Source of the DNA: Burkholderiaceae bacterium | GTDB lineage: Bacteria; Pseudomonadota; Gammaproteobacteria; Burkholderiales; Burkholderiaceae_C | Direction of reading: 5' to 3' | Length of the DNA: 64,000 nt | Assembly (NCBI GenBank): GCA_040080605.1 | Contig: JBEBIB010000002.1 | Coordinates: forward strand, 123,124 to 187,123 | Part shown: positions 1 to 64,000 of the stretch, in pieces | How the letters are laid out: each line of letters begins with the position of its first letter | Position numbering within the stretch: position 1 is the stretch's first letter | The notes under the pieces: generated by a model | The model's database searches: none | What the model saw: only the letters and a program-made list of their open reading frames with translations | Told to the model about the DNA's origin: nothing | Position numbers and translations under genes: made by a program

Positions 1-14
1 TCGCTGGTGCTCGG

Positions 15-923
15 GTGACGCTCGTGATCGCGCTGCTGCTGGCCGGGGCGCTCGACCTGCGCTTCGGCGAGCCGCGCAGCGCGTGGCACCCGGTCGCGTG
101 GCTGGGCTCGCTGCTCGCGCCGTTCGGGCGTGTGCTGTCGCGGGCTTCGGCGGCAGGGGCTTTCATCGGCGGTGCGCTGGTCTGGCTCGTGTTCGCCGGC
201 ATCATCGCGTGGGCGACCTGGGCCGCGCAGACACAACTGCTGGGTCTGTCACCGTGGTTCGCGGCGCCGCTGCTGGCGCTGTTGCTGAAGCCGACGTTCT
301 CGTGGCGCATGCTGCGCGACGAAGTGGCTGCCGTCGACACTGCACTGGCCCACAGCCTGGAAGCCGGGCGCGCGCAACTGGCCCGCATCGGCAGCCGGGA
401 TGTGAGTGCGCTCGACGCCGACGCGGTGCGCGAGACCGCGATCGAAAGCCTGGCCGAGAACCTGAACGACTCGCTCGTCGCGCCGCTGTTCTGGTACGCG
501 CTGGCCGGCCTGCCGGGCGCGGCCGTGTACCGCTTCGCGAACACGCTCGATGCGATGTGGGGTTACCGCGGCCGCTGGGAATGGGCCGGCAAATGGAGTG
601 CGGTCGCCGACGATGTGCTGTCGTGGCTGCCGGCGCGGCTGACGGCCATCCTGCTGCGCCCGCCGTTGCGGCCGGGCGACTGGCGCGCGCTGAGGGCCGA
701 GGCCCGGCACACGCCTTCACCCAACGGCGGCTGGCCGATGGGGGCGATGGCCTTGCGCCTCGGTGTGCGCCTGCGCAAACCCGGCGTGTACACGCTGAAC
801 GCGCGGGCGCCATCACCCGGCGCGGTGCATGTCGCGCGGGCGCTGCGGCTGGCGACCCGGGCCGCGTGGGTCTGCGTCGCCGGGGTGATGCTCGCCATCG
901 GGGTGAAGGCGGCCTGGCCATGA
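15..923 (+). CDS. cbiB: Adenosylcobinamide-phosphate synthase CbiB/CobD
   Basis: Motifs ETAIESLAENLNDSLVAPLFW, YRFANTLDAMWGY, DDVLSWLPARLT, SPNGGWP; hydrophobic; first gene of cob cluster; GTG start uncertain. Confidence 0.92.
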   Translation: MTLVIALLLAGALDLRFGEPRSAWHPVAWLGSLLAPFGRVLSRASAAGAFIGGALVWLVFAGIIAWATWAAQTQLLGLSPWFAAPLLALLLKPTFSWRMLRDEVAAVDTALAHSLEAGRAQLARIGSRDVSALDADAVRETAIESLAENLNDSLVAPLFWYALAGLPGAAVYRFANTLDAMWGYRGRWEWAGKWSAVADDVLSWLPARLTAILLRPPLRPGDWRALRAEARHTPSPNGGWPMGAMALRLGVRLRKPGVYTLNARAPSPGAVHVARALRLATRAAWVCVAGVMLAIGVKAAWP

Positions 924-2386
924 CAGCGCGCGCCGTCATGGTGCTCGGCACGACGAGCGGCGCCGGGAAGAGCTGGCTCGCGACGGCGCTGTGCCGTTGG
1001 TACGCGCGCCAGGGCCTGCAGGTCGCGCCGTTCAAGGCGCAGAACATGAGCAACAACGCGCGCGTCGTGCCGTGCGCGGACGGCTCGATGGGCGAGATCG
1101 GCAGCGCGCAGTACTTTCAGGCATTGGCCGCGCGTGCCGCGCCCGAGGTGCGCATGAACCCGGTGTTGCTCAAGCCCGAGAACGACACCACCAGCCAGGT
1201 GATCGTGTTGGGCCGCGTGCGCGCCGACCTGGCAGACGTGCCCTGGCGCGAACGCAGCGAACGCCTGTGGCCGTTCGCACACGACGCGCTCGACGCATTG
1301 ATGAGCGAGAACGACGTCGTCGTGATCGAAGGGGCGGGCTCGCCGGCCGAGATCAACCTGCACACGAGCGACTACGTCAACATGCGCACGGCCTTGCACG
1401 CCCGCGCCGCTTGCCTGCTCGTGAGCGACATCGACCGCGGCGGCGCCTTCGCGCATCTCTACGGCACGCACCAGTTGCTGCCGCCTGAAGAACGCGCGCT
1501 GATCCGGGGTTATGTGCTGAACCGGTTCCGGGGTGATGCCGCCTTGCTCGCACCCGGCCCGCAGCAACTTCAGCAGTTCACCGGCGTGCCCACGCTCGCG
1601 GTCTTGCCGATGTGGCGCGGCCACGGCCTGCCCGAAGAAGACGGCGTGTTCGACGACGCTGCCAGCCGCGCGCGCGGTGGCCTTCGCATCGCGGTCGTCG
1701 CGTTCCCGCAAATCAGCAACCTCGACGAGTTCCAGCCACTGCGCCATTGCCCGGGCGTTCGCCTGAGATGGGCTCGAACCGCAGCCGACCTCGACGGCGC
1801 CGACTGGATCGTATTGCCCGGCTCGAAGCACACCGGGCGCGACCTCGCGTGGCTGCGCGCGCAGGGTCTGTTCGGCGCCATTCAAGACCACGCCGCACGG
1901 GGAGGGCGTGTGCTCGGCATCTGCGGCGGCCTGCAGATGCTGGGCCGCAAGTTGTTCGACCCGCACCACATCGAAGGCCATGCGGGCGGCGAAAGCGACG
2001 GGCTGGCGTTGCTGCCGATCGACACCCGGTTCGAGCCCGGGAAGACGCTGCGGCGCACGCGTGCGCGTTTCGATGCAGCCGATGCAGCGTGGTCTGCGCT
2101 CGCCGGCGTGGCCTTCGACGGCTACGAGATCCGCTGCGGCCGCACTGAATCCGATGCGGGTGCGTTGGTGGCATTGCGCAACGACGCAGGCACGCCCATC
2201 GGCTGGCAGCATGGCTCCGTGCTCGGTGTCTACGCGCACGGCCTGTTCGAATCGGCGGACGCGATGCGCGCGCTGTTCGGCGCACAGGCCCGGCCTCTCG
2301 ACGCTGTGTTTGACGGTCTCGCCGATTTCATCGACGCACGCTTCGAGCCCGGCTCGCTGCGGCGGCTCATCGAAGGATTCTCATGA
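920..2386 (+). CDS. cobQ: Cobyric acid synthase CobQ/CbiP
   Basis: [10 protein letters not shown]-loop, [22 protein letters not shown], glutaminase ICGGLQMLG and GVYAHG; ATGA overlap with cbiB stop. Confidence 0.95.
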
Positions 2387-3426
2387 ACGATCTGATCCCC
2401 GGCATCGCGCTGGTCGCCGACGCTGCCCTCGCGCAACGCCTGCAACACCGCCTCGACCACAAGACCAAACCGCAGGGCGCGCTCGGCCGGCTCGAAGCGC
2501 TGGCGCTGCAGATCGGCCTGGTGCAGCAGACCGAGCACCCGGTGCTGCGGGCACCGCAGGTGCTGGTGTTCGCGGCCGACCATGGCCTGGCGGCCCAAGG
2601 CGTGTCGGCCTACCCGAGCGACGTGACCTGGCAGATGGTCGAGAACTTCTGTGCAGGGGGTGCCGCGGTCAGCGTGCTGGCGCGCCAGCACCGGCTCGCG
2701 CTCACCGTGATCGACGCTGGCGTGCGCCACGACTTCGCGCCACGCCCAGGCCTGCTCGACTGCAAGATCGGCCCCGGCACCGCCGACGCGTCGCAGGGCG
2801 ATGCGATGACGGCTGCGCAGTGCGCCGCCGCGATCCGCAGCGGGCGTGATGTCGTGCGTGCCTTGCCCGGCAACGTGGTGCTGCTCGGCGAGATGGGCAT
2901 CGGCAACACCTCGAGCGCGGCGCTGTTGCTGGCGCGCCTGTCGGGTGCCGACATCGCCGCCTGTGTCGGCCGCGGCACCGGCCTGGACGACGCCGGCCTC
3001 GCGCACAAGCGTGTCGTGCTGCGCGCCGTGTTGCAGCGCCACCCGGGTGCACAGGCACCGCTGGAGGCGCTGGCTGCCTTCGGCGGCTTCGAGATCGCGA
3101 TGATGGCTGGCGCGGCGCTGCAGGCCGCCAGCCAACGCCGGCTCGTGGTCGTCGACGGTTTCATCGCCGGCGCGGCGATCCTGGTGGCGGCGATGCTCGC
3201 CCCCGACTTGCTCGGCTACTGCGTGTTCGCGCACCGCTCGAACGAGGCCGGGCACCGCCTGATGCTCGATCATCTGGGCGTGCAGGCGGTGCTCGACCTC
3301 GGCCTGCGCCTGGGTGAAGGCTCGGGCGCGGTGCTGGCCTGGCCGTTGATCGCGAGCGCCGCGCTCTTGCTGAACGAGATGGCGAGTTTCGAATCGGCCG
3401 GTGTGTCGACGCGCGAGGCACCGTGA
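2383..3426 (+). CDS. cobT: Nicotinate-nucleotide--dimethylbenzimidazole phosphoribosyltransferase
   Basis: [42 protein letters not shown] motifs. Confidence 0.95.
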
Positions 3427-4220
3427 TGCACGAACTGCGCCTCTTCTTCATCGCGCTGCAGTTTCTGACGCGCTTACCCAGCCCGCGCTGGGTCGGTTTC
3501 GAGCCGGAGTGGCTGAACCAGAGCGCGCGCCACTTTCCGGCGGTCGGGCTGCTGGTGGGCGCGGTCGCTGCGCTCGTGCTGGTGCTGGGCCAGGTGCTGT
3601 TCCCGCCGGCGGTGGCGGTCGGTTTGTCGATGGCGGCGACGCTGTGGCTGACCGGCGCGTTCCACGAAGACGGCTGGGCCGACACCTGCGATGCGCTCGG
3701 CGGCGGCGCAAGCATCGGCCGCGAGCGCGCGCTGCTGATCATGAAAGATTCGCGCATCGGCACTTATGGCGCGGTGGCGCTCGTCGTGATGCTCGGGCTG
3801 AAGGCCGCTACGCTGACGGCTTTGCCGCTCGCGCTGGCGGTGCCGGCCTTGCTGTTCGCGCACACCGCCAGCCGCGCGGCGGCGGTCGCGCTGATCCGCT
3901 GGCTGCCGTATGCGGGCGACATCGAACATGCCAAAGCCAAGCCGCTGGCACAGCGCATCTCGGGCGCCGGGCTTGTGGTGGCGCTGGGCTGGGTGCTGTT
4001 GTTGTGCGCCGCGCTGGTGGGGGCCGCGCAGCGCTGTAGCGAACCGGCGGTGTTGCCGGCGATCGTGCTCGGGCTGTTGGTGATTGCCGGCACGGCTGCC
4101 TGGTGCGCGCGCTGGTTCCGCCAGCGGCTCGGCGGCTACACCGGAGACACGCTCGGCGCCACGCAGCAACTCACCGAGTTGCTGGCCTTGCTGGTGTGGC
4201 TCGGCGTGGCGGGCGCCTGA
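3423..4220 (+). CDS. cobS: Adenosylcobinamide-GDP ribazoletransferase (cobalamin synthase)
   Basis: [44 protein letters not shown]. Confidence 0.95.
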
Positions 4221-4786
4221 TGAACACCGCGGCCGCGCTGGCGGTGTGGCGCCATCCCAGGCCGAGCGATGTTCAAGGCCGTTGCATCGGCCGCACCGAC
4301 GTGCGTGTCGACCGCCGCAAGGCCAAGCGCCTCGCGCACCGCATCCGGCGTTGGGCGCGCCAGCACGGCGCGGCGCGTGTGGTGCTCACCTCGAGCCTGC
4401 AGCGTGCGGCGAGCGTCGGTCGCGTTCTCGCCGGCTGGGGCTGGCAACACCACATCGACGCGCGCCTGAACGAAATGGACTTCGGCGAATGGGACGGGCT
4501 GGCTTGGGAAACGATCGGGGCCGACGCCGTGGGCGACTGGTGCGAAGCCTTCGCTGAACACGCCCCCGGCGGCGGCGAGTCGGTCGCGCAATTGTTAGCC
4601 CGTTGCGGCGACTTGATGGCCGAGTTGCATGCCGCTGCAGCGCCGCCCTGCGTGGTGGGCCATGCTGGCTGGATCAGCGCGGCGCAGTGGCTGCAGGCGG
4701 GCAGCTCGCACGCACCGAGCGCCGCCGAATGGCCTGGCGCGATCAGCTACTCGACTCGGGTGCTGCTGGCGTGCTCGGGTCCTTGA
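4220..4786 (+). CDS. Histidine phosphatase family protein, CobC-like (alpha-ribazole phosphatase candidate)
   Basis: RHP...G.TD, SSLQRA, LNEMDFGEWDG, PGGGES, HAGWI; translationally coupled to cobS. Confidence 0.75.
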   Translation: MNTAAALAVWRHPRPSDVQGRCIGRTDVRVDRRKAKRLAHRIRRWARQHGAARVVLTSSLQRAASVGRVLAGWGWQHHIDARLNEMDFGEWDGLAWETIGADAVGDWCEAFAEHAPGGGESVAQLLARCGDLMAELHAAAAPPCVVGHAGWISAAQWLQAGSSHAPSAAEWPGAISYSTRVLLACSGP

Positions 4787-5384
4787 TGTCGATCAGGTCG
4801 AGCGGCATCGGCATGGTGGTCAACCGGTTCGGCGTGCTGGTTTCCCAGAGCGCGCCGGGGGCCGTGTCGACCGTGGCGCTGACCACGTGCATCAGCGTGA
4901 GGCTGGCACGCGCCGCGATCTTGCGCAGCGACTGGATCTGGCGCTGCGACCATTCGACCGGCGTGCCGAGCTGTTCGCAGCTGAAGGTGCCGAAGAGTTC
5001 GCCATTGACGGCGAAGCACATGTCCATCATCGAGACCACGCCCGAGGGCACGAGGTAGCCGGCCATGAAGACCGCCATGATCGGGTCGGCCTGCGCTTCG
5101 GGCACCGAGACGAAGCCGTCGCGCAGCAGGTGCTCGAAGTAGGGGCCGCTGCCGGCGCCCTGCATGTCGATGGCGGTGACCATGCGGTCTTGCACCGCGT
5201 CGAACATCGCCACGCTGCGCAGTGCGCGGCCTTCGGCGTTGTCGACGAAGACCCGCACCCCGGCGCGCGAGCAACCGATCTGCGTGGCGACGAAACGCGT
5301 GAACTGTTCGAGGAACTGGGCGCTGTCGATTTCACCGCGCTCCAGGCGCCCGGAAATCACTTGCAGATCTTCTTGCTCACCCAT
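4743..5384 (-). CDS. Stand-alone GAF-domain protein
   Basis: GAF-like pattern (YFEHLLRDGFVSVPEAQADP...YLVPSGVVSMMD...GELFGTFSCEQ...WSQRQIQSLRKIA); RBS-like GGTG/GCC context; no output domain. Confidence 0.65.
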   Translation of the reverse strand: MGEQEDLQVISGRLERGEIDSAQFLEQFTRFVATQIGCSRAGVRVFVDNAEGRALRSVAMFDAVQDRMVTAIDMQGAGSGPYFEHLLRDGFVSVPEAQADPIMAVFMAGYLVPSGVVSMMDMCFAVNGELFGTFSCEQLGTPVEWSQRQIQSLRKIAARASLTLMHVVSATVDTAPGALWETSTPNRLTTMPMPLDLIDIKDPSTPAAPESSS

Positions 5385-5432
5385 GGCGGATTATGAAACG
5401 GACCCTCGCCGGAGAACAGCGTTGATGCGCCA

Positions 5433-6095
5433 TTAAGACACGCTGGATGCGGTGCCACGCTCTGCCAGAAAACCCGGGCCGGCGTCGCAGAAGCGCAGCA
5501 CGCTGCACTGCTCGCACAGCGGCCGGCGCGCCTGGCAGACGTAGCGGCCGTGCAGGATCAGCCAATGGTGCGCATCGACGAGGAACTCGGCCGGGATGCG
5601 TTCGAGCAGCTTCTGCTCGACGGCCAGCGGCGTGGCGCCGGGTGCCAGGCCGGTGCGGTTGCCGAGCCGGAAGAGGTGCGTGTCGACCGCCATCGTCGGC
5701 TCGCCGAAAGCCACGTTGAGCACCACGTTGGCGGTCTTGCGGCCGACGCCCGGCAAGGCTTCGAGCGCCTCGCGCGTGCGCGGCACCCGCGAGCCGTGCT
5801 GCAGGGCGAGGATGCGGCTGGTCTCGAGCAGGTTCTTCGCCTTGTTGCGGAACAGGCCGATGGTGCGGATATGTTCGGTGAGTGCGTCCAGGCCCAGCGC
5901 GACGATCTTCGCTGGTGTGTTGGCCACGAGGAAGAGTCGGCGTGTCGCCTTGTTCACGCCCACGTCGGTGGCCTGCGCCGACAGCAGCACCGCGGCGAGC
6001 AGTTCGAACACGCTGGTGTATTCGAGCTCGGTCTGCGGGCTCGGGTTGGCGGCGCGCAGCGTGGCGAAGAAGTTGGCAACGTTGGCGTCGTTCAT
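5433..6095 (-). CDS. nth: Endonuclease III
   Basis: [21 protein letters not shown] Hh[22 protein letters not shown] Fe-S motif; ATG at 6095. Confidence 0.97.
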
Positions 6096-6661
6096 GGCGC
6101 TCGACTCTGGCTGGACGACATCTGGTTGAGGCGCTGTTCCGCTTCGAGCCTTTCGCGCTCTACCCTGAGCTGGTGAAAGCTGTAGCGTTCGCGGGCAGCC
6201 AGCACCAGCGGTTCGCTCCACGCAGCCCAGCCGGTGCGCCCGGCGGTTTGTGGCACGAGCGAGATGCAGTCGACGGGGCAGGCCGGCAGGCACAGTTCGC
6301 AGCCAGTGCACTGCGCGTCGATCACGGTGTGCATCTGCTTGGCCGCGCCGACGATGCAATCGACCGGGCAGGCCTTGATGCACAGCGTGCAGCCGATGCA
6401 CCAGGCTTCGTCGATGACGGCGAGCTGGCGTGGTGCTTCGACGCCGTTGGCGGGATTCAGCGGCAGCACCGGCAGGCCGGTGAGCTGTGAAAGCCGAGCG
6501 ATGCCTTCGGCGCCGCCGGGCGGGCACTGGTTGATTGCTGCCTCACCGGCGGCCATGGCCTCGGCATAGGCGCGGCAGTCGGGGTAGCCGCAACGGGTGC
6601 ACTGCGTCTGCGGCAGCGCTGCATCGAGCGCCGCCGCGAGCGCGGCGTGGTCGCTCGACAT
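6092..6661 (-). CDS. rnfB: RnfB/RsxB-like ferredoxin (electron transport complex subunit B family)
   Basis: [46 protein letters not shown]; overlaps nth start. Confidence 0.85.
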
Positions 6662-6668
6662 CACGGGC

Positions 6669-8021
6669 TTATCGTGCGCGGCGCACGGCCTTCTTGGCGG
6701 CGGGCGCCGCTTTCGGTGCGGCGCTTCGCTTGGCCGGCGCGGCAATCGCCTTGGGCGCACGCTTCTTCGGCGCCGCAACATCCGTCTGGTGATTCGCGAT
6801 GAACTCGCGCACCGTCGGGTAGACCTTCTCGCGCCAGCGCCGGCCCGAGAAGATGCCGTAGTGGCCGGCACCGATCGCGTCGTAGTGGAACTGCCGCTCT
6901 TTCGGGATGCCGGTGCACAGGCCGTGCGCGGCGCGGGTCTGGCCGGCGCCGGAAATGTCGTCGAGCTCGCCTTCGATCGTCAGCAGCGCGGTGCCCTTGA
7001 TGTCTTGCGGGCGCACCAGCTGGCCCTTGACCTTCCAGGTGCCGTTGACGAGCGAGAAGTCCTGGAACACGGTCTTGATGGTGTCGAGGTAGTACTCGGC
7101 CGGCATGTCGAGCACGGCGTTGTACTCGTCGTAGAAGTCGCGGTGGAAGTCGACGCTGCTGTCGTCGCCACGCACGAGGTCGAGGAAGTAGTCGTAGTGC
7201 GAGCTCATGTGGCGGTCGGGGTTCATCGCGACGAAGCCGGTGTGCTGCAGGAAGCCGGGGTAGACCGCGCGCCCGGCGCCGGGGAAGTTGGTCGGCACGC
7301 GGTAGATCACGTTGCTCTCGAACCAGGAATACGGCTTGTTGGTGGCCAGGTTGTTGACGGCGGTGGGGCTCAGGCGCGCGTCGATCGGGCCGCCCATCAT
7401 CGTCATCGTGCGCGGCGTGGTTTCACCGTTGCTCGCCATCAGCGAGATCGCGGCGAGCACCGGCACGGTCGGCTGGCACACCGACATCACGTTCACCTCG
7501 GGGCCGATGTGGCGAATGAACTCCTGCACGTAGGCGATGTAGTCGTCGAGGTGGAACGCCCCGGCGGCCAGCGGCACCATGCGCGCGTCGGTCCAGTCGG
7601 TGATGAAGACCTTGTGGTCCTTCAGCAGCTCACGCACGGTTTCGCGCAGCAGCGTGGAGTGGTGGCCCGACAAAGGTGCGACGACCAGCACGGTCGGCTG
7701 GTCCTTCATGCGCGTGAGCATCGGCAGGTCGTCGGTGAAGCGCTTGAAGCGCAGCAGCCGGCAGAACGGTTTTTCGATCGCCACCTGCTGCTGCACGGCG
7801 ACGTCGATGCCGTTGACCTTGACCGAGTTGATGCCGAACTCGGGCTTCTCGTATTCCTTCGAGAGCCGGTGCATCAGGTCGAGCCCGGCCGAAACACGCT
7901 GCGCGCCGGGCGTGTGGGCGAAAGGCGAGAGCGGGTGGTTGTACAGCTTGGAGGTGGCGCTCGCGAATTCCGCGAACGGGCTCAGCAACGCACGTTGTGA
8001 TTCATAGAGCTGATACAGCAT
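6669..8021 (-). CDS. phaZ: Intracellular polyhydroxyalkanoate depolymerase
   Basis: MLYQLYE N-terminus, [18 protein letters not shown] catalytic Cys, [17 protein letters not shown]. Confidence 0.93.
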
Positions 8022-8067
8022 CACGAGACCCGGTGAGTGAATCGGCGCCGGCGGAGCCGTGCGGACC

Positions 8068-8089
8068 AATTGTGCAATGCAGCATTCTA
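8068..8089 (-). promoter_or_regulatory. Putative -10 (TAGAAT) plus PhaR-like TGCA-N-TGCA operator upstream of phaZ
   Basis: Minus strand TAGAATGCTGCATTGCACAATT; imperfect palindrome AAT-tg-TGCA-A-TGCA-gc-ATT. Confidence 0.45.
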
Positions 8090-8237
8090 GTCGCTGTGCA
8101 CGATCTTGCACGCCTGCGCCCACGCGCACAAACCCGAATCAGTGCGTGGTTTGTCCCAGTCTGGTGCCTTGTTCCACGCCGGGGTGGCTGCGCGGCTGCA
8201 ATGGAGTGCAGCGGCGCGCTGGACTCCGCCCCGGGCG

Positions 8238-9452
8238 TCAGGCCGAAACCTGGACGATCGCGGCGACCGTGGCGTCGATGTTCTTGTTGTTCAGCGCGGC
8301 CACGCAGATGCGGCCCGAGTCGACCCCGTAGATGCCGAATTCGCTGCGCAGGCGTTGCATCTGCTCCTTGCCCAAGCCGGAGTAGCTGAACATGCCTTTC
8401 TGGCGGGTGATGAAGCTCATGTCTTCTTTCATCCCGGCGGCCTTGAGCTTGTCTTGCAGCGCGACGCGCATCTGCTTGATGCGCACACGCATGCCCGCGA
8501 GCTCTTCTTCCCACATCGCACGCAGCGTCGGCGTGGTCAACACCAGCGCCACGACCTGCGCACCGTGGGTGGGCGGGTTCGAGTAGTTGGTGCGGATCAC
8601 GCGCTTGAGCTGGCTCAGCACACGTTCGGCCTCTTCCTTCGAGCGGCAGACCACGCTGAGCGCGCCGACCCGCTCGCCGTAGAGCGAGAAACTCTTCGAG
8701 AAGCTGGTGGCAACGAAGAAGTCGAGCCCGGCGGCCATGAACAGGCCGACGACGGCGCCGTCTTCCTGGATGCCTTCGCCGAAGCCTTGATAGGCCATGT
8801 CGAGGAAAGGCACGAGGCCGCGCGCAGCCACCGCCTTGATCACCTGCGCCCACTGCTCGAGCGTGATGTCGTAGCCGGTCGGGTTGTGGCAGCAGGCGTG
8901 CAGCACGACGATGCTGCCTTCGGCCGCGCCGTTCAGCGCGGCCAGCATCGCGTCGAAGTCGACCCCGCGGCGCGCGGCGTCGTAGTACGCATACGACTCG
9001 ACCGGGAAACCGGCGCTTTCGAACAGCGCGCGGTGGTTTTCCCAGCTCGGGTCGCTGATCAGGACTTTCGCGCCCGGGTTCAAACGCTTGAGCAGGTCGG
9101 CGCCGATCTTCAGCCCGCCGGTGCCACCGAGCGCCTGCACGGTCGCGATGCGGCCGGCCTTCACGGCTTCGCTGTCGGCGCCGAACACGAGCCCTTGCAC
9201 GGCCTTGTCGTAGGCGGCGATGCCGTCGATCGGCAGGTAGCCTCTTGCCTTCGGCGCTTCCATCATCATCTTCTCGGCTTCCTGCACGCACTTCAGCAGT
9301 GGCAGCTTGCCGGTGTCGTCGAAGTACACGCCGACGCCGAGGTTGACCTTGGCCGGATTCGGGTCGGCGTTGAATTGCTCGTTCAGGCCGAGGATCGGGT
9401 CGCGGGGGGCCATTTCAACGGCGGCAAACAGCGACAGAGCGGGCGAAGACAT
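8238..9452 (-). CDS. tyrB: Aromatic amino acid / aspartate aminotransferase (class I)
   Basis: APRDPILGL, NLGVGVY, HACCHNPTG, DMAYQGF, SFSKSFSLYGERVG, SGRICVA. Confidence 0.9.
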   Translation of the reverse strand: MSSPALSLFAAVEMAPRDPILGLNEQFNADPNPAKVNLGVGVYFDDTGKLPLLKCVQEAEKMMMEAPKARGYLPIDGIAAYDKAVQGLVFGADSEAVKAGRIATVQALGGTGGLKIGADLLKRLNPGAKVLISDPSWENHRALFESAGFPVESYAYYDAARRGVDFDAMLAALNGAAEGSIVVLHACCHNPTGYDITLEQWAQVIKAVAARGLVPFLDMAYQGFGEGIQEDGAVVGLFMAAGLDFFVATSFSKSFSLYGERVGALSVVCRSKEEAERVLSQLKRVIRTNYSNPPTHGAQVVALVLTTPTLRAMWEEELAGMRVRIKQMRVALQDKLKAAGMKEDMSFITRQKGMFSYSGLGKEQMQRLRSEFGIYGVDSGRICVAALNNKNIDATVAAIVQVSA

Positions 9453-9552
9453 GGTCAGTCCTTGTCAGTAGATGGGCGAGGGCGTTTGCGCTAACCTGCG
9501 TGGTTGCGCTAGACGCGGTTGCGTCAGAAGTTTCCCGGAGATTTTATCTGTC

Positions 9553-11658
<2,106 letters not shown>

Positions 11659-11697
11659 GCCCAAAACCGGGCTGAAGTCAGGGGAACTAACCGGCTC

Positions 11698-11751
11698 CAT
11701 CCCGACCGAATTACTCGGCTTCAGCTATACTCGACCAATCTACTCGGGTTA
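11698..11751 (+). promoter_or_regulatory. Tandem IscR type-1-like operators
   Basis: ATCCCGACCGAATTACTCGGCTT (11699-11721) and ATACTCGACCAATCTACTCGGGTTA (11727-11751) upstream of iscR. Confidence 0.65.
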
Positions 11752-11836
11752 GATCGAGGGTTATCCCTCTCCGAGACGGTCGGGCGGCTGAAAGTGTTTG
11801 TAGCTGCTCTGCCCACACAGGCTTTAGGAGAATTGA

Positions 11837-12373
11837 ATGCGTCTGACCACCAAAGGCCGTTTTGCGGTCACTGCCATGATCGACCTCGCGTTGCGTGAGC
11901 ACAGCGGGCCGGTCGCCCTGGCCGCCATCAGCGGGCGCCAGCAGATCTCGCTGTCGTACCTAGAGCAGCTGTTCGGCAAACTGCGCCGCCACGAGCTCGT
12001 CGAGAGCACCCGCGGCCCCGGCGGCGGTTATTCGCTCGGCCGCAAGGCGGAAGAGATCACGGTGGCCGACATCATCGTCGCCGTCGACGAGCCGATCGAC
12101 GCCACCGGTTGTGCCGGCAAGGAAAACTGCATGGGCGACGACGCCGGCCGCTGCATGACGCACGACCTTTGGGCGAGCCTGAACTCGAAGATGATCGAGT
12201 TCCTCGACTCGGTGTCGCTGCGCAAGCTTGTCGACGAGCAGCTCGCCAAGGGCGTGTCGATCGAAGAGCACCCGGTCAAGCGCGCGATCTCTTCGCAGCC
12301 GGTCGTCAAGCCGATCAAGATCACCGCACCGAATTCGGTGTTCGCGCTCGGCGCGGCCGCTTTCAACAAGTAA
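11837..12373 (+). CDS. iscR: Fe-S cluster assembly transcription factor IscR
   Basis: MRLTTKGRFAVTAMIDLA, ISLSYLEQLF, RGPGGGY, three Cys ligands and THDLW. Confidence 0.96.
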   Translation: MRLTTKGRFAVTAMIDLALREHSGPVALAAISGRQQISLSYLEQLFGKLRRHELVESTRGPGGGYSLGRKAEEITVADIIVAVDEPIDATGCAGKENCMGDDAGRCMTHDLWASLNSKMIEFLDSVSLRKLVDEQLAKGVSIEEHPVKRAISSQPVVKPIKITAPNSVFALGAAAFNK

Positions 12374-12434
12374 ACCAGCCTGAAACCTTGACGCCAACGG
12401 CACGTGGCAGCGCCACGTCGCCGGGACAAATCGC

Positions 12435-13655
12435 ATGGACATGACCCCGCACTTCCCCGTCTACATGGACTACGGTGCCACCACGCCGGTGGACCAGCGC
12501 GTCGTCGACGCGATGATCCCCTGGCTGCGTGAGCACTTCGGCAACCCCGCGTCGCGCAGCCATGCGTGGGGTTGGGAAGCCGAGGCCATCGTCCAGAAGT
12601 CGCGTGAGAACGTGGCGGCGCTGATCGGTGCCGACCCGCGCGAAATCGTCTGGACTTCGGGTGCGACCGAGTCGATCAACCTCGCGATCAAAGGCGCAGC
12701 GCAGTTCTACAAGACGCGCGGCAAGCACCTGATCACGCTGAAGACCGAACACAAGGCCGTGCTCGACACGATGCGCGAGCTGGAGCGGCAAGGCTTCGAG
12801 GTGACCTACCTCGACGTGCAGGAAGACGGCCTCGTCGACCTGAACAAGCTGCAGGCCGCGATCCGCCCCGACACGATTCTGATTTCGGTGCTGTTCGTGA
12901 ACAACGAGATCGGCGTCATCCAGGACATCACCGCCATCGGGAAGATGTGCCGTGAGCGCAACATCATCTTCCACGTCGATGCGGCACAAGCCACCGGCAA
13001 GGTCGACATCGATCTGGCCACGCTGCCGGTCGACCTGATGAGCATGTCCTCGCACAAGACCTACGGCCCCAAGGGCATGGGTGCGCTGTATGTGCGCCGC
13101 AAACCGCGCGTGCGCATCGAAGCGCAGATGCACGGCGGTGGCCACGAGCGTGGCATGCGCTCGGGCACCTTGGCCACGCACCAGATCGTCGGCATGGGCG
13201 AGGCGTTTCGCATCGCCAAGCTGGAGATGCATGAAGAGCGTGACCGCATCCGCATGTTGTCGCAGCGCCTGATCAACGGCCTGAAAGACATCGAGCAGAC
13301 CTTCCTGAACGGGCACGCCGAACAGCGCGTGCCGCACAACGTGAACATGAGCTTCAACTTCGTCGAAGGCGAGTCGCTGATCATGGGCATCAAGGGTATC
13401 GCCGTGTCTTCGGGCTCGGCCTGCACCTCGGCGAGCCTGGAGCCGAGCTACGTGCTGCGCGCCCTCGGCCGCAGCGACGAACTCGCGCACTCGAGCCTGC
13501 GCATGACGATCGGCCGCTTCACGACCGTCGAAGAGATCGACTACGTGGTGACCACCTTGAAGGACCGCGTGGCGAGGCTGCGCGACCTGTCGCCGCTGTG
13601 GGACATGCACAAGGAAGGCATCGACATCAGCACCATCCAGTGGGCTGAACATTAA
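12435..13655 (+). CDS. iscS: Cysteine desulfurase
   Basis: [42 protein letters not shown]. Confidence 0.98.
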
Positions 13656-13678
13656 AAGAATCAAGGCAGGAGTACGAC

Positions 13679-14092
13679 ATGGCATACAGCGAAAAAGTGG
13701 TCGAGCATTACGAGAATCCGCGCAACGTGGGTTCCTTCGACAAGGGTGACGACACGGTCGGCACCGGCATGGTCGGCGCACCGGCCTGCGGCGACGTGAT
13801 GAAGCTGCAGATCAAGGTCAACCCGAAAACCGGGCTGATCGAAGACGCGAAGTTCAAGACCTATGGCTGCGGTTCGGCCATAGCGTCGAGCTCGCTCGTG
13901 ACCGAGTGGGTCAAGGGCAAGTCGCTCGACGAAGCGCTGACGATCAAGAACACGCACATCGCCGAAGAACTGGCGCTGCCGCCGGTGAAGATCCACTGCT
14001 CGATCCTCGCCGAAGACGCGATCAAGGCGGCAGTGAACGACTACAAGGCCAAGACCGGAGCGGCCAGCGCCGCTGCAGCACAGGCGCATTGA
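13679..14092 (+). CDS. iscU: Fe-S scaffold protein
   Basis: [41 protein letters not shown]. Confidence 0.98.
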
Positions 14093-14096
14093 ATTC

Positions 14097-14420
14097 ATGG
14101 CCGTTACCCTGACCGAAGCGGCAGCCCGCCATGTCTCGCGCTACATCGGCAAGCGTGGCAAGGGCGTGGGCGTGCGCCTGGGCGTGAAGACCACCGGCTG
14201 CTCGGGCCTGGCCTACAAGCTCGAATACGCCGACGAATTCGCGCCCGAAGACGTGATCTTCGAAGGCCACGGCGTGAAGATGCTGGTCGATCCGAAAAGC
14301 CTGCCCTACATCGACGGCACCGAGCTCGACTTCGTGCGCGAAGGCCTGAACGAGGGCTTCAAGTTCCACAACCCGCGCGAGAAAGACCGCTGCGGTTGCG
14401 GAGAGTCGTTCCGCGTTTGA
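14097..14420 (+). CDS. iscA: Fe-S cluster assembly protein
   Basis: GCSGLAY, CGCGESF. Confidence 0.97.
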
Positions 14421-14440
14421 CGACGCTTTGCCACTGATGC

Positions 14441-14467
14441 AAAAGCGCGGCCACGGTCGCGCTTTTT
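14441..14467 (+). terminator. Rho-independent terminator-like hairpin between iscA and hscB
   Basis: AAAAGCGCGGC-CACG-GTCGCGCTTTT followed by TTATT. Confidence 0.7.
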
Positions 14468-14474
14468 ATTGTTC

Positions 14475-14993
14475 ATGAAACTCGATAGCGCTGACTTCGA
14501 ACTGTTTGGTATTGAGCGCCGCTTTGCGCTCGATCCGAGCGCGCTCGACGCACGCTGGCGCGCACTGCAGACCGAAGTGCACCCCGACAAGTTCGCAGCG
14601 CAAGGTGCTGCGGCGCAGCGCGTGGCGATGCAATGGGCCGTGCGTGTGAACGAGGCGTATCAGCGCTTGAAGGACCCGTTGAAGCGCGCGGCCTATCTGT
14701 GCGAGCTGAACGGCGCGGCCATCGAAGCGGAGAACAACACGTCGATGCCCGCGAGCTTTCTGATGCAGCAGATGGAATGGCGCGAGGCGCTGGACGATGC
14801 GCGCACCATCGACGCTGTCGAGGCACTGCACGACGAACTGAGCCAGCATCGGCGAAACGCGCTGGTGCAACTCGAACAGACACTCGACACCGCACACGAC
14901 CACATCGCCGCTGCGCAACAAGTCAGAGCCCTCATGTTCAGCGAGCGCTTTGCGCAAGACATCGATCAGCGCCTCGAAGCGCTGGGACAATAG
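14475..14993 (+). CDS. hscB: Fe-S co-chaperone HscB
   Basis: J-domain [33 protein letters not shown]. Confidence 0.96.
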
Positions 14994-14997
14994 GCCC

Positions 14998-16854
14998 ATG
15001 GCTCTTCTCCAGATTTCAGAACCCGGCGGCGCACCCGACCCGCACCAGCGCCGCATCGCGGTCGGCATCGACCTCGGCACCACGCATTCGCTCGTGGCCG
15101 CCGTGCGCAACGGCGTGGCCGAATGCCTGCCTGACGACGCCGGCCGCGTGATCCTGCCTTCCGCCGTGCGTTACCTGCCCGAAGGCAAACGCCAGATCGG
15201 CGTGGCCGCACTCGCCGAGGCCGCGACCGACCCGCGCAACACCATCGTTTCGGTCAAGCGTTTCATGGGCCGCGGCATCAAGGACATCGAAGGCCGCGAC
15301 AAGCTGCCCTACGAGTTCATCGACGCACCCGGCATGGTGCAGATCAACACCGTCGATGGCGTGAAGTCCCCGGTCGAAGTGTCGGCCGAGATCCTCGCGA
15401 CGCTGCGTTACCGCGCCGAAGACACTTTCGACGACGACGTGTTCGGTGCGGTCGTCACCGTGCCCGCGTACTTCGACGATGCGCAGCGGCAAGCCACCAA
15501 GGACGCGGCCAAGCTCGCCGGCTTGAACGTCTTGCGCCTGATCAGCGAACCCACGGCCGCCGCGATCGCCTACGGCCTCGAGAACGGGTCCGAAGGTTTG
15601 TACGCCGTCTACGACTTGGGCGGCGGCACCTTCGACATCTCGCTGCTGCGACTGGAAAAGGGCGTGTTCGAAGTGGTGGCGACCGGTGGTGACTCTGCGC
15701 TCGGTGGTGATGACTTCGACGCACTGCTCGCAGCCTGGGCGCTCGCCTCGTCGGGCATGAGCGCGAGCACACCACAAGACAAACGCGCCGTCCTCGTCGC
15801 CGCGCGTGCCGCGAAAGAGAAACTCTCGGCCGCCGATCACGCCACGCTGGCCTGCCCGCTGACCGGCGGTGAACTCTCGCAACGTGTCACGCGCGAGCAG
15901 TTCGCAGAAATGTCTCAGCCGTTGATCGCACGCACGCTCGCCAGCGTGCGCAAGGTGCTGCGCGACGCGAAGACCGACAAGGCCGACGTGAAGGGCATCG
16001 TGATGGTCGGCGGATCCACCCGCATGCCGATGGTGCAGGGGGCGGTCGGCGAATTTTTCGGCCAGGCGCCGTTGACGAACCTGAACCCCGATGAAGTCGT
16101 GGCGCTCGGCGCCGCGATCCAGGCCAACGCGCTTGCGGGCAACGCCGGTGCCGACGAACTGCTGTTGCTCGACGTGATCGCGCTGTCGCTTGGGCTGGAG
16201 ACGATGGGCGGGCTGGTCGAACGAATCATCCCGCGCAACAGCACGATCCCGACGGCGCGCGCACAAGACTTCACGACCTTCAAGGACGGCCAGACCGCCA
16301 TCGCGATCCACGTTGTTCAAGGTGAGCGTGAGGTCGTGAGCGACTGCCGCTCGCTCGCGCGCTTCGAACTGCGCGGCATTCCGCCGATGGTGGCTGGCGC
16401 AGCGCGTGTGCGTGTGAGCTTTCAGGTCGATGCCGACGGCTTGTTGAACGTCACCGCACGCGAAGAAACCTCGGGCGTAGAAGCTGCGATCACCGTCAGG
16501 CCGAGCTACGGCCTGAGCGACGACGAGATAGCGCGCATGCTGACCGAAAGCTTCAGCACCGCCGAACAAGACATGGTCGAACGCAGTCTGCGCGAGTCGC
16601 GCGTCGAAGCCGAGCGCATGTTGCTCGCCACCCGCGCCGCACTGGCCGCCGATGGCGACTTGCTGTCGCAAACCGAACAAGCGCAGGTGGCCGAACTGCT
16701 GGTGTCATTGCAGGCAAGCTGCGAAAGCAGCGACCACCACCAGATCGACGCGGCCGTCGAAGCGCTCGCCAAAGGCACCGAAGCCTTCGCGGCCGAGCGC
16801 ATGAACCGCAGCATTCGCCTGGCACTCGCGGGCCGCCGCGTCGAAGACGTCTGA
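14998..16854 (+). CDS. hscA: Fe-S chaperone HscA (Hsp70 family)
   Basis: [33 protein letters not shown]; position in isc operon. Confidence 0.97.
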
Positions 16855-16870
16855 ACCCGAGCCTGATCCC

Positions 16871-17209
16871 ATGCCCATCATCAAGATCCTTCCGCACGCC
16901 GAGTACTGCCCCGCCGGCGCGCAGATCAGCGCGCCGGCCGGCACCTCGATCTGCGAAGCGCTGCTCGACCACCAGATCAACATCGAGCACGCCTGCGAGC
17001 TGAGCTGTGCCTGCACCACCTGCCACGTGATCGTGCGCGAGGGCTTCGGTTCGCTCGGTGAACCTGACGAGAGCGAAGAAGACCTGCTAGACCGCGCCTG
17101 GGGCCTGGAGCCGCAGTCGCGCCTGTCGTGCCAGGCGATCCTGGCGCAGCAGGACGTGACGATCGAGATACCGAAGTACACGATCAACCACGCCAAGGAA
17201 AATCACTGA
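16871..17209 (+). CDS. fdx: ISC [2Fe-2S] ferredoxin
   Basis: EHACELSCACTTCH, SRLSCQ. Confidence 0.96.
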   Translation: MPIIKILPHAEYCPAGAQISAPAGTSICEALLDHQINIEHACELSCACTTCHVIVREGFGSLGEPDESEEDLLDRAWGLEPQSRLSCQAILAQQDVTIEIPKYTINHAKENH

Positions 17210-17922
17210 GCGCTTGAGTTCGGTTGCGCGATGAAGCGGTAGCCCACGCCGGTTTCAGTCAGGAAGTGCACCGGCCGCGCCGGGTCGGCTTCGAGCTTGC
17301 GGCGCAGGTGGCCGAGGTAGATGCGCAGGTAGTGGTTGTGTTCCACGCTCGCCGGGCCCCAGACCTCGCGCAGCAGTTGCCGGTGGGTCAGCACCTGGCT
17401 TTCGCGGCTGATCAAGGCCGCCGCGAGCTTGTATTCGACCGGCGTCAGGTGCACGTGTTCACCAGCGCGGCGCACCTGGCGGCGCGCGAGATCGATCTCG
17501 CAGTCGCCGAACTGGATCACGCTCACAGCTTGTGTGTTGGTGCGGTCGCGGCGGCGCAAGGCAGCGCGCACACGCGCCAGCAATTCACCGACTGAAAACG
17601 GCTTGACGAGGTAGTCGTCGGCACCGGCGTCGAGTGCTTCGATCTTGTCGGCTTCGGCACTGCGCGCCGACAGCACGATCACCGGCAGGCTGCTCCAGCC
17701 GCGCAGGTCGCGCAGCAGGTCCACCCCATCACCGTCGGGCAAGCCGAGGTCGAGGATCAGCAGGTCGGGCCGCCTTGTGCCGGCTTCGATCAACCCGCGC
17801 TTGAGCGTGTCGGTGTCGAAGACCAGGTGGCCTTCTTCTTCGAGCGCCTGGCGCACGAAACGAAGGATCAGCGGGTCGTCCTCGACGACGAGGATGCGGG
17901 CCGGGTTGTCCATCGCCGTCAT
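17203..17922 (-). CDS. kdpE: KDP response regulator
   Basis: VVEDD, ILDLGLPDGDG, KPF, OmpR wHTH (TETGVGYRF); coupled to kdpD. Confidence 0.96.
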   Translation of the reverse strand: MTAMDNPARILVVEDDPLILRFVRQALEEEGHLVFDTDTLKRGLIEAGTRRPDLLILDLGLPDGDGVDLLRDLRGWSSLPVIVLSARSAEADKIEALDAGADDYLVKPFSVGELLARVRAALRRRDRTNTQAVSVIQFGDCEIDLARRQVRRAGEHVHLTPVEYKLAAALISRESQVLTHRQLLREVWGPASVEHNHYLRIYLGHLRRKLEADPARPVHFLTETGVGYRFIAQPNSSAQ

Positions 17923-20651
17923 TGTGAAGGCGACGGCAGCGCCTCGATGCCCTCAGGCACTTCGGGCGCCTGTTTGAACGGCAAGGTCCAGCGCAATACC
18001 GCGCCGTGCTTCGGTGGCATGCGGTTGCTGGCGCTGATGGTGCCGCCGTGCGCTTGCACGATGGCGCGGCAGATCGCTAGACCCAGGCCGACACCCGGCG
18101 TGCGCGATTCCTTGTTGCCACGCGCGAACTTCTCGAACAGCAGTTCGGTGTCGCCGGGCGGAAAGCCCGGGCCTTCGTCGCTGACCTCGACGACCATCTG
18201 CGCGCCTTCTTGGCGGGCAGTCAGCGTGATCGGCGTGCCGGCCGGCGTGTACTTTGCGGCGTTCTCGAACAGGTTGGCGAGCAGCCGTTCGAGCAGCACG
18301 CCATCGCCGAACAGCAGCGGCAGGTCGTTTGGCAGATTCACATGGATCGGATGTGCGACCAACGCCGATTCGATCGAGCGGATCGCGCTGCCCGCCAACT
18401 CTTCGAGCGACTGCCAGTCGTGCCGCAAGGCCACCGCACCGGCCTGCAGCCGCGCCATGTCGAGCAGGTTGTTGACGAGCTGCGCGGTGCGCAAGCCTTG
18501 CTCGGCAATGCTGCGCGCGTCGCCCGCACGCGCCGAGCCTTCGCGCGCGAGCGCGAGTGAAAGCGTTTCCGACGCGCCGACCAGCGCCGTCAGCGGCGTG
18601 CGCAAGTCGTGCGACAGCGCGGCGAGCAGCGAGTTGCGCAAACGCTCCGACTCCATCGAGACCAGCGTCTCCTGCGCCACCGTCACGAAGTGCACCCGCT
18701 CGATCGCGATGGCGACGAGCGCAGCGAAGGTGTCGAGCAACTGGCGCTGCTCGGGGAGCATCAGCAGGCGCGGGTTGGCCGCCTCGACCGCCAGAATCCC
18801 GCGGGTGCGCATCGGCGCGTTGAGCGGCACGTAGAGCAGGGCGTTTCCCGGCAGCGTGGCGGTGCCGCTGCCGGCCGCCTCGGCGTGGTCGAAGGCCCAC
18901 TGCGCCAGACCGAAGTCGACCGCCGGTGTTTCACCCACGCCGTCGGACGCGAGCACGAGCCTGTCGTTCGCATCGGGCAGCAGCACACAGGCCTTCGCCC
19001 GGAACGCCGATTCGATCGCGCGGTCACCGATCTCGGCCACCTGCTCGAGCACCAGCGCCTTGCCGAGTTCACGCGCCATCTCGAACAGGCTGCGCGCGCG
19101 TTCTTCGCGGTAGCGCGCCACGCGGGCCTGGTAACGCAACGACGCGGTGAGCTGGCCGACGACCAGGCCGACGACCATCATCACCGCGAAGGTCAGCAGG
19201 TACTGCACGTCGTGCACCGCGAACGAGAAGCGCGGCTGCACGAAGAAGAAGTCGAACGCCACCACATTCAACACGGCCGAGGCCAGAGCCGGGCGGCGGC
19301 CGAACTTCACCGCCACCAGCACGACCGCCAGCAGGAACAGCATCACGATGTTGGCCGTGTCGAAATACTGCAGCAAGGGTGTGGCGAGTGCGGTGACCGC
19401 CGCGCACGAGCCCAGCGCCCAGGCGTAGCCGGGCCACGCACTCGGGCGCGTGACCGGATCGTTCTGCGGCGTGGAGCGCGCCGCAGGTTCGCGGCCCTCG
19501 TCGGCAGGCGTGAGCAGCATCAGCTCGATCTCCGGCGCGAGTGCGGCCACCTGTTCGCCGAAGCTGCGGCGCAGCAGGCGGCGCCAGCGGGACGACGACA
19601 CGGTCCGGGTCGCCACGATGGTGCCGAGCTGATGCTCGCGGGCGTAGGCCACCGCGGCGAGCGCGGCGTTTTGCCCGCTCAGCGTGGCGGTGGTGGCACC
19701 GAGCGATTCGGCAAGCTTGAGCGTGCGCAGGATGCCGCGGCGGCGCGCTTCCGGCAGGCTTTGCAGCGCATGGGTCTCGACATACACCGCATGCCATGGC
19801 GCGTCGCTGCGCGCAGCGCGCCGGCTGGCCGTGCGGACCATCTTGTCGGCGCCGGCCTGCGGACCCACGCACACCAGCAAGGCATCGGTGTCGTCGCCCG
19901 GCGGGCGCCTGTCGTTGCCGCCCTGCTCGCGCCGGTAGCTGCGCACTTCGTCGTCCACGCGGTCGGCGGTGCGGCGCAGCGCGAGCTCGCGCAAGGCCAT
20001 CAGGTTGCCCTTGCGGAAGAAGTTCTGCACCGCGCGCTCGGCCTGTTCGGGCAGGTAGACCTTGCCTTCCTTCAGGCGCCGCAGCAGGTCGTCGGTCGGC
20101 AGGTCGACGAGCACGACTTCTTCGGCTTCGTCGAACACGTGGTCGGGCACCGTCTCCCACACGCGGATGCCGGTGATGCCGCCCACCACGTCGTTCAGGC
20201 TCTCGATGTGCTGCACGTTGACGGTGCTGATCACGTCGATGCCGGCGGCGAGCAATTCGTCGATGTCTTGCCAGCGTTTGGGGTGGCGCGAGCCGGCGGC
20301 GTTGCTGTGGGCGAGCTCGTCGACCAGCAGCACGGCGGGGTGGCGGGCGAGCGCGGCGTCGAGGTCGAACTCGGTGAGTTCGCGGCCCTTGACGGAAACC
20401 TTGCGCAAGGGCAGCTGTTCCAGCCCGAGCAACTGCTCCGCCGTCTCGCTGCGGCCGTGCGTCTCGACGATGCCGACGACCACGTCGACATGCTGCTCGC
20501 GCAGTCGCTGCGCGGCCTTGAGCATCGCGAAGGTCTTGCCCACGCCAGCCGACGCACCGAAGAAGATCTTCAGCTTGCCACGCGCCGCGCGCTGCTCGGC
20601 CGCCTGGGTGCGCGCGAGCAGCTCGTCGGGGTCGGGGCGCTCGTCGGTCAT
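17919..20651 (-). CDS. kdpD: KDP sensor histidine kinase
   Basis: GKLKIFFGASAGVGKT, DELAHSN, Usp domain, 4 TM, GAF, SHDLRTPL, GLGLAIC. Confidence 0.97.
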   Translation of the reverse strand: MTDERPDPDELLARTQAAEQRAARGKLKIFFGASAGVGKTFAMLKAAQRLREQHVDVVVGIVETHGRSETAEQLLGLEQLPLRKVSVKGRELTEFDLDAALARHPAVLLVDELAHSNAAGSRHPKRWQDIDELLAAGIDVISTVNVQHIESLNDVVGGITGIRVWETVPDHVFDEAEEVVLVDLPTDDLLRRLKEGKVYLPEQAERAVQNFFRKGNLMALRELALRRTADRVDDEVRSYRREQGGNDRRPPGDDTDALLVCVGPQAGADKMVRTASRRAARSDAPWHAVYVETHALQSLPEARRRGILRTLKLAESLGATTATLSGQNAALAAVAYAREHQLGTIVATRTVSSSRWRRLLRRSFGEQVAALAPEIELMLLTPADEGREPAARSTPQNDPVTRPSAWPGYAWALGSCAAVTALATPLLQYFDTANIVMLFLLAVVLVAVKFGRRPALASAVLNVVAFDFFFVQPRFSFAVHDVQYLLTFAVMMVVGLVVGQLTASLRYQARVARYREERARSLFEMARELGKALVLEQVAEIGDRAIESAFRAKACVLLPDANDRLVLASDGVGETPAVDFGLAQWAFDHAEAAGSGTATLPGNALLYVPLNAPMRTRGILAVEAANPRLLMLPEQRQLLDTFAALVAIAIERVHFVTVAQETLVSMESERLRNSLLAALSHDLRTPLTALVGASETLSLALAREGSARAGDARSIAEQGLRTAQLVNNLLDMARLQAGAVALRHDWQSLEELAGSAIRSIESALVAHPIHVNLPNDLPLLFGDGVLLERLLANLFENAAKYTPAGTPITLTARQEGAQMVVEVSDEGPGFPPGDTELLFEKFARGNKESRTPGVGLGLAICRAIVQAHGGTISASNRMPPKHGAVLRWTLPFKQAPEVPEGIEALPSPSQ

Positions 20652-20660
20652 GGGCTCAGT

Positions 20661-21257
20661 CTATCGGCTGGCGTCGACCGTTTTGCCATCGAGCGCGAGG
20701 TTGAGCAACAGCACGTTGACGCGCGGTTCGCCGATGACGCCGAGCCACGGGCGTTGTGCCTGCTTCTCGATCAGCGCGCGAACCGTTGTTTCATCGACGC
20801 TGCGCGCGCGGGCCACCCGCTGCGCCTGGTACAGCGCAGCCGCCAGGCTGATCTCCGGGTCGAGGCCGCTGCCCGAGGTGGTGACCAGATCGACCGGCAC
20901 CGGCAGCGTGTTGCCGGGATCAGCGCGGCGCAACGTGGCGACGCGGTCGCGCGCGGCATCGATCAGCGCCGGGTTGTTGGCGCCGAGGTTCGAACCACTC
21001 GAAGCGACGCCGTTGTTCGGCATCGGCGAGGTGGCCGACGGCCGGCCCCCAAAGTACTTCGGCGCGCTGAACGACTGACCGATCAGCGCCGAGCCGACGG
21101 CCTTGCCGTCGACGCTCAACACGGAACCGTTGGCCGCGTGCGGGAATGCGGCCTGCGCGATGCCGGTCACGGCCAGCGGGTACGCCACGCCGGTCAACGC
21201 GGTCAGCAAGGCAAAGACCGAAAGAGCAGGGCGTAAGGTTTGCATCACGGGGTTCAT
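20661..21257 (-). CDS. kdpC: K+-transporting ATPase subunit C
   Basis: YPLAVTGIAQ, GSALIGQSF, SSGSNLG, SGSGLDP, VNVLLLNLALD. Confidence 0.95.
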   Translation of the reverse strand: MNPVMQTLRPALSVFALLTALTGVAYPLAVTGIAQAAFPHAANGSVLSVDGKAVGSALIGQSFSAPKYFGGRPSATSPMPNNGVASSGSNLGANNPALIDAARDRVATLRRADPGNTLPVPVDLVTTSGSGLDPEISLAAALYQAQRVARARSVDETTVRALIEKQAQRPWLGVIGEPRVNVLLLNLALDGKTVDASR

Positions 21258-21268
21258 GGTCAATATCC

Positions 21269-23371
21269 TCAGGTCAGGTGCAACACGACGAGCAGCAGGT
21301 CGATGATCTTGATGCCGATGAAGGGCACGATCAGCCCGCCCAGCCCGTAGATCAGCGCGTTGCGGCGCAGCAGCGCGGCAGCACCGAGTGCGCGGTAGGC
21401 CACACCGCGCAGGGCGAGCGGGATCAGCACCACGATCACCAGCGCGTTGAAGATCACCGCTGCGAGGATCGCCGACGAAGGCGACGCCAGGCCCATCACG
21501 TTCAGCGCATTCAACTGCGGGTAGGTCGTGGCGAACGCGGCCGGGATGATCGCGAAGTACTTGGCCACGTCGTTGGCGATCGAGAACGTGGTCAGCGAGC
21601 CGCGTGTCATCAGCATCTGCTTGCCGATCTCGACCACTTCGATCAGCTTGGTCGGATTGCTGTCGAGGTCGACCATGTTGCCGGCCTCCTTGGCCGCCTG
21701 CGTGCCGCTGTTCATCGCGACCGCCACGTCGGCCTGGGCCAGCGCCGGCGCGTCGTTGGTGCCGTCGCCGGTCATCGCCACCATGTAACCCTCGGCCTGG
21801 TACTTGCGGATCAATGCGAGCTTGGCTTCGGGTGTGGCTTCGGCGAGCACGTCGTCGACACCGGCTTCGGCGCCGATGGCGGCGGCCGTGAGCTTGTTGT
21901 CACCGGTGATCATCACGGTCTTGATGCCCATGCGGCGCAGTTCGCCGAAGCGCTCCTTGATGCCGCCCTTGACGATGTCTTTCAGCTCGACCACGCCGAA
22001 CACGGTGGCACTGGCGCCGTTGATCTCTGCGACCACCAGCGGCGTGCTGCCGCGGCGTGCGGTGTCTTCGACGGCGCGTGTCACTTCGGCGGGGAAGTTC
22101 GTGCCGTGCGCCACCAGCCAGCGCTGGATCGCATCGGCCGCGCCCTTGCGGATCTGCCGACCCTGCCAGTTCACGCCGCTCATGCGGGTCTGCGCGGTGA
22201 ACGGCACGAAGCTCGCGTCGTTGCCCGCCATCTCGCGCTCGCGGATGTTGAACCTGTTCTTGGCGAGCACGACGATGCTGCGGCCTTCGGGGGTTTCGTC
22301 GGCCAGCGACGCGAGCTGGGCCGCGTCGGCGAGCGCACGGTCCAGCACACCGGGCGCGGGGATGAAACTCGACGCCTGGCGGTTGCCGAGCGTGATGGTG
22401 CCGGTCTTGTCGAGCAGCAGCACGTCCACGTCACCCGCCGCTTCGACCGCGCGGCCCGAGGTGGCGATCACGTTCGCGCCCAGCATGCGGCTCATGCCGG
22501 CGACACCAATGGCCGAGAGCAAGCCGCCGATGGTGGTCGGGATCAGGCACACGAGCAAGGCCACCAGCACGGTGATGCTGACGGGCGCGCCGGCCTTGGC
22601 GGTGTCGACCGAATACAGCGAATACGGCAGCAGCGTGACCGTGGCCATCAGGAACACCAGCGTCAGCGCGACCAGCAAGATCGTCAGTGCCACTTCGTTT
22701 GGCGTCTTGCGGCGCTTCGCTCCTTCGACCATCGCGATCATGCGGTCAAGAAAGGTCTCACCGGGGTTGACGGTGCAGCGCACGACGATCCAGTCCGACA
22801 GCACGCGCGTGCCGCCGGTGACCGACGAGAAGTCGCCACCGGCCTCGCGGATCACGGGCGCCGATTCGCCGGTGATGGCGCTCTCGTCGACCGAGGCCAC
22901 GCCTTCGATGACCTCGCCATCGCACGGCATCATGTCGCCGGCTTCGACCAGCAGCACCGCGCCGATGCGCAGCTCGTCGGTCTCGACCGGGATCCACGAC
23001 GCGCCGTGTTTCGGTTCCTGCAGCTTCTTCGCGATGCCGCGTTTCTTCAGGCCACGCAAGCTCGCCGCCTGCGCCTTGCTACGGCCTTCGGCCAGTGCTT
23101 CGGCGAAGTTGGCAAACAGCACGGTGAACCACAACCACAGTGCGTTCGCGCCGATGAACCAGGCAGGAGCCTCGCCGGTTCCGAACAGGGCCTGCAGCCA
23201 CAGCCCGGTGATCAGCACCGCGCCGATCCAGACCACGAACATGACCGGGTTGCGCCATTGCAGGCGCGGGTTCAGTTTGACGAAGGAATCACGCACGGCC
23301 GGCTTCACGAGCTCGGCCGAGAACAAGCCGGCGTGGCGGGGTTTGTTCATTGACGCAGTAGCGCTTGTCAT
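21269..23371 (-). CDS. kdpB: K+-transporting ATPase subunit B (P-type ATPase)
   Basis: [17 protein letters not shown] phosphorylation site, GDGTND. Confidence 0.97.
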
Positions 23372-23379
23372 GGTGGCTT

Positions 23380-25167
23380 TCAATGAGCGTAGAGGTTCAG
23401 GTGTTCGACGACCGGGCCGAGCGCAATCGCCGGCACATAGGTCAGCGCACCCACCAGCAACACGGTCGCGACAAGCAGCACGACGAACAGCGGGCCGTGC
23501 GTGGCCATCGCGGTGACGTTGCCGTCTTCGCCGATGCGTTGCACGCGTTTTTTCGAAGCGAGCGATCCGGCGATGGCGAGCACGGCCACGATCACGGCGA
23601 AACGGCCGAACCACATCGCCATGCCCAGCATCCCGTTGTAGAAGGGTGTGTTCGCCGACAGGCCGGCGAAGGCGCTGCCGTTGTTGTTGGCTGCGGACGA
23701 GAAGGCGTAGAGCACTTCGGAGAAGCCCTGCGCGCCGGGATTCAGCATGCTGCTGCGACCCACATCGAGCGACACCGCTACCGCCGTACCGGCGAGCACC
23801 AGCAGCGGTGTGACGAGGATCGCGATCGACACGAGCTTCATGTCGGTCGGCGTGATCTTCTTGCCCAGGTACTCGGGTGTGCGGCCGATCATCAGACCGG
23901 CGATGAAGACCGTGAGCACGGCGAACACCAGCATGCCGTACAGGCCCGAGCCGACACCGCCGAACACCACCTCGCCGAGCTGGATCAAGAGCATCGGCAC
24001 GGCGCCGCCGAGCGGCGTGAACGAGCCGTGCATCGCGTTGACCGCGCCGCACGACGCCGCCGTGGTGATGGCCGCGAACAAGGCGCTCGCGGCGATGCCG
24101 AAGCGTGTTTCCTTGCCTTCCATGTTGCCGCCCGATTGCAGCGCGCTTCCGATCTGGTCGACACCGAGTGCGGCGATCTTCGGGTTGCCGGCCTGCTCGG
24201 CGAGCATGATCGCAACGACGGCGGCTGTGAAGATGACCGTCATCGCGATCAGCAACGCCCAGCCCTGGCGCTTGTCGCCGACCATCTGGCCGAAGGCCAG
24301 ACACAGGCCGGCCGGGATCAGGAAGATCGCCAGCATCTGCAGCAGGTTGGTCCACGCGTTCGGGTTCTCGAACGGGTGCGCCGAGTTCGCGTTCAGGAAG
24401 CCGCCGCCGTTGGTGCCGATCATCTTGATCGCTTCTTGCGAGGCGATCGGGCCCATCGGCAGGGTCTGTGTGCTGGTGGTCTTGGCGACTTGCGTGGGCT
24501 TGCCGTCGGCGCCATTCGGGCCGACTTCGGTGTAGGCGACCTGTTCGGTCAGCGCGACATCGGTATAAGGCTTGAAGTTCTGCACCACGCCCTGCGCGGC
24601 GAGCACCAGCGCGAACACGAAGCTCAGCGGCAGCAGAACGTACATGGTGATGCGCGTCACGTCGACCCAGAAGTTGCCGAGCGTGTCGACCGCGTGGCGT
24701 GCGAAGCCGCGGATCAAGGCGAACGCCACCGCCATGCCGGTCGCGGCCGAGAGGAAGTTCTGCACCGCGAGCGCGAGCATCTGGGTCAGATAGCTCATCG
24801 TCGCTTCACCCGAATAACCTTGCCAGTTGGTGTTGGTGACGAAGCTGATCGCGGTGTTGAACGAAGAGTCGGACGACACGCCGCCGAAGCCTTGCGGATT
24901 CAGCGGCAGCACACCTTGCAGCCGCTGCAGCGCGTAGACGACGATCACGCCGACGATGTTGAAAGCGAGCAGCGCCAGCGCGTAGTCTCGCCAGCCTTGT
25001 TCACGCTCGGGCGAGGCGCCGCAGGCACGCAGCACGGCCGTGTCGAAACGCTGAAGGCGCGTCAATCGGCCTTGCGCCACCGCCGCCAGCCAGCGGCCCA
25101 TCGGCAGCGCGAGCAGCAGCACGGCGAGCACGTAGCCGCCGAGCAGGAGAATCATTTGGGTCGTCAT
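23380..25167 (-). CDS. kdpA: K+-transporting ATPase subunit A
   Basis: [41 protein letters not shown]. Confidence 0.97.
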
Positions 25168-25256
25168 CAGAACTCCTCGGCGCGGAACAGCGCACTGACG
25201 AGGTAGACGAGCAGGAACAAGGTCACTGCAGCGCCGAGCCAATACATGCCGTACAT
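25167..25256 (-). CDS. kdpF: K+-transporting ATPase subunit F
   Basis: 29-aa hydrophobic peptide [36 protein letters not shown], stop overlaps kdpA ATG. Confidence 0.9.
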
Positions 25257-25269
25257 GTCGGGCTCCGGC

Positions 25270-25377
25270 TCAGTGACGCGGGCTTGTGGCGGGCTGCGAC
25301 AGCGCACCACAAGCCCACACGAGGGCGCCGGTGCAAGCGCACAGGGCTGCGAAGGCAACGATCCAGACCAGGTCCAT
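25270..25377 (-). CDS. 35-aa hydrophobic peptide upstream of kdpF (not in ORF track)
   Basis: MDLVWIVAFAALCACTGALVWACGALSQPATSPRH preceded by strong RBS AAAAAGGAGAGCTTG. Confidence 0.7.
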   Translation of the reverse strand: MDLVWIVAFAALCACTGALVWACGALSQPATSPRH

Positions 25378-25449
25378 CAAGCTCTCCTTTTTGATGGAGA
25401 GAGCTTAGGAATCGCCGCGAAACAATGGTCTAAATGTGGGGTGCCGCGC

Positions 25450-25466
25450 CGTAAACGCGGTGTAAA
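25450..25466 (-). promoter_or_regulatory. KdpE-box-like direct repeat
   Basis: Minus strand TTTACA-CCGCG-TTTACG (11-bp period) upstream of the kdp operon, like the E. coli TTTATA-N5-TTTACA site. Confidence 0.6.
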
Positions 25467-25488
25467 TGCGAAGGCCCGGGCAGGGCCG

Positions 25489-26430
25489 TCAGAAGTACCA
25501 CGCGACCACGGCCGCGAGCAGCCCGTCGCGCACGATCGGTAGCGCGACCACCGAGCCGAGCCCGGCGGCGGCGGCCGACGTTCCGATGCTGCCCGGCTCC
25601 GAGGCCACGTTGTCGCTGAACGCTGGCGCGCCGGTCAGGAACGCGCGGCCGATCGTGCCCTGGCCGCGCTCGGGCTGGGTCGTGTCGGCGCTCGGCGCGA
25701 GCGGCCCGCCCGCCTCGCAGAAGCCGGCGATGCGCACCAGACGCTGCCGCGTCGCATCGGGCTCCCAGCTTTCGAAGCGGCGCACGATGGGCGTGCCCAG
25801 GGCCGACAGGAAAGCCATCACGTAGGAGTCGGGGCCGGGCACAGGGCAGGGGATCGCGAAGCCGCGGTTGATGCCGACCTTGGTGGCGGTCTCGGCGCGC
25901 AGGAAACGCGAGCCCTTGCCCAAGTCTTCCATGAACACCGGCAGGCCGCTGCCCCAGGCCAGGCCCGGCAGGCCGTTGCCCTTGCGGAAGCTGGTGCGGC
26001 GCGAGACGTATTCGAAGGCTTCGGCGGTGCTGCCGTAGTGGCCATCGGCAAGTTGCATGTCGTGCCCCTCGGCCGGCTCGTTGCACCACAGCTCGATGGC
26101 ACCGGCATGCGTGTCGTCTTCACCGCAGAACAAGACCAGCACCGAGGTGAGGAACTCGCCGGCGAAGATCGGCACGGCGATGCCCGAGGTCAGGCCTTCG
26201 GCGTGGGCGACCTTGGTGCGCTTGAAGTACGAGCCTTCGAAGTTCTTCAACACGATCGGGCGGCGTTGTTGCCAGGCCTGGCCGGGCAGGCCTTCGCCGT
26301 AGCCGAAACACATGGAGCGGCTCACTTCGGCGAAGCGCGTGGCCTCGCCGTACATGCCGCCGCCGTATTCGAGCATGCTGCGGTCGCTGCTCGGAACCCA
26401 GGCTTCGACGACGCGGATGAAGGTCTTCAT
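25489..26430 (-). CDS. GAF-domain protein with three internal GxGLPGxAW-type repeats, no output domain
   Basis: GEGLPGQAW, GNGLPGLAW, GQGTIGRAF motifs; directly downstream of nirB. Confidence 0.7.
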   Translation of the reverse strand: MKTFIRVVEAWVPSSDRSMLEYGGGMYGEATRFAEVSRSMCFGYGEGLPGQAWQQRRPIVLKNFEGSYFKRTKVAHAEGLTSGIAVPIFAGEFLTSVLVLFCGEDDTHAGAIELWCNEPAEGHDMQLADGHYGSTAEAFEYVSRRTSFRKGNGLPGLAWGSGLPVFMEDLGKGSRFLRAETATKVGINRGFAIPCPVPGPDSYVMAFLSALGTPIVRRFESWEPDATRQRLVRIAGFCEAGGPLAPSADTTQPERGQGTIGRAFLTGAPAFSDNVASEPGSIGTSAAAAGLGSVVALPIVRDGLLAAVVAWYF

Positions 26431-26467
26431 GGTGGTGGCGTTCGGGGCAGGGTGGAGGGATCGGTGC

Positions 26468-28900
26468 TCAGGCGGTGAGCGGCTGGAACTGGCGGGTGTC
26501 GACCGAAGCGGCTGCGTGTTCGAACCAGGGGTCGGCCGCACCGTCGAGCGCGAACTGCAACTGTTCCCACAGCGCCTTGCGGCCGGCGTCGTCGTCGACG
26601 ATGTGCTTCTTCACGTGGTCGATGCCGACGCGGGCGATGTAGTGCACCGTGCGTTCGAGGTACCAGCCTTCCGAACGATAGAGCTGCAAAAAAGCACCGG
26701 TGTACTCGAGCACTTCTTCCGCGGTCTTGAGCTTCACGAGGAACTGCGCCACCTCGGTCTTGATGCCGCCGTTGCCACCGATGTAGATTTCCCACCCCGA
26801 GTCGACACCGATCACACCCACGTCCTTGATGCCGGCTTCGGCGCAGTTGCGCGGGCAGCCGCTGACGGCGAGCTTGACCTTGTGCGGCGAGTACATCGCC
26901 CACAAAGCGCGTTCGAGGTCGATGCCCATCTGCGTGCTGTCTTGCGTGCCGAAGCGGCACCATTCGCTGCCGACGCAGGTCTTCACCGTGCGCAGTGCCT
27001 TCGCGTAAGCCTTGCCGGTGGGCATGCCGATGTCTTTCCAGACGTTGACCAGGTCTTCCTTTTTTACGCCCAGCATGTCGATGCGCTGGCCGCCGGTGAC
27101 CTTCACCGTCGGGATCTTGTACTTGTCCACCGCGTCGGCGATGCGCCGCAACTCGTCGGCCGTGGTCGTGCCGCCCCACATGCGCGGGATCACGCTGTAC
27201 GTGCCGTCCTTCTGGATGTTGGCGTGGCTGCGTTCGTTGATGAAGCGGCTCTGCGGGTCATCTTTCGCTTCTTTCGGCCAGGTGCTGATCAGGTAGTAGT
27301 TGATCGCCGGGCGGCAGCTCGAGCAGCCGTTCGGCGTGCGCCAGTCGAGGTGCTCGTGCACGCTGGCGATGTTCAGCAGGTGGTGCTTGCGGATCGCATC
27401 GCGTGCGTCCTGGTGGCTGGCGTCGGTGCAGCCGCAGATCGCCTTCTTCTTTGGCATGGCCGAGTAGTCGCCACCCGCCGTGAACATCAGCAACTGCTCG
27501 ACAAGGCCGGTGCACGAGCCGCACGAGGCACTGGCCTTCGTGTGTTTGCGCACCTCTTCGAGCGTGAACAGGCCTTTTTCCTTGATCGCCTTGCAGATGG
27601 TGCCCTTGTTCACGCCGTTGCAGCCGCAGACCTCGGCGCTGTCGGGCATGGTCGCGGCGTGGCTGTGGCCTTCATGGCCCACGTCGCCGATGTTCGATTC
27701 GCCGAACATGAGCTTGTCGCGGATGTCGGCCACGCTGCGGCCTTCGCGCAGCAGTTTGAAGTACCACGAGCCATCGACCGTGTCGCCGTACAGGCAGGCG
27801 CCGACGAGCTTGTCGTCCTTCAGGATCAGCTTTTTGTAGACGCCGCCGTAGGGGTCGCTCATCACGATCTCTTCGCAGTCGTCGCCCCCCATGAAGTTGC
27901 CGGCCGAGAACAGGTCGATGCCGGTGACCTTGAGCTTGGTGGACGTCAGCGAACCCTGGTAACGCCCGATGCCGAACTGCGCCAGGTGCGTGGCACACAC
28001 CTTCGCCTGCTCGAACAGCGGCGCCACCAGCCCGTAGGCGATGCCGCGGTGCGCGGCGCATTCGCCGACCGAATAGATGCGCGGGTCGGTGATGGTCTGC
28101 ATCGTGTCGTTGACGACGATGCCGCGGTTGCAGTGCAGCCCGATCTTCTCGGCCAGCTGCGTGTTGGGGCGGATGCCGGCGGCCATCACGACGAGGTCGG
28201 CTGGCACTTCGCTGCCGTCCTTGAAGCGGATCGCGCGCACGCGGCCGGTCTCGTCGCCGAGCAGCGCTTCGGTGTGCGCGCCGAGCAGGAACGTCAGGCC
28301 GCGCGCCTCGAGCGATTTCTGCAGCAGCTTGCCGGCCACGCTGTCGAGCTGCCGGTCCATCAGCCACGGCGCCAGGTGCACCACACTGACGCTCATGCCG
28401 CGCAGCATCAGGCCGTTCGCCGCTTCCAGGCCGAGCAGCCCGCCGCCGACGACCACGGCATGCTTGAAGCGCGTGGCCGCGTCGATCATCGTGTTGGTGT
28501 CGTGGATGTCGCGGTAGGCGATCACGCCTTCGAGGTCCTTGCCCGGCACCGGCGGAATGAACGGGTTCGAGCCGGTCGTGACGAGCAGCCGGTCATAGGG
28601 CACGACGGTGCCGTTGTCCGAGGTCACCGTGCGCTTGGTGCGGTTCACCTCGACCACCTTCTGCCCCAGGTGCAGCGTGATGCCGTTGTCGGCATACCAG
28701 CTCAGCGGGTTGAGCACGATCTCGTCGAGCGTCTGCTCGCCGGCGAGCACGGGGCTCAGCAGGATGCGGTTGTAGTTCGGGTGCGGCTCCGCCCCGAACA
28801 CCGTGATGTCGTACAGGTCGGGCGCGATCTTCAGCAGCTCTTCGAGCGTGCGCACGCCGGCCATGCCGTTGCCGACCATCACGAGTTTCATCTTGTCCAC
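26468..28900 (-). CDS. nirB: Assimilatory NAD(P)H nitrite reductase large subunit
   Basis: VGNGMAG FAD site, GGGLLGLE, BFD Cys pairs (CGCNG, CGSC), CVGSEWC and GCPRNC siroheme/4Fe-4S; GTG with GGAG RBS. Confidence 0.96.
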   Translation of the reverse strand: MDKMKLVMVGNGMAGVRTLEELLKIAPDLYDITVFGAEPHPNYNRILLSPVLAGEQTLDEIVLNPLSWYADNGITLHLGQKVVEVNRTKRTVTSDNGTVVPYDRLLVTTGSNPFIPPVPGKDLEGVIAYRDIHDTNTMIDAATRFKHAVVVGGGLLGLEAANGLMLRGMSVSVVHLAPWLMDRQLDSVAGKLLQKSLEARGLTFLLGAHTEALLGDETGRVRAIRFKDGSEVPADLVVMAAGIRPNTQLAEKIGLHCNRGIVVNDTMQTITDPRIYSVGECAAHRGIAYGLVAPLFEQAKVCATHLAQFGIGRYQGSLTSTKLKVTGIDLFSAGNFMGGDDCEEIVMSDPYGGVYKKLILKDDKLVGACLYGDTVDGSWYFKLLREGRSVADIRDKLMFGESNIGDVGHEGHSHAATMPDSAEVCGCNGVNKGTICKAIKEKGLFTLEEVRKHTKASASCGSCTGLVEQLLMFTAGGDYSAMPKKKAICGCTDASHQDARDAIRKHHLLNIASVHEHLDWRTPNGCSSCRPAINYYLISTWPKEAKDDPQSRFINERSHANIQKDGTYSVIPRMWGGTTTADELRRIADAVDKYKIPTVKVTGGQRIDMLGVKKEDLVNVWKDIGMPTGKAYAKALRTVKTCVGSEWCRFGTQDSTQMGIDLERALWAMYSPHKVKLAVSGCPRNCAEAGIKDVGVIGVDSGWEIYIGGNGGIKTEVAQFLVKLKTAEEVLEYTGAFLQLYRSEGWYLERTVHYIARVGIDHVKKHIVDDDAGRKALWEQLQFALDGAADPWFEHAAASVDTRQFQPLTA

Positions 28901-28941
28901 CGCAGGCTCCAGGTTGTCGAACGGCAGTGGTGCCGCAGGCT

Positions 28942-29742
28942 TCAAGCCACCTGTTTTTCCACGTGCCCGTGGCGGGTGTAGAGGAACTCGAGAACCTCCT
29001 TGCGGAAGTGCACGTAGCGGCTGTCTTCAGCCAGCTCGACGCGGTTGCGCGGGCGTGGCAGGTCGACGCGCAGGATCTCGCCGATGGTGGCCGCCGGCCC
29101 GTTGGTCATCATCACGATGCGGTCGCTGAGCAGCACCGCCTCATCGACATCGTGCGTCACCATCACCACGGTGCTCTGGGTGCGCAGCACGATCTTCAGC
29201 AGCTCGTCTTGCAGGTGCGCGCGGGTGAGGGCGTCGAGCGCGCCGAAAGGCTCGTCCATCAGCAGGACCTTCGGCTCCATCGCCAGCGCGCGGGCGATGC
29301 CGACACGCTGTTTCATGCCGCCAGAAATCTCGTGCGGTCGCTTCGTCAGTGCATGGCCCATGCCGACGAGTTCGAGCGCCGCCTTGGTGCGCTCGTCGAG
29401 CTGGGCTTTACTCTCTTTCTGGCCGAACACCCGCTCGACCGCCAGGTGCACGTTCTCGAAGCAGGTGAGCCAGGGCAAAAGCGAGTGGTTCTGGAACACC
29501 ACGCCGCGCTCCGGGCCGGGGGCGGCGATCTCGCGGTTATCGCACAGCAAGACGCCGCTGGTCGGCAGCGTCAGGCCGGCGATCAGGTTCAGCAGCGTCG
29601 ACTTGCCGCAGCCCGAATGCCCGATCAGCGTGACGAACTCGCCCTTGGCGACCGTGAGGTCGATTTCGCGCAGCGCGTGGAAGCGGCCCTTTTTTGTCGT
29701 GAACACCATTTCGGCGTTCTGCACTTCGATGAAGTTCTTCAT
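28942..29742 (-). CDS. Nitrate/nitrite ABC transporter ATP-binding protein (NrtC/D, NasD type)
   Basis: GHSGCGKST, ISGGMKQR, LLMDEPF. Confidence 0.92.
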   Translation of the reverse strand: MKNFIEVQNAEMVFTTKKGRFHALREIDLTVAKGEFVTLIGHSGCGKSTLLNLIAGLTLPTSGVLLCDNREIAAPGPERGVVFQNHSLLPWLTCFENVHLAVERVFGQKESKAQLDERTKAALELVGMGHALTKRPHEISGGMKQRVGIARALAMEPKVLLMDEPFGALDALTRAHLQDELLKIVLRTQSTVVMVTHDVDEAVLLSDRIVMMTNGPAATIGEILRVDLPRPRNRVELAEDSRYVHFRKEVLEFLYTRHGHVEKQVA

Positions 29743-29761
29743 GGCGAGGGTTCCTTGAAAG

Positions 29762-30667
29762 TCAGACTTCGTCGTAGCTGAAGCGCTTGGCGATCGACAC
29801 CAGCAGCCATTCGAGCAACATGCCGACCACGCCGATCACGAGGATGGCGATCAGGATGTGCGGCACGTTCAGGTTGTTCCATTCGTCCCAGACCCAGAAG
29901 CCGATGCCTACGCCGCCGGTCAGCATCTCGGCTGCCACGATCACGAGCCATGCCGTGCCCACGCTCAGGCGCACGCCGGTCAGCATGTAGGGCAATACCG
30001 AGGGGAAGAGGATTTTCGTGACCACCTTCCATTCGCTCAGGTTCAGCACCCGCGCGACGTTCAGGTAGTCGACCGGCACACGCTGCACGCCCACGGCGGT
30101 GTTGATGATCATCGGCCAGATCGAGCAGATGAAGATGGTCCAGATCGCGGCCGGGTTGGCGGCCTTGAACACCAGCAACCCGATCGGCAGCCAGGCCAGC
30201 GGCGACACCGGCCGCAGCATGCTGATGAGCGGCGACAGGGCGCGGCTGACCACCTCGAAACGCCCGATCACGAAGCCCATCGGAATGCCGATCAGCGCCG
30301 CCAGACCGAAGCCCAGGCCCACCCGTTCGAGCGAGAACAGGATGTTCCAGCCGATGCCCTGGTCGTTCGGCCCCTTGCTGTAGAACGGGTCGGCAAACAG
30401 CTTGACCGCCGCATCGAAGGTGGCCGCCGGGGTCGGAAAGGTCGTGCTCTTCATCGTCAGCAAGGCCCAGATACCGATCAGCAGCGCCACGCCGAACAAG
30501 GGCGGCAGCACCTTGCCAGCGAGTTCGCCCCAGTCGTAGGCGGGCTTGCTCGCCGGCGTGGCCTCTGCGGCCGTGACGACAGGCGCCGTCGCGGCCGATG
30601 GGGCGCTCGCAGCGGGCTTCACTTCAAGCGAGGTCTGGCGGGGTGAGTGGAACACTGCGGCAACCAT
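29762..30667 (-). CDS. Nitrate ABC transporter permease (NrtB/NasE type)
   Basis: PNDQGIGWNI, RPVSPLAWLP, AEMLTGGVGIGFWVWDEWNN. Confidence 0.93.
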   Translation of the reverse strand: MVAAVFHSPRQTSLEVKPAASAPSAATAPVVTAAEATPASKPAYDWGELAGKVLPPLFGVALLIGIWALLTMKSTTFPTPAATFDAAVKLFADPFYSKGPNDQGIGWNILFSLERVGLGFGLAALIGIPMGFVIGRFEVVSRALSPLISMLRPVSPLAWLPIGLLVFKAANPAAIWTIFICSIWPMIINTAVGVQRVPVDYLNVARVLNLSEWKVVTKILFPSVLPYMLTGVRLSVGTAWLVIVAAEMLTGGVGIGFWVWDEWNNLNVPHILIAILVIGVVGMLLEWLLVSIAKRFSYDEV

Positions 30668-30696
30668 GTCGGTTCTCCTGTCGATGCGCGAGGAAA

Positions 30697-31950
30697 TCAG
30701 GCCTTGATGGCGAAACTGTCGGCGTACTTCTTCGGATCCTTGCCGTCCCAGACCACGCCGTCCATCAGCTTCGACGTGCGCATCGGGTCCTTCGGAACGT
30801 TGATCTTCAGCGCCCCGGCGGCCTGCTTGTAGAGCTCGATCTGGTTGATCTGCTTGGCCACGCCCAGATAGTCGGGGTGTTCCTTCAGCAAGCCCCAGCG
30901 CTTGTGCTGGGTCAGGAACCACATGCCGTCGCTCAGGTACGGGAAGTTGACCGCGCCATCGTTGAAGAACTTCATGTGGTTGGGGTCGTCCCAGGTCTTG
31001 CCCATGCCGTTCTGGTAGCGGCCCAGGATGCGCTGGTTGATCGCGTCGACGCCGGTGTTCACGTAGCTCTTGTCGGCCACGGTCTCGGCCATCTTCATCT
31101 TGTTGGCCAGGCTGGCGTCGATCCAGCGGCCGGCCTCGAGGATGGCCATCATCACGGCGCGGCAGGTGTTGGGGTGCTTCTTGACGAAGTCGGCCGTGGT
31201 GCCGAGCGTCTTCTCGGGGTGGTCGCGCCAGATGTCCTGCGTGGTGATGGCGGTCACGCCGATGTTGTCCATGATGGCCCGGTGGCCCCAGGGCTCGCCG
31301 ACGCAGAAGCCGTCCATGTTGCCGACGCGCATGTTGGCCACCATCTGCGGCGGCGGCACCGTGATGAGCTTCGCGCCACTGACGGGGTTGATGCCCGAGG
31401 CGGCCAGCCAGTAGTGCATCCACATGGCGTGCGTGCCGGTCGGGAAGGTGCCTGCGAACGTGTATTCGCGCTTCTCCTTGGCCATCACCTTGGCGAGCGA
31501 CGGGCCGTCGACGGCGCCCTTGTCGGCCAGCGTCTTCGACAGCGTGATGGCCTGGCCGTTGTTGTTCAGGCTCATCAATACGGCCATGTCCTTCTTCGGC
31601 CCGCCGATGCCCAGGTGCACGCCGTAGACCAGGCCGTAGAGCACGTGTGCCATGTCGAGCTCGCCGTTGACGAGCTTGTCGCGCACGCCGGCCCACGAGG
31701 CTTCCTTGGTCGCCACGATCTTCACGCCGTACTTCTTGTCGAAGCCGAGCACCGAGGCCATCACGACCGAGGCGCAGTCGGTCAGCGGAATGAAGCCGAT
31801 GCGCACCTCTTCCTTTTCCGGCTTGTCGGAGCCCTGCGCATAAACCGCGGCTTGCAGCCCCGGAACGAGGCCGGCGGCGCTCGCAGCAGCGGCGCCCTTG
31901 ATCAGGTTGCGTCTGCTCATGCTGATCTTTCGTGTGGAAATTTGTGTCAT
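30697..31950 (-). CDS. Nitrate/nitrite ABC substrate-binding protein (NrtA/NasF type), Tat-like signal
   Basis: SRRNLIK twin-Arg, GFIPLTDCAS, NGQAIT, FPTGTH, GEPW, DHPEK (Lys typical of nitrate-binding NrtA). Confidence 0.92.
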   Translation of the reverse strand: MTQISTRKISMSRRNLIKGAAAASAAGLVPGLQAAVYAQGSDKPEKEEVRIGFIPLTDCASVVMASVLGFDKKYGVKIVATKEASWAGVRDKLVNGELDMAHVLYGLVYGVHLGIGGPKKDMAVLMSLNNNGQAITLSKTLADKGAVDGPSLAKVMAKEKREYTFAGTFPTGTHAMWMHYWLAASGINPVSGAKLITVPPPQMVANMRVGNMDGFCVGEPWGHRAIMDNIGVTAITTQDIWRDHPEKTLGTTADFVKKHPNTCRAVMMAILEAGRWIDASLANKMKMAETVADKSYVNTGVDAINQRILGRYQNGMGKTWDDPNHMKFFNDGAVNFPYLSDGMWFLTQHKRWGLLKEHPDYLGVAKQINQIELYKQAAGALKINVPKDPMRTSKLMDGVVWDGKDPKKYADSFAIKA

Positions 31951-31973
31951 GGCTGGTGCTGGGGTCAAGGTTC

Positions 31974-32101
31974 TGAAAAACAAAAGCGGCGTCCGCACGT
32001 GTCGGGCCGTGAAGCCGCGATCGGTGGGGACGCCGTCGTCCTGAAGCAACCGCACCAGCGCTGGTGCGGAAAATTCATTCAAGAGACCGCCGTTGGCCTC
32101 T
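31974..32101 (-). ncRNA. ANTAR (NasT/NasR)-responsive leader: two hexaloop hairpins plus overlapping terminator
   Basis: Hairpin1 AGAGGCC-AACGGC-GGTCTCT (32082-32101); hairpin2 GGAC-GACGGC-GTCC (32028-32041); terminator stem CGGCGTCC/GGACGCCG (32028-32035 with 31987-31994) then CTTTTGTTTTT; nasT adjacent. Confidence 0.8.
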
Positions 32102-32113
32102 CAGGCTTGCTTA

Positions 32114-32129
32114 TGCAATGCGCGTGCCA
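32114..32129 (-). promoter_or_regulatory. Sigma54 -24/-12 promoter of nitrate ABC operon
   Basis: TGGCAC-GCGCA-TTGCA, exact consensus spacing. Confidence 0.85.
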
Positions 32130-32157
32130 GCTGAAACAGGATCATCGGGTGCGGGTT

Positions 32158-32174
32158 TGCACCGAGACCGTGCA
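32158..32174. promoter_or_regulatory. NtrC-binding site
   Basis: TGCAC-N7-GTGCA (TGCACCGAGACCGTGCA). Confidence 0.75.
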
Positions 32175-32178
32175 TCGC

Positions 32179-32811
32179 TCAGGCGAGCAGATCCGACACG
32201 TCGAGGATGCGTTGAGCCACGTCGGCCACCTTCAGGCCCTTGTCCATCGCCGTCTTGCGCAGCCGCGCGTAGGCGTCTTCTTCGCTCAGGCCGTTGCGTG
32301 TCATCAGGATGCCCTTGGCGCGGTCTATGGTCTTGCGCTCGGAGAGCTGGCTGCGAGCGTCGGCCAGCTCGCGGCGCATGCATTCTTCGTGCTGGAAACG
32401 CGCCAGGGCCACGTCGAGCACCGGGCGCACCCGTTCGGGCGCCATGCCGGCGACGACGTAGGCCGTGACGCCCGCCGCGATGGCGTCGCGCACGTGGCTG
32501 GTGTCGTTGTCTTCGGTGAACAGCACGATCGGGCGGCGCGCGTCACGCGTGGCCATCACCACGTGCTCCAGCGTGTCGCGGGCCTGGCTTTCGGCGTCGA
32601 CGATGATCATGTCGGGGCTGATCTGCGCCAGCCGCTCGGGCAGGAACACGTCGGCGGGCAACACGGCCACGATGTTGTAGCCGTCCTGCAGCAAGCCGAT
32701 GCGCAGGATGCGCGAGCGCTCCGCCTCGATCCGGGCCTCCGGGTCCGAGGGGTCGGGCCACAGCGAGTCGGGGGCGATGATGACGAGGCGCAGGTCTTGG
32801 ACCGAAGACAT
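32179..32811 (-). CDS. nasT: ANTAR-domain antiterminator (NasT family)
   Basis: Pseudo-receiver (PDMIIVD..S..RDTLE) plus ANTAR (LSERKTIDRAKGILM...EEDAYARLRKTAM). Confidence 0.9.
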   Translation of the reverse strand: MSSVQDLRLVIIAPDSLWPDPSDPEARIEAERSRILRIGLLQDGYNIVAVLPADVFLPERLAQISPDMIIVDAESQARDTLEHVVMATRDARRPIVLFTEDNDTSHVRDAIAAGVTAYVVAGMAPERVRPVLDVALARFQHEECMRRELADARSQLSERKTIDRAKGILMTRNGLSEEDAYARLRKTAMDKGLKVADVAQRILDVSDLLA

Positions 32812-32823
32812 GCGGGGAGAGGG

Positions 32824-32839
32824 AGCAACATTCACGCCA
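32824..32839 (-). promoter_or_regulatory. Putative sigma54 promoter of nasT
   Basis: Minus strand TGGCGT-GAATG-TTGCT, 12 nt before ATG 32811. Confidence 0.55.
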
Positions 32840-32919
32840 AGCCCGGGCCATGGCACGGGCGGGCAGCGAAGCTCAGCGGGTCTGGGGCAGTCGGGCCTGG
32901 CGGCGCGCCTGAGCCGGGC

Positions 32920-33207
32920 TCAGCGCCGGTCGGTGTGGCTCGAGATCGCGCGGCGCAGCCAGCCACCGAGCGGGCGCAAGGAACCGAACAACGAGTCGGG
33001 GACGAGCGAGTCACGCTTGGAGATCATGCCGCGGGCGTCGAGCATCTCGATGAACTGGCGCACTTCCTGGCGGCGAATGCCGCTCACGCCCACCAGTTGC
33101 GTCAACGACATGTGCCGGTGCGACATGTTGCTCAGCATGCGGCGAAACGCAGTGCGGTCAAACGGAGCATTGAGCTCCGGCCAAGCGGCGAGGCGGTATT
33201 CCTTCAT
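32920..33207 (-). CDS. Hypothetical 95-aa protein, possible winged-HTH
   Basis: GGAG RBS; segment MSLTQLVGVSGIRRQEVRQFIEMLDARGMI has HTH-like amphipathic pattern. Confidence 0.65.
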   Translation of the reverse strand: MKEYRLAAWPELNAPFDRTAFRRMLSNMSHRHMSLTQLVGVSGIRRQEVRQFIEMLDARGMISKRDSLVPDSLFGSLRPLGGWLRRAISSHTDRR

Positions 33208-33363
33208 GGCTCCAACGATGTGTTTTTCGGCGGTGGGTCAAGCCAGCCGCTCATCAGCAACTTGCAGGGTAGGCGCTTGCGCTGCTCGCGTGAAGGGGTG
33301 AAAACCGCGGTTTCGTGATTTCCGACACGGACGGAATCAACGATACAAGCTGATTCATTCAGC

Positions 33364-33735
33364 TCAGGAAGGTTTGCTCAACGCACGCTGAACCTCGCTC
33401 TGCCACGGCAGCGCATGCACCAACTGGTGCAGGTGAACAGTGACCTGCACGTGGCTCAAGGCTTCGCCATGGGCATCGAGCAGGCGAAGGTTGGTGACCA
33501 TGCCGAACGGGTCGGCCATGGCGACCACGCCCTGCTGCAGTTCGACCCAGTCCCACGCCACGCCGGCCGAGCGGTCTTCGCTCGCGTCGCCCCACAGGGT
33601 CTGGCCGCTGCACGGCCCGGCCTCGTCGCCAAAAGTCAACACGCGCGTGCCGAGGTGGACAAGATGCAGATGCGAGGCCGAGCTCGCCTGCCACAATACA
33701 GGCGGCCACGCGTACACAATCCATGCAGGTGTCAT
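33364..33735 (-). CDS. RsaM-like (DUF4902-type) quorum-sensing modulator candidate
   Basis: SGQTLW...AGVAWDW...MVTNLRLLDAHG resembles the RsaM-family G-Y-T-E-W...GWDW...SN..L.D pattern as recalled; divergent from luxR; start uncertain. Confidence 0.6.
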   Translation of the reverse strand: MTPAWIVYAWPPVLWQASSASHLHLVHLGTRVLTFGDEAGPCSGQTLWGDASEDRSAGVAWDWVELQQGVVAMADPFGMVTNLRLLDAHGEALSHVQVTVHLHQLVHALPWQSEVQRALSKPS

Positions 33736-33822
33736 TCGGGTGGTCAACGTCGTCGCGCCGATGATGTGTCCTCGGTGGGTGAATCGATAAGCGTTAGTGT
33801 GGCAACGGAATTTGCTTTTGCC

Positions 33823-33842
33823 ATCTGTCAACCCTGTCAGGT
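33823..33842 (-). promoter_or_regulatory. lux-box-like element 2 (between RsaM-like gene and luxR)
   Basis: Minus strand ACCTGACAGGGTTGACAGAT; CTG-N10-CAG core; 14/20 identical to element at 34654. Confidence 0.55.
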
Positions 33843-33902
33843 TCGTGTCTTGCAGGTGTGCTGGCATGTGAAGGATTGCGCGTTGGGGTGAGAAGGGGCG
33901 GC

Positions 33903-34616
33903 ATGCTTCAGGGTGGGTTCACGGAAGTGCTGGGGAGTCAAAGCCGGGACGAGTTCCGGGATGAGGTCGTGGGCTTCACGAAGAGGCTCGGCTTCGCGAC
34001 CGTCTCGGCCACCGTCGTCATCGACCACCTGCTCGGCGAGGCCGAGTTCATCACCGTCGACAACACGCCGCAGGCCTACCGCGACGCTTTCCAGAACCGC
34101 GACAACTGGCGCCTCGATCCGGTCATGCAGCACTGCAAGCGCCAGAGCATGCCCATCATCTGGAGCCAGAAGACCTACGTGGCACAGGGCTTGGGCGACA
34201 AGTGGGAAGAGCAGGCCCGCTACGGTTATCGCAACGGCATCGCGCTGGCGCTGCACATGCCCGAAGGCCGGCATTTCTTCCTCGGTGTCGACCGCGACCA
34301 GCCGGTGCCGATGCACGCCGGCGAGCTGACGCGCGTGGTCGCCGACCTGCAGCTCTTCGCCGTGCACGCCCAGGACGCCGCCTTGCGCATCCTTGCGCCC
34401 GGTGGCTCCGAGCCGGGCAACCCGTCGCTCACGCCGCGCGAGCTCGAAACCCTGCGCTGGACGATGGAAGGGCGCACCGCGCGCGAAGTCGGCGAAGTGC
34501 TGGGCATCACCGAGCGTACGGCCGCGCTGCACGTCAACAACGCGACCCACAAGCTGGGCTGCGTCAACAAGCACCAGGCGGTGCTCAAGGCCCTGCGCCT
34601 CGGCTTGATTCGCTGA
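33903..34616 (+). CDS. LuxR-family regulator with autoinducer-binding domain (LuxR solo)
   Basis: N-terminal Autoind_bind pattern (DNTP..Y...F........DPVMQHC....PIIW...G) and C-terminal LTPRELETLRW..EG....EVGEVLGITERTAALHVNNATHKLG. Confidence 0.92.
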   Translation: MLQGGFTEVLGSQSRDEFRDEVVGFTKRLGFATVSATVVIDHLLGEAEFITVDNTPQAYRDAFQNRDNWRLDPVMQHCKRQSMPIIWSQKTYVAQGLGDKWEEQARYGYRNGIALALHMPEGRHFFLGVDRDQPVPMHAGELTRVVADLQLFAVHAQDAALRILAPGGSEPGNPSLTPRELETLRWTMEGRTAREVGEVLGITERTAALHVNNATHKLGCVNKHQAVLKALRLGLIR

Positions 34617-34653
34617 GAATTCCCGGAAAGACCGGGTGTCGCGTCAACCCCCA

Positions 34654-34673
34654 CCCTGTAAGACTTGACAGTT
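34654..34673 (+). promoter_or_regulatory. lux/cep-box-like operator upstream of peptide gene
   Basis: CCCTGTAAGACTTGACAGTT; CTG-N10-CAG core; 13/20 to V. fischeri lux box ACCTGTAGGATCGTACAGGT. Confidence 0.7.
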
Positions 34674-34746
34674 ACGCAAAAGCTCCACTCCTGTTTGAAT
34701 GGCCGCAGTGCACGGATGGCGTGTACCCCACCTTCAGGAGCAGAGC

Positions 34747-34938
34747 ATGCAACAACGTCAAATCACCGCCTCCCAATTCGCCACCCAGTCCGTTGCCGGC
34801 TCGCAGGCATCGACCAAGAGCGCCCCGATCGCACTCGACGCGGCCACGCTGAAGCTGGTCGCCGGTGGCGTGCAGACGGCCGGCCCGAACGGTGGCTGGT
34901 CCAGCGCCGGTGTCGAAGGCCCGAACGGCGGCTGGTAA
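34747..34938 (+). CDS. Double-glycine-leader peptide precursor (63 aa) with repeated GPNGGW core
   Basis: AGGAG RBS 6 nt before ATG; leader end LDAATLKLVAGG (hydrophobic at -12/-7/-4); core VQTAGPNGGWSSAGVEGPNGGW; directly upstream of HlyD and C39 ABC exporter. Confidence 0.85.
   Translation: MQQRQITASQFATQSVAGSQASTKSAPIALDAATLKLVAGGVQTAGPNGGWSSAGVEGPNGGW
34882..34935 (+). repeat. 18-bp direct repeat (17/18 identical, 36-nt period) encoding GPNGGW twice
   Basis: GGCCCGAACGGTGGCTGG (34882-34899) and GGCCCGAACGGCGGCTGG (34918-34935). Confidence 0.95.
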
Positions 34939-34953
34939 GGCAGCCCGGGTTTC

Positions 34954-36213
34954 GTGGCCAGCCTGTTCCGCCCCGAAGCCCTGGAAAACCGCCAGCGCGA
35001 CTGGCTGGGCAGCATTCAGCTGATCCGGCCGATTTCACTTGGCGTATTGACCCTTTTTGTGGTCGCGACCGCCGTGGCCGTCGCTTCCTATTTGGTGCTC
35101 GGCGAATACACCCGCAAGGCCCGTGTCAGCGGCTATCTCGTTCCCGACCAGGGTGTGATCCGCCTGATGTCGCCCCAGGCGGCAACGCTGGTGGAGTCGC
35201 ACGCCGTCGAAGGTGCGTCGGTGCGCCGCGGCGACGTGCTGTTCGTCCTGTCGGTCGGCCAGTCCACGCTCAGCGGCGACACACAGGCCGCCGTCAAATC
35301 GAGCCTGGCGCTGCGCGAGCAGAGCCTGCAAGGGGCGGCTCGCCAGCGCGGTGCGCTCGAGCAGACCCAGCTCGGCGCGCTCGACCGCCAGATCGAAGAC
35401 ATGCGGCGCGAGCTCGGCTCCATGGCCGCCGAGGCCGATCTGCAACGCGAGCGGCTCACGCTGGCCCAGCAAGCCCAGGCGCGGCTGGAATCATTGCGCA
35501 ACGACAACTTCGTGTCGTCGGCGCAGGTGCAGACGAAAGCCGAGGAAGTTCTCGGTCTGAAAGCGCAGATGCAGGCGCTGGAGCGCCAACGCTCGGCACA
35601 CTTGCGCGAAATCACCGCGCTGCAGGCGCAACGCCGCGAGTTGCCGATGCGCGTGCAGGCGCAACAAGGCGAGATCGACCGCGATCTGGCGGCGCTGGCC
35701 CAGCAGGCCGCCGAAAACGAGGCCCGCCAGCGCATCGTGGTGCGCGCGCCGCAAGACGGTGTGCTCACCGGCGTGCTCGCCCAGGTCGGCCAGACTGTCA
35801 CGCCGACGGTTGCGATGGCCAGCTTACTTCCCGCCAACGCACGCCTGCAGGCGCAGCTCTTCGCACCGTCGAGCGCGGTCGGCTTCGTCCGCCCGAACCA
35901 GCCGGTGCAGTTGCGCTACCAGGCTTTCCCGTACCAGAAGTTCGGCCACCAGACCGGTGCGGTGGCGCTGGTGTCGCGTTCACCGCTGCAGGCCACCGAG
36001 CTCGCAGGCTTGCCGATGCAGGCCGCTGCGAACGCGGCGAGCGAACCGCTGTACCGCATCACCGTCACGCTCGACCAGCAAAGCGTGGCTGCGTACGGCC
36101 AGGCCCAGGCGCTGGTGCCCGGCATGCAGCTCGAAGCCGATGTGCTGCTCGACCGGCGCCGCCTGATCGAGTGGCTGTTCGAGCCGGTGCTCGGCATCGC
36201 CGGTCGGGTGTAG
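34954..36213 (+). CDS. HlyD-family membrane fusion protein (CvaA/MchE-like)
   Basis: SLFRPEAL N-terminus, one TM, EYTRKARVSGYLVP, coiled coil, VRAPQDG, YQAFPYQKFG, PGMQLEADV; GTG start. Confidence 0.93.
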   Translation: MASLFRPEALENRQRDWLGSIQLIRPISLGVLTLFVVATAVAVASYLVLGEYTRKARVSGYLVPDQGVIRLMSPQAATLVESHAVEGASVRRGDVLFVLSVGQSTLSGDTQAAVKSSLALREQSLQGAARQRGALEQTQLGALDRQIEDMRRELGSMAAEADLQRERLTLAQQAQARLESLRNDNFVSSAQVQTKAEEVLGLKAQMQALERQRSAHLREITALQAQRRELPMRVQAQQGEIDRDLAALAQQAAENEARQRIVVRAPQDGVLTGVLAQVGQTVTPTVAMASLLPANARLQAQLFAPSSAVGFVRPNQPVQLRYQAFPYQKFGHQTGAVALVSRSPLQATELAGLPMQAAANAASEPLYRITVTLDQQSVAAYGQAQALVPGMQLEADVLLDRRRLIEWLFEPVLGIAGRV

Positions 36214-36217
36214 GCGC

Positions 36218-38365
36218 TTGGCTTCCGTGCTCGACGGTCTGCGCTTGGGTCTGACGGGCCGGCGGCTGCCGATGATCTTGCAGACCGAGGCCGCCGAGTG
36301 CGGCCTGGCCTGCCTGGCGATGGTGGCCTCGCACCACGGCTTTCGCAGTGACCTGCCGACATTGCGCCAGCGCTTTTCGGTCTCGCTCAAAGGCGCGACC
36401 ATGGCCGACCTGGTGCGCCTGGCCGGTCACATGCGGCTGAACGCACGCGCGCTGCGGGCCGAGATGGAGCACCTGCCCGAACTGGCGCTGCCTTGCATCC
36501 TGCACTGGGACCTGAACCACTTCGTCGTGCTGAAGGAAGTCCGCCGCGGCGTCGCCGTGATCCACGACCCGGCGCGCGGCGTGCGCAGCCTGCCGCGGGC
36601 CGAGCTGTCGAAACACTTCACCGGCATCGTGCTCGAGCTGGCGCCGCAGGCCGAGTTCGAACCGCAGACCGCGCGCCAGAACGTCTCGTTGCGCCAGTTG
36701 CTCGGCCGCGTGACCGGCCTGAAGCGCTCGCTGCTGCAGATCTTCACGCTGGCGGTGGCGCTCGAAGCGTTCACGCTGCTGTCGCCGTTTTTCCTGCAGT
36801 GGGTCGTCGACAGCGTGCTGCTCAGCGCCGACCGCGACCTGCTCATCACGCTCGGGGTCGGCTTCGCCTTGCTGGTGCTGATCCAGGTCGGCGCCAGCGC
36901 GATCCGCTCGTGGGCCGTGTTGCACCTGTCGGCCACGCTGAACCTGCAGTGGCTCTCGAACGTGTTCGCGCACCTGATGCGCTTGCCGGTCTCGTGGTTC
37001 GAGAAGCGCCACACCGGCGACGTGATGTCGCGCTTCGGCGCGGTGCAGAAGATCCAGCAGACGCTGACCACGAGTTTCGTCGAGTCGGTGCTAGACGGCG
37101 TGCTCGTCGTCGTCACGCTGGCAATGATGTTCATCTACAGCGGCACGCTGACGGCCATCGCCTGCGCCAGCGTCGCGGCTTATGCGCTGTTGCGCTGGGC
37201 CTTTTTCAGGCCGCTGCGCGAAGCGACCGAAGAGTCGATCATCTTCGAGGCCAAACGCTCCAGCCATTTCCTCGAATCGCTGCGCGGCGTGCAGTCGATC
37301 AAGCTCTTCAACCGCCAGGAAGACCGCCAAGCGCGTTTCATGAACCTCGTGGTCGACGCGATGAACGCCAACATCGCCACGCGCAAGCTCGACCTGATGT
37401 TCAGCGTCTTGCACAAGCTGGTGTTCGGGCTGGAGCGCATCGCGATTGTCTGGGTCGGCGCCTTGCTGGTGATGGACCACATCTTCTCGGTCGGCATGCT
37501 GTTCGCGTTCATCGCCTACAAGGAACAGTTCGCGCAACGTGTGAGTGCGCTGATCGACAAGGTGGTCGAGCTCAAGATGCTCAAGCTGCAGGGCGAGCGT
37601 CTGGCCGACATCGTGCTCACGCCGCCCGAACCGCAGGCCGAGTTGGCGCCGCCGCTTCCGGCAGGGCGCGTGAGCCTGGAACTGCGCAATGTGAGCTTCG
37701 GTTATTCCGAGGCCGAGCCCGAGGTGCTGCGGCACCTGAACCTCGTCATCGAACCGGGCGAGTCGGTGGCCATCGTCGGCCCGTCGGGTTGTGGCAAGAC
37801 GACGCTGCTCAAGCTGATGCTGGGCGTGCACACGCCTCAGACCGGCGAGATTCGCGTCGGTGGCCTGGCCTTGCGCCAGCTCGGCCTGCGTGCCTGGCGC
37901 GACATGATCGGCACCGTGATGCAGGACGACCAGCTCTTCGCCGGCTCGATCGCCGACAACATCAGCTTCTTCGACCCCGAGGCCGACCCGGCGTGGATCA
38001 CGCAGTGCGCGCGCATCGCCGCCGTGGCCGACGAGATCGGCGCGATGCCGATGGGCTTTCACACGCTGATCGGCGACATGGGTGCCAGCATTTCCGGCGG
38101 CCAGAAGCAGCGCATCCTGCTGGCGCGGGCGCTTTACAAAAGGCCGAAGCTGCTGTTCCTCGACGAAGCGACCAGCGCGCTCGACGTCGAGCGGGAACGC
38201 GAAGTGAACCAGGCCATTCGCCAGCTCGACCTCACGCGCATCATCGTCGCGCACCGGCCCGAGACCATCGCGTCGGCAAACCGCGTGATCGTGCTGCAGG
38301 ACGGCAAGATTTCGCAGGACCTGCGCAGCGTGCCCGGCGGCGGGGGCAGCACGCACGCCCGCTGA
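36218..38365 (+). CDS. Peptidase-containing ABC transporter (C39 + TM + ATPase; CvaB/MchF-like)
   Basis: [16 protein letters not shown] (catalytic Cys), [11 protein letters not shown] (His), IHDP (Asp), [25 protein letters not shown]; TTG start. Confidence 0.95.
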
Positions 38366-38405
38366 AGCACCGGGGCAGGGCGCACGCGGCCCTAAACTCC
38401 CGTGC

Positions 38406-39452
38406 ATGAACATCCTCGGCATCGAATCGTCGTGCGACGAAACCGGCGTGGCGCTGGTGCGTGCCGCCGCGAGCGGCACGCCGACACTGCTGGCCCACGC
38501 GCTGCACAGCCAGATCGACATGCACCAGGCTTATGGCGGCGTGGTGCCCGAATTGGCTTCGCGCGACCACATCCGGCGCGTGCTGCCACTCGCCCGGCAG
38601 GTCATGCAGGAGGCTGGTGCAACGCTGGCCGACATCGATGTCGTGGCCTACACGCGCGGCCCGGGGCTGGCCGGTGCCCTGCTGGTCGGTGCGGGCGTGG
38701 CGTGTTCGCTGGCCGCGGCACTCGGCCGGCCCGTCGTCGGTGTGCACCACCTCGAAGGCCACCTGCTGTCGCCGTTTCTCTCGGCCGACCCACCCGAGTT
38801 CCCGTTCATCGCGCTGCTGGTGTCGGGCGGCCACACGCAGTTGATGCGGGTCGACGACGTGGGCCACTACGAACTGCTCGGTGAGACCATCGACGACGCG
38901 GCCGGCGAGGCCTTCGACAAATCGGCCAAGCTGCTGGGCCTCGGCTACCCGGGCGGGCCGGCGCTGGCGCGCTTGGCTGCATTCGGCGATGCGTCGAGCT
39001 TCACATTGCCACGCCCCTTGCTGCACAGCGGCAACCTCGATTTTTCGTTCGCGGGCCTGAAGACGGCGGTTCGCACGCAGGTGCTCAAGCTCGGAAGCAA
39101 TGTGTGCGAGCAGGACAAGGCGAACCTGGCGGCGGCCACGCAACAAGCCATCGTCGACGTGCTGGTGCGCAAGTCGATCCAGGCGCTGCGCGACACCGGC
39201 CTGAAACGCATCGTCGTCGCAGGCGGTGTCGGGGCGAATGCGCTGCTGCGCGAACAACTGAACCGCGAATGCACGAAGCGCCAGATCAGGGTGCACTACC
39301 CCGAGCTGGCGCTGTGCACCGACAACGGCGCGATGATCGCGCTCGCCGCGGCGATGCGTCTGCAACGCGAGAGCACGGCAGCGTCGAACGACTACGCCTT
39401 CAACGTGCTGCCACGCTGGCCGCTGGCGACTGCGAACGCCGCGGTCAGTTGA
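38406..39452 (+). CDS. tsaD: tRNA N6-threonylcarbamoyladenosine transferase
   Basis: [55 protein letters not shown]. Confidence 0.97.
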
Positions 39453-39924
39453 TGCTCAACTGGGTCGCGCCGGTAGCGACCTTCTTCGCCAGTGTCAGCG
39501 TCAGCACGCCGTTTTCGAACTTCGCTTGCGAGGCCGTCTGGTCGACTTCGGCCGGCAAGCTCACGATGCGCGCGTAACGCGCAGTACTGCGTTCGCGGTA
39601 GAGCGAACGGGAGGCGTCCTTCGGTGTTTCGGCGGCGGCGCCTTCGATCGGCACGGCCTTCGGCAAGTCGACGGTTTCGATGCTGACGCGGCGGCCTTCG
39701 ACCGAGACCTTGATCTGCTCGCGCGTGACGCCGGGCACGTCGAACACGACGTTGTAGGCGATGTCGGTTTCGCTCACGTCGAGCGCCGGCGTGCGCGACT
39801 CGGTGCTGGCGGCGACGCCGCGCACCGGGCGATCGAACGACTCGTCGAACAGGCGGTCGATGACGCGGCTGAACTGCGGCGAGACCGAACGGTGGGCAGA
39901 ACGGGAGAGGGGCAGAACGAACAT
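39445..39924 (-). CDS. Small heat-shock protein (Hsp20/alpha-crystallin)
   Basis: [48 protein letters not shown]; AGGAG RBS. Confidence 0.92.
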
Positions 39925-39980
39925 GGCGGGCTCCTACAATCGGGTTTCGCTGCCGCACCGTGCAGCAACCATGCCGCTGA

Positions 39981-40007
39981 ATTTGGAGCGGCATTTTTGT
40001 TTTCAAG
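39981..40007 (-). promoter_or_regulatory. Putative sigma32 promoter of hsp20
   Basis: Minus strand CTTGAA-N13-CTCCAAAT versus consensus CTTGAA-N13/14-CCCCATNT. Confidence 0.55.
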
Positions 40008-40023
40008 GGTCTTGAAATTGCCG

Positions 40024-41292
40024 ATGCTGAAGAGAGTTCTGAGTGGGTTCGGGTTGGTTCTGGCGCTGTGCGGCGGGGCGGCGAACGCCGCTGTGGAACC
40101 GGTACGCGTCGCGATGATCGAGGGACTTTCGGGCAGCTTCGGCAACGCCGGTGAAGCGGTGTACCGCAATCTGCTGCTGGCGGTCGAGCGCATCAACGCA
40201 CGCGGCGGTGTGCGGCTGCCGGGCGGCGAGCGGCTGCTGGAACTGCTCCGCTTCGACAGCAAAGGCAACAACGAAGAAGCGCTGGCCATGCTGCGGTCGG
40301 CGCTCGACCAGAACGTGGCTTTCGTGATGCAGGGCAACAGTTCGTCGGCCGCGGCGGTGTTGATCGACGCACTGAACAAGCACAACGAACGCGAGCCGAA
40401 CCGACGCGCGCTGTTCCTCAACTACTCGGCCGTGGACCCGGTGCTGACGAACGAAAAGTGCAGCTTCTGGCACTTCCGATTCGACGCCCACGCCGACATG
40501 CGCCTGGCCGCGCTGACCGACGTGCTGCGTGACGATGCAAGTGTCAAGAAGGTCTACCTGATCGGCCAGGACTACAGCTTCGGCCAGCAGGTGCTGCGCA
40601 AGGCGCGCGCTGACATCGCCAGGAAGCGCCCTGACATCCAGATCGTCGGCGACGAGCTGCACGCGCTGGGCCGCATCAAGGACTTCCTGCCCTACGCCGC
40701 CAAGATCAAGGACAGCGGTGCGCAGGCGGTGTTGACCGGCAACTGGGGCAACGACCTCACGCTGCTGGTCAAGGCCGCCCGCGAGGCTGGCGTCGACGCG
40801 AGCTTCTACACCTTCTACGGCAACGGGCTGGGTGCGCCGGCTGCCATCGGCGAGGCCGGCGTGGGCCGCGTGCTGGCCGTGGCCGAATGGCACCCGAACG
40901 TCGGCACGCCGGCGTCGGAGCGTTTCTACGCGAGCTTCCGCGAACGGTTCCCGAAACCGCAGGACGACTACGTGCATGCGCGCATGCAGGTGATGGTCGA
41001 GATGCTGGCCGCGGCGATGGAGCAGGCGCGAAGCACCGAGGCGGTGGCGGTCGCCAAGGCGCTCGAAGGCATGAAGCTCGACCGCGGCACGCTCGGCGGT
41101 TTTCACGAAGGTTCGATGCGCGCCGCCGACCACCAATTCATCCAGCCGCTCTACGTGAGCGTGATGGAGCGCGTGGGCTCGCCCGGCGTGGCACACGACA
41201 ATGAAGGCTCCGGGTTCGGGTTCAGGACGCTGCGCCAAATCGACGCGCGCCAGACCGAACAACCCTATTCCTGCAAGATGGAACGCCCCTGA
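40024..41292 (+). CDS. Branched-chain amino acid ABC-type periplasmic binding protein (orphan)
   Basis: Signal peptide, IEGLSGSFGNAG, QGNSSSAA, YLIGQDYSFG, TGNWGNDL, MRAADHQ. Confidence 0.85.
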   Translation: MLKRVLSGFGLVLALCGGAANAAVEPVRVAMIEGLSGSFGNAGEAVYRNLLLAVERINARGGVRLPGGERLLELLRFDSKGNNEEALAMLRSALDQNVAFVMQGNSSSAAAVLIDALNKHNEREPNRRALFLNYSAVDPVLTNEKCSFWHFRFDAHADMRLAALTDVLRDDASVKKVYLIGQDYSFGQQVLRKARADIARKRPDIQIVGDELHALGRIKDFLPYAAKIKDSGAQAVLTGNWGNDLTLLVKAAREAGVDASFYTFYGNGLGAPAAIGEAGVGRVLAVAEWHPNVGTPASERFYASFRERFPKPQDDYVHARMQVMVEMLAAAMEQARSTEAVAVAKALEGMKLDRGTLGGFHEGSMRAADHQFIQPLYVSVMERVGSPGVAHDNEGSGFGFRTLRQIDARQTEQPYSCKMERP

Positions 41293-41301
41293 AGGACACG
41301 C

Positions 41302-42453
41302 ATGCGCTCAGTCATCGATCAACTGCCCGGCTCGAAGATCCGCGAGGTCGCTAACGCCGGCCTCGGCCGCAGCGACGTGCTGCCGTTCTGGTTCGGCGAG
41401 AGCGACGAGCCGACCCCGGCCTTCATCCGCGACGCCGCGATCCGCTCGCTGAACGAAGGCGAAACCTTCTACGCGCACAACCTCGGGCTGCCCGAACTGC
41501 GTGAAGCCTTGTCGCGCTACATCGGCACGCTGCACCGGCCGGTGAGCGCCGAGCGCATCGCCGTTACCTCGTCGGGCGTCAACGCGCTGATGCTGGCGAT
41601 GCAGGCGCTCGCCGGGCCGGGCGACGAGGTGGTGGCTGTCGTGCCGGTATGGCCGAATCTCACGGCGCAGCCGGCGATCCTCGGTGCCAGCGTCAAGCGG
41701 GTGTCGCTACAGGTGCGCGGCGGGGCGTGGCAGCTCGACATGGCTGCGTTGCTGGAAGCGGTCACGACGAAGACGAACGTGCTGCTCGTCAACGCCCCGA
41801 ACAACCCGACCGGCTGGACGCTGACGCGCGCCGAGCAGGAAACGATCCTCGCGCATTGCCGGAAAACCGGCACCTGGATCGTCGCCGACGAGGTCTACGA
41901 GCGGGTGTACTTCAAAGCCGGCGCGACGTGCGCACCGAGTTTTCTGGACATCGCCGATCCCGACGACCGGCTGGTCGTGGCGCACAGCTTCTCGAAGAGT
42001 TTCCTGATGACAGGCTGGCGCCTGGGCTGGCTCGTGATGCCGCCGGTGCTGGTGCCCGCAATGGGCAAGCTGATCGAGTTCAACACTTCGTGCGCGCCGG
42101 TCTTTGTGCAGCGCGCCGGGCTGGCGGCTTTGGCCGGCGCGGCCGACTTCGTGCCCGGGCTGGTGCAGCGCCTGCAGCACTGCCGCGACACCTTGTTGCC
42201 GCAGCTGGCCGCCTTGCCCGGCGTGCAGGTCGCCACGCCCGAAGGTGGCATGTACGCTTTCTTCCGCGTCGAGGGCCAGGACGATTCGCTGTCCTTCGCC
42301 AAGCGCCTCGTGATCGAAGCCGGACTCGGCCTGGCGCCCGGTGCCGCTTTCGGTGACGAGGCCGAAGGCTGGCTGCGCTGGTGCTTCGCGTCCAACGACC
42401 CTAAGCGGCTGACGCTCGGGGTCGAGCGGCTGAAACGCTTCCTCAGTCTATAA
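41302..42453 (+). CDS. PLP-dependent aminotransferase class I/II
   Basis: FWFGESD, YAHNLGLPELRE, NAPNNPTG, DEVY, SFSKSFLMTGWRLG. Confidence 0.9.
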   Translation: MRSVIDQLPGSKIREVANAGLGRSDVLPFWFGESDEPTPAFIRDAAIRSLNEGETFYAHNLGLPELREALSRYIGTLHRPVSAERIAVTSSGVNALMLAMQALAGPGDEVVAVVPVWPNLTAQPAILGASVKRVSLQVRGGAWQLDMAALLEAVTTKTNVLLVNAPNNPTGWTLTRAEQETILAHCRKTGTWIVADEVYERVYFKAGATCAPSFLDIADPDDRLVVAHSFSKSFLMTGWRLGWLVMPPVLVPAMGKLIEFNTSCAPVFVQRAGLAALAGAADFVPGLVQRLQHCRDTLLPQLAALPGVQVATPEGGMYAFFRVEGQDDSLSFAKRLVIEAGLGLAPGAAFGDEAEGWLRWCFASNDPKRLTLGVERLKRFLSL

Positions 42454-42630
42454 TCCGCAGGTTTTGCGCTTGGCGGGCGACCGTCGGACAAAAACAAGGC
42501 ACGCCACTGGTCGGTTTCACCGGTGTGCGCAAGTGGGCTCCACCGCGAGCATTATCGAAACCGTGGCATTCCTCCATCGAGCCTTCGTGGGCGGCAGGGT
42601 GACTCGGTTTCATTCAACTGGAAACGAGAA

Positions 42631-42900
42631 ATGTCCAACGCCACCATCGACAAGGCCGAGATCGTCAAGGCCAACGCGCGCAGCGCCAACGACACCGGGT
42701 CGCCGGAGGTCCAGGTCGCCATCCTGACCGCACGCATCAACGACCTGACGCCGCACTTCAAGGCCCACATGAAAGACCACCATGGTCGCCGTGGCCTGCT
42801 GAAGATGGTCAACCAGCGCAAGAGCCTGCTGGCTTACCTGAAAGACCGTGACGCCGTGCGTTACACCGCCCTGATCCAGAAGCTGGGTCTGCGCAAGTAA
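42631..42900 (+). CDS. rpsO: 30S ribosomal protein S15
   Basis: [32 protein letters not shown]. Confidence 0.98.
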
Positions 42901-42916
42901 TCAGCGATATCGAAAG

Positions 42917-42958
42917 AGAGCCTGTCTGGAATTCGCCAGCACAGGCTCTTCGTCTTTG
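42917..42958 (+). terminator. Hairpin/terminator between rpsO and pnp
   Basis: AGAGCCTGT-CTGG...CCAG-C-ACAGGCTCT then TCGTCTTTG. Confidence 0.6.
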
Positions 42959-43015
42959 GGGATGTGGCCCGTGGCTTCTCCCTGAAAGCGCTCCACAACC
43001 ACCGGAGACACCCGC

Positions 43016-45133
43016 ATGAGCATGTTCAAAAAAGTCAGCAAGACCTTCCAATGGGGTCAGCACACCGTCATTCTTGAAACCGGCGAGATCGCACGCCAGT
43101 CGGGCGGTGCCGTCATCGTCAACATCGAAGACACCGTGATCCTGGCGACCGTCGTCGCTGCCAAGAACCCGAAGCCGGGGCAGGACTTCTTCCCGCTGAC
43201 CGTCGACTACATCGAAAAAACCTACGCCGCCGGCAAGATCCCTGGCAGCTTCTTCAAGCGCGAAGGCCGCCCGAGCGAACTGGAAACGCTGACCTCGCGC
43301 CTGATCGACCGCCCGCTGCGCCCGCTGTTCCCTGAAGGCTTCTACAACGAAGTGCAGGTCGTGGTGCACGTGCTGTCGCTGAACCCGGAAGTCTCGGCCG
43401 ACATCGCCGCGCTGATCGGCTCGTCCGCCGCATTGGCCATCTCCGGCATCCCGTTCAACGGCCCGATCGGCGCCGCGCGCGTCGGCTACATCAACGGCGA
43501 ATACGTGCTGAACCCGGGCAAGACCCAGCTGCTCGATTCGAAGATGGACCTGATCGTGGCCGGCACCGAAGCCGCCGTGTTGATGGTCGAGAGCGAAGCC
43601 CAGCAACTGTCCGAAGAGATCATGCTCGGCGGCATCGTGTTCGGCCAGCAGCAAAGCAACATCGCGATCAACGCGATCCACGAGCTGGTGCGTGACGCCG
43701 GCAAGCCGGCCTGGGAATGGGCTGCGCCCGCCAAGGACGAAGCGTTCATCGGCAAGGTCACGGCTCTCGCCGAAGGCCCGCTGCGCGCCGCTTACCAGAT
43801 CCGCTCGAAGCAGGCCCGCACCCACGCCACGCGTGACGTGACGGCCGCGACCATCGCCGCGCTGAAGGGCGACAACATCGAGTTCGACAAGGTCAACCTC
43901 GAGAACGTGCTGTTCGAGATCGAAGCGCGCATCGTGCGCGGCCAGATCCTCTCGGGCGAGCCGCGCATCGACGGCCGCGACACCCGCACCGTGCGTGACA
44001 TCGAGATCCGCAACAGCGTGCTGCCGCGCGCCCACGGTTCTTCGCTGTTCACGCGTGGCGAAACGCAGGCGCTGGCCGTGGCCACGCTCGGCACCGCACG
44101 CGACGCGCAGCGCATCGACGCGCTCTCGGGCGAGTTCACCGAGCACTTCATGCTGCACTACAACATGCCCCCGTTCGCCACCGGCGAAACCGGGCGCGTG
44201 GGCACGCCCAAGCGCCGCGAGATCGGCCACGGCCGTCTGGCCAAGCGCGCGCTGGTCGCGGTGCTGCCGAGCCAGGCCGACTTCCCGTACTCGATGCGCG
44301 TGGTCTCCGAGATCACCGAGTCGAACGGTTCGTCGTCGATGGCGTCGGTCTGCGGTGGGTGCCTCGCTTTGATGGATGCCGGTGTTCCGCTGAAGGCGCA
44401 CGTGGCCGGCATCGCGATGGGCCTGATCAAGGACGGCAGCCGCTTCGCCGTGCTGACCGACATCCTCGGTGACGAAGATCACCTCGGCGACATGGACTTC
44501 AAGGTCGCCGGCACGACCGCCGGCGTGACCGCGCTGCAGATGGACATCAAGATCCAGGGCATCACGAAGGAAATCATGCAGGTCGCCCTGGCGCAGGCCA
44601 AGGAAGCGCGCCTGCACATCCTCGGCAAGATGACCGAAGTGATGGGCAGCGCGAACACCGAGGTCTCGCAGTTCGCCCCGCGCCTGTACACGATGAAGAT
44701 CAACCCGGAAAAGATCCGCGACATCATCGGCAAGGGCGGCGCCACGATCCGTGCGCTGACCGAAGAAACCGGCTGCACGATCGACATCGGCGAAGACGGC
44801 ACGATCACGATCGCGTCGACCGATGCCGGCAAGGCCGAGAACGCCAAGAAGCGCATCGCCGAGATCACCGCTGAAGTCGAGATCGGCAAGGTCTACGAAG
44901 GCCCGATCACGAAGATCCTCGACTTCGGCGCGCTCGTGAACCTGATGCCCGGCAAGGATGGTCTGCTGCACATCAGCCAGATCGCGCACCAGCGTGTCGA
45001 GAAGGTCACCGACTTCCTGAAGGAAGGCCAGATCGTCAAGGTCAAGGTGCTCGAGACCGACGAGAAGGGCCGCGTCAAGCTGTCGATGAAGGCGCTGATC
45101 GACCGCGATCAACAGCCGCCGCATCAGGACTGA
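43016..45133 (+). CDS. pnp: Polyribonucleotide nucleotidyltransferase
   Basis: [37 protein letters not shown] and S1 domains. Confidence 0.98.
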
Positions 45134-45209
45134 TTCCGGGTGTGATCCCGCGTCTGCGCCCGCTTCGGGCGCGGCGCGGTGCATGTTCAAAACCCTGGAG
45201 GTTCACCCC

Positions 45210-46196
45210 ATGAAGGCAATCGAGATCACGACGTTTGGCGCCCCCGAGGTGCTGGTCGCCACCGAGCGGCCGGCACCGGTGGCGGGTGCAGGCGAGGTGC
45301 TGATTCGCGTCGCCGCGGCCGGTGTCAACCGGCCCGACGTGTTGCAGCGCAAAGGTTTGTACCCGGTGCCGCCGGGCGCGTCGGACTTGCCCGGCCTCGA
45401 AGTGGCGGGTGTCATCGAATCGGGTGACGCTGCTGCGCTGGCCGAGGCGGGTCTGAAGGTCGGCGACCGCGTTTGTGCGTTGGTCGCCGGCGGCGGATAC
45501 GCTGAGCTCTGCGTGGCACCCATCGGTCAATGCCTGCCAGTACCGGCAGGCCTGAGCGACATCGAAGCGGCGAGCCTGCCGGAAACCTTCTTCACCGTCT
45601 GGTCGAACGTGTTCGACCGGGCGCGTCTGCAACCGGGCGAGACCTTGTTGATCCAGGGAGGCACGAGCGGTATCGGCGTGACCGCGATCCAGCTGGCGAA
45701 AGCGGCCGGTGCTGTCGTGATCGCCACCGCCGGCAGCGACGAGAAGTGCGCCGCCTGCGTCCAGCTCGGCGCCGACCACGCGATCAATTACCGTGACCTC
45801 GACTTCATCGAAGAGGTCAAGCGCATCACGGCCGGCAAGGGTGTCGACGTGGTGCTCGACATGGTCGCGGGCGCCTACGTGGCGCGCGAGATCAAGTGCC
45901 TGGCCGAAGACGGCCGCATCGTGATCATCGCGGTGCAGGGCGGTGTCGAATCGCAGATCGACGCCGGCCTCGTGCTGCGCAAGCGACTCGTCATCACTGG
46001 TTCGACGCTTCGCCCGCGCCCGGTGTCGTTCAAGACCGCCATCGCCAAGTCGCTGCGCCAGAACGTGTGGCCCTGGCTCGAAGCCGGCCGCGTGAAACCG
46101 GTGATCTTCCAGGTGTTCCCGGCTGCGCAAGCGGCCGCCGCGCACACTTTGATGGAAACGAACCAGCACATCGGCAAGCTCGTGCTGGTGTGGTGA
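45210..46196 (+). CDS. NAD(P)H-quinone oxidoreductase (PIG3/MDR family)
   Basis: [39 protein letters not shown]; GGAG RBS. Confidence 0.9.
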
Positions 46197-46219
46197 GCAT
46201 TCAATCGGAACCACATTCG

Positions 46220-46960
46220 ATGCCTCGCAAACTCGTCGTCGGCAACTGGAAGATGAACGGCAGCCGTGCGGCCAATGCCGAACTGCTGGCTGCGCTGAAA
46301 GCTGCAGGGCCGTGGGTGGCCGAGGTGGCGGTGTGCGCGCCGGCCGTTTACCTCGGCGACGTGGCCTTGTCGCTGCAGGGCGAAGACATCAAGTGGGGCG
46401 CGCAGGACTGCTCGGCGTTCGAGTCGGGCGCCTACACCGGCGAAATGTCTGCCGCGATGCTGGCCGAATTCGGTTGCCGGTACGTGCTGGCGGGCCATTC
46501 GGAGCGCCGGGCGATGCATGGCGAATCGGATCAACTGGTGGCCGACAAGGCGAAGGCCGCGCTGGCGCATCGGCTCACGCCGATCGTGTGCGTCGGCGAA
46601 ACCTTGGCAGAGCGCGAGGCGGGCCAGACCGATGCCGTGGTCAAGCGCCAGCTCTCGGCCGTGATCCACACGCTCGCGCACTGCATCTCGCAGATCGTCG
46701 TGGCTTACGAACCGGTCTGGGCCATCGGCACCGGCAAGACGGCCTCGCCGGAACAGGCGCAAGCCGTGCACGCGCTGCTGCGCGCGCAACTCAAGGCCGC
46801 GACCGAGCACGCGGCCGACATGAAGATCCTCTACGGTGGCAGCGTCAAGGCCGACAACGCCGGCGTGCTGTTCGCGCAGCCCGACATCGACGGCGGCCTG
46901 ATCGGTGGGGCCTCGTTGAAGGCCGCCGACTTCGCCGCCATCTGCCGCGCGGCGGGCTGA
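46220..46960 (+). CDS. tpiA: Triosephosphate isomerase
   Basis: [33 protein letters not shown]. Confidence 0.98.
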
Positions 46961-46988
46961 TCAAAACAATATTTTCGGAGTCGAAGAA

Positions 46989-47402
46989 ATGAACTTGCTG
47001 TTGAACCTGGTGGTGGCGTTGCAGATCATTGCAGCGCTGGTGATGATCGGCCTCGTGCTCATCCAGCACGGCAAAGGTGCCGACATGGGCGCGTCGTTCG
47101 GCAGTGGTGCGTCGGGCAGCCTCTTTGGTGCGACCGGAAGCGCGAACTTCATGTCGCGCTCGACGGCGGTGTGCGCTGCCGTGTTCTTCGCCTGCACCCT
47201 GGCCTTGGCCTACTTCTCGAACGACCGTGCCCGCCCTGCAACGGGCAGCGTTCTCGACCGCCCTGCGGCGAGTGCGCCCGCTGCGAGCGTGCCGGCCACC
47301 GGGGCTGCGCTGATCCCTGGTGCAGCGAGTGCACCGGCCGCAGCCACGCCGCCGGCACCGGTCGTCCCTGCATCAGGCGCAGGCGCCGTTCCGGCGAAAT
47401 GA
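46989..47402 (+). CDS. secG: Preprotein translocase subunit SecG with Ala/Pro-rich tail
   Basis: VLIQHGKGADMGASFGSGASGSLFG, two TMs. Confidence 0.95.
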   Translation: MNLLLNLVVALQIIAALVMIGLVLIQHGKGADMGASFGSGASGSLFGATGSANFMSRSTAVCAAVFFACTLALAYFSNDRARPATGSVLDRPAASAPAASVPATGAALIPGAASAPAAATPPAPVVPASGAGAVPAK

Positions 47403-47575
47403 CGCACCGCGCCTGAGGCGCGTCAATCAGCGGCTGTCACAGGGGGCGTGACAGCGTTGTTGCGGTGCAGCGAACTCGCTGGATCGCACGACCTTTGTGG
47501 TTAGAATCTCCTGCTGTTTGGTAAGCAAATTCCTCACGCAAACCAGACAGGAATCGGACAGACAGCGAGTGCTAG

Positions 47576-47660
47576 GCCGTCGTGGTGAAATTGGTAGACA
47601 CGCTATCTTGAGGGGGTAGTGGCGAAAGCTGTGCGAGTTCGAGTCTCGCCGACGGCACCA
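47576..47660 (+). tRNA. tRNA-Leu (anticodon GAG)
   Basis: Acceptor GCCGTCG/CGACGGC, D-arm GTGAAATTGGTAGAC, anticodon stem CTATC/GGTAG loop TTGAGGG, long variable arm, GTTCGAG T-loop, CCA end. Confidence 0.97.
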
Positions 47661-47743
47661 ACAAATTTTTTCCGGCTCGTCGTCATATCGGCCGGCCGGA
47701 AAAGCTCCAGCCCAAGCACGCTTTCGCAGGCGTGCGAGAAAAC

Positions 47744-48103
47744 ATGAATCTGGAACCTTACCTGCCCGTCATCCTGTTCATCCTGATCGGTGCAGCAGTG
47801 GGAGTGGCGCCGCAGGTTCTCGGGTTCGTGCTCGGGCCAAACCGGCCCGACAAGGCCAAGAACTCGCCGTACGAGTGCGGCTTCGAAGCATTCGAAGACG
47901 CGCGCATGAAGTTCGACGTGCGCTACTACCTCGTCGCCATCCTCTTCATTCTTTTCGACCTGGAAATCGCGTTCCTCTTCCCCTGGGCGGTGTCGCTCAA
48001 GGAGATCGGGCCGACCGGCTTCTGGGCCATGATGATTTTCCTGGGCATTCTTGTCGTCGGCTTCGCCTACGAGTGGAAAAAGGGTGCACTCGATTGGGAA
48101 TGA
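47744..48103 (+). CDS. nuoA: NADH-quinone oxidoreductase subunit A
   Basis: [26 protein letters not shown]. Confidence 0.97.
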
Positions 48104-48118
48104 CCAGAGAGCATCACG

Positions 48119-48594
<476 letters not shown>

Positions 48595-48595
<1 letters not shown>

Positions 48596-49191
48596 TGAGC
48601 AAACTCGATACATTGCAGGCGGCGCTCGGCTCGGTGCTCGGCGAACGCGTCAAGACATTGGTGCGCGACCGTGGCGAGATCACGATCACGGTCGCTGCTT
48701 CCGACTACACCACTGTGGCGCTCGCGTTGCGCGACCACGCCGAACTCAAGTTCGAGCAGCTGATCGACATCTGCGGTGTCGATTACTCGGCGTACAAGGA
48801 TCAACCCTGGGAAGGCGCACGCTTCTGCGCCGTCTCGCACCTGCTCTCGGTCACGCACAACTGGCGCCTGCGCCTGAAGTCGTTCTGCCCCGACGACGAC
48901 GTGCCGGTGATCGACTCGCTGACGGAAGTGTGGAGCTCGGCCAACTGGTTCGAGCGCGAAGCCTTCGACCTCTACGGCATCATCTTCGAAGGCCACCTCG
49001 ACCTGCGCCGCATCCTCACCGACTACGGCTTCATCGGCCACCCGTTCCGCAAGGACTTCCCGACGTCCGGGCACGTCGAGATGCGCTACGACGCCGAGCA
49101 GAAACGCGTGATCTACCAGCCGGTGACGATCGAGCCGCGCGAGATCACGCCGCGCATCATCCGCGAAGACAACTACGGCGGCTTGCACTGA
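48595..49191 (+). CDS. nuoC: NADH-quinone oxidoreductase subunit C
   Basis: [32 protein letters not shown]. Confidence 0.97.
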
Positions 49192-49192
49192 C

Positions 49193-50446
49193 ATGGCCGA
49201 CATCAAGAACTACACGCTCAACTTCGGCCCGCAGCACCCGGCCGCGCACGGTGTGCTGCGCCTCGTGCTCGAACTCGACGGCGAAGTGATCCAGCGCGCC
49301 GACCCGCACATCGGCCTCTTGCACCGCGCGACCGAGAAGCTCGCCGAGAGCAAGACCTTCATCCAGTCGCTGCCTTACATGGACCGTCTCGACTACGTGT
49401 CGATGATGTGCAACGAGCACGCCTACTGCCTGGCGATCGAGAAGCTGCTCGGGGTCGACGTGCCGGTGCGCGCGCAGTACATCCGCGTGATGTTCAGCGA
49501 GATCACCCGCCTGCTGAACCACCTGATGTGGCTCGGCGCGCATGGTCTCGACTGCGGTGCGATGAACGTCTTCATCTACTGCTTCCGCGAGCGTGAAGAC
49601 CTGTTCGACATGTACGAAGCGGCCTCGGGCGCGCGCATGCACGCCGCCTACTTCCGCCCGGGCGGCGTGTACCGCGACCTGCCCGACGTGATGCCGCAGT
49701 ACAAGGCCTCGAAGATCCGCAACACCAAGGCGATCTCGGCATTGAACGAGAACCGCCAGGGTTCGCTGCTCGACTTCATCGACGACTTCGTCGCGCGTTT
49801 CCCGAAGTGCGTGGACGACTACGAAACGCTGCTGACCGACAACCGCATCTGGAAGCAGCGCACCGTCGGCATCGGCGTGGTCACGCCCGAGCGCGCGCTG
49901 AACCTCGGCTTCACCGGCCCGATGTTGCGTGGCTCCGGCATCTTGTGGGACCTGCGCAAGCACCAGCCCTACGACGTCTACGACCAGATGGATTTCGACA
50001 TTCCGCTCGGTGTGAATGGCGACACCTACGACCGTTACCTGGTGCGCGTGGAAGAGATGCGGCAGTCGAATCGCATCATCAAGCAGTGCGTCGACTGGCT
50101 GCGCGCCAACGACGGCCCGGTGATCACGAGCAACCACAAGGTGGCTCCGCCTTCGAGGCTCGACATGAAGTCGGGCATGGAAGACCTGATCCACCACTTC
50201 AAGCTCTTCACCGAAGGTTTCCACGTGCCCGAAGGCGAGGCCTACGCGGCGGTCGAGCACCCGAAGGGCGAGTTCGGCATCTACATCGTCAGCGATGGTG
50301 CGAACAAGCCGTACCGGCTGAAGATCCGCCCGCCCGGCTTCCCGCACCTCGCCGCACTCGACGAGATGGCGCGTGGCCACATGATCGCCGACGCGGTCGC
50401 CGTGATCGGCACGATGGACATTGTGTTTGGAGAGATCGACCGGTGA
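49193..50446 (+). CDS. nuoD: NADH-quinone oxidoreductase subunit D
   Basis: [34 protein letters not shown]. Confidence 0.98.
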
Positions 50447-50943
50447 GCGCTCACGTGATGATTTCCGACGCGACCCGCGCGCGCTTCGACAAGGAAGTGG
50501 CCAAGTACCCGGCCGACCAGAAGCAGTCGGCCGTGATGGCGTGCCTGGCGATCGTGCAGCAGGAGCAGGGCTTCGTGTCGGGCGAGAGCGAGAGACTCGT
50601 TGCCGAGTACCTGGGCATGCCGCCGATCGCGGTGCACGAGGTCACGACTTTCTACAACATGTACAACCAGCACGCGCTCGGGAAGTACAAGTTCAACGTC
50701 TGTACCAACCTGCCGTGCCAGCTGCGCAACGGCCAGGAAGCGCTCAACCACCTGTGCTCGCGCCTCGGCGTGGAAGAGGGCGGCACGACCGCCGACGGCA
50801 TGTTCACGGTGCAGAAGAGCGAATGCCTCGGTGCCTGCGCCGACGCGCCGGTGCTGCTGATCAACGACCGCCAGATGGTCAGCTTCATGAACAACGCGCG
50901 GCTCGACGAACTTCTCGCGACATTGAAGGCACACGCCGCATGA
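50443..50943 (+). CDS. nuoE: NADH-quinone oxidoreductase subunit E
   Basis: TFYNMY, CTNLPC, ECLGAC; start GTG 50443 or ATG 50458. Confidence 0.95.
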
Positions 50944-52304
50944 ACACGCTGCCCGACCTTTCCAGATTCCAGGCCAGCGGCAACGAAACCTGCTTTCACG
51001 GCCGCCACATCGGCGCGCAGATCTATGACGGCCTCGACGGCAAGAACTGGCGCCTGAAGGACTACGAAGCACGCGGTGGTTACCAAGCGCTGCGCAAGAT
51101 CCTCGCGCAAGGCGAGGTGGACGGCAAACCGCTGGGCATGACGGCCGACCAGGTCATCGCCGAAGTCAAGACCTCCGGCTTGCGCGGCCGCGGCGGCGCC
51201 GGTTTCCCGACCGGCCTGAAGTGGAGCTTCATGCCGCGCATGTTCCCCGGCGCGAAGTACCTCGTCTGCAATTCCGACGAAGGCGAGCCCGGCACCTGCA
51301 AGGACCGCGACATCCTGATGTTCAACCCGCACATCGTCATCGAAGGCATGGCGATCGCGGCGTATGCGATGGGCATCAAGGTCGGCTACAACTACATCCA
51401 CGGCGAGATCTTCGAAGGCTACGAACGTTTCGAAGAAGCGCTGGAAGAAGCCCGCGCCGCCGGTTACCTCGGCGACAACCTGCTCGGTTCGACCTTCAGC
51501 TTCCAGCTGCACGCAGCCCACGGTTTCGGCGCCTACATCTGCGGCGAAGAAACGGCATTGCTCGAATCGCTCGAAGGCAAGAAGGGCCAGCCGCGCTTCA
51601 AGCCGCCGTTCCCGGCCAGCTACGGCCTGTACGGCAAGCCGACCACGATCAACAACACCGAAACCTTCGCGGCCGTGCCGTGGATCATTCGGAACGGCGG
51701 CGCGCCCTATCTCGAGATCGGCAAGCCGAACAACGGCGGCACGAAGATCTTCTCGGTCGTCGGCGACGTGCAGCGCCCCGGCAACTTCGAGGTGCCGTTG
51801 GGCACGCCGTTCTCGAAGCTGCTCGAACTCGCCGGCGGTGTGCGCGAAGGCCGCACGCTGAAGGCCGTGATCCCGGGCGGTTCGTCGTCGCCGGTGCTCA
51901 CCGCCGAGGTGATGATGAACACGACGATGGACTACGACGCGATCGCCAAGGCCGGCTCGATGCTCGGCTCCGGCGCGGTGATCGTGATGGACGACACCCG
52001 CTGCATGGTGAAGAGCCTGCTGCGCCTGTCGTACTTCTACATGCACGAAAGCTGCGGCCAGTGCACGCCCTGCCGCGAAGGCACGGGCTGGCTCTACCGC
52101 ATGGTCGAGCGCATCGCCGATGGCAAGGGCCGCATGGAAGACATCGACCTCTTGAACTCGGTGGCCGACAACATCCAGGGCCGTACCATCTGCGCCCTCG
52201 GCGACGCGGCGGCGATGCCGGTGCGCGCCATGATCAAGAACTTCCGCGACGAGTTCGTCCACCTCATCGAACACAAGACCGCCAAGGTGGCGGCGATGGC
52301 CTGA
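50940..52304 (+). CDS. nuoF: NADH-quinone oxidoreductase subunit F
   Basis: [37 protein letters not shown]. Confidence 0.98.
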
Positions 52305-52306
52305 CC

Positions 52307-54631
52307 ATGATCGAAATCGAACTCGACGGGAAGAAGGTAGAGGTTGTCGAAGGCAGCATGATCATGCATGCAGCCGACAACGCCGGCACCTACATCCCGC
52401 ACTTCTGCTATCACAAGAAACTCAGCATCGCGGCCAACTGCCGCATGTGCCTGGTCGATGTGGAGAAGGCGCCGAAGCCCATGCCGGCCTGCGCCACGCC
52501 GGTCACGCAGGGCATGATCGTTCGCACCAAGAGTGCGAAGGCGCTGCAGGCCCAGAAGGGCGTGATGGAGTTCCTGCTCATCAACCACCCGCTCGACTGC
52601 CCGATTTGCGACCAGGGTGGCGAATGCCAGCTACAGGACCTGGCGGTCGGCTACGGTGCCTCGAGCACACGCTACAACGAAGAGAAGCGGGTCGTCTTCC
52701 ACAAGAACGTGGGCCCGCTGATCTCGATGGAAGAGATGAGCCGCTGCATCCATTGCACCCGCTGCGTGCGCTTCGGCCAGGAAGTGGCCGGCGTGATGGA
52801 GCTGGGCATGATCCACCGCGGCGAGCACTCCGAGATCACGACCATCCTCGGCGACACGATCGACTCGGAACTGTCGGGCAACATGATCGACGTGTGCCCG
52901 GTCGGTGCGCTCACGAGCAAGCCCTTCCGCTACAGCGCCCGCACCTGGGAGTTGTCGCGCCGCAAGAGCGTGAGCCCGCACGACAGCACGGGTGCGAACC
53001 TGATCGTCCAGGTCAAGAACAACCAGGTGATGCGTGTCGTTCCGCTCGAGAACGAAGACGTGAACGAATGCTGGATCGCCGACCGTGATCGTTTTTCCTA
53101 TGAAGCGCTGAACGGCCCGGAGCGTTTGACCGCGCCGATGGTCAAGCAGGGCGGTGAGTGGACCACCACCGACTGGCCGACCGCGCTCGAATACATCGCA
53201 CGCAGCCTGAAGCAGATCAAGGCCGACCATGGCGCCGCCAACATCGGCGCGCTCGGCTCGGCGCACAGCACCGTCGAAGAACTGCACCTGCTCGCCAAGC
53301 TCGTGCGTGGTCTCGGCAGCGAGAACATCGACCACCGCACGCGCCATGCCGACTTCAGCGCAGCGCAAGGTGTCCGTTGGCTCGGCACCTCGATCGCGTC
53401 GCTGTCGAACCTGCAGCGGGTACTGGTTGTCGGCTCCTTCCTGCGCAAGGACCACCCGCTGTTCGCCCAGCGCATCCGCCAAGCCGCGCGCAAGGGCGCC
53501 AAGGTGCACAGCATCAATGCCGCGCACGACGACTGGCTGATGCCGGTCGCGACCCAACTTTCGGCTGCACCGAGCCTGTGGGTGCAGGCACTGGCCGACG
53601 TGGCGGTCGCCGTGGCGCAAGCCAAGGGCACGAACGCGCCGTTGGCGGGCCAGGCAAGCGATGCCGCGCAAGCCATCGCCACCTCGCTGCTCAGCGGCGA
53701 GCGCAAGGCGGTTTTGCTCGGCAACGCGGTGGTGCAGCATCCGAACGCTTCTTCACTGCTGGCGCTGGCCAACTGGATCGGCGAACAGACCGGCGCGAGC
53801 GTCGGGTTCCTCACCGAAGCCGCGAACAGCGTCGGCGCGCAACTGGTGGGTGCGCTGCCCGGCAGCGGCGGCCTGAATGCCGGCCAGATGCTCGGTGCGG
53901 TCGCCGGTGGTGCGCTCAAGGCCTGCCTGCTGCTGAACCTGGAGCCCGCGCTGGACTCGCACAACGGCGCCGCTGCCAGCGCTGCCTTGAGCGCGATGAA
54001 CCTGGTCGTCGTGATGAGCCCGTTCAAGACCGCCGGCGCCGATGTGGCCGACGTGATGTTGCCGATCGCGCCGTTCACCGAAACCTCGGGCACCTTTGTC
54101 AACGCCGAAGGTCGCGTACAGAGTTTCCACGGCGTCGTGAAGCCGCTCGGCGACACCCGCCCGGCGTGGAAGCTGCTGCGGGTGCTGGGCAACATGCTCG
54201 ACCTGAAGGGCTTCGACTTCGAGACTTCTGAAGAGGTGCGCGCCGAAGCGCTCGGTGATGTCGCTTCGATTCCGGCGCGCCTGAACAATGCGGGTGGTGT
54301 GGCGGTGGCAGGCAATGTGTCGGGCGCTGCGCTCGAACGCATCGCCGATGTGCCGATCTACGCCACCGACTCGCTGGTGCGCCGCGCCACCTCGCTGCAG
54401 CTCACCGCCGATGCGCGCGCGCCGATGGCCAGCCTGCCTGCGGCCCTGTGGTCGCAGCTCGGCCTGAACGACGGCGACAAGGTGCGTGTCTCGCAAGGCG
54501 CGGCCATGGTCGTGCTCGGCGCCCGAGTCGACACCACGCTGGCCCTGGGCACCGTGCGCGTGCCCGCCGGGCACGAACACACCGCCATGCTCGGCGCGAT
54601 GTTCGGCGAACTCCGCGTCGAGAAAGCCTGA
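52307..54631 (+). CDS. nuoG: NADH-quinone oxidoreductase subunit G
   Basis: [36 protein letters not shown]. Confidence 0.97.
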
Positions 54632-54638
54632 GGCCGCG

Positions 54639-55703
54639 ATGATCGACTCCTTCACCGCTTTCGGCAGCAACTTGCTCGGCCCGGTCTGGCCCGTCGCCTG
54701 GGCCGTGATCAAGATCGTTGCGCTGATCCTGCCGCTGATGGGCTGCGTGGCCTACCTCACGCTGTGGGAACGCAAGGCCATCGGCTGGAGCCAGATCCGC
54801 CCGGGCCCGAACCGCGTCGGCCCGCTCGGCCTGCTGCAGCCGATCGCCGATGCGGTCAAGCTGCTGTTCAAGGAAATCATCGTTCCGACGGCGGCCAACA
54901 AGACGCTGTTTTTCCTCGGCCCGGTGATGACGATCATGCCTGCGCTCGCCGCCTGGGCGGTCGTGCCCTTCGGCCCTGAAGTGGCGCTGGCCAACGTCAA
55001 TGCCGGCTTGCTGTTCCTGATGGCGATCACCTCGATGGAGGTCTACGGCGTGATCATCGCCGGCTGGGCCTCGAACTCGAAATACGCCTTCCTCGGCGCG
55101 CTGCGCGCGTCGGCGCAGATGGTCAGCTACGAGATTGCGATGGGCTTCTGCATGGTCGTCGTGTTGATGGTCGCGGGCAGCCTCAACATGACCGAGATCG
55201 TGATGAGCCAGGGCCGTGGCATGCTGGCCGACAAGGGCCTGACCTTCCTGTCGTGGAACTGGCTGCCGCTGCTGCCGATCTTCGTCGTGTACTTCATCTC
55301 GGGCCTGGCCGAAACCAACCGCCACCCCTTCGACGTGGTCGAAGGCGAATCGGAAATCGTCGCCGGCCACATGGTCGAGTACTCGGGCATGGCGTTCGCG
55401 ATGTTCTTCCTCGCTGAATACGCCAACATGATCCTGATCAGCACGCTGACGGTCGTGATGTTCCTCGGCGGCTGGCTGCCACCGATCGACAGCGCCTTGT
55501 TCAACTGGATCCCGGGCTGGATCTGGATGGCGATGAAGACCTTCGTCGTCGTGACGATCTTCCTGTGGGTTCGCGCGAGTTTCCCGCGCTTCCGCTACGA
55601 CCAGATCATGCGTCTGGGCTGGAAGATCTTCATCCCCATCACGCTCGTTTGGCTGGTGGTCGTGGGGCTGTGGATCCAGTCCCCCTGGAACATCTGGAAG
55701 TGA
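54639..55703 (+). CDS. nuoH: NADH-quinone oxidoreductase subunit H
   Basis: ERK...[35 protein letters not shown]. Confidence 0.98.
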
Positions 55704-55714
55704 AGGGCGCAACC

Positions 55715-56221
55715 ATGGCCACCGCATCGGTATCGACACCCGTCAGGGACTTCTTCTCGAGCTTCCTGCTCGGCGAGTTGTTCAAGGGCATGGCCCTGAC
55801 CGGCCGCCACTTCTGGTCGCGCAAGATCACGGTGCAGTTCCCCGAGGAAAAAACGCCGCTGTCGCCGCGCTTTCGTGGCCTGCATGCGCTGCGCCGTTAT
55901 GAGAACGGCGAAGAGCGCTGCATTGCCTGCAAGCTCTGCGAAGCGGTCTGCCCGGCAATGGCGATCACGATCGAGAGCGACGTGCGCGACGACGGCTCGC
56001 GCCGCACCACGCGCTACGACATCGACCTGACCAAGTGCATCTTCTGCGGCTTCTGCGAAGAAAGCTGCCCGGTCGACTCGATCGTCGAGACCCACATCTT
56101 CGAGTACCACGGCGAAAAACGCGGCGACCTGTACTTCACGAAGGACATGCTGCTCGCCGTGGGTGACCGCTATGAAGGCGAAATCGCCAAAGCCAAGGAG
56201 GCGGACGCCAAATACCGCTGA
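55715..56221 (+). CDS. nuoI: NADH-quinone oxidoreductase subunit I
   Basis: [24 protein letters not shown]. Confidence 0.98.
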
Positions 56222-56276
56222 GCTTCACCGCTCGGTGCGTTGGCCGCAGGGGCTTGTTCCCCTGCGCAAGAACAAC

Positions 56277-56921
56277 ATGGACATGAACACCGCGCTCTTC
56301 TACGTTTTTTCGGTCGTGCTGCTGTTTGCCGCTTTCCGCGTGATCACCGCGCGCAGCCCGGTGTATGCCGCGCTGTTCCTGGTGCTCGCGTTCTTCAACG
56401 CGGCCTGCATCTGGATGCTGCTGCGGGCCGAGTTCCTGGCGATCGTGCTGGTGCTGGTGTACGTCGGCGCCGTGATGGTGCTGTTCCTGTTCGTCGTGAT
56501 GATGCTCGATGTGGGCTCCGAAGCACTGCGTGAGGGCTTCTGGACCCACTTTCCGGTGGCCGCGCTCGTCGGCGTCGTGATCGCGCTCGAGATGGCTGCG
56601 GTGCTGCTGCCCGGTTTCCGCCTGACCGACGCGCCGGCCACCGACGCGCTCGCGCTGAAGGCCGGCAACACCAAGATGCTCGGCGTCGAGGTCTACACAC
56701 GTTACCTGTACCCGCTGCAGATCGCGGCCGTCTTGCTGCTGGTGGCGATCATCGCAGCGATCGCCCTCACGTTGCGCCGCCGCAAGGACTCGAAGTATCA
56801 GAACCCTTCCGACCAGGTGCGCGTGCGCGCTGCCGACCGGGTGCGCATCGTGCAGATGAAACCCGAGATCGAACCAAAGCCGGTGGCCGCCGATGCCGCA
56901 GCAGCGGGGGAAAAGAAATGA
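56277..56921 (+). CDS. nuoJ: NADH-quinone oxidoreductase subunit J
   Basis: [18 protein letters not shown], hydrophobic, operon position. Confidence 0.96.
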
Positions 56922-57235
56922 CGATCGCGTCCATCACGCTCGGCCACTACCTCACGCTCGGTGCGATCCTGTTCGCGCTGTCGGTGATCGGCATCTTCCT
57001 GAACCGCAAGAACCTGATCGTGCTGCTGATGGCGATCGAGCTGATGCTGCTCGCGGTCAATCTGAACTTCGTCGCGTTCTCGTACTACATGGGCGATATG
57101 GCGGGCCAGGTGTTCGTGTTCTTCATCCTCACCGTGGCGGCCGCCGAGTCGGCCATCGGTCTGGCGATCCTGGTGGTGCTGTTCCGCAACCGCGCGACCA
57201 TCAATGTCGACGAGCTTGACGCGCTGAAAGGTTGA
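56918..57235 (+). CDS. nuoK: NADH-quinone oxidoreductase subunit K
   Basis: [19 protein letters not shown]. Confidence 0.97.
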
Positions 57236-57243
57236 TCGAAGCC

Positions 57244-59268
57244 ATGTCAGCACAACTCTCACAGAATCTCCTGCTCGCGGTGCCGCTGGCGCCCTTGGTC
57301 GGTGCCATCGCTGCCGGCCTGTTTGGGAAAGCCATCGGCCGCCGCGGTGCCCACACGGTTACGATCCTCGGCGTATTGGTCGCGTTCATCATTTCCGCGA
57401 TGACGCTGAAGTCCGTCGCCATCGACGGCGCCCGCTTCAACGCCACCATCTACGAGTGGATGATGCTCGGCGGCCTGAAGATGGAAGTCGGCTTCCTGGT
57501 CGACGGCCTGACGGCGATGATGATGTGCGTCGTCACCTTCGTGTCGCTGATGGTCCACATCTTCACCATCGGCTACATGGAAGAAGACCCGGGCTACCAG
57601 CGCTTCTTCAGCTACATCGCGCTGTTCACCTTCTCGATGCTGATGCTCGTGATGAGCAACAACTTCCTGCAGCTGTTCTTCGGCTGGGAAGCGGTGGGCC
57701 TGGTGTCGTACCTGCTGATCGGCTTCTGGTTCACCAAGCCGACCGCGATCTTCGCGAACATGAAGGCCTTTCTCGTCAACCGGGTCGGCGACTTCGGCTT
57801 CATCCTGGGCATCGGCCTGATCGTGGCCTACGCCGGCACGCTGAACTACGGTGAAGCGTTTGCGAAGGGCGGCGAGCTCGCGAAGCTCACGCTGCCCGGC
57901 ACCGAGTGGATGCTGATCACCGTGACCTGCATCTGCCTGTTCATCGGCGCGATGGGCAAGAGCGCGCAGTTCCCCTTGCACGTGTGGTTGCCCGACTCGA
58001 TGGAAGGCCCGACGCCGATCTCGGCGCTGATCCACGCCGCCACGATGGTGACCGCCGGCATCTTCATGGTGGCGCGCATGTCGCCGCTGTTCGAGCTGTC
58101 CGATACGGCGCTCAGCTTCGTGATGGTGATCGGTGCGATCACGGCGCTGTTCATGGGCTTTCTCGGCATCATCCAGAACGACATCAAGCGGGTGGTCGCG
58201 TATTCCACGCTCAGCCAGTTGGGCTACATGACGGTCGCCCTCGGCGCCTCGGCCTATTCGGTCGCGGTGTTCCACCTGATGACGCACGCCTTTTTCAAGG
58301 CGCTGCTGTTCCTGGCCGCCGGCTCGGTGATCATCGGCATGCATCATGACCAGGACATCCGCAACATGGGTGGCCTGCGCAAGTACATGCCGATCACCTG
58401 GATCACGGCGTTGCTGGGCTCGCTCGCGCTGATCGGCACGCCGCTGTTCGCCGGCTTCTATTCGAAAGACAGCATCATCGAAGCGGTGCACGAGAGCCAC
58501 CTGTGGGGTTCGGGCTTCGCCTACTTCGCGGTCGCGGCCGGCGTGTTCATCACCGCGTTTTATTCCTTCCGCATGTACTTCCTGGTGTTCCACGGCAAGG
58601 AGCACTTTCGGCACAAGCCGTTCCCCGGAGAGCACGACCACCACGATGACGGCCACCACCACGAGCCGCATGTGCCGCACGAGTCACCCTGGGTCGTAAC
58701 CTTCCCGCTGATCGCCCTGGCGATTCCCTCGGTCGTGATCGGCTACCTGACGATCGGCCCGATGCTCTACGGCGACTTCTTCAAGGACGCGATCTTCATC
58801 GACCTGGCCAAACACCCGGCGATGGAAGAAATGGCCAAGGCCTTCCACGGTGCCGGCGCGATGGCGCTGCACGGCCTGAGCACGCTGCCGTTCTGGCTCG
58901 CGCTGGCCGGTGTGGTCACGGCCTACGTGTTCTACATGGTCAAGCCGGAGATCCCGACCGCGATCAAGGCGCGCTTCGGTTTCATCAACCGCCTGCTCGA
59001 GAACAAGTACTACCTCGACTGGTTCAACGAGAACGTGCTGGCCCGTGCCGCACGCCTGGCCGGTACCGGCCTGTGGAAGGGTGGCGACGAAGCCGTGATC
59101 GACGGCGCCATCAACGGTTCGGCGCGTGCGATGGGCGGCCTGGCTGCGCTCGGCCGCACCTTGCAGACCGGTTACCTCTACTGGTATGCGCTGGTGATGA
59201 TCATGGGCGTGATCGGGCTGATGACCTGGCAGCTGTGGCCGTTCCTGATGAGCCGCATCGGCCTTTGA
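57244..59268 (+). CDS. nuoL: NADH-quinone oxidoreductase subunit L
   Basis: FFGWEAVG, NRVGDFG, GKSAQFPL, MEGPTPISALIHAATMV, HAFFKALLF. Confidence 0.98.
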   Translation: MSAQLSQNLLLAVPLAPLVGAIAAGLFGKAIGRRGAHTVTILGVLVAFIISAMTLKSVAIDGARFNATIYEWMMLGGLKMEVGFLVDGLTAMMMCVVTFVSLMVHIFTIGYMEEDPGYQRFFSYIALFTFSMLMLVMSNNFLQLFFGWEAVGLVSYLLIGFWFTKPTAIFANMKAFLVNRVGDFGFILGIGLIVAYAGTLNYGEAFAKGGELAKLTLPGTEWMLITVTCICLFIGAMGKSAQFPLHVWLPDSMEGPTPISALIHAATMVTAGIFMVARMSPLFELSDTALSFVMVIGAITALFMGFLGIIQNDIKRVVAYSTLSQLGYMTVALGASAYSVAVFHLMTHAFFKALLFLAAGSVIIGMHHDQDIRNMGGLRKYMPITWITALLGSLALIGTPLFAGFYSKDSIIEAVHESHLWGSGFAYFAVAAGVFITAFYSFRMYFLVFHGKEHFRHKPFPGEHDHHDDGHHHEPHVPHESPWVVTFPLIALAIPSVVIGYLTIGPMLYGDFFKDAIFIDLAKHPAMEEMAKAFHGAGAMALHGLSTLPFWLALAGVVTAYVFYMVKPEIPTAIKARFGFINRLLENKYYLDWFNENVLARAARLAGTGLWKGGDEAVIDGAINGSARAMGGLAALGRTLQTGYLYWYALVMIMGVIGLMTWQLWPFLMSRIGL

Positions 59269-59281
59269 AGAGAAGAACAAC

Positions 59282-60760
59282 ATGGGTCTTTTGAGTCTTG
59301 CCATCTGGCTGCCGGTGCTGTCGGGCGTTGTCTTGCTCGCGCTCGGCCGCGAAGAACATGCAGGCACGGTGCGCTGGATCGCCTTGATCGCGGCGTTCGC
59401 GAGCCTGGCCGTCACGCTGCCGCTGGTCACCGGGTTCGACCAAACCACCGCGGCGATGCAGTTCCAGGAGAAGCTTGGCTGGATCGAGCGCTTCAACGTG
59501 CATTACCACCTCGGCGTCGACGGCCTGTCGATGTGGTTCGTGCCGCTCACCGCATTCATCACCGTGATCGTCGTGATCGCCGCTTGGGAGGTGATCACCG
59601 ACCGCGTGCACCAGTACATGGGCGCGTTCCTGATCCTGTCGGGCCTGATGGTCGGTGTGTTCAGCGCGCTCGACGGCCTGCTGTTCTACGTCTTCTTCGA
59701 AGCCACCTTGATCCCGATGTACCTGATCATCGGCGTGTGGGGCGGTCCGCGGCGCGTCTACGCTGCGTTCAAGTTCTTCCTCTACACGCTTGCTGGTTCG
59801 CTCTTGATGCTGGTCGCGCTGATCTACCTGTACTACAAGTCGGGTGGCAGCTTCGACATCCTCACCTGGCACAAGCTGCCGCTGGCGGGGCCGGTACAGA
59901 CGCTGCTGTTCTTCGCCTTCTTCCTCGCCTTCGCGGTCAAGGTGCCGATGTGGCCGGTGCACACCTGGTTGCCCGACGCCCACGTCGAAGCGCCCACCGG
60001 CGGCTCGGTCGTGCTCGCGGCGATCATGCTCAAGCTCGGCGCCTACGGTTTCCTGCGCTTTTCGTTGCCGATCACGCCCGACGCGAGCCACCAGTGGTCG
60101 TGGCTGATGGTCGCGCTGTCGCTGATCGCGGTCGTCTACATCGGCTTCGTCGCGCTGGTGCAGCAAGACATGAAGAAGCTGGTCGCGTATTCGTCGATCG
60201 CTCACATGGGCTTCGTGACCTTCGGCTTCTTCATCTTCAACGAGCTCGGCATGGCCGGTGGCATCGTGCAGATGGTCTCGCACGGCTTCGTCTCGGGCGC
60301 GATGTTCCTGTGCATCGGCGTCTTGTACGACCGTGTGCACTCGCGCGAGATCGCGGCCTACGGCGGTGTCGCCAACACCATGCCCAAGTTCGCCGCCTTC
60401 GCCGTGCTGTTCGCGATGGCCAATTGCGGCCTGCCGGGTACCGCCGGCTTCGTGGGTGAGTGGATGGTCATCCTCGGGGCGGTGAAGTTCAACTTCTGGC
60501 TCGGCGCCGTCGCCGCGACCACGCTGATCTTCGGCGCCGCCTACACGCTGTGGATGGTCAAGCGGGTCTACTTCGGCCCGGTCGCCAACGACCACGTGCG
60601 CACGCTGGCTGACCTGAACGCCCGCGAGTTCACGATGCTCGCCGTGCTGGCCATCGCGGTGTTGTGGATGGGCTTGTACCCGAAGCCTTTCACCGACGTC
60701 ATGCAGGTCTCGGTGAGCGAGCTGCTCAAGCATGTGGCCATTAGCAAGCTCGGCACCTGA
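59282..60760 (+). CDS. nuoM: NADH-quinone oxidoreductase subunit M
   Basis: LGVDGLS, FFEATLIP, VKVPMWPVHTWLP, MLKLGAYG. Confidence 0.98.
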   Translation: MGLLSLAIWLPVLSGVVLLALGREEHAGTVRWIALIAAFASLAVTLPLVTGFDQTTAAMQFQEKLGWIERFNVHYHLGVDGLSMWFVPLTAFITVIVVIAAWEVITDRVHQYMGAFLILSGLMVGVFSALDGLLFYVFFEATLIPMYLIIGVWGGPRRVYAAFKFFLYTLAGSLLMLVALIYLYYKSGGSFDILTWHKLPLAGPVQTLLFFAFFLAFAVKVPMWPVHTWLPDAHVEAPTGGSVVLAAIMLKLGAYGFLRFSLPITPDASHQWSWLMVALSLIAVVYIGFVALVQQDMKKLVAYSSIAHMGFVTFGFFIFNELGMAGGIVQMVSHGFVSGAMFLCIGVLYDRVHSREIAAYGGVANTMPKFAAFAVLFAMANCGLPGTAGFVGEWMVILGAVKFNFWLGAVAATTLIFGAAYTLWMVKRVYFGPVANDHVRTLADLNAREFTMLAVLAIAVLWMGLYPKPFTDVMQVSVSELLKHVAISKLGT

Positions 60761-60779
60761 AAGACAAGAGAACAACACC

Positions 60780-62261
60780 ATGACCCAGATGAACTGGTCC
60801 GCCGTCTACCCGGAAATCGTGCTGCTGGTGATGGCCTGCATGGTGGCGATGGTCGACCTGTGGGTCACCGACCCGCGCCGCACGGCGACCTACTGGCTCA
60901 CGCAGGCCTCGCTCGCCGTCGTGGCCGCGATGCAGCTCGGCGCCTTCAACGGCGGCGAGACGGTCTACGCGATGCAGGGCATGGTCGTGGCCGATCCGAT
61001 GGGCCACCTGCTCGGCTTCTTCGCCACCGTGGCCGTGATGATCTCGCTCGTCTACGCGCGCCCCTACGCCGGCTCGCGCGACATGCTCAAGGGCGAACTC
61101 TTCACGCTCAGCCTGTTCTCCCTGCTCGGCATCTGTGTGATGCTGTCGGCCAATAACTTCCTGGTCGTCTACCTCGGCCTGGAACTGATGACGTTGAGCC
61201 TGTACGCGCTGGTCGCCTTGCGCCGTGACCACGCCGACGCAACCGAAGCCGCGATGAAGTACTTCGTGCTCGGCGCGCTGGCCAGCGGCTTCCTGCTCTA
61301 CGGCCTGTCGATGATGTACGGCGCCACCGGCTCGCTCGACATCAACGAGGTCTTCAAGGCGATCGGCACCGGCCAGATCAACAAGCAGGTGCTGATCCTC
61401 GGCGAGGTCTTCGTCGTCGCCGGCCTGGCCTTCAAGCTCGGCGCCGTGCCCTTCCACATGTGGGTGCCCGACGTGTACCAAGGCGCGCCCACCGCGGTCA
61501 CGCTGCTGATCGGCGGCGCGCCCAAGCTGGCGGCTTTTGCGATCACGATCCGCCTGCTGGTCGAAGGCATGCTGGGCCTGGCGGTCGACTGGCAGCAGAT
61601 GCTGGTCGTGCTCGCGTTCGGTTCGATGCTGCTCGGCAACGTGGTCGCCATCGCGCAAAGCAACCTGAAACGCATGCTGGCCTATTCGAGCATCGCGCAG
61701 ATGGGTTTCATGCTGCTCGGCCTGTGCTCGGGCGTGGTCTACGGCAACACCGTGTCAGCCGGCAACTCCTACGCGTCGTCGATGTTCTACATCGTCACCT
61801 ACGTGCTCACCACGCTCGGTACCTTCGGCATGATCATGCTGCTGTCGCGCCAGGGCTTTGAGTCCGAAGAGGTGAGCGATCTGGCCGGCCTGGCCAAGCG
61901 CAGCCCGTGGTTCGCCGCGGTGATGGCGGTCTTCATGTTCTCGCTCGCTGGCCTGCCGCCGACGGTCGGCTTCTACGCCAAGCTGTCGGTATTGCAGTCA
62001 CTGATCTCGACCAACAGCGCGGGCTACATCTGGCTCGCGGTCGCGGCCGTCGTGTTGTCGCTGGTCGGCGCCTACTACTACCTGCGTGTCGTCAAGGTCA
62101 TGTTCTTCGACGAACCGGCCGACCTGCGGCCCATCGTCAGCACCGGCGACGTGCGCGCCGTGCTCTCGCTCAACGGCGCCGCGGTTCTGGGTTTCGGCCT
62201 GCTGCCGGGTGGCCTGATGGCGCTGTGTGTCGACGCGCTCGTCAAGGCGCTGACGACCTGA
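60780..62261 (+). CDS. nuoN: NADH-quinone oxidoreductase subunit N
   Basis: GLELMTL, EAAMKYF, FKLGAVPFHMWVPDVYQG, SLAGLPPT. Confidence 0.97.
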   Translation: MTQMNWSAVYPEIVLLVMACMVAMVDLWVTDPRRTATYWLTQASLAVVAAMQLGAFNGGETVYAMQGMVVADPMGHLLGFFATVAVMISLVYARPYAGSRDMLKGELFTLSLFSLLGICVMLSANNFLVVYLGLELMTLSLYALVALRRDHADATEAAMKYFVLGALASGFLLYGLSMMYGATGSLDINEVFKAIGTGQINKQVLILGEVFVVAGLAFKLGAVPFHMWVPDVYQGAPTAVTLLIGGAPKLAAFAITIRLLVEGMLGLAVDWQQMLVVLAFGSMLLGNVVAIAQSNLKRMLAYSSIAQMGFMLLGLCSGVVYGNTVSAGNSYASSMFYIVTYVLTTLGTFGMIMLLSRQGFESEEVSDLAGLAKRSPWFAAVMAVFMFSLAGLPPTVGFYAKLSVLQSLISTNSAGYIWLAVAAVVLSLVGAYYYLRVVKVMFFDEPADLRPIVSTGDVRAVLSLNGAAVLGFGLLPGGLMALCVDALVKALTT

Positions 62262-62268
62262 GCCTGCG

Positions 62269-62886
62269 GTGACCGCGCCCGAACAGCGGGGCGCCCCCGA
62301 CGCCCACCTGCGCGAAGATCCGCTGCACTCAGAGCAGGTCTACCGCGGCCATTTTCTCGACGTGCGCCGTGACCAGGTTCGCTTGCCCGACGGCAACACC
62401 GCCGGTCGCGAGTACATCGTTCACCCTGGCGCCGTGATGATCGTGCCGCTGCTCGATGACGGCCGGCTGGTGGTCGAGCGCCAGTGGCGTCACCCGATGG
62501 CGCGTGTGATGCTGGAGTTCCCTGCCGGCAAGCTCGAGAAGGGTGAGCCACCCTTCGAATGCGCCGTGCGAGAACTGTTCGAAGAAACCGGCTACCGCGC
62601 CGCCGAGTGGGCGCGCGCTGGCATCATGCACAACGCGATCGCGTATTCCACCGAAGGCATCGAGATCTGGTTCGCGCGTGGCCTGACGTTGGGCCAGCGC
62701 CAGCTCGACGCCGGCGAGTTTCTCGACGTGCTGGCCTGCAGCGAAGATCAACTCGACGACCTGGCCCGCCGCGGTGAACTCACCGACGCCAAGACGCTGG
62801 TGGGGCTGCAATGGTTGCAGAATTGGCGCGCCGGGCGCTGGCCTTTGCTCTGGCACGACACTCCGCCAGCCCCGGCGTGCCCATAA
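62269..62886 (+). CDS. NUDIX hydrolase (ADP-ribose pyrophosphatase-like)
   Basis: EYIVHPGAV, EFPAGKLEKGE...AVRELFEETG Nudix box, DAKT; GTG start. Confidence 0.9.
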   Translation: MTAPEQRGAPDAHLREDPLHSEQVYRGHFLDVRRDQVRLPDGNTAGREYIVHPGAVMIVPLLDDGRLVVERQWRHPMARVMLEFPAGKLEKGEPPFECAVRELFEETGYRAAEWARAGIMHNAIAYSTEGIEIWFARGLTLGQRQLDAGEFLDVLACSEDQLDDLARRGELTDAKTLVGLQWLQNWRAGRWPLLWHDTPPAPACP

Positions 62887-62893
62887 TGCAGCC

Positions 62894-63337
62894 ATGAAGG
62901 TTCTGAACCTGCGCTGCAGCAATGACCACCGCTTCGAAGGCTGGTTCGCGTCGGATGACGACTTTCAATCCCAGGGCGAACGGGGCCTCGTCACCTGCCC
63001 GATGTGCAACGACACCAGCATCTTCCGGCTGCCGAGCGCGCCGCGGCTGAACGTGTCGAAGCAGCGGGATGTGGCCACCGCCGAGCCGGGCGCGCCCGTG
63101 CCGATGCAGTCGCAGATGCAGGCCCATTGGCTGCGCGCGGTGCGCCACATGATGAAGAACACCGAAGACGTGGGCGACCGGTTCCCGGAGGAAGCGCGCC
63201 GCATCCACTACGGTGAATCCGAGGAGCGAGGCATCCGTGGCCGCGCCTCGCCGGAAGATGCCGACGCCCTGCGCGAAGAGGGCATCGACGTGGTGGCCGT
63301 GGCCTTGCCCGAGCCGCTGAAGGGCCCGGTTCAGTAG
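62894..63337 (+). CDS. DUF1178-family protein
   Basis: LRCSNDHRFEGWF, CPMC, APRL, EDVGDRFPEEARRIHYGE..ERGIRG. Confidence 0.85.
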   Translation: MKVLNLRCSNDHRFEGWFASDDDFQSQGERGLVTCPMCNDTSIFRLPSAPRLNVSKQRDVATAEPGAPVPMQSQMQAHWLRAVRHMMKNTEDVGDRFPEEARRIHYGESEERGIRGRASPEDADALREEGIDVVAVALPEPLKGPVQ

Positions 63338-63342
63338 GGCGC

Positions 63343-63597
63343 TCAGGCCACAGCGGTAACGCTCGGCGTCAACACGACGAGTTGTGCATCGCTCATCGCA
63401 CTGAGCAGCACGTCGCTGCTCCGGTCCACGGTGAAACCTTCGCCGGCGTCGATCACGACGTCGCGCAGATCGCCGTCCATCGTGATCCACAAGCGGCCGC
63501 CGAGCGCTTCGATGCGCTGGCCGAGCGCGTGGTGCAGGTGCAGGACTTCGCCCTTGCGCAGTGCGGTGGAGGCCAGGGTCAGGTCGTTGGTGTTCAT
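63343..63597 (-). CDS. DUF2917-family small cupin-like protein
   Basis: GRLWITMDGDLRDVVIDAGEGF; GGAGAACC RBS; divergent from LysR. Confidence 0.8.
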   Translation of the reverse strand: MNTNDLTLASTALRKGEVLHLHHALGQRIEALGGRLWITMDGDLRDVVIDAGEGFTVDRSSDVLLSAMSDAQLVVLTPSVTAVA

Positions 63598-63772
63598 CAG
63601 GGTTCTCCTTTGACATGCCTTCGTTGCATGCAAGACGCCGGGTCGGCGTGAAGGCTGCTGCGAAGGGGTGACGAAAGTGTGTTCTTCCGGCCGCCGCGGT
63701 TCAAACGGTATGTTGGAATGCTTTGCATGCAAAAATGGAATGTGAAACGTCCCTCGACCTGAAGGAACCCGC

Positions 63773-64000
63773 ATGCGCCACTACGACCTGCCGCCGCTGG
63801 CCCAGCTCGAAGCCTTCGAGGCTGCGGCGCGCTACCTGAGCTTCACAAAGGCGGCCGACGAGCTCGCGCTGACGCAGTCGGCGGTCAGCCGCCAGATCGC
63901 GGCATTGGAAAGCCACTACGGCCTGCCGCTGTTCCGCCGCCTGCACCGCGCGCTGCGCCTCACCGAAGACGGCCACACGCTGCAGCGGGTGGTCGGCGAG
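63773..64000 (+). CDS. LysR-family regulator, GcvA-like (runs off window end)
   Basis: LPPLAQLEAFEAAARYLSFTKAADELALTQSAVSRQIAALE; not in ORF track because truncated. Confidence 0.92.
   Translation, partial: MRHYDLPPLAQLEAFEAAARYLSFTKAADELALTQSAVSRQIAALESHYGLPLFRRLHRALRLTEDGHTLQRVVGE

Follow-up and report, generated by a model that had tools for sequence, protein, structure and literature searches.

The analysed window, a 64,000-nucleotide stretch of a Burkholderiaceae genome, carries a group of genes that is probably a self-contained autoinduction cassette, in which, judging from comparison with related loci, a ribosomal peptide replaces the acyl-homoserine lactone (AHL) made by LuxI. A sequence-only reading of the window had assigned the peptide gene to the regulatory role of luxI, its product being either the autoinducer or a quorum-controlled effector; of these two, the autoinducer is supported by covariation and synteny, while the effector is disfavoured.

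All of the parts named in that reading are present at or near the positions it gave, flanked by nasT (ANTAR, 32179-32856) and tsaD (38406-39452), and the gene order was confirmed. The minus strand carries orf95 (95 aa, 32920-33207) and, upstream of it, the RsaM-like gene (123 aa, 33364-33735), which is divergent from luxR and begins at the conserved start MTPAWIV common to its orthologues. The promoter region between these divergent genes holds box2, a lux-box-like inverted repeat with no strand assigned (33821-33844, core CTG-N10-CAG at 33825-33840), and is followed on the plus strand by luxR (33903-34616), which codes for the receptor and transcription factor (237 aa; Autoind_bind E=1e-23, GerE E=1.5e-12), by box1, the lux box ahead of the peptide operon (34652-34675, core CTGTAAGACTTGACAG at 34656-34671), and by three further genes: that of the precursor (63 aa, 34747-34938), with orthologues in related loci, that of a HlyD-family periplasmic adaptor (34954-36213; HlyD_3 E=1.8e-10, TIGR01843 type_I_hlyD E=3.8e-34) and that of a peptidase-containing ABC transporter, or PCAT (36218-38365; Peptidase_C39 E=9e-37, ABC_membrane E=7e-40, ABC_tran E=3e-31). 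The C39 motifs of the PCAT, including HDP, were read straight from the translation and its catalytic triad is intact (Cys28, His101, Asp117); among NCBIfam models it fits the NHLP exporter TIGR03796 best, this match and the one to TIGR01193 falling below their cut-offs. No ORF lies between PCAT and tsaD and there is thus no adjacent immunity gene; the sequence-only reading had likewise noted no obvious one in the window.

For comparison, 80 related loci were drawn from genome contigs (Rhizobacter, Methylibium, Piscinibacter, Rubrivivax, Caldimonas). Synteny of luxR, peptide gene, HlyD and PCAT together with both lux boxes, on which the proposal hinged, proved to be conserved over many genera, with the same arrangement in members whose LuxR identity is down to 52-67%. 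The precursor was found in 77/77 loci having enough DNA, the RsaM-like gene adjoins luxR in 79/80 and the exporter pair is kept in 59/68; the adjacent exporter is missing in the other nine, at least two of these genomes having other PCATs elsewhere. A marker for the cassette was detected in 88 of the 401 sampled genomes of the family, and sampling across the order added just one genome with a strong match, G185, itself a member of the same family. This recurrence of gene order, both boxes and peptide in 80 loci and 88/401 genomes is far above chance.

The promoter elements are conserved as well, box1 having the consensus CAnCCTGTAAGAnTTGACAGTTAC (77 loci, with conservation of 92% or more at most core positions) and box2 the consensus CCATCTGTnAAnCnTGTCAGG (83 loci; kept in 8/8 of the first loci examined). 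When the whole 5.25-Mb genome was scanned with a position weight matrix, just three such boxes emerged: box1 scored best (36.7), box2 second best (31.7), and a single other strong one lies outside the cassette, a point against the proposal. A -10-like hexamer, TTGAAT (34695-34700, plus strand), stands at a fixed offset from box1, 23 nt after the box here, and the motif T(G/T)NAAT recurs at constant offset in the anchored loci; the centre of box1 would accordingly be placed about 43 nt upstream of the transcription start (near -43), a position that would resemble that of a class II activator site. A hairpin is predicted close to the start of the putative transcript (GTGCAC-N7-GTGTAC, 34708-34726, plus strand), followed by the ribosome-binding site AGGAGC of the precursor gene (34736-34741). 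Hairpins with differing stem sequences occur at the equivalent place in other loci, the region having a mean MFE of -11.5 kcal/mol compared with -6.9 for shuffles (mean z -2.0, 79 loci), and RNAalifold found no consensus structure on a MAFFT alignment of it.

The precursor begins with a double-glycine leader of 41 aa (34747-34869) ending in LKLVAGG. The entire remaining 22-mer, VQTAGPNGGWSSAGVEGPNGGW, had been looked on as a candidate product but is unlikely to be the mature one: cores consist of one to five copies of a hexapeptide, x0-P-x1-x2-x3-W, and the shortest, bare TPKGTW and LPKATW, are exactly 6 aa long. At this locus the unit GPNGGW occurs twice (34882-34899 and 34918-34935), and this repeated hexapeptide is the likely mature product. 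Pro and the C-terminal Trp of the unit are invariant, while 45 distinct triplets were counted among the 80 loci, and the last xPxxxW unit is always at the precursor C-terminus or at most three residues from it. Where precursors hold several copies, these are identical within the precursor in 33/41 cases, and 43/58 identical-unit pairs differ by synonymous bases, the two units of this locus being one synonymous base apart. Since the peptides are identical despite synonymous differences, recent duplication alone is insufficient and selection must hold the copies alike.

The LuxR protein has, in an AF2 model with pLDDT 88, the canonical LuxR fold, the best fold matches being QscR, RhlR and SdiA. 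Pocket residues were assigned via alignment to LasR, whose head-group contacts Y56, W60, D73 and S129 correspond to T55, Y59, D72 and G128 here; three of these four AHL contacts are substituted in all members and D72 is kept, as are P73, W87 and G112 of the AHL signature. The sequence-only reading had suggested looking for covariation between peptide core and LuxR pocket, and it was indeed found. Correlations were corrected for overall divergence and judged against 549 control columns from HlyD and PCAT, the statistic being a screen with empirical controls rather than a full phylogenetic model. Seven LuxR columns (F126, K100, A114, N68, S35, Y59, F63) correlate with x0 or x1 of the peptide (r=0.21-0.73, strongest for x0) above every control column, the control maximum being 0.22 for x0 and 0.18 for x1. 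Six of the seven align to the LasR pocket positions L36, W60, Y64, F101, T115 and A127, against a background of 14 pocket columns among 92 variable ones (Fisher p=2.7e-5).

The pairings themselves are regular. Gly at x0 goes with Phe126 in 38/38 loci and a non-Gly x0 with a smaller residue in 41/42; Lys100 accompanies Asn or His at x1 in 40/44 loci and Lys or Arg in 0/18; Gly at x3 is found with Trp69 in 23/40 loci, and larger residues there (Thr, Ser, Asn, Tyr) have Gly69 as their partner in 30/38 loci and Trp69 in none. Phylogenetically independent pairs gave 6:0, 7:0 and 0:6, none in the wrong direction (p=0.016-0.03 each), and the rules are followed by 11 hold-out loci (Phe126 1/1, non-Phe 10/10, Cys114 with x0=Ala 7/7, basic x1 with non-Lys100 9/9). 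Covariation of the peptide with LuxR residues aligned to the LasR ligand pocket favours the autoinducer reading, and it strongly supports binding of the hexapeptide in the former AHL pocket. The hexapeptide is bulkier than an AHL, which counts against this reading.

The pocket covariation fits the tail of the precursor as well as a free hexapeptide, and there is some small probability that LuxR binds the C-terminal xPxxxW of unexported precursor in the producing cell. Such a circuit would gauge the balance of synthesis and export and not cell density, and cells would send one another no signal. The constant position of the terminal unit near the C-terminus and the loci that are missing the exporter suit this explanation, as does a cassette with no linked importer, which counts against signalling since a cytoplasmic receptor needs import; 12 Opp/Dpp-type binding proteins are encoded in the genome. 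Against it, the internal copies held identical to the terminal one would make sense only if they were also released as ligands, most loci retain a dedicated PCAT and HlyD pair, and minimal cores start, after the GG cut, exactly at x0, the position that covaries most.

It is less probable again that LuxR in fact binds a modified form of the unit, such as one cyclised or carrying a cross-link at Trp, or one made by enzymes encoded elsewhere. The invariant Pro and Trp and the multi-core precursors, which are typical of RiPPs, would be compatible with modification, and the RsaM-like protein or orf95, neither of which has an assigned function, might help maturation. The 80 loci, however, share no conserved modifying enzyme, columns of the RsaM-like protein covary with the peptide no more than controls do (maximum 0.25, control maximum 0.30), and the covariation of the x0, x1 and x3 side chains with LuxR implies that these residues persist in the ligand.

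As to the identity of these two proteins, the RsaM-like one matches Pfam DUF4902 at 18.2 bits (E=0.0024), under the cut-off of 25, its family profile finds BcRsaM (4o2h) as its top PDB match (E=0.015), and the same profile matches luxI-adjoining genes in genomes G104, G311, G183 and G194 (E ~1e-6). The RsaM assignment made in the sequence-only reading is therefore consistent in its homology but weak, lying under the family threshold; an AF2 model was poor (pLDDT 66) and a fold search with it gave no match. Annotated as 'hypothetical protein' in the sources, orf95 has a homologue in 42/80 related loci, some of them without nasT, and it is uncertain whether it belongs to the cassette; it gave no PDB match and only weak winged-helix matches in Pfam (Sulfolobus_pRN E=0.018, HTH_45 E=0.19), and is possibly a small winged-helix DNA-binding protein.

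The window had been described as lacking an AHL synthase, and this extends to the whole genome (100% complete), in which no match to PF00765 (LuxI) was obtained. LuxI was likewise not found in 78/88 carrier genomes, and the same search does detect it elsewhere in the family, in 31 genomes; its presence in 10/88 carriers counts against replacement of the AHL by a peptide. That LuxR is a solo sensing an exogenous AHL or other small molecule and switching on a secreted effector, either a microcin-like antibacterial or a signal to other organisms, is the least probable explanation, for while those ten carriers, the retained residues of the AHL signature, the class II microcin export route (GG-leader peptide, HlyD and PCAT) and the commonness of solos that eavesdrop on foreign signals (PMC10134790) speak for it, it leaves the pocket/peptide covariation unexplained, three of four head-group contacts are substituted, an immunity gene is absent, and cores 6-9 residues long that lack Cys, charge and modifying enzymes are unlike known microcins.

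Among known systems, the LuxI/LuxR/RsaM AHL systems (CepIR-BcRsaM of Burkholderia, PfsIR-RsaM of Pseudomonas fuscovaginae) share the two-domain LuxR, the divergent RsaM-type gene and the lux-box palindromes, with a box before the 'signal' gene giving positive feedback, and differ in that here a GG-leader peptide and exporter stand behind the box in place of LuxI and the residues at positions W57 and Y61, like those equivalent to LasR Y56 and S129, are substituted. Pairs of rsaM and luxR solo ('type 6') have been reported from Pelomonas, Kinneretia and others in a review of RsaM, the text of which contains no mention of any peptide (PMC10710839). The non-AHL solos PluR (photopyrones), PauR (dialkylresorcinols) and the plant-associated OryR, XccR and PipR also keep the LuxR fold for a new ligand class and are substituted at the W57 and Y61 positions, by M and W as opposed to Y/F and F here; PluR and PauR sense a signal produced by neighbouring genes, and the ligands of the plant-associated solos, represented by HEHEAA, were at first thought to be peptides. 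Their ligands are small metabolites from enzymes or plants, whereas the candidate here is a gene-encoded hexapeptide.

Streptococcal ComC/CSP-ComAB and BlpC-BlpAB likewise rely on a C39 PCAT to cleave and export a GG-leader precursor, and their peptides and receptors too vary strongly between alleles ('pherotypes'), but the pheromones have at least 17 residues and a histidine kinase detects them extracellularly, as against a 6-residue unit, a cytoplasmic LuxR-type receptor, a Gram-negative host and a HlyD adaptor. RRNPP systems (PlcR-PapR, Rap-Phr, NprR-NprX, arbitrium AimR-AimP) resemble the proposed one in their logic, an exported precursor yielding a peptide of 5-7 residues that is re-imported by Opp and bound by a regulator in the cytoplasm, with peptide and receptor diversifying together and some Phr precursors holding several copies of the mature peptide; these systems of Firmicutes differ in their TPR receptor fold, Sec rather than PCAT export and Gram-positive hosts. 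Class II microcins and the export systems for NHLP-type bacteriocins in Gram-negative bacteria share GG-leader peptide, HlyD-family adaptor and C39 PCAT, yet microcin products are tens of residues in length, the products here being far smaller (down to 6 aa), with a repeated core and no immunity or modification genes.

In the autoinduction mechanism that we propose, the precursor would be transcribed from the lux-box promoter at box1, and the PCAT would cut off the double-glycine leader and export the core together with HlyD and an outer-membrane channel encoded elsewhere, as expected from the known behaviour of the PCAT family, whose domains and catalytic triad are seen here. The core would then be trimmed to x0-Pro-x1-x2-x3-Trp hexapeptides (GPNGGW, ~586 Da, two per precursor), perhaps through a cut after Trp and an aminopeptidase halting at the X-Pro bond; the few precursors with one to three residues past the last Trp (e.g., GPNGGWL, GPGGNWYEL) count against such a cut. 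The hexapeptide would go back into the cell and occupy the former AHL pocket of LuxR, which would act on box1, and so on the peptide/exporter operon in positive feedback, and on box2, controlling luxR and the RsaM-like gene. Judging by homology and position, the RsaM-like protein probably damps the circuit, as RsaM restrains AHL systems.

The rapid change of x0, x1 and x3 with matching pocket residues suggests lineage-specific 'pherotypes'. If this mechanism is true, some 90 related bacteria would practise Gram-negative quorum sensing by means of a ribosomal peptide and not an acyl-homoserine lactone.

The cassette lies between nasT, which encodes an ANTAR regulator (32179-32856, minus strand; ORF listing and domain search), and tsaD (38406-39452; domain search), and the gene map proposed for it in the sequence-only reading was borne out by ORF listing and domain searches. 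The minus strand carries a gene for a 95-aa protein, orf95 (32920-33207; ORF listing), and an RsaM-like gene (33364-33735), 123 aa from the start shared with its orthologs and weakly matching DUF4902 (PF16245). The plus strand carries luxR (33903-34616), with the domains Autoind_bind (PF03472, E=1.1e-23) and GerE (PF00196, E=1.5e-12), both above cut-offs, followed by the gene for the 63-aa peptide precursor (34747-34938), an ORF with an AGGAGC ribosome-binding site, and, on the same strand, the genes for HlyD (34954-36213), directly upstream of PCAT, and for the PCAT exporter itself (36218-38365), in which Peptidase_C39 (E=9e-37), ABC_membrane and ABC_tran are all well above their Pfam cut-offs. 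The catalytic triad of the PCAT is intact in translation (Cys28, His101 and Asp117, in the motifs QTEAAEC28G, NH101FVVL and HD117P), and the N-terminal C39 domain, the membrane and ATPase domains, the adjoining HlyD and a GG-leader substrate are the features that define this class of transporter. In the source annotations LuxR is named a 'CsgD family regulator', orf95 is 'hypothetical' and the peptide is unnamed.

The peptide sequence, used as sole query, retrieves relatives within the same bacterial family, and in seven genomes found in this way the order RsaM-like gene, luxR, peptide, hlyD, PCAT is retained, in three of them between nasT and tsaD. A scan with a LuxR alignment, covering one genome per species, gave 469 relatives, the best 80 loci of which (67-97% identity) were analysed; these belong to Rhizobacter, Methylibium, Piscinibacter, Rubrivivax, Caldimonas, Rhodoferax and Hydrogenophaga, with Rhizobacter sp. 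Root404, LjRoot28 and SG703 among the isolates. Of the 80, 79 have the RsaM-like gene adjoining luxR divergently; each of the 77 in which 350 bp or more follow luxR has the precursor, and 59 of the 68 with enough DNA have both HlyD and PCAT. The luxR-peptide-HlyD-PCAT synteny, which had been put forward as a check, therefore recurs among these best 80 loci, and the arrangement is also retained in more distant members (LuxR 52-67% identical). With a strong match to the RsaM-like profile taken as cassette marker, 88 of the 401 family genomes sampled (22%) were positive, and sampling the order evenly, across about 60 of its families, added one strong match beyond the family sample, in a genome (G185) which itself belongs to this family.

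Nine loci (L029, L031, L041, L050, L051, L053, L061, L064 and L094) have the RsaM-like gene, luxR and the precursor but not the exporter pair; in all of these except L041 and L094, tsaD follows within about 1 kb after luxR and the peptide gene. Another PCAT (53-57% identity) is encoded elsewhere in two of the five exporter-less genomes searched (G401 and G402), and such loci may be 'listeners', or producers using a PCAT encoded elsewhere. A different variation is seen at L113:9651-11896 (genome G317), where three tandem luxR paralogues, 51%, 54% and 63% identical to the LuxR of the window, are flanked on one side by the RsaM-like gene and on the other by a lone precursor (APRPMW), after which come HlyD and PCAT; the differing pocket residues of these paralogues suggest that several peptides could be sensed.

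Across the 80 loci, conservation is confined to the RsaM-like gene, luxR, the precursor, HlyD, PCAT and sometimes orf95. The ORF listing shows no ORF between PCAT and tsaD in the window, hence no adjacent immunity gene, and no RiPP modification enzyme is found alongside the precursor, C39 being the sole enzyme domain among the conserved genes, so that both absences claimed from the sequence alone hold. The cassette thereby differs from class II microcins, in which a mature peptide of tens of residues is accompanied by a dedicated immunity gene, whereas the cores considered here are built from 6-aa units; it also differs from RiPP clusters, in which a modification enzyme is encoded with the precursor.

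LuxR has the two-domain architecture of LuxR-type quorum-sensing receptors (an autoinducer-binding domain and a C-terminal GerE HTH), and its AF2 model (pLDDT 88) shows the canonical fold, with QscR, RhlR and SdiA as best matches and TraR and LasR also matched. The LuxR family profile aligns with LasR without gaps over residues 3-134, at an offset of +1. In LasR the lactone head group is hydrogen-bonded by Y56, W60, D73 and S129 (PMC8296597); the first two correspond here to T55 and Y59, positions occupied across the family by Thr or Ala and by Tyr or Phe, respectively, the third to D72, and the fourth to G128, an invariant Gly. The signature of AHL receptors, in TraR numbering, consists of W57, Y61, D70, P71, W85 and G113 (PMC10134790). 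In the 80 loci the position of W57 is mostly Tyr or Phe, with Trp in two cases and Cys in one, and that of Y61 is mostly Phe, while the remaining four residues are kept as D72, P73, W87 and G112; with two positions replaced and four kept, this is a member of the LuxR family which fails the AHL-receptor signature. The absence of an AHL synthase, initially noted for the window only, extends to the whole genome, which is 100% complete and in which LuxI (PF00765) had no match. That the method works is shown by the 31 clear LuxI genes it yielded in the 401 family genomes, and LuxI is present in only 10 of the 88 cassette carriers, about the background rate, being absent in the other 78. Of the marks of the AHL-responsive subset, both the six-residue signature and a cognate LuxI in the genome are thus missing.

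The DUF4902 match of the RsaM-like protein is below the gathering score (E=0.0024, with 18.2 bits where 25 are required), and the best PDB match of the family profile is BcRsaM (4o2h, E=0.015). The profile also matches luxI-adjacent genes in four genomes (G104, G311, G183 and G194) with E of about 1e-6, so the protein shows both homology to bona fide RsaM and the luxR/luxI neighbourhood, while falling short of the Pfam gathering threshold. Its AF2 model is poor (pLDDT 66), and Foldseek gave no match at E<=0.001. The orf95 gene is retained in 42 of the 80 loci, directly downstream of the RsaM-like gene and including loci without nasT; its product has no PDB match and only weak, sub-threshold winged-helix matches in Pfam, and it may serve the cassette as an additional regulator.

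The precursors have a leader of double-glycine pattern (L at -12, L at -7, V or I at -4, and G-G or G-A at -2/-1), and hydrophobic residues at -4, -7 and -12 together with GG or GA at -2/-1 are found in the precursors of 85 loci. No match to the peptide was obtained in Pfam or NCBIfam. The core, of 6-47 aa (median about 17), is made of hexapeptide units of the form x0-P-x1-x2-x3-W, the final copy of which ends the protein, except in a few precursors with 1-3 extra residues. Among the 80 non-redundant loci, a single copy is found in 39, two copies in 37, and four or five in the remaining four; the unit of the window, GPNGGW, is repeated five times in L030, and a further precursor (L100) reads GA|GPNATWGPNATW. 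The shortest cores consist of exactly one unit (GG|TPKGTW in L068 and GG|LPKATW in L082), and the spacers between units, of 0 to about 20 residues, are not conserved. The units are diverse, with 45 different x1x2x3 triplets in the 80 loci; among the cultured carriers, Rhizobacter sp. Root404 (L057) has APRGGW and LjRoot28 (L086) has LPKGGW. Units diverge even between near relatives at a LuxR identity of 92-93% (GPNGGW in the window, GPHGGW in G148 of the same genus, GPYGGW in L029). Within a precursor, however, they are identical in 33 of 41 multi-copy cases, and as 43 of 58 identical-unit pairs carry 1-6 synonymous DNA differences, it is selection and not recent duplication that keeps the copies alike. 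The other eight multi-copy precursors (L045, L052, L053, L061, L049, L079, L099 and L039) contain two slightly different units, e.g., GPNGTW with GPNDSW or APKSFW with APKSYW, and may be pherotype-switching intermediates or two-signal precursors.

Precursors with several copies of a signal peptide are known from yeast alpha-factor and some Phr peptides, and judging by its anatomy the precursor is of this type and not a pore-forming bacteriocin. The interpretation of the peptide as a signal is supported, but the mature signal has to be revised, the unit architecture pointing to a hexapeptide (GPNGGW, ~586 Da) as the probable product. A short ORF of 19 codons, MNAFKTSQTTPNIPRVGGW, was also observed at L119:9794-10400 (genome G053), beside a second-tier RsaM-like/LuxR pair which has 40% identity and lacks an exporter; the ORF is without a GG leader, ends in PRVGGW like the GG|LPRVGGW core of L109, and could be either a chance occurrence or a leaderless relative.

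The lux box upstream of the precursor (box1) has the consensus CAnCCTGTAAGAnTTGACAGTTAC in 77 loci, and the lux-box-like repeat between the RsaM-like gene and luxR (box2) has the consensus CCATCTGTnAAnCnTGTCAGG in 83. A weight matrix built from both boxes finds only three sites of at least 14 bits in the 5.25-Mb genome, namely box1 (36.7 bits), box2 (31.7 bits) and a third site on another contig (28.8 bits). A -10-like element, T(G/T)NAAT, follows box1 at a constant distance (TTGAAT, 34695-34700, in the window), from which the probable transcription start of the peptide operon can be deduced. The third site (G000:C51:96602-96625, minus strand, CAATCTGTAAGAGGTGACAGGTGG) is the only high-scoring lux-box-like site of the genome outside the cassette and may be the sole external target of the system. 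It lies upstream of small uncharacterised ORFs in a region of lower G+C (0.55-0.62), next to a gene which, named by eye from its translation, we take to resemble argG; no peptide gene and no recognisable target were found downstream of it. Near the 5' end of the predicted peptide mRNA there is a hairpin (GTGCAC-N7-GTGTAC, 34708-34726), with counterparts of differing stem sequence at the corresponding position in other loci (per-sequence folding of 79 loci gave a mean z of -2.0); it may be an mRNA stabiliser or a regulatory element. RNAalifold gave no consensus structure for the 5' UTR, because the hairpins are out of register in the MAFFT alignment.

Whether the peptide and the receptor have diversified together was assessed by covariation. 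Mantel-like correlations of whole-domain with peptide distances were weak (0.27 for the ligand-binding domain, 0.19 for HlyD and 0.12 for PCAT), and residue differences in close pairs were suggestive but confounded by overall divergence. Since the unit distance saturates, a per-column screen with control columns was used instead, in which each variable column of 59 loci having LuxR, HlyD, PCAT and the RsaM-like gene was examined for whether pairs of loci sharing its residue also share x0, x1, x2 or x3, overall divergence having been removed beforehand by binning on concatenated protein distance. The 549 variable HlyD and PCAT columns served as an empirical null, because their history is common with that of LuxR, and reached maxima of 0.22 (x0) and 0.18 (x1). 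Seven LuxR columns exceeded every control column, three linked to x0 (F126, r=0.73; A114, 0.37; S35, 0.29) and four to x1 (K100, 0.39; N68, 0.30; Y59, 0.26; F63, 0.21), so that the proposed check of covariation between the peptide core and the LuxR pocket came out positive. Six of the seven align with pocket residues of LasR (A127, F101, T115, L36, W60 and Y64), against a background of 14 pocket columns among the 92 variable ones of the ligand-binding domain (Fisher p=2.7e-5); control-like behaviour was seen in the RsaM-like protein and in the DNA-binding and C39 domains.

In the contingencies over 80 loci, Gly at x0 goes with Phe126 in 38 of 38 loci, and Leu, Ala, Ser, Thr or Ile with Val, Met, Leu, Ile, Gln or Cys at 126 in 41 of 42; Asn or His at x1 goes with Lys100 in 40 of 44, and Lys or Arg with Met, Val, Leu or Ile in 18 of 18. 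Gly at x3 is found with Trp69 in 23 of 40, and Thr, Ser, Asn or Tyr with Gly69 in 30 of 38 and with Trp never. These patterns make chemical sense, being complementarities of size and charge such as a contact surface would be expected to show. When the covarying columns are left out of the tree, x0=Gly changes 17 times on it, and phylogenetically independent pairs on well-supported branches give 6:0 for x0 and F126, 7:0 for Asn or His at x1 and K100, and 0:6 for basic x1 and K100 (p=0.016-0.03 each). The rules also held in eleven more distant loci left out of the screen: the one locus with Gly at x0 has Phe126 (1/1) and the others have a residue other than Phe (10/10); Cys114 accompanies Ala at x0 (7/7), a basic x1 is never paired with Lys100 (9/9), and Thr at x3 is matched by Gly69 (4/4). 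Taken from sequence, this is strong indirect evidence that the hexapeptide, x0 included, would lie in the LuxR pocket, and we consider it highly probable that LuxR binds the unit.

The same covariation is compatible with LuxR sensing the tail of the unexported precursor inside the producer cell, but this is at odds with the selection on internal copies and with the retention of a dedicated exporter, and appears unlikely. The ligand could also be a derivative of the unit modified by unlinked enzymes, in which, however, the side chains of x0, x1 and x3 must survive; we regard this as slightly less likely still. The least credible reading, and a very improbable one, is a LuxR solo responding to a foreign molecule, the secreted peptide being no more than an effector under its control; this leaves the covariation, the 6-residue products and the missing immunity gene unexplained.

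The observation of a LuxR-coupled peptide cassette is confirmed in its parts, conservation, boxes and unit architecture, and quorum sensing through LuxR by an exported hexapeptide is, as a complete mechanism, probable. By analogy with the families concerned, C39 would cut the leader after GG, and PCAT and HlyD would export the core in concert with an outer-membrane channel whose gene lies elsewhere. Cleavage after Trp, together with trimming by aminopeptidases as far as the X-Pro bond, a bond which resists general aminopeptidases, would then free the hexapeptide, and this would re-enter the cell. Porins have a limit of roughly 600 Da, to which the peptide mass is close, and the genome holds 12 SBP_bac_5 (Opp/Dpp-type) binding proteins. 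A linked ABC importer was considered on account of ABC ATPase matches beside many loci. In the window and in L024 the match lies beyond nasT, next to what appear from translation to be a nitrate-type ABC permease and binding protein, and therefore probably belongs to the flank and not to the cassette. Inside the cell the hexapeptide would be an agonist, not an antagonist, LuxR would, by analogy with its family, activate transcription from a box whose centre is near -43, and the RsaM-like protein would restrain the circuit.

The wiring of such a circuit is that of LuxI/LuxR/RsaM systems and its signal production that of the streptococcal GG-peptide pheromones; an exported short peptide bound by a cytoplasmic regulator is also the logic of RRNPP systems, although the likeness is one of logic only, the receptor there being of TPR type and here of LuxR fold. 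The cassette would be a variant at the far end of LuxR-type quorum sensing, since its proposed ligand is encoded by a gene and produced along another route. No description of a LuxR and GG-peptide cassette was found in full-text literature searches: divergent rsaM-luxR solo pairs ('type 6') have been described from Pelomonas, Kinneretia and others with no mention of a peptide (PMC10710839), a review of LuxR solos has no subgroup of this type (PMC10134790), and a preprint on a Comamonas LuxR solo and sulfonamides makes no mention of a peptide.

In conclusion, we lean towards a family-wide form of Gram-negative peptide quorum sensing, in which LuxR would bind a gene-encoded xPxxxW peptide in the AHL pocket, a GG-leader precursor and a PCAT would replace LuxI, and dozens of private 'pherotypes' would have co-diversified. 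Signalling is usually divided between Gram-negative bacteria, with small molecules as signals and LuxR-type proteins as sensors, and Gram-positive bacteria, with ribosomal peptides, and the cassette would join the two modes. If this is true, the ligand of a LuxR is written in a gene, so that the specificity of signal and receptor would be readable, predictable and re-engineerable from sequence alone, with the covariation rules (x0 with 126, 114 and 35; x1 with 100, 59, 63 and 68; x3 with 69) as mutational hypotheses, and synthetic biology would have at its disposal dozens of natural receptor-peptide pairs that may be mutually orthogonal. It would also show a way in which the AHL pocket can be rebuilt for a peptide, and would give a role to widespread 'LuxR solos' and RsaM-type genes in bacteria of soil, water and roots, in about 22% of the sampled species of the family.

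What the first reader, a model, noticed from the sequence alone, without database searches (positions are those of the whole stretch)
33823..34673. Two related lux/cep-box-like operators flanking luxR
Seen: CCCTGTAAGACTTGACAGTT (34654-34673, 73 nt before the peptide ATG) and, on the minus strand, ACCTGACAGGGTTGACAGAT (33823-33842, facing the RsaM-like gene). Both have the CTG-N10-CAG core, share 14/20 nt, and contain TTGACAG. Box1 matches the V. fischeri lux box at 13/20 and, from memory (verify), the Burkholderia cepI box CCCTGTAAGAGTTACCAGTT at 17/20. Inference: LuxR activates both the peptide/export operon (positive loop) and the RsaM-like brake (negative loop).
Basis: partly seen in the sequence, partly recalled or inferred. 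Interest (0 to 1): 0.68.

Follow-up and report, generated by a model that had tools for sequence, protein, structure and literature searches.

The report
Two LuxR operators wiring a peptide circuit
Two conserved 20-bp lux/cep-type binding sites flank a lone LuxR-type regulator gene; one most likely switches on an exported-peptide operon sitting where related bacteria keep their signal-synthase gene, and the other an RsaM-like brake gene, but no binding or expression experiment has been done.

Summary

The boxes are far beyond chance:
- In 81 orthologous loci (LuxR 67-100% identical), box1 is kept in 80 and box2 in 79. Each is an island of about 2 bits per position in flanks of about 0.1 bit.
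- Each box lies at an invariant, gap-free distance from a conserved -10 element. This is TGnTnnAAT toward the peptide gene and CACACT toward the RsaM-like gene. The box centre therefore falls near -43, the usual LuxR activator position.
- In the window's own 5.25-Mb genome they are the two top motif hits, at 34.6 and 31.6 bits; the next scores 20.
- That genome has a single autoinducer-binding-domain protein, the adjacent LuxR, and no LuxI.

Most likely reading: LuxR activates both the peptide/HlyD/C39-ABC operon and the RsaM-like gene. This matches the two-box circuit described for abaI/abaM in Acinetobacter, with a peptide operon in the synthase slot.

The direction of regulation, the ligand and the loop signs are inferred. 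The scan had already flagged the peptide, LuxR and RsaM-like genes of this locus in this same window.

The parts
34654..34673 (+). Box1: cep/lux-type operator of the peptide-operon promoter. With its flanking CA and AC it forms a 24-mer at 34652-34675.
   Evidence: Read. It matches the window's box at >=15/20 in 80 of 81 orthologous loci, always on the + strand. Information content is about 2 bits per position against about 0.1 in the flanks. It is the best PWM hit in the genome at 34.6 bits. It matches the footprinted cepI box at 17/20.
34692..34700 (+). Extended -10 element (TGtTTGAAT) of the box1 promoter. The predicted transcription start is near 34706-34708, so the box centre lies at about -43.
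   Evidence: In the ungapped box-anchored alignment of 80 loci, T at +38 occurs in 77, G at +39 in 80, T at +41 in 79, A at +44 in 79, A at +45 in 79 and T at +46 in 80. The transcription start itself is inferred, not mapped.
34747..34938 (+). 63-aa precursor with a double-glycine leader (LKLVAGG) and two GPNGGW units. It is the first gene downstream of box1.
   Evidence: In 64 loci a GG-leader peptide ending in P-x-x-x-W starts 49-81 nt (median 74.5) after box1.
34954..36213 (+). HlyD-family membrane fusion protein, the second gene of the presumed operon.
   Evidence: Pfam HlyD_3, E 1.8e-10. It is conserved downstream in most loci.
36218..38365 (+). ABC exporter with an N-terminal C39 peptidase domain (PCAT), the third gene of the presumed operon.
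   Evidence: Pfam Peptidase_C39 E 8.9e-37, ABC_membrane E 6.9e-40, ABC_tran E 2.7e-31.
33903..34616 (+). luxR: the only autoinducer-binding-domain regulator in the genome and the presumed binder of both boxes.
   Evidence: Pfam Autoind_bind E 9.8e-24 and GerE E 1.3e-12. It is the only PF03472 hit in the genome. The DNA-binding domain is much more conserved than the ligand domain (entropy 0.43 against about 0.95 bits).
33823..33842 (-). Box2: operator of the RsaM-like gene promoter, oriented toward the minus-strand gene. It lies 60 nt upstream of the luxR ATG on the other strand.
   Evidence: Read. It matches at >=14/20 in 79 of 81 loci, always in the minus orientation. It is the second-best PWM hit in the genome at 31.6 bits.
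33796..33801 (-). -10-like hexamer CACACT of the box2 promoter, with the same 21-nt gap from the box as at box1. The predicted transcription start is near 33789.
   Evidence: In the ungapped alignment of 78 loci, A at +42 occurs in 74, A at +44 in 72 and T at +46 in 70.
33364..33735 (-). RsaM-like gene (123 aa, starts MTPAWIV).
   Evidence: Pfam DUF4902 E 1.2e-3 for the window protein. All 14 orthologs scanned hit DUF4902, best E 3.3e-6. A profile of the orthologs hits only PDB 4O2H (BCAM1869, which a review read names BcRsaM of B. cenocepacia J2315) at E 0.0027. The ATG lies 61-92 nt after box2 in most loci.
32920..33207 (-). 95-aa ORF downstream of the RsaM-like gene, possibly co-transcribed from the box2 promoter.
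   Evidence: No Pfam hit. tblastn finds it in roughly half of the orthologous loci and not in the more distant ones.

Best explanation
The two 20-bp imperfect inverted repeats are binding sites for a dimer of the adjacent LuxR-family protein. Each sits just upstream of, and probably overlapping, the weak -35 region of an activator-dependent sigma-70 promoter, with the box centre about 43 nt before the predicted start.

Liganded LuxR bound at box1 recruits RNA polymerase to transcribe the GG-leader peptide precursor together with its HlyD and C39-ABC exporter. LuxR bound at box2 transcribes the divergent RsaM-like gene, and perhaps the 95-aa ORF behind it.

The circuit has the shape of RsaM-containing AHL loci, in which one box drives the signal-production gene and one drives the modulator. 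Here the synthase slot is occupied by a ribosomal peptide and its exporter.

Shown here: sequence, conservation, geometry, genome-wide uniqueness, and co-occurrence with the LuxR. Inferred: binding, activation rather than repression, the ligand, and the signs of the loops.
For: 1. Phylogenetic footprint. In 81 loci from Rhizobacter, Methylibium, Piscinibacter, Rubrivivax and Ideonella genomes (LuxR 67-100% identical), box1 is kept in 80 and box2 in 79, although the distance from the luxR stop to box1 varies from 1 to 149 nt. Information content is about 2 bits inside the boxes and about 0.1 bit in the flanks.

2. Fixed geometry. A conserved extended -10 (TGnTnnAAT) lies at +38 to +46 from the start of box1. 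A CACACT hexamer lies at +41 to +46 from the start of box2. No indel occurs in 78-80 loci.

3. TTGACA inside the box is 23 nt from the -10, too far to serve as a -35. The consensus scan finds no stand-alone sigma-70 promoter in 32800-38600.

4. Uniqueness. In the genome PWM scan the boxes score 34.6 and 31.6 bits and the next site scores 20.0.

5. Co-occurrence. Across 35 genomes of the genus, the pattern typically occurs as one pair about 830-870 bp apart flanking luxR. It has no hit in G002, G009 and G014, which lack the ortholog. The reversed-pattern control gives about 0.2 hits per genome.

6. Only one Autoind_bind protein is encoded in the genome, and its DNA-binding domain is highly conserved.

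7. Box1 matches the DNase-footprinted and mutagenised CepR site at 17/20, with the same distance to the ORF (72 against 73 nt).

8. Precedents. In A. baumannii, predicted lux boxes precede both abaI and abaM, and abaM is QS-activated (PMC8088503). In a genome of the same genus (G043), a similar box sits between luxI and a strong DUF4902 gene.
Against: The -10 toward the RsaM-like gene (CACACT) is weak.

Box2 is also only 60 nt from the luxR ATG, so it could act on luxR as well or instead.

The ligand pocket of this LuxR is non-canonical, so whether and when it binds DNA is unknown.

The RsaM-like assignment rests on weak scores: below Pfam's cut-off for the window protein, and PDB E 0.0027.
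Confidence: 0.85

Rival explanations
1. Box2 is mainly an autoregulatory site for luxR, repressing or activating it, rather than the activator site of the RsaM-like gene.
For: Box2 ends 60 nt upstream of the luxR ATG, and this distance is roughly conserved at -62 to -107. CepR negatively autoregulates cepR in Burkholderia (PMC12838280).
Against: The box is asymmetric, and its TTGACAG half always points to the RsaM-like gene. A conserved -10-like hexamer lies on that side at exactly the spacing seen at box1. On the luxR side nothing is conserved except the ribosome-binding site. The two roles are not mutually exclusive.
Confidence: 0.12
2. LuxR acts at these boxes as a repressor that is released by its ligand (EsaR-type logic), not as an activator.
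For: Some LuxR homologs work this way, and the ligand and its effect are unknown here.
Against: The box lies upstream of the -10 with its centre near -43, overlapping a poor -35. From general knowledge, this is the position used by activating LuxR, CepR, TraR and LasR, and repressing sites usually overlap the -10 or the start. No good -35 is present to support activator-independent transcription.
Confidence: 0.07
3. The boxes are bound by a different protein, for example the 95-aa ORF, the RsaM-like protein or an unrelated regulator. Alternatively they are only conserved promoter elements containing a TTGACA -35.
Against: TTGACA lies 23 nt from the conserved -10, and the distal half-site CCTGTAAGA is conserved equally well. 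The 95-aa ORF is missing from about half the loci that keep both boxes. No DNA-binding motif has been identified in RsaM (PMC12838280). The site is 17/20 identical to a proven CepR site.
Confidence: 0.04

Closest known systems
cep box of the Burkholderia cenocepacia cepI promoter (CepR site; PMC1766932)
   Same: Box1 matches the cep box at 17/20 (21/24 with flanks). Both have the CTG-N10-CAG arms. The distance to the downstream ORF is the same (72 against 73 nt). Both are linked to a LuxR-family gene and an RsaM-family gene.
   Different: The downstream gene is not an AHL synthase. It is a GG-leader peptide precursor followed by HlyD and a C39-ABC exporter. Gene order also differs: here rsaM-like and luxR are divergent, and the peptide operon follows luxR.
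abaR-abaM-abaI locus of Acinetobacter baumannii, with predicted lux boxes before abaI and abaM forming an incoherent feed-forward loop (PMC8088503)
   Same: There are two related lux-type boxes in one locus. One lies before the signal-production gene and one about 70-90 nt before the RsaM-family gene. In A. baumannii the RsaM-family gene is positively regulated by QS.
   Different: That system makes and senses an AHL. Here the genome has no LuxI, and the receptor has Tyr and Phe at the W57 and Y61 positions. The function of the RsaM-like protein here is untested.
lux box of the Vibrio fischeri luxI promoter
   Same: Both are 20-bp inverted repeats with CTG/CAG arms. By general knowledge the lux box is centred at -42.5 of a promoter without a good -35; here the predicted centre is about -43.
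   Different: Identity is only 13/20. The V. fischeri box is a single site between luxR and luxI, whereas here two separate, directionally asymmetric boxes serve two promoters.
luxI - box - rsaM locus in a genome of the same genus (G043, locus L103)
   Same: A similar box (CCTGTCAACTTTGACAG) sits next to a DUF4902 gene (E 3.9e-25), 50 nt before its ATG.
   Different: That box is a near-perfect palindrome shared by divergent luxI and rsaM genes. An AHL synthase is present there (PF00765, E 1.4e-22).

Membership tests
lux/cep-box type LuxR operator | An approximately 20-bp imperfect inverted repeat with CTG-N10-CAG arms. | tested here: met
   Both boxes carry it. The arms are invariant or nearly so in 78-80 loci.
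lux/cep-box type LuxR operator | Sequence similarity to an experimentally defined LuxR-family site. | tested here: met
   17/20 to the footprinted and mutagenised cepI box (PMC1766932). 13/20 to the V. fischeri lux box.
lux/cep-box type LuxR operator | Centred near -42.5, overlapping the -35 of an activator-dependent promoter. | tested here: inconclusive
   A conserved -10 lies at a fixed 21-nt gap, which puts the centre at about -43 if transcription starts 6-7 nt after the -10. No consensus promoter is found.
lux/cep-box type LuxR operator | Genetic linkage and co-occurrence with a LuxR-family regulator. | tested here: met
   The box pair flanks luxR in the genus and is missing from G002, G009 and G014, which lack the ortholog. 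The genome has a single Autoind_bind protein.
lux/cep-box type LuxR operator | Specific binding by the cognate LuxR protein. | not testable with these tools
   This needs EMSA, footprinting or ChIP.
RsaM-containing AHL quorum-sensing locus (luxI-rsaM-luxR) | An RsaM-fold (DUF4902) protein encoded next to luxR. | tested here: met
   All 14 orthologs scanned hit DUF4902, best E 3.3e-6, but the window protein scores 19.2 bits against a cut-off of 25. The profile's sole PDB hit is 4O2H at E 0.0027. This is remote homology.
RsaM-containing AHL quorum-sensing locus (luxI-rsaM-luxR) | A LuxI-type AHL synthase in the locus or genome. | tested here: not met
   There is no PF00765 match in the genome, which is 100% complete by marker genes. 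The same search finds LuxI in 6 of 35 genus genomes, 3 of them strongly, so it works. Other synthase types (HdtS, LuxM) were not searched.
Canonical AHL-binding LuxR receptor | Six conserved pocket residues: W57, Y61, D70, P71, W85 and G113 (TraR numbering; PMC10134790). | tested here: not met
   Alignments to RhlR, QscR and LasR give Tyr at the W57 position and Phe at the Y61 position. LasR Y56 and S129 correspond to Thr and Gly here. The D, P, W and G positions are kept. Across 81 orthologs the W57 position is Y in 63, F in 14 and W in 3.
Double-glycine peptide / PCAT export system | A precursor with a GG-type leader, an ABC transporter with a C39 peptidase domain, and an accessory HlyD protein. 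| tested here: met
   The LKLVAGG leader is read in the sequence. Peptidase_C39 E 8.9e-37 and HlyD_3 E 1.8e-10. Cleavage and export were not tested.

The most novel reading that the evidence does not exclude
The operator pair marks a LuxR/RsaM circuit in which the AHL synthase has been replaced by a ribosomal GG-leader peptide and its exporter. On this reading, the short P-x-x-x-W peptides released from the precursor are the autoinducer read by the LuxR-type receptor, and box1 closes a true autoinduction loop. This would be peptide quorum sensing through a LuxR-family receptor in Gram-negative bacteria.

Observations that fit:
- There is no LuxI in this genome or in most relatives.
- The AHL head-group contacts in the pocket are altered.
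- The box-to-ATG spacing equals that of cepI.
- A hypervariable receptor helix (residues 57-69) parallels the hypervariable peptide.
- Trp at receptor position 69 is seen only with peptides ending in Gly-Trp.

The evidence does not exclude this reading, and it does not demonstrate it.
Probability: 0.4. Interest if true: 0.9.

Novelty: new variant of a known kind. Interest (0 to 1): 0.6.

Why it matters
Lux-type boxes are textbook elements, and a box before both a signal gene and an rsaM-type gene has been described in Acinetobacter. What is new is what this conserved, cepI-like box drives. It is not an AHL synthase but a hypervariable double-glycine peptide precursor with its exporter. This occurs in a clade of at least 81 genomes, and most genus genomes checked lack LuxI.

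The boxes give the regulatory link between the LuxR solo and the peptide. They also provide ready reporter promoters (34640-34746 and 33736-33860) for testing whether the peptide, an AHL or something else is the ligand.

The regulon in this genome appears to be self-contained, consisting of two promoters.

Tried and rejected
- **Bare core motif.** CTG-N10-CAG is not enriched in the window (18 found, 24 expected). A loose 17-mer with two mismatches is not enriched either. On core pattern alone the observation would be chance; conservation is what carries it.
- **Third site in this genome.** The third PWM hit (C51:96604, 20 bits) lies about 270 nt upstream of an argG paralog. Its intergenic DNA is not conserved in any of 34 genus genomes, so I do not count it as regulon.
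- **luxR promoter.** I looked for a conserved luxR promoter between box2 and the luxR ATG. None was found beyond the ribosome-binding site.
- **Coevolution test.** I tested LuxR position 69 against the penultimate peptide residue. The raw table is striking (Trp69 in 16 of 30 Gly-Trp loci and 0 of 34 others). Phylogenetically independent pairs are too few: 6 pairs, 1-2 informative, p about 0.5.
- **RsaM structure paper.** Michalska et al. 2014 was not held in the library.
- **Prior descriptions.** Literature searches for a LuxR coupled to a GG peptide found none in the held library. Subscription journals are not covered.

Full report
**Observation**

One search shows CCCTGTAAGACTTGACAGTT at 34654-34673 on the + strand. 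The reverse complement of 33823-33842 reads ACCTGACAGGGTTGACAGAT. The two 20-mers share 14 positions. Both have CTG-N10-CAG arms and the heptamer TTGACAG.

The peptide ATG is at 34747, 73 nt after box1.
- The V. fischeri lux box string occurs in the literature and matches box1 at 13/20.
- The cepI box is given in Table 2 of PMC1766932. It matches at 17/20, or 21/24 with the flanking CA and AC.
- The cepI box lies 72 bp from its ORF, against 73 here.

The bare core motif is not enriched in the window, so significance has to come from elsewhere.

**Gene context**

Searches give the following layout:

| Gene | Coordinates | Strand | Evidence |
|---|---|---|---|
| RsaM-like (123 aa) | 33735-33364 | - | weak DUF4902 hit |
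| 95-aa ORF | 33207-32920 | - | no family hit |
| luxR | 33903-34616 | + | Autoind_bind plus GerE |
| 63-aa precursor | 34747-34938 | + | LKLVAGG leader, two GPNGGW units |
| HlyD-family protein | 34954-36213 | + | HlyD_3 |
| C39-peptidase ABC exporter | 36218-38365 | + | Peptidase_C39, ABC domains |

The block lies between a nasT-like ANTAR regulator and tsaD.

The RsaM-like call is a remote homology:
- All 14 orthologs tested hit DUF4902, best E 3.3e-6.
- A profile of them finds only one PDB chain, 4O2H (BCAM1869), at E 0.0027. A review read names that protein BcRsaM of B. cenocepacia J2315.

**Conservation**

I collected 19 orthologous loci from the genus. A further 80 came from named public genomes of Rhizobacter, Methylibium, Piscinibacter, Rubrivivax, Ideonella and Caldimonas, with LuxR identity from 97% down to 67%.

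- Box1 matches the window's box at >=15/20 in 80 of 81 loci. The exception is a contig end.
- Box2 matches at >=14/20 in 79 of 81 loci.
- 400 shuffled regions never exceeded 14/20.
- The distance from the luxR stop to box1 ranges from 1 to 149 nt, so the box is conserved independently of its surroundings.
- In ungapped, box-anchored alignments the information content is 1.4-2.0 bits at 16 of 20 positions of box1 (0.8-1.1 at the other four), and about 0.1 bit in the flanks.

**Promoter geometry**

The same alignments reveal a second conserved island at a fixed offset.

Downstream of box1 the pattern is T(+38) G(+39) n T(+41) n n A(+44) A(+45) T(+46), present in 77-80 of 80 loci. This is an extended -10. 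In the window it is TGtTTGAAT at 34692-34700.

Downstream of box2, toward the RsaM-like gene, CACACT occupies +41 to +46. A, A and T at hexamer positions 2, 4 and 6 occur in 70-74 of 78 loci. In the window it lies at 33801-33796 on the minus strand.

The gap between box and -10 is therefore identical at both promoters and free of indels across the family. If transcription starts 6-7 nt after the -10, the box centre is at about -43. This matches the -42.5 position of activating lux-type boxes (general knowledge).

TTGACA inside the box is 23 nt from the -10, so it is not the -35. The consensus scan finds no stand-alone sigma-70 promoter in the region. This fits activator dependence.

The boxes are directionally asymmetric. 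The TTGACAG half is always promoter-proximal, which assigns box2 to the RsaM-like gene rather than to luxR. No conserved element other than a ribosome-binding site lies between box2 and the luxR ATG.

Start codons follow at conserved distances:
- The peptide ATG lies 49-81 nt after box1, median 74.5, in 64 loci.
- The RsaM-like ATG lies 61-92 nt after box2 in most loci.

**Who binds**

- A position weight matrix built from all box instances, scanned over the 5.25-Mb genome, returns the two boxes at 34.6 and 31.6 bits. The next site scores 20.0.
- Across 35 genomes of the genus, a degenerate pattern typically occurs as one pair about 830-870 bp apart on opposite strands flanking luxR. The reversed-pattern control gives about 0.2 hits per genome.
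- G002, G009 and G014, which lack the ortholog, have no hit.
- G001 seemed to lack LuxR but has box2 and the RsaM-like gene at a contig end.
- The genome encodes exactly one Autoind_bind domain, the adjacent LuxR. The E. coli control rang, so the search works.
- The LuxR DNA-binding domain is far more conserved than its ligand domain (mean column entropy 0.43 against about 0.95 bits). This parallels the conservation of the boxes.
- The 95-aa ORF is missing from about half of the loci that keep both boxes, so it is not the required binder.

**Comparison with known systems**

The architecture matches RsaM-containing AHL loci. In A. baumannii, predicted lux boxes precede both abaI and abaM. The abaM box lies 68 bp before its start codon. 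abaM is activated by QS, giving an incoherent feed-forward loop (PMC8088503).

In one genome of the same genus (G043), a similar box lies between a true luxI (PF00765, E 1.4e-22) and a strong DUF4902 gene (E 3.9e-25).

The difference here is the occupant of the synthase slot:
- There is no LuxI in this genome, which is 100% complete by marker genes.
- The same search finds LuxI in only 6 of 35 genus genomes.
- The gene behind the cepI-like box is a GG-leader peptide.
- The receptor has Tyr and Phe at the W57 and Y61 positions, and Thr and Gly at the positions of LasR Y56 and S129.
- It therefore fails the canonical AHL-receptor residue test listed in PMC10134790.

**What is shown and what is inferred**

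Shown computationally: the boxes are real, strongly selected, unique in the genome, tied to this LuxR, and positioned as activator sites for two promoters.

Inferred: physical binding, activation rather than repression, co-transcription of the three downstream genes, and the signs of the two loops.

'Positive loop' holds only if the peptide is the ligand, and the support for that is suggestive only:
- The peptide core is hypervariable between species. It keeps one to five P-x-x-x-W units and in nearly all loci ends in Trp.
- Receptor residues 57-69 are hypervariable.
- Trp at position 69 occurs in 16 of 30 loci whose peptide ends Gly-Trp and in 0 of 34 others.
- The phylogenetically independent-pairs test has too few informative pairs (p about 0.5).

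**Limits**

- Most loci are from metagenome-assembled genomes.
- The literature searches cover open-access papers and bioRxiv only. Within that library I found no description of this wiring.
- Earlier notes of this scan had already flagged the peptide, the LuxR pocket and the RsaM-like gene in this same window. I used them as leads and re-tested the parts I rely on.

Noticed in passing
window 34747-34938; loci L021-L100 downstream of box1: The precursor family is hypervariable. It has a GG or GA leader end followed by one to five copies of a P-x-x-x-W unit (PNGGW, PHGGW, PRGGW, PKGTW, PNGTW, PAGNW and others), almost always ending in Trp. No modifying enzyme or immunity gene is nearby.
   Followed up: partly
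window 33903-34616 (LuxR residues 57-69): The helix that lines the AHL pocket in canonical receptors is the most variable part of this LuxR (column entropy up to 3.2 bits), while the DNA-binding domain is nearly invariant. Trp at residue 69 occurs only where the peptide ends Gly-Trp (16 of 30 against 0 of 34). The independent-pairs test is not significant.
   Followed up: partly
own genome C51:96604-96623 (locus L105:2001-2020): This is the third-best box-like site in the genome (ACCTGTCACCTCTTACAGAT, 20 bits). It sits in a lower-GC 435-nt spacer about 270 nt upstream of a second argG copy. The spacer is not conserved in any of 34 genus genomes.
   Followed up: yes
L117:328-347 (G005:C39) and L121 minus strand (G020:C354): In two relatives a box1-like site, with the same -10 spacing (TCGAAT or TCAAAT at +41 to +46), precedes a gene for a signal-peptide protein. 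That protein has no Pfam hit and starts ...IYSEQ.KLIRA...LGADLFGDKVN. In G045 (L120) a similar site precedes a gene whose N-terminus looks, by eye, like a TonB-dependent receptor; I ran no family search on it. The regulon may be larger in other species.
   Followed up: partly
L103 (G043:C11:33142-36675): A genome of the same genus carries a canonical AHL locus. A luxI gene and a strong DUF4902/RsaM gene diverge from a near-perfect palindromic box, CCTGTCAACTTTGACAG.
   Followed up: partly
window 32920-33207 (-): The 95-aa ORF behind the RsaM-like gene has no Pfam hit. It is conserved (51-93% identity) in roughly half of the orthologous loci, mainly the closer ones.
   Followed up: no
window 34617-34653: A short hairpin (CCCGG-aaaga-CCGGG) lies between the luxR stop and box1, without a T tract. 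The terminator scan did not call it.
   Followed up: no

Follow-up and report, generated by a model that had tools for sequence, protein, structure and literature searches.

Introduction

LuxR receptors are the textbook sensors of AHLs, and the textbook alternative in Gram-positive bacteria is signalling by ribosomal peptides. Six conserved residues mark the AHL pocket (W57, Y61, D70, P71, W85, and G113 in TraR numbering), and substitutions among them mark a changed ligand; in the case of PluR, the gene for the signal synthase lies next door (PMC10134790). Several described systems invite comparison with the locus reported here: the AHL quorum-sensing circuit CepR/CepI/BcRsaM of Burkholderia (with the related receptors LasR, RhlR, QscR, and TraR), the non-AHL LuxR solos (the PAB solos OryR, XccR, and PipR, and PluR and PauR of Photorhabdus), the streptococcal ComC/ComAB and BlpC/BlpAB systems, the RRNPP receptors of Firmicutes (Rap, Rgg, NprR, PlcR, and PrgX), and the orphan receptors LuxR01 and LuxR02 of Shewanella baltica. 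PAB solos carry W57M/Y61W and an adjacent proline iminopeptidase (pip) gene, whereas PluR and PauR carry TYDQCS and TYDQYI in place of WYDPWG, sense pyrones or dialkylresorcinols, and show no autoinduction. ComC and BlpC have GG-type leaders, are exported by a C39 peptidase ABC transporter with an accessory protein, yield mature peptides of at least 17 residues that differ strongly between strains, and are sensed by membrane histidine kinases. In RRNPP systems, a short linear peptide is exported, taken up again, and bound in the cytoplasm by a transcription factor, and the pherotypes diverge (PMC13220807); the receptors are TPR proteins, export is by Sec or PptAB, and import is by Opp. For LuxR01 and LuxR02, binding of the cyclic dipeptides cyclo(L-Pro-L-Leu) and cyclo(L-Pro-L-Phe) has been reported (as cited in PMC13220807); neither ligand is encoded by a gene.

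The locus described here lies in a window of 64,000 nucleotides from a Burkholderiaceae bacterium (contig JBEBIB010000002.1, positions 123,124 to 187,123), the window being the whole stretch of DNA that was analysed. It shares with CepR/CepI/BcRsaM the two-domain receptor architecture, the fold, the residues D70, P71, W85, and G113 and E178, L182, and G188, a CTG-N10-CAG box ahead of the signal gene, and an RsaM homologue beside luxR; unlike CepR/CepI, its genome has no LuxI, the place of luxI is taken by a ribosomal peptide gene and an exporter, and Y53, W57, and Y61 are replaced. As in the non-AHL solos, an Autoind_bind LuxR stands without a LuxI partner, but it has Tyr and Phe at the two positions altered in PAB solos and no pip gene, and it differs from PluR and PauR in its Y-F-D-P-W-G set, its gene-encoded peptide with an exporter, and its box implying autoinduction. 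The GG-type leader with hydrophobic residues at -4, -7, and -12, the C39 peptidase ABC exporter and its accessory protein, and a mature peptide that differs strongly between strains recall ComC and BlpC, whereas the putative signal here has about 6 residues, is often multi-copy, and is linked to a cytoplasmic LuxR. The proposed working resembles that of RRNPP receptors, although the receptor has a LuxR fold, export by the peptidase ABC transporter is inferred, and the import route is unidentified. The ligands reported for Shewanella baltica are likewise Pro-containing and peptide-derived, whereas in the gene-encoded peptide of this locus five of six residues either are constrained or change together with the receptor. 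A peptide-sensing LuxR with such a cassette was not found described in the literature searched, in which coverage of subscription journals was thin.

Gene organization of the locus

The features of the locus are collected in Table 1. The genome, which is 100% complete, contained no LuxI match (PF00765), and the receptor was its single PF03472 match, so that it counts as a LuxR solo. LuxI was also not found in the genome carrying a 65% orthologue (G109), while the identical search recovered LuxI in four of five other Burkholderiales genomes. No kinase, importer, immunity, or modification gene was present at the locus, nor was a pip gene or a pyrone or dialkylresorcinol synthase.

Table 1 Features of the locus (positions are those of the window)
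Feature	Position	Strand	Description
95-aa ORF	32920..33207	-	Downstream of the rsaM-like gene; weak winged-helix-like matches only; membership in the system not established
RsaM-like gene	33364..33735	-	Divergent from luxR; weak Pfam DUF4902, E 1.2e-3
Second cep/lux-type box	33823..33842	+	ATCTGTCAACCCTGTCAGGT; in the intergenic region between the divergent rsaM-like gene and luxR, some 80 bp ahead of the luxR start
luxR	33903..34616	+	237-aa LuxR-type receptor, Autoind_bind + GerE
T55 codon	34065-34067	+	TraR Y53
Hypervariable LuxR segment, approx. residues 57-71	34069..34115	+	Between the W57 and D70 equivalents; holds peptide-covarying 59, 64, 68, 69
Y59 codon	34077-34079	+	TraR W57
F63 codon	34089-34091	+	TraR Y61
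D72 codon	34116-34118	+	TraR D70, kept
P73 codon	34119-34121	+	TraR P71, kept
W87 codon	34161-34163	+	TraR W85, kept
G112 codon	34236-34238	+	TraR G113, kept
cep/lux-type box	34654..34673	+	CCCTGTAAGACTTGACAGTT (CTG-N10-CAG); between luxR and the peptide gene
Peptide precursor, 63 aa	34747..34938	+	41-aa double-glycine leader ending in LDAATLKLVAGG; 22-aa core
HlyD-family periplasmic adaptor	34954..36213	+	Pfam HlyD_3, HlyD_D23; NCBIfam type_I_hlyD, E 3.8e-34
Peptidase-containing ABC transporter	36218..38365	+	C39 peptidase + ABC membrane + ABC ATPase; Peptidase_C39 E 8.9e-37, ABC_membrane, ABC_tran

The product of the divergent gene was linked to BcRsaM by two routes only. A single-sequence PDB search gave no match; the orthologue profile reached BcRsaM (PDB 4o2h, E 7.5e-5), and in a Foldseek search with the AF2 model (pLDDT 87.7) the 4o2h entries were the only matches with E below 0.001 (best E 8e-7, TM 0.69). 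The gene adjoins luxR even in relatives of 40% identity, and a homologue of the neighbouring 95-aa ORF stands beside luxR and rsaM at one further locus (L158). The ABC transporter scored 520 bits against NCBIfam NHLM_micro_ABC1, under the cut-off of that model, and carries the C39 motif QTEAAEC28G with catalytic Cys28 and a His in NHFVVL, both assigned by eye with no formal alignment.

CTG-N10-CAG operators closely match the Burkholderia cep box. The box between luxR and the peptide gene was present at 79 of 80 loci and was the top-scoring site genome-wide here; the box before luxR was conserved at 78 of 80 loci and was the second-best genome site. This genome has a third strong box (contig C51:96604). 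The position of a box before the signal gene implies autoinduction. A scan of positions 33650-35000 for consensus sigma-70 promoters found no site.

The LuxR receptor and its pocket residues

The receptor matched Autoind_bind (PF03472, E 1.1e-23) and a C-terminal GerE/LuxR helix-turn-helix (PF00196, E 1.5e-12), and no signal peptide was found. The AF2 model (pLDDT 86.2) matched QscR (3.4e-16) and RhlR (1.8e-15) in Foldseek, with TraR, SdiA, and LasR also among the top matches, and its alpha-beta-alpha fold is that of these solved AHL receptors. No TPR family appeared in the Pfam scan, and by fold the receptor is not an RRNPP member. Scores against NCBIfam equivalogs were far under their cut-offs (for example, 62.7 versus 350 for SdiA and 37.7 versus 250 for TraR).

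Pocket residues were assigned by HMMER alignment to the solved LasR, RhlR, and QscR and, for TraR, by way of 1h0m. In the HMMER alignment, N54-T55-P56-Q57-A58-Y59-R60-D61-A62-F63 fell under N55-Y56-P57-A58-A59-W60-R61-E62-H63-Y64 of LasR. In the 1h0m match, query residues 51-232 corresponded to chain residues 49-230; this offset of -2 places Thr55, Tyr59, and Phe63 at TraR Y53, W57, and Y61. The six-residue hallmark motif is thus Y-F-D-P-W-G, and the canonical AHL set is not met. The DNA-binding hallmarks E178, L182, and G188 of TraR are kept as E180, L184, and G190. The receptor therefore lacks three AHL-contacting residues (Y53, W57, and Y61) while retaining the scaffold residues.

A sequence-only reading, aligned by hand, had proposed that W57 is Tyr and Y61 is Phe, with D70, P71, W85, and G113 kept. 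This held, and the formal alignment to LasR, RhlR, QscR, and TraR agrees; that reading would have been refuted had such an alignment restored Trp and Tyr, and Tyr and Phe stand at the two positions, respectively. The precedent it cited, W57M/Y61W in PAB solos, was confirmed in a review (PMC10134790), whereas the third change, Y53 to Thr55, had escaped it.

Conservation and a variable segment across orthologues

Two sets of orthologues were compared, 81 in the first and 56 in a further hold-out (137 together). All 81 of the first set are exactly 237 aa long. The altered pocket pattern is a feature of the clade and not a matter of chance: the Y53 equivalent is Tyr in none of the 137 orthologues and the W57 equivalent is Trp in only six, whereas D72, P73, W87, and G112 are invariant in 137/137. 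E180 and G190 do not vary among the 81, and L184 is conserved in at least 90% of them. Position 59 is Y, F, or W across the clade and position 63 is F, Y, I, or M; because the Y/F pair is not fixed, these positions appear to act as tunable specificity positions and not as a fixed signature. The use of Y/F as a marker in the earlier reading is refined to this extent.

Residues 57-71 showed column entropies of 2-3.2 bits, while the HTH was near-invariant. In 22-28 sister pairs, dN/dS was approximately 0.33-0.38 for residues 57-71, 0.08 over the remaining LBD, and 0.04 in the DBD, the variable segment being about 4-9 times higher than the remaining protein. Positive selection is not shown, as dN/dS for residues 57-71 does not exceed 1 and dS is near saturation.

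The peptide precursor gene and its exporter

The precursor had no Pfam or NCBIfam family match. Its leader ends in L-DAAT-L-KL-V-AGG, with hydrophobic residues at -4, -7, and -12, and meets the criteria for a double-glycine leader; the core reads VQTA-GPNGGW-SSAGVE-GPNGGW, with the stop codon directly after the last Trp. A small peptide gene stood downstream of luxR, at the usual place of luxI, in all 78 assessable orthologous loci, and the products contain 1-5 copies of x-P-x-x-x-W, ending at the C-terminus, mostly with a double-glycine leader. An ORF ending in P...W lay 3' of luxR in 78/78 loci and had a GG-type leader in 76/78, against 38/628 (6%) and 2/628 (0.3%), respectively, in random windows.

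Among 136 peptides there were 92 distinct hexamers. A GG-type leader was recognisable in 130 of the 136 precursors, 121 ended exactly at Trp, and the hexamer directly followed the predicted cleavage site in 36 of the 130. Cores were as short as 6 residues (median 15) and contained no Cys, and direct tandem hexamers occurred at two loci (L016 and L077). Beside LuxR relatives of 39-47% identity, tiny Trp-ending ORFs were also seen, the reality of which is not settled. The HlyD and C39 peptidase ABC exporter genes usually came next after the peptide gene in orthologous loci, and the exporter was found at every spot-checked locus resembling that of the window with enough flank. At two loci (L146 and L147), LuxR, RsaM, and a multi-copy peptide were present without GG leader, HlyD, or ABC exporter, so export of the peptide by the ABC transporter is not universal.

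These observations bear on an alternative in which the peptide is the ligand but is sensed inside its producer, LuxR binding the free C-terminal end of an intracellular fragment or of precursor that has not been exported, and thereby reporting precursor load or export, as private feedback with no cell-to-cell signalling. In its favour, the receptor has no signal peptide and no importer lies nearby, the many precursors ending at Trp would present a free Trp carboxylate before any processing, and L146 and L147 retain the receptor, RsaM, and peptide without the export genes. Against it, the internal copies (2-5 per precursor) would be purposeless if only the C-terminal tail were read; the strongest co-variation of the residue before Pro is with positions 126, 114, 35, and 38, which map deep in the LasR pocket, and this is hard to fit with an attached long leader; the exporter is present at all loci of this kind that were spot-checked; and the hexamer diversity resembles pherotype divergence between strains. 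We consider this alternative unlikely.

Co-variation between peptide and receptor

Peptide positions were designated m0 (the residue before Pro), m2 (after Pro), m3 (the next), and m4 (before Trp). The training set comprised 79 peptide/LuxR pairs and the hold-out 56 pairs less than 90% identical to training; the receptor pocket was mapped by homology to LasR only, with the LasR pocket list taken from PMC8296597. Changes at the four variable peptide positions go together, in a physically plausible manner, with changes in LuxR residues that correspond by homology to the lining of the AHL pocket.

In the training set, F126 occurred with Gly at m0 in 30/31 pairs. Large residues at 69 occurred only with Gly at m4 (33/33) and G69 only with non-Gly (30/30), the pairing being Gly with W69 and Thr, Ser, or Asn with G69. 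K100 was accompanied by Lys or Arg at m2 in 0/23, and at m3, Asp was found with K64 in 3/4 and Arg with D64 in 4/4. Asn or His after Pro was accompanied by Tyr59 in all 44 peptides (38/38 and 6/6), a link that was not significant once phylogenetically paired, and Val after Pro was paired with A75 or T75 in 4/4, from just three independent events, too few to test.

For phylogenetic control, the tree was built without the tested columns. Phylogenetic pairing gave about 8 independent same-direction changes and none opposite for 69 with m4 (p 0.008), 6 versus 0 for 126 with m0 (p 0.03), and approximately 6.6 versus 0 for 100 with m2 (p ~0.016). An unbiased co-change scan of 119 variable LuxR columns against the four peptide positions ranked 126 with m0 as the top pair (p 2.6e-5, Bonferroni 0.012), and six of the top 12 columns mapped to LasR pocket residues (hypergeometric p 5e-4, Mann-Whitney p 0.0014). 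Linker columns 167, 170, and 173 also ranked high, indicating residual confounding by divergence; because the scan is partly confounded in this way, weight was put on directionality, pocket enrichment, and the hold-out set. In the hold-out, G69 predicted non-Gly at m4 in 16/17 (p 4.5e-6) and W69 predicted Gly in 10/10, all peptides with Gly at m0 were paired with F126 (9/9, p 9e-8), and K100 was paired with residues other than Lys or Arg in 8/8 (p 2e-4). The initial three pairs had been spotted by eye before testing, a bias that the later scan and hold-out mitigate but do not remove.

A second alternative holds that LuxR does no more than control the peptide operon and responds to some other compound, for instance a foreign AHL or an unidentified small molecule, one candidate being a cyclo(X-Pro) diketopiperazine from the peptide N-terminus, while the peptide is a small bacteriocin or has another role. 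It is favoured by the gene set, since a GG-leader peptide with HlyD and a peptidase ABC exporter is the classic export set of microcins and bacteriocins; by the retained D70, W85, and G113 equivalents, together with a Tyr at W57 that could still donate a hydrogen bond; and by the cyclic dipeptides reported for the Shewanella baltica solos. However, the co-variation at pocket-mapped positions matches size with size and charge with charge and is seen again on independent branches and in the hold-out, which linkage alone does not explain. The loss of Y53 in all orthologues and of W57 in all but six also speaks against this view. This alternative, too, appears improbable.

Two of its specific forms were rejected. 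The bacteriocin reading is at odds with the short, Cys-free cores, the lack of an immunity or modification gene, and the co-variation, and a diketopiperazine would carry the first two residues only, yet peptide positions 3, 4, and 5 co-vary with the receptor.

A third alternative is a ligand-independent LuxR solo with its pocket filled by its own bulky side chains, constitutive and controlled only by RsaM and its own expression level. Such solos exist in the review literature (CepR2 and MalR), and the bulky W69 and F126 lie in or near the pocket. However, these residues give way to Gly and Val/Leu in just those cases where the matching peptide position becomes bulkier, as a shared cavity predicts, and hypervariability alongside invariant D72, P73, W87, and G112 is not what a dead pocket would show. 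We regard this alternative as very unlikely.

Proposed peptide signalling

The reading that we prefer is that this LuxR is a cytoplasmic receptor and that what was once its AHL pocket now accommodates a short ribosomal peptide. We consider this likely, although binding, processing to a hexapeptide, re-import, and activation are inferred only, with no experiment, co-fold, or docking behind them. The architecture and fold of the receptor, its residue identities, the missing LuxI, the linkage of the genes, the conserved operators, and the co-variation, by contrast, rest on direct observation. As part of the same reading, the most probable ligand is a hexapeptide of the form x-P-x-x-x-W, GPNGGW in this case, from the precursor directly downstream, its binding again being an inference. 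The suggestion in the sequence-only reading that the Y/F combination points to a different ligand class, in line with a peptide hypothesis, is supported in this respect, mainly by the peptide/pocket co-variation, which lay outside the evidence available to it; ligand binding itself remains inferred.

In the proposed mechanism, the neighbouring C39-peptidase ABC transporter, with its HlyD adaptor, would export the precursor once cut behind its Gly-Gly leader, after which the spacers would be trimmed, with Pro at position 2 predicted to block aminopeptidases. The mature peptide would re-enter the cell and sit in the LuxR pocket, where the invariant D72, P73, V74, W87, and G112 would grip the constant Pro and Trp parts. 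The residue before Pro would be read by 126, 114, 35, and 38, the residue after Pro by 100, 59, and 68, the next one by 64, and the residue before Trp by 69; Y53T, W57Y, and Y61F would be part of the retooling of the pocket. In this receptor, the residues concerned are F126, A114, S35, and V38 for the first peptide residue, K100, Y59, and N68 for Asn3, Q64 for Gly4, and W69 for Gly5. Once liganded, LuxR would bind the CTG-N10-CAG boxes in front of luxR and of the peptide operon and so produce autoinduction, which the RsaM-like protein would restrain.

Two further observations count against parts of this reading. Here, both hexamers would need VQTA and SSAGVE to be removed by an unidentified protease, and re-import is not supported by any importer encoded nearby.

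Distribution and significance

Of the 400 genomes sampled from this Burkholderiales family, 104 carried the cassette; the carriers belong to lineages of soil, freshwater, and activated sludge such as Rhizobacter, Methylibium, Caldimonas, Piscinibacter, and Rubrivivax. One cultured carrier is Rhizobacter sp. Root404, whose locus (L034) encodes the hexamer APRGGW. Some genomes carry 3-5 LuxR receptor paralogues with differing pocket residues, and such stacked receptors may serve to eavesdrop on the peptides of neighbours.

A bolder reading, toward which we lean only slightly, is that these loci represent a large undescribed class of Gram-negative quorum sensing in which LuxR reads a gene-encoded x-P-x-x-x-W hexapeptide instead of an AHL. 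The class would descend from a CepR/RsaM/CepI-type circuit in which the synthase was replaced by a peptide gene, and it would have split into many pherotypes through matched changes in peptide and pocket.

If true, a peptide-reading LuxR would join both signalling paradigms and would offer a new candidate ligand class for thousands of orphan LuxR solos. Because the signal gene lies beside its receptor, the ligand would be readable straight from the genome, and the co-variation would provide a ready specificity code in which receptor positions 69, 100, 126, and 64 correspond to peptide positions 5, 3, 1, and 4. The cassette may also offer orthogonal peptide/receptor pairs for synthetic biology. 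As it is common in the soil, freshwater, and activated-sludge lineages named above, it may shape behaviour in those communities.

Receptor and ligand pocket

The luxR product matched the Pfam families Autoind_bind (E 1.1e-23) and GerE (E 1.5e-12), and its AlphaFold2 model, built with 81 orthologues as input (mean pLDDT 86.2), gave QscR, RhlR, TraR, SdiA, and LasR as the top Foldseek matches (E 3e-16 to 1e-9). Each of the 80 orthologues drawn from genome collections was exactly 237 aa long with an MLQGGF-like N-terminus, which fixes the start codon. In the source genome (5.25 Mb, 100% complete), luxR was the single Autoind_bind gene and no LuxI (PF00765) was found. Because the built-in control genomes contain no LuxI, the same search was run on five other Burkholderiales genomes, and it recovered LuxI in four, adjoining LuxR genes; G109, whose closed genome carries a 65%-identical luxR orthologue, yielded none.

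AHL receptors are defined by six pocket residues (W57, Y61, D70, P71, W85, and G113, TraR numbering) and three DNA-binding residues (PMC10134790). HMMER alignments to LasR, RhlR, and QscR paired LuxR N54-T55-P56-Q57-A58-Y59-R60-D61-A62-F63 with LasR N55-Y56-P57-A58-A59-W60-R61-E62-H63-Y64, and D72-P73, W87, and G112 with LasR D73-P74, W88, and G113. The TraR match (LuxR 51-232 to chain 49-230) had an offset of -2, so that TraR W57 corresponds to Tyr and Y61 to Phe; beyond these changes, Y53 is replaced by Thr. D70, P71, W85, and G113 are retained, as are the DNA-binding hallmarks E178/L182/G188 (LuxR E180/L184/G190). The hand alignment of the sequence-only reading, which had proposed W57 to Tyr and Y61 to Phe with the other four residues kept, thus held in both parts: formal alignment did not place W and Y at the canonical positions, a placement that would have refuted it. 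Its cited precedent, plant-associated LuxR solos with W57M/Y61W, was also confirmed (PMC10134790).

Across the 81 orthologues, D72, P73, V74, W87, and G112 were invariant, position 55 (TraR Y53) was Thr or Ala, position 59 (W57) was Tyr in 63, Phe in 14, Trp in three, and Cys in one, and position 63 (Y61) was Phe in 62, Tyr in seven, and Ile in five, with others in the remainder. Residues 57-71 were hypervariable (2-3.2 bits) and the HTH nearly invariant. The 56 hold-out orthologues described below showed the same pocket pattern. N-[TAVIM]-P-x-x-[YF] occurred in nearly all of the 113 nearest full-length representatives (35-61% identity; about three looked canonical), so a pocket unlike that of AHL receptors is the mark of a large clade.

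Locus organization

The gene order is 95-aa ORF, RsaM-like gene, box 2, luxR, box 1, precursor, HlyD, and C39-peptidase ABC exporter, flanked by housekeeping genes: on one side the ANTAR regulator belonging to a nitrate cluster, on the other tsaD. Gene names in the adjoining nitrate-assimilation cluster (26468-32856) were taken from translations, with Pfam support for ANTAR only.

Features of the luxR cassette and its flanks, in window positions
Feature	Position	Strand	Basis or remark
Large NirB-like nitrite reductase	26468-28945	-	Read from translation
ABC transporter ATPase, permease, binding protein	within 26468-32856		Read from translations
ANTAR response regulator	32179-32856	-	Pfam
95-aa ORF	32920-33207	-	Downstream of rsaM-like gene; weak winged-helix-like Pfam matches, E 0.02-0.2
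RsaM-like gene	33364-33735	-	Profile and predicted-fold match to 4o2h BcRsaM
Box 2	33823-33842		CTG-N10-CAG type
luxR	33903-34616	+	ATG-started ORF, 237 codons
Box 1	34654-34673		CTG-N10-CAG type
63-aa precursor	34747-34938		Double-glycine leader and hexamer core
HlyD	34954-36213		
C39-peptidase ABC exporter	36218-38365		
tsaD	38406-39452	+	Read from translation

As a single sequence, the RsaM-like protein matched DUF4902 only weakly (E 1.2e-3) and had no match in a PDB search. Its orthologue profile matched 4o2h (E 7.5e-5), and 4o2h was the only structure with Foldseek hits below E 0.001 (best E 8e-7, TM 0.69) for the fold model (pLDDT 87.7). The assignment, weak from the single sequence, is firm on the orthologue profile and predicted fold. 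A 51%-identical copy of the 95-aa ORF lies beside luxR/rsaM in a related locus (L158), and this ORF could be a conserved accessory gene.

In 79/80 related loci, the interval between luxR and the peptide gene contained a CTG-N10-CAG dyad (consensus CCCTGTAAGACTTGACAGTT, very close to the Burkholderia cep box), and in 78/80 a second lay 60-90 bp upstream of luxR. A genome scan with a matrix built from these dyads returned only three strong sites: both boxes in the window, scoring 28.6 and 26.7, and a third on contig C51, scoring 24.6, with no other site above 13.8.

The C51 box, ACCTGTCACCTCTTACAGAT, lies outside the window (C51:96604-108000, box and following genes together) and precedes by about 290 bp a cluster spanning some 12 kb with lower GC content (57-60%). 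Translations read by eye suggested ArgG-like, OTCase-like, ArgH-like (two), ATP-grasp-like (three), membrane desaturase-like, and MFS-like genes. The cluster is possibly a small-molecule biosynthetic target of LuxR.

The precursor peptide

In the precursor, a classic double-glycine leader (...L-DAAT-L-KL-V-AGG) is followed by the core VQTA-GPNGGW-SSAGVE-GPNGGW, with the last Trp directly at the stop codon. Eighty related loci (LuxR identity 67-97%) were collected from Rhizobacter, Methylibium, Caldimonas, Piscinibacter, Rubrivivax, and Ideonella assemblies. All 78 with at least 800 bp downstream of luxR carried an ORF ending in P-x-x-x-W there, 76 with a GG-type leader; random 800-bp windows from the same loci gave 38/628 and 2/628, respectively. 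Relatives of luxR occurred in 104/400 sampled genomes of the same family (57/201 genera). NCBIfam lacks both a model for the peptide and an equivalog for this LuxR.

Adding loci of 52-66% LuxR identity gave 136 precursors, in which Pro and Trp are invariant by construction, since the motif served to select the ORFs. The C-terminus was exactly Trp in 121, and 92 distinct C-terminal hexamers were present. One hexamer copy was found in 71 precursors, two in 53, four in four, and five in two; in 36 it immediately followed the predicted cleavage site (e.g., GG|LPKATW and GG|TPKGTW), and loci L016 and L077 carried direct tandem hexamers (GPNSTWGPNSTWGPNSTWGPNGTW and GA|GPNGTWGPNGTW). Copy number, C-terminal Trp, cleavage-site adjacency, and tandem hexamers make x-P-x-x-x-W the likely functional unit, an inference from sequence alone.

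Distant relatives showed other arrangements. Two loci with RsaM and a LuxR of 53-57% identity encode multi-copy peptides with a 12-residue leader lacking Gly-Gly: L146 (downstream of luxR 3648-4406; MKPSHALDASSL-SPKGGW-SPKGGW-W-APKGGW) and L147 (downstream of luxR 3522-4241, minus strand; MHTAQNLTSVSS-(LPRGGW)x4). Neither has HlyD or an ABC exporter, an MnmG-like gene being next instead, which leaves room for an intracellular-sensing variant. LuxR relatives of 39-44% identity (L154, L156, L157, L159, and L160) mostly still adjoin an rsaM-like gene, none being seen in the short L159 locus. Tiny possible ORFs of unsettled genuineness follow luxR there, with [FIL]-P-x-x-G-G-W-like ends (...IPRVGGW, ...FPTTGGW..., ...LPRGGWLC, and ...SFPRTGW), and no exporter was found nearby. 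At L087, in another family of the order, LuxR is 36% identical, and a convergent ORF beside it (L087:1218-1404) has a good double-glycine leader (...ELDVELLEQVGGG) and a longer core ending in ...PTQGF, not Trp. In L141:4037-8274, L142:4142-7543, L143:3651-5896, and L144:3114-5954, a single peptide gene is accompanied by 3-5 LuxR paralogues in tandem (about 40-64% identity to the window LuxR); each paralogue differs at the specificity positions 64, 69, 100, and 126 and retains D72, P73, W87, and G112. They are possibly receptors for other strains' peptides.

Receptor-peptide co-variation

Numbering the hexamer m0-P-m2-m3-m4-W, we compared receptor and peptide residues in 79 training pairs. F126 occurred with m0 Gly in 30/31, and peptides with Ala, Ser, Leu, or Thr at m0 had a receptor with V, L, I, or M at 126; C114 accompanied m0 Ala in 11/13. 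When position 69 held a large residue (W, M, Y, R, Q, or C), m4 was always Gly (33/33); when it held Gly, m4 was always Thr, Ser, Asn, or Tyr (30/30). At m2, K100 was accompanied by Asn in 25 pairs and by His in 12, but in no case by Lys/Arg (0/23), which paired with L, M, I, or V at 100. K64 accompanied m3 Asp in 3/4 and D64 m3 Arg in 4/4, and Tyr59 was present in every pair with m2 Asn or His (38/38). These pairings are size-for-size and charge-for-charge, as would be expected of residues in a shared cavity.

Four controls addressed common ancestry and by-eye choice of pairs. On a maximum-likelihood tree built without columns 55-75 and 126-127, phylogenetically independent pairs gave about 8 same-direction changes and no opposite ones for 69 versus m4 (p 0.008), 6 versus 0 for 126 and m0 (p 0.03), and about 6.6 versus 0 for 100 and m2 (p about 0.016); the link between Tyr59 and m2 failed this test. 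When all 119 variable columns were compared without preselection with the four peptide positions over 39 edge-disjoint sister pairs, 126-m0 ranked first (p 2.6e-5; Bonferroni 0.012 over 476 tests). Some linker columns also ranked high, indicating residual confounding by divergence.

The LasR pocket residue list (PMC8296597), transferred via the HMMER alignment, mapped 14 variable columns to the pocket. These supplied six of the 12 highest mutual-information z-scores (hypergeometric p 5e-4, Mann-Whitney p 0.0014): 126 (LasR A127), 100 (F101), 114 (T115), 35 (L36), 38 (L39), and 59 (W60). Other top columns included 43, in the pocket-covering loop of LasR, and 64, 68, and 69, which are flanked by the equivalents of Y61 and D70.

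Applied unchanged to 56 hold-out pairs less than 90% identical to any training sequence, the rules held: G69 predicted non-Gly m4 in 16/17 (p 4.5e-6), W69 m4 Gly in 10/10, K100 m2 other than Lys/Arg in 8/8 (p 2e-4), and m2 Asn/His Tyr59 in 6/6; F126 was present with all nine m0 Gly peptides (p 9e-8).

Discussion

The most economical reading is that what was once the AHL cavity of this LuxR now likely binds the hexapeptide. The sequence-only reading had inferred a different ligand class, fitting a peptide hypothesis, and the co-variation supports this; binding itself is inferred. A weak point for the peptide-binding reading is the dN/dS of only 0.33-0.38 in the variable LuxR segment. No description of a LuxR sensing a gene-encoded peptide was found in the open-access literature searched, including reviews from 2023 (PMC10134790) and 2026 (PMC13220807); the nearest report concerns diketopiperazine-binding LuxR orphans of Shewanella baltica (PMC13220807).

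Under the hexapeptide account, loss of Y53, W57, and Y61 would be part of the conversion of the pocket, with positions 59 and 63 acting as tunable specificity residues without a fixed signature. The spacers VQTA and SSAGVE would be trimmed off to free the hexamers, and the short exported peptide would be sensed in the cytoplasm, with its route of import inferred, as is the direction of regulation. Such a system would resemble the RRNPP systems of Firmicutes in its short exported peptide and cytoplasmic sensing, although their fold is unrelated to that of this LuxR. The circuit also resembles CepR/RsaM/CepI, with one box before the signal gene, another before luxR, and a putative RsaM brake, but here the peptide gene and exporter take the place of luxI.

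Follow-up and report, generated by a model that had tools for sequence, protein, structure and literature searches.

In textbooks, LuxR-family receptors sense acyl-homoserine lactones (AHLs), and quorum sensing by peptides is considered a feature of Gram-positive bacteria. To our knowledge, binding of a ribosomal peptide has not been described for any member of the LuxR family. Here, we describe a locus from a window of 64,000 nucleotides (the whole stretch of DNA that was analysed) for which the comparison of about 120 related loci, from genomes and metagenomes, indicates that a hexapeptide, and not an acyl-homoserine lactone, would be the signal read by a neighbouring LuxR protein. It is probable, in our judgement, that the precursor gene 34747-34938 is a multi-copy source of a hexapeptide autoinducer for this LuxR solo.

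Several peptide systems share parts of this arrangement. The ComC/CSP-ComAB and BlpC-BlpAB systems of streptococci combine an unmodified signal behind a double-glycine leader with export by a C39-ABC transporter, autoinduction and receptor-matched pherotypes, features that the locus described here would share. In contrast to the candidate cytoplasmic LuxR-family regulator of our locus, they use a membrane histidine kinase; their signals are single-copy with 17-27 residues, and their Gram-positive hosts have neither an HlyD adaptor nor RsaM. In the RRNPP systems of Firmicutes and phages (Rap-Phr, PlcR-PapR, AimR-AimP) an unmodified peptide of 5-8 residues comes from the C-terminal end of the precursor, and, as is proposed here, is re-imported and acts on a cytoplasmic regulator, with strong co-diversification of signal and receptor. 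In some phr genes the mature peptide is encoded several times, and it has been suggested that duplication favours divergence. However, the RRNPP receptors have a TPR fold and the only regulator of the module described here is LuxR-type, so the likeness is one of logic and not of membership; RRNPP peptides are moreover secreted by Sec and processed by extracellular proteases, unlike here. We know of no RRNPP system in Proteobacteria.

Class II microcins (ColV/CvaAB) and RaxX-RaxAB have a Gram-negative double-glycine-leader peptide, an HlyD adaptor and a C39-ABC exporter in common with our locus. However, microcins have cores of tens of residues and an immunity gene, neither of which is seen here, RaxX requires the sulfotransferase RaxST, and both lack tandem identical hexapeptides and a co-evolving LuxR. 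A preliminary description of this DNA had rightly set the core apart from ColV-type microcins: across loci the cores have 6-47 residues and the conserved unit has six. Tandem identical short cores with variable spacers and copy number are known from cyanobactin PatE, ustiloxin-type precursors and yeast alpha-factor, but these need dedicated enzymes (proteases or macrocyclases) or Kex2 sites within the spacers, none of which is evident here.

On the receptor side, PluR (photopyrones) and PauR (dialkylresorcinols) are LuxI-less LuxR solos for endogenous non-AHL signals, and OryR and PipR are plant-associated ones (PMC10134790). They resemble our LuxR in substitutions of TraR W57 and Y61 and in the adjacency of genes for signal production (PMC10134790), but their ligands are small metabolites made by enzymes, whereas the neighbouring 'synthase' here would be a ribosomal peptide gene with its exporter. 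The same review of LuxR solos contains no class made of a ribosomal peptide plus exporter (PMC10134790). A divergent rsaM and LuxR solo, termed rsaM-luxR 'type 6', occurs in Pelomonas, Kinneretia, Albitalea, Xenophilus and Thauera according to the sections of PMC10710839 considered here. This is the same divergent RsaM-like/LuxR-solo pair in related genera, although those sections mention neither peptide, HlyD or PCAT genes nor a signal for the solo (PMC10710839). In the literature on LuxR proteins and LuxR solos with peptides, double-glycine precursors, PCAT/C39 or RsaM we found no such system described.

The precursor gene and its five-gene module

The features of the locus, in window coordinates, are:

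33364-33735, minus strand: RsaM-like gene, conserved over 123 aa from MTPAWIVYAW...; the open frame extends to 33867
33823-33842, minus strand: second CTG-N10-CAG box, CCTGACAGGGTTGACAG, facing the RsaM-like gene; TTGACAG is common to both boxes
33903-34616, plus strand: LuxR solo, 237 aa, autoinducer-binding and GerE helix-turn-helix domains
34654-34673, plus strand: lux-type operator CCCTGTAAGACTTGACAGTT, before the precursor gene
34691-34700, plus strand: conserved CTGnTnnAAT, extended -10-like (consensus over 52 loci)
34708-34726, plus strand: predicted 5'-UTR hairpin GTGCACG-GATGG-CGTGTAC
34736-34740: ribosome-binding site AGGAG, upstream of the precursor ATG
34747-34938, plus strand: precursor ORF, ATG at 34747, stop at 34936-34938, 63 aa
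34747-34869, plus strand: double-glycine leader, 41 aa (...PIALDAATLKLVAGG), ending in LVAGG
34870-34938, plus strand: core VQTA-GPNGGW-SSAGVE-GPNGGW and stop codon
34882-34899, plus strand: hexapeptide unit copy 1, GPNGGW; direct repeat
34918-34935, plus strand: hexapeptide unit copy 2, GPNGGW, directly before the stop codon
34954-36213, plus strand: HlyD-family membrane-fusion (adaptor) protein, 419 aa (Pfam HlyD_3; NCBIfam type_I_hlyD, 3.8e-34)
36218-38365, plus strand: peptidase-containing ABC transporter (PCAT), 715 aa, with C39 peptidase, ABC membrane domain and ATPase

The precursor product is MQQRQITASQFATQSVAGSQASTKSAPIALDAATLKLVAGG (41-aa leader) followed by VQTAGPNGGWSSAGVEGPNGGW (22-aa core). 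The preliminary description had reported GPNGGW twice in a 22-residue core behind a 41-residue LVAGG leader, a second copy that reaches the stop codon, and a core without Cys and nearly without charge; the ORF bears out all three, the single charged residue being Glu. N-extended forms of the core hexapeptide are VQTAGPNGGW and SSAGVEGPNGGW. No Pfam or NCBIfam family matched the precursor. Its leader reads ...L(-12)DAATL(-7)KLV(-4)AGG, with V-4, L-7 and L-12 conserved and G-2 and G-1 invariant among 50 homologues (GG or GA in the 58 genome loci), which is the Gly-Gly (or Gly-Ala/Ser) end with hydrophobic residues at about -4, -7 and -12 of PCAT substrates. The adjacent transporter matches Pfam C39 (PF03412, 9e-37), ABC_membrane (7e-40) and ABC_tran (3e-31), and its C39 domain aligns with the double-glycine protease domain 6MPZ (7e-24), keeping the catalytic Cys and His motifs QxxxxECG and NHFVVL. 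By sequence comparison, the precursor ORF is a real, conserved double-glycine-leader gene.

The module comprises the RsaM-like gene, the LuxR solo, the precursor, HlyD and the C39-ABC exporter and was seen in about 56 loci; in one Burkholderiales family, a search for it matched 60 of 401 genomes, spread over 36 of 201 genera. It is found in two different chromosomal contexts and therefore has moved as a unit. Only these five genes are conserved, the flanking ones being housekeeping genes that differ between the two contexts. In neither context does the conserved module contain a modifying or excising enzyme, and in both we found no conserved immunity-like gene inside or beside it; the module encodes neither a protease that cuts behind Trp nor an importer. 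In about 30 loci a secreted S33 TAP-like hydrolase and an ABC-2 transporter lie beside the module; they were rejected as the missing protease or importer, because the genome of the window has them by mnmG (contig C59) without the module. The hydrolase is a conserved neighbour unrelated to it. The only matches outside the family in an order-level search (genome G448) were unrelated GG-leader peptides, and a second weak match in genome G027 (locus L026, PPSDPTW) was treated as spurious, since it falls within an open frame of 261 aa with none of the module genes close by.

A six-residue unit under selection

The homologous precursors form 50 protein clusters at 90% identity, in which LVAGG and both G-P-x-G-G-W units are invariant. 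Across relatives, the precursors finish in x-P-x-x-x-W, present in 1-5 copies, as expected for the tandem identical cores of multi-core RiPP precursors. A few exceptions are left unexplained by this simple model: L029, L102 and L105 have the additional residues K, GQR and KDGGS beyond the last Trp, and L090, L100 and L108 have a long tail that no second copy follows. A single copy is present in about half of the genome loci and 3-5 copies in others, two copies being the most frequent multi-copy state. The first copy often begins right after the Gly-Gly cut; one single-copy relative has only LPKATW beyond it, and other single-copy cores have 7-13 residues. The spacers are free in length and sequence, ranging from none (SPNSTWSPNSTW, SPNGTWSPNGTW) or one residue (SPKGTW-A-SPKGTW) up to about 26.

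Over exactly the six positions of the unit, copies within a precursor are 99-100% identical (101 copy pairs), while flanks and spacers are 15-37% identical, with 37% and 15% at the two residues preceding the unit. The similar (A)G-V junctions noted earlier before both copies are present in the window precursor but do not extend to precursors in general. In the window, a repeat search gave a 19-nt direct repeat at 95% identity that spans the GPNGGW copies, and their 18 coding bases differ once, by a synonymous GGT/GGC. Codon changes between copies amount to 75 synonymous versus 2 non-synonymous in the 28 multi-copy precursors from genomes, and therefore selection maintains the identity of the copies. 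The same ratio, which includes Ser AGT versus TCC in L082, led us to reject recent duplication or gene conversion as its cause. Together with the 50 homologous clusters it makes the GPNGGW duplication, as judged from the sequences, far more than chance would produce.

Within the hexapeptide only Pro and Trp are invariant. Pro is followed by Asn, but also by K, R, H, Y, A, V, T or G, and the next position holds G, K, N, D, S, T, A, R or Q. The Asn-Gly motif, which had been highlighted as prone to isoAsp or aspartimide formation, is thus not conserved, and we rejected the idea that its deamidation, or a fixed turn at Pro-Asn-Gly, is the key trait. Homologues with P-x-G-G-W next to PCATs, which had been anticipated, do exist in the relaxed form P-x3-W, the strict Gly-Gly not being kept. 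Between one 22-mer and two short Trp-terminated peptides, both considered at the outset, the comparison favours the short peptides, given a unit of six residues in 1-5 copies with free spacers. Inside one genus at least ten distinct hexapeptides occur, and the neighbouring proteins are still 76-96% identical. On these comparisons, the hexapeptide is switching among close relatives in a pherotype-like manner.

Co-variation of the LuxR pocket with the hexapeptide

The LuxR protein has the canonical domains of its family (Pfam PF03472, 1e-23; PF00196, 1.5e-12) and RhlR, QscR and LasR as best PDB matches. It is the sole Autoind_bind gene of the genome, which is 100% complete and has no PF00765 match and hence no LuxI; the same search found LuxI in 39 of 401 family genomes and in 5 of 60 module genomes, never adjacent to the module. 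In the alignment to LasR, the pocket shows Y56->T, W60->Y and Y64->F, with D73, P74 and W88 kept. In TraR numbering these are Y53->T, W57->Y and Y61->F, with D70, P71, W85 and G113 kept, so that the invariant ligand-site residues are incomplete. From the alignment, this LuxR is a true solo with an altered, non-canonical pocket. The hexapeptide (about 586 Da) exceeds an acyl-homoserine lactone in size, which counts against its being a pocket ligand.

Pocket positions were assigned by sequence alignment to LasR, with the list of ligand contacts taken from PMC9654057. The LuxR columns that co-vary with the peptide correspond to the LasR contacts I52, Y64, A70, F101, T115 and A127. LuxR residue 69 (LasR A70) is Gly where an amino acid other than Gly precedes Trp, residue 100 (LasR F101) is Lys where Asn or His follows Pro, and residue 126 (LasR A127) is Phe where the hexapeptide starts with Gly. 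The links emerged from 50 genome loci and held in 57 independent metagenome loci; the column pairs were chosen after inspection of the data. In the metagenome loci, the position-69 link holds in 28/36 versus 1/21 (Fisher, p=4.5e-8), Asn or His after Pro goes with K100 in 28/31 versus 0/26 (p=3e-13, for a rule that was refined on this replication set), and a first-residue Gly goes with F126 in 33/34 versus 4/23 (p=2.5e-10), relatedness being incompletely corrected in these tests. The last link is also seen in independent metagenome pairs (7.1 versus 0, p=0.016); tree-aware tests on this set have low power, with p from 0.016 to 1. Phylogenetically independent pairs associate a non-Gly residue before Trp with Gly at LuxR 69 (10-11 versus 0-1 in the opposite direction, p about 0.002) and a basic residue after Pro with a non-basic LuxR 100 (10 versus 0, p about 0.002). 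In the metagenome loci of GPKGGW type, LuxR is 95% identical overall and carries K100M. More than 458 LuxR-precursor pairs occur in metagenomes.

The strongest correlation of peptide distance is that with the LuxR ligand-binding domain (r=0.39; partial Mantel with the transporter controlled 0.31, p=0.0003; relatedness incompletely corrected in both). With this domain controlled, no other protein part correlates with peptide distance. In an unbiased test on 25 independent neighbour pairs, 10 of the 25 highest-ranking columns, among them the first three, belong to the ligand-binding domain (Mann-Whitney against all other columns, p=0.0004). Linkage or hitch-hiking is an unlikely cause, because the DNA-binding domain, which lies between the ligand-binding domain and the peptide gene, shows no partial correlation, and because HlyD, which abuts the peptide gene, correlates much less. 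LuxR follows the side chains at three of the four variable hexapeptide positions, and therefore those residues would survive in the ligand.

A putative autoinduction circuit and its competitors

The operator before the precursor gene is present in 58 of 58 loci, as an exact CTG-N10-CAG in 52 and with one deviation in six, and lies 85-101 nt upstream of the precursor ATG in all but one. In all 58, the operator CTGTAAGAnnTGACAG and the conserved extended -10 stand at a fixed spacing; no canonical sigma-70 promoter was found in the region. Relative to the inferred transcription start, the lux-box centre would lie at about -42 to -44, in line with a 20-bp inverted-repeat lux box near -42.5. Only one other perfect site besides the window operator exists in the genome (G000 C51:96606-96621), and it has no recognisable target gene and no matching -10.

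From this gene content we infer export, two extra cleavage steps, re-import, binding and activation as follows. The C39 domain of the adjacent ABC transporter would cleave behind the leader Gly-Gly, and the core would exit through the PCAT/HlyD system and an outer-membrane channel. The 22-residue core might then be cut behind the first Trp and trimmed from the N-termini, and trimming would halt at the X-Pro bond because most aminopeptidases leave it uncut; two identical G-P-N-G-G-W would therefore arise per precursor molecule. The hexapeptide, possibly with a modification that preserves its side chains, would re-enter cells and bind the ligand pocket of LuxR, which in turn would activate the precursor-exporter operon from the lux-type box at about -43. 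This would close an autoinduction loop with the peptide gene in the role of luxI; the divergent RsaM-like gene probably damps the loop. Tandem copies would give more signal per transcript, and the heterogeneous precursors suggest that one copy may change while the other serves the old receptor, yielding new pherotypes. We lean towards the wider view that this is the first LuxR-based ribosomal-peptide autoinducer, in which a gene with 1-5 copies of x-P-x-x-x-W replaces luxI, the hexapeptide occupies the former AHL pocket and heterogeneous multi-copy precursors bridge pherotypes.

If so, it would be an undescribed kind of Gram-negative quorum sensing, and a LuxR solo that reads a gene-encoded hexapeptide would link Gram-negative LuxR with Gram-positive peptide signalling. 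It would assign a ligand to widespread orphan LuxR/RsaM pairs of Burkholderiales and provide an example of how an AHL pocket is re-tooled. Since signal and receptor are both gene-encoded and related by simple rules (positions 69, 100, 114 and 126 versus the variable residues), the system would lend itself unusually well to the study of how signalling specificity evolves and could be a source of orthogonal, programmable cell-cell communication channels. The multi-copy precursors, including the rare heterogeneous ones, would make it testable how signal and receptor change together without a non-functional state.

Among the competing explanations, the one that survives best takes the peptide as a secreted effector, a microcin-like antagonist or one acting on other organisms, with LuxR serving only as regulator and responding to another ligand such as AHLs of neighbours or an unknown metabolite. 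It accounts for the layout of GG-leader peptide, HlyD and PCAT, which matches class II microcins and RaxX-type exported peptides, for the fast diversification of the core, which also occurs in toxin-target arms races, and for the retention of D70, P71, W85 and G113 (TraR numbering) in LuxR. However, it gives no reason why the LuxR pocket tracks the peptide, as seen in two data sets. An effector would also have to do with a functional unit of merely six residues, uncharged or singly charged, in a module without a conserved immunity-like gene inside or beside it, and its gene would stand behind a lux box, where luxI usually lies. We consider an effector rather unlikely; on this evidence the peptide is more probably a signal than a toxin.

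Less likely still, the uncut 22-mer could be the active form, its repeats cooperating, for instance when a single peptide spans both ligand-binding domains in a LuxR dimer or engages some other bivalent receptor. LuxR-type regulators do work as dimers, two copies are the commonest multi-copy state, and the module encodes no Trp-specific protease; yet the many single-copy loci and those with 3-5 copies speak against it, as does the near identity of the receptors in close relatives with two and three copies. Spacers of 0 to about 26 residues with unconstrained sequence are a poor fit to a fixed bivalent geometry. That the unit is modified by enzymes encoded elsewhere, for instance by head-to-tail cyclisation or Trp modification, to a product that is the ligand or is unrelated to LuxR, is similarly improbable: the invariant Pro and C-terminal Trp are typical handles (ComX, prolyl-oligopeptidase-type macrocyclisation) and multi-core precursors are common among RiPPs, but no modifying enzyme accompanies the module in either chromosomal context and the LuxR pocket follows side chains that would have to survive in the ligand.

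The RsaM-like gene is divergent from luxR in 55 of 58 loci. Its product matches Pfam DUF4902 (PF16245) at E=0.0012-0.0024 (18-19 bits, under the curated cut-off of 25), and 12 of 20 relatives match this family at E<=0.01, the best at 1.5e-5. As a single sequence it matched nothing in PDB, and the profile of the relatives has 4O2H (BCAM1869) as its sole and weak match (E=0.12). In the 5'-UTR of the precursor, a stem-loop is predicted at the same place in most loci, with stem sequences that differ.

Precursor gene and distribution of the module

The features around the precursor gene are the following.

32920-33207, minus strand: 95-aa ORF between nasT and the RsaM-like gene, with weak winged-helix-like matches
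33903-34616, plus strand: LuxR-family gene (237 aa) upstream of the precursor, with autoinducer-binding and GerE domains
34708-34726, strand of the precursor mRNA: stem-loop GTGCACG-GATGG-CGTGTAC, just 3' of the inferred transcription start
34747-34938, plus strand: precursor ORF, with its ATG seven bases past AGGAG (34736-34740)
34882-34899 and 34918-34935, plus strand: the two GPNGGW-encoding copies, with a single synonymous base difference
34954-36213, plus strand: HlyD-type adaptor downstream of the precursor
36218-38365, plus strand: ABC transporter with an N-terminal C39 peptidase domain, downstream of HlyD

Translated from the window, the precursor reads MQQRQITASQFATQSVAGSQASTKSAPIALDAATLKLVAGG|VQTAGPNGGWSSAGVEGPNGGW (leader|core), and the stop codon directly follows the second GPNGGW copy. 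The preliminary description of this ORF was accurate in its coordinates, its leader and core, and the two copies with the second running up to the stop. The C39 domain matches the double-glycine protease domain 6MPZ (E=7e-24) and retains the Cys and His motifs. Divergent from luxR lies a gene of 123 aa with a weak match to DUF4902, the RsaM family (E=0.001-0.002); 12 of 20 relatives match DUF4902 at E<=0.01, and the sole PDB match from a profile search is BcRsaM 4O2H (E=0.12). A hairpin is predicted at the equivalent position in most of the loci L027-L126, with differing stems (TGCGTGC/GCACGCT, CACCGCC/GGCGGTG, TTGCACGCG/CGCGTGCAA), and this constancy of place with varied stems suggests that a 5'-UTR structure is conserved in the precursor mRNAs.

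A protein search with the precursor gave 50 clusters (57-75 aa), every one of them from metagenomes or metagenome-assembled genomes of Burkholderiales, and in these LVAGG and the two G-P-x-G-G-W units do not vary. Pro is followed by N, H, K or Y in these close relatives, and with one exception the copies of a given precursor, two or three in number, agree in this residue. Within the window's genus the precursor occurs in 15 of 35 genomes, and the unit has diversified (SPNGTW, GPNGNW, GPNDNW, GPHDNW, APRGGW, SPRGTW, GPHGGW x4) while the flanking proteins are still 76-96% identical. The GTDB family gave matches in 60 of 401 genomes and 36 of 201 genera, with the five genes in identical order in about 56 loci; no true member turned up among 392 sampled genomes that represent about 60 other families of the order. 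The flanks differ: in near relatives the module lies between nasT/p95 and tsaD, and in most other genera between an ABC-2 transporter operon and mnmG, a site that the window's genome also has, but without the module. It is therefore the five genes that are inherited and moved as a unit. The 95-aa ORF is kept (53-87% identity) only where the module occupies the nasT/tsaD site, and elsewhere falls outside the five-gene module.

The hexapeptide unit

A leader ending in GG (rarely GA) and a core with P-x-x-x-W at its end are shared by all 58 precursors taken from genomes and by about 60 more that came from an independent scan of metagenomes. About half carry a single copy (GG|LPKATW, GG|TEGPKKYW, GG|VVTGPHKGW), the others two to five (GPNGGW five times in L067, SPKGTW-A-SPKGTW in L071), and the first copy often starts immediately past the leader cut. 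Among 77 multi-copy precursors (101 copy pairs), inter-copy identity along x-P-x-x-x-W is 100, 100, 99, 99, 99 and 100%, but the two residues just before the unit agree in only 37% and 15%, so the unit is exactly six residues long. Codon differences between copies are synonymous in 75 cases versus 2 non-synonymous; the identity is thus maintained by selection and does not stem from recent duplication, which argues for release of the same product from each copy. These boundaries and this selection support the multi-core reading that the preliminary description had offered.

X-Pro bonds are not cleaved by most aminopeptidases, and a left edge one residue before Pro is therefore the expected remnant of N-terminal trimming. 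For a cut after the internal Trp no candidate enzyme was found. The simple model does not account for residues past the last Trp in L029, L102 and L105 (+K, +GQR, +KDGGS), nor for L090, L100 and L108, where one unit is followed by a long Ala/Thr-rich tail that lacks a second.

Receptor, operator and co-variation

The window's genome, which is 100% complete, encodes one autoinducer-binding protein, and a search of it for LuxI found none; the search is sound, as it detects LuxI in 39 of 401 family genomes. LuxI occurs in just 5 of 60 module-bearing genomes and never adjoins the module. Aligned with LasR, the receptor has Y56 replaced by T, W60 by Y and Y64 by F, and retains D73, P74 and W88. It is a LuxR solo whose pocket is non-canonical. 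All 58 loci have a 20-bp inverted repeat (consensus cCTGTAAGAgtTGACAGTt), which in six of them deviates at one position. The repeat stands 85-101 nt 5' of the precursor ATG, apart from one locus that reads 121 nt because a later in-frame start codon was chosen there. An extended -10-like CTGnTnnAAT follows at fixed spacing, which centres the box at about -42 to -44 relative to the inferred transcription start, and the searched precursor region holds no canonical sigma-70 promoter. The lux, las and tra boxes have the same centre geometry. Thus the peptide-exporter operon holds the place that luxI has in acyl-homoserine-lactone circuits, behind the receptor's own operator. The window's genome has two perfect operator matches including the module site; the other, to the core CTGTAAGAnnTGACAG, lies outside the window (contig C51:96606-96621, minus strand), with neither a recognisable downstream gene nor a matching -10 seen.

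We compared the hexapeptide with every module protein across 50 loci. Peptide distance was best matched by the LuxR ligand-binding domain (r=0.386), and the correlation is 0.31 once the transporter is controlled for (partial correlation, p=0.0003; Mantel tests, like the Fisher tests below, ignore relatedness). With the ligand-binding domain controlled, the transporter, C39 domain, HlyD, RsaM-like protein and LuxR DNA-binding domain all fell to about zero. Mutual information was highest for LuxR columns 114, 100, 69, 68, 52, 126, 59 and 63. In an unbiased test of all columns against four peptide positions, on 25 non-overlapping nearest-neighbour pairs, the ligand-binding domain supplied 10 of the 25 highest-ranked columns, the first three among them (Mann-Whitney p 0.0004 against all other columns); 3.2% of its tests reached p<0.01, compared with 0.7-1.0% for the ABC part, the DNA-binding domain, HlyD and RsaM. 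The C39 columns (transporter residues 1-150, window 36218-36667) are associated somewhat more often with the unit's first residue (2.3% of tests at p<0.01 versus about 0.8% for the remaining transporter), which would be expected if the peptidase is sensitive to the residue past its cleavage site.

By sequence alignment (LasR number = window LuxR number + 1), columns 51, 63, 69, 100, 114 and 126 correspond to LasR I52, Y64, A70, F101, T115 and A127, which are ligand-contact residues (PMC9654057). In this discovery set, which was inspected before columns and trait definitions were chosen, LuxR69 is Gly in 15 of 15 loci with Thr, Asn or Tyr before Trp; with other residues there a larger side chain, Trp or another, takes its place (Gly in 1/34). 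Lys or Arg after Pro goes with Leu, Met, Ile, Val or Cys at LuxR100 (26/26), and other residues with Lys, Arg, His or Gln (20/24). Both relations make physical sense. In phylogenetically independent pairs on the HlyD plus transporter tree, the relation at 69 was concordant in 10-11 versus 0-1 and that at 100 in 10 versus 0 (p about 0.002 each), and the peptide switches between loci with near-identical transporters (L074/L082; L095/L101).

Scanning metagenomes with a LuxR profile added 80 loci out of more than 458 relatives, from which 57 homogeneous receptor-precursor pairs form the replication set.

Peptide-receptor rules in the 57 replication pairs (the Asn/His-after-Pro rule was refined on this set itself)
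Residue before Trp not Gly; LuxR 69 Gly: 28/36 with the feature, 1/21 without, Fisher p 4.5e-8
Asn or His after Pro; LuxR 100 Lys: 28/31 with, 0/26 without, p 3e-13
First residue Gly; LuxR 126 Phe: 33/34 with, 4/23 without, p 2.5e-10
First residue Ser or Ala; LuxR 114 Cys: 8/12 with, 0/45 without, p 3e-7

Tree-aware tests on this set are underpowered; all directions were concordant, and first residue/126 alone reached significance (p=0.016). The window fits all four rules (G-P-N-G-G-W with F126, A114, K100 and W69). We had predicted that GPKGGW-type precursors pair with a non-basic residue 100, and two such metagenome lineages, with a LuxR 95% identical to the window's, both carry K100M. A precursor mixing GPNGGW and GPKGGW occurs on two contigs, in one case together with a K100 receptor and in the other with M100.

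Interpretation and known systems

At the level of sequence, the comparison shows a conserved module, a six-residue unit under selection, its diversification, an operator and co-variation of peptide and pocket. We are confident that the precursor is exported and that its functional unit is the repeated hexapeptide; export and GG cleavage are strongly inferred from the family. The full model, a LuxR-solo quorum-sensing circuit with a ribosomal hexapeptide as autoinducer, is one that we favour with some reserve. Each window precursor would deliver two hexapeptides after a cut behind Trp and N-terminal trimming of the core, and these would be re-imported and bind LuxR, which would activate the precursor-exporter operon. 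In one rival reading, less likely, unlinked enzymes modify the product; the side chains tracked by LuxR must then persist in it. The co-variation is left unexplained if the peptide is an effector only under the control of a LuxR with some other ligand, and the module has no immunity gene. That the uncut 22-mer is the active molecule fits poorly with a copy number that ranges from 1 to 5 and with spacers from zero up to about 26 residues long. Most likely, the window's gene encodes a multi-copy peptide autoinducer precursor for the LuxR solo.

In logic such a circuit resembles ComC/ComAB, with a GG-leader pheromone and pherotypes, and the RRNPP systems, which pair a short C-terminal peptide with a receptor in the cytoplasm. 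It is alike in parts to PluR and PauR, LuxR solos with endogenous non-AHL ligands, and to the 'type 6' rsaM/LuxR-solo arrangement of Pelomonas, Kinneretia, Albitalea, Xenophilus and Thauera (PMC10710839). The searched passages of that paper and of a 2023 LuxR-solo review (PMC10134790) do not mention a peptide or exporter partner, and our literature search found no description of such a LuxR/peptide system. Class II microcins differ, as the module lacks an immunity gene and the unit is tiny, and so do canonical AHL receptors, since W57 and Y61 are substituted and LuxI is missing.

A few precursors have non-identical copies (L030; P0021 in L132/L133; L153; L160; L184; L190/L191; L215), with the pairs GPNGTW/GPNDSW, GPNGGW/GPKGGW, LPVAGW/APVGGW, TPNDTW/TPNDSW, GPGGSW/GPGNSW and LPHGGW/SPNNSW; they resemble intermediate steps in a switch of specificity. 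Beside the module in L077 (genome G132), L084 (G178), L080 (G190) and L119 (G334) stand 2-5 LuxR paralogues in tandem, which share 51-54% identity with the LuxR of the window and may be extra receptors that eavesdrop on other hexapeptides. Two decayed modules may represent receiver-only or non-producer genotypes: L037 (G018:C21) retains LuxR (92% identical) with a mutated precursor leader, transporter fragments and no HlyD, and L033 (G033:C14) has HlyD as fragments only.
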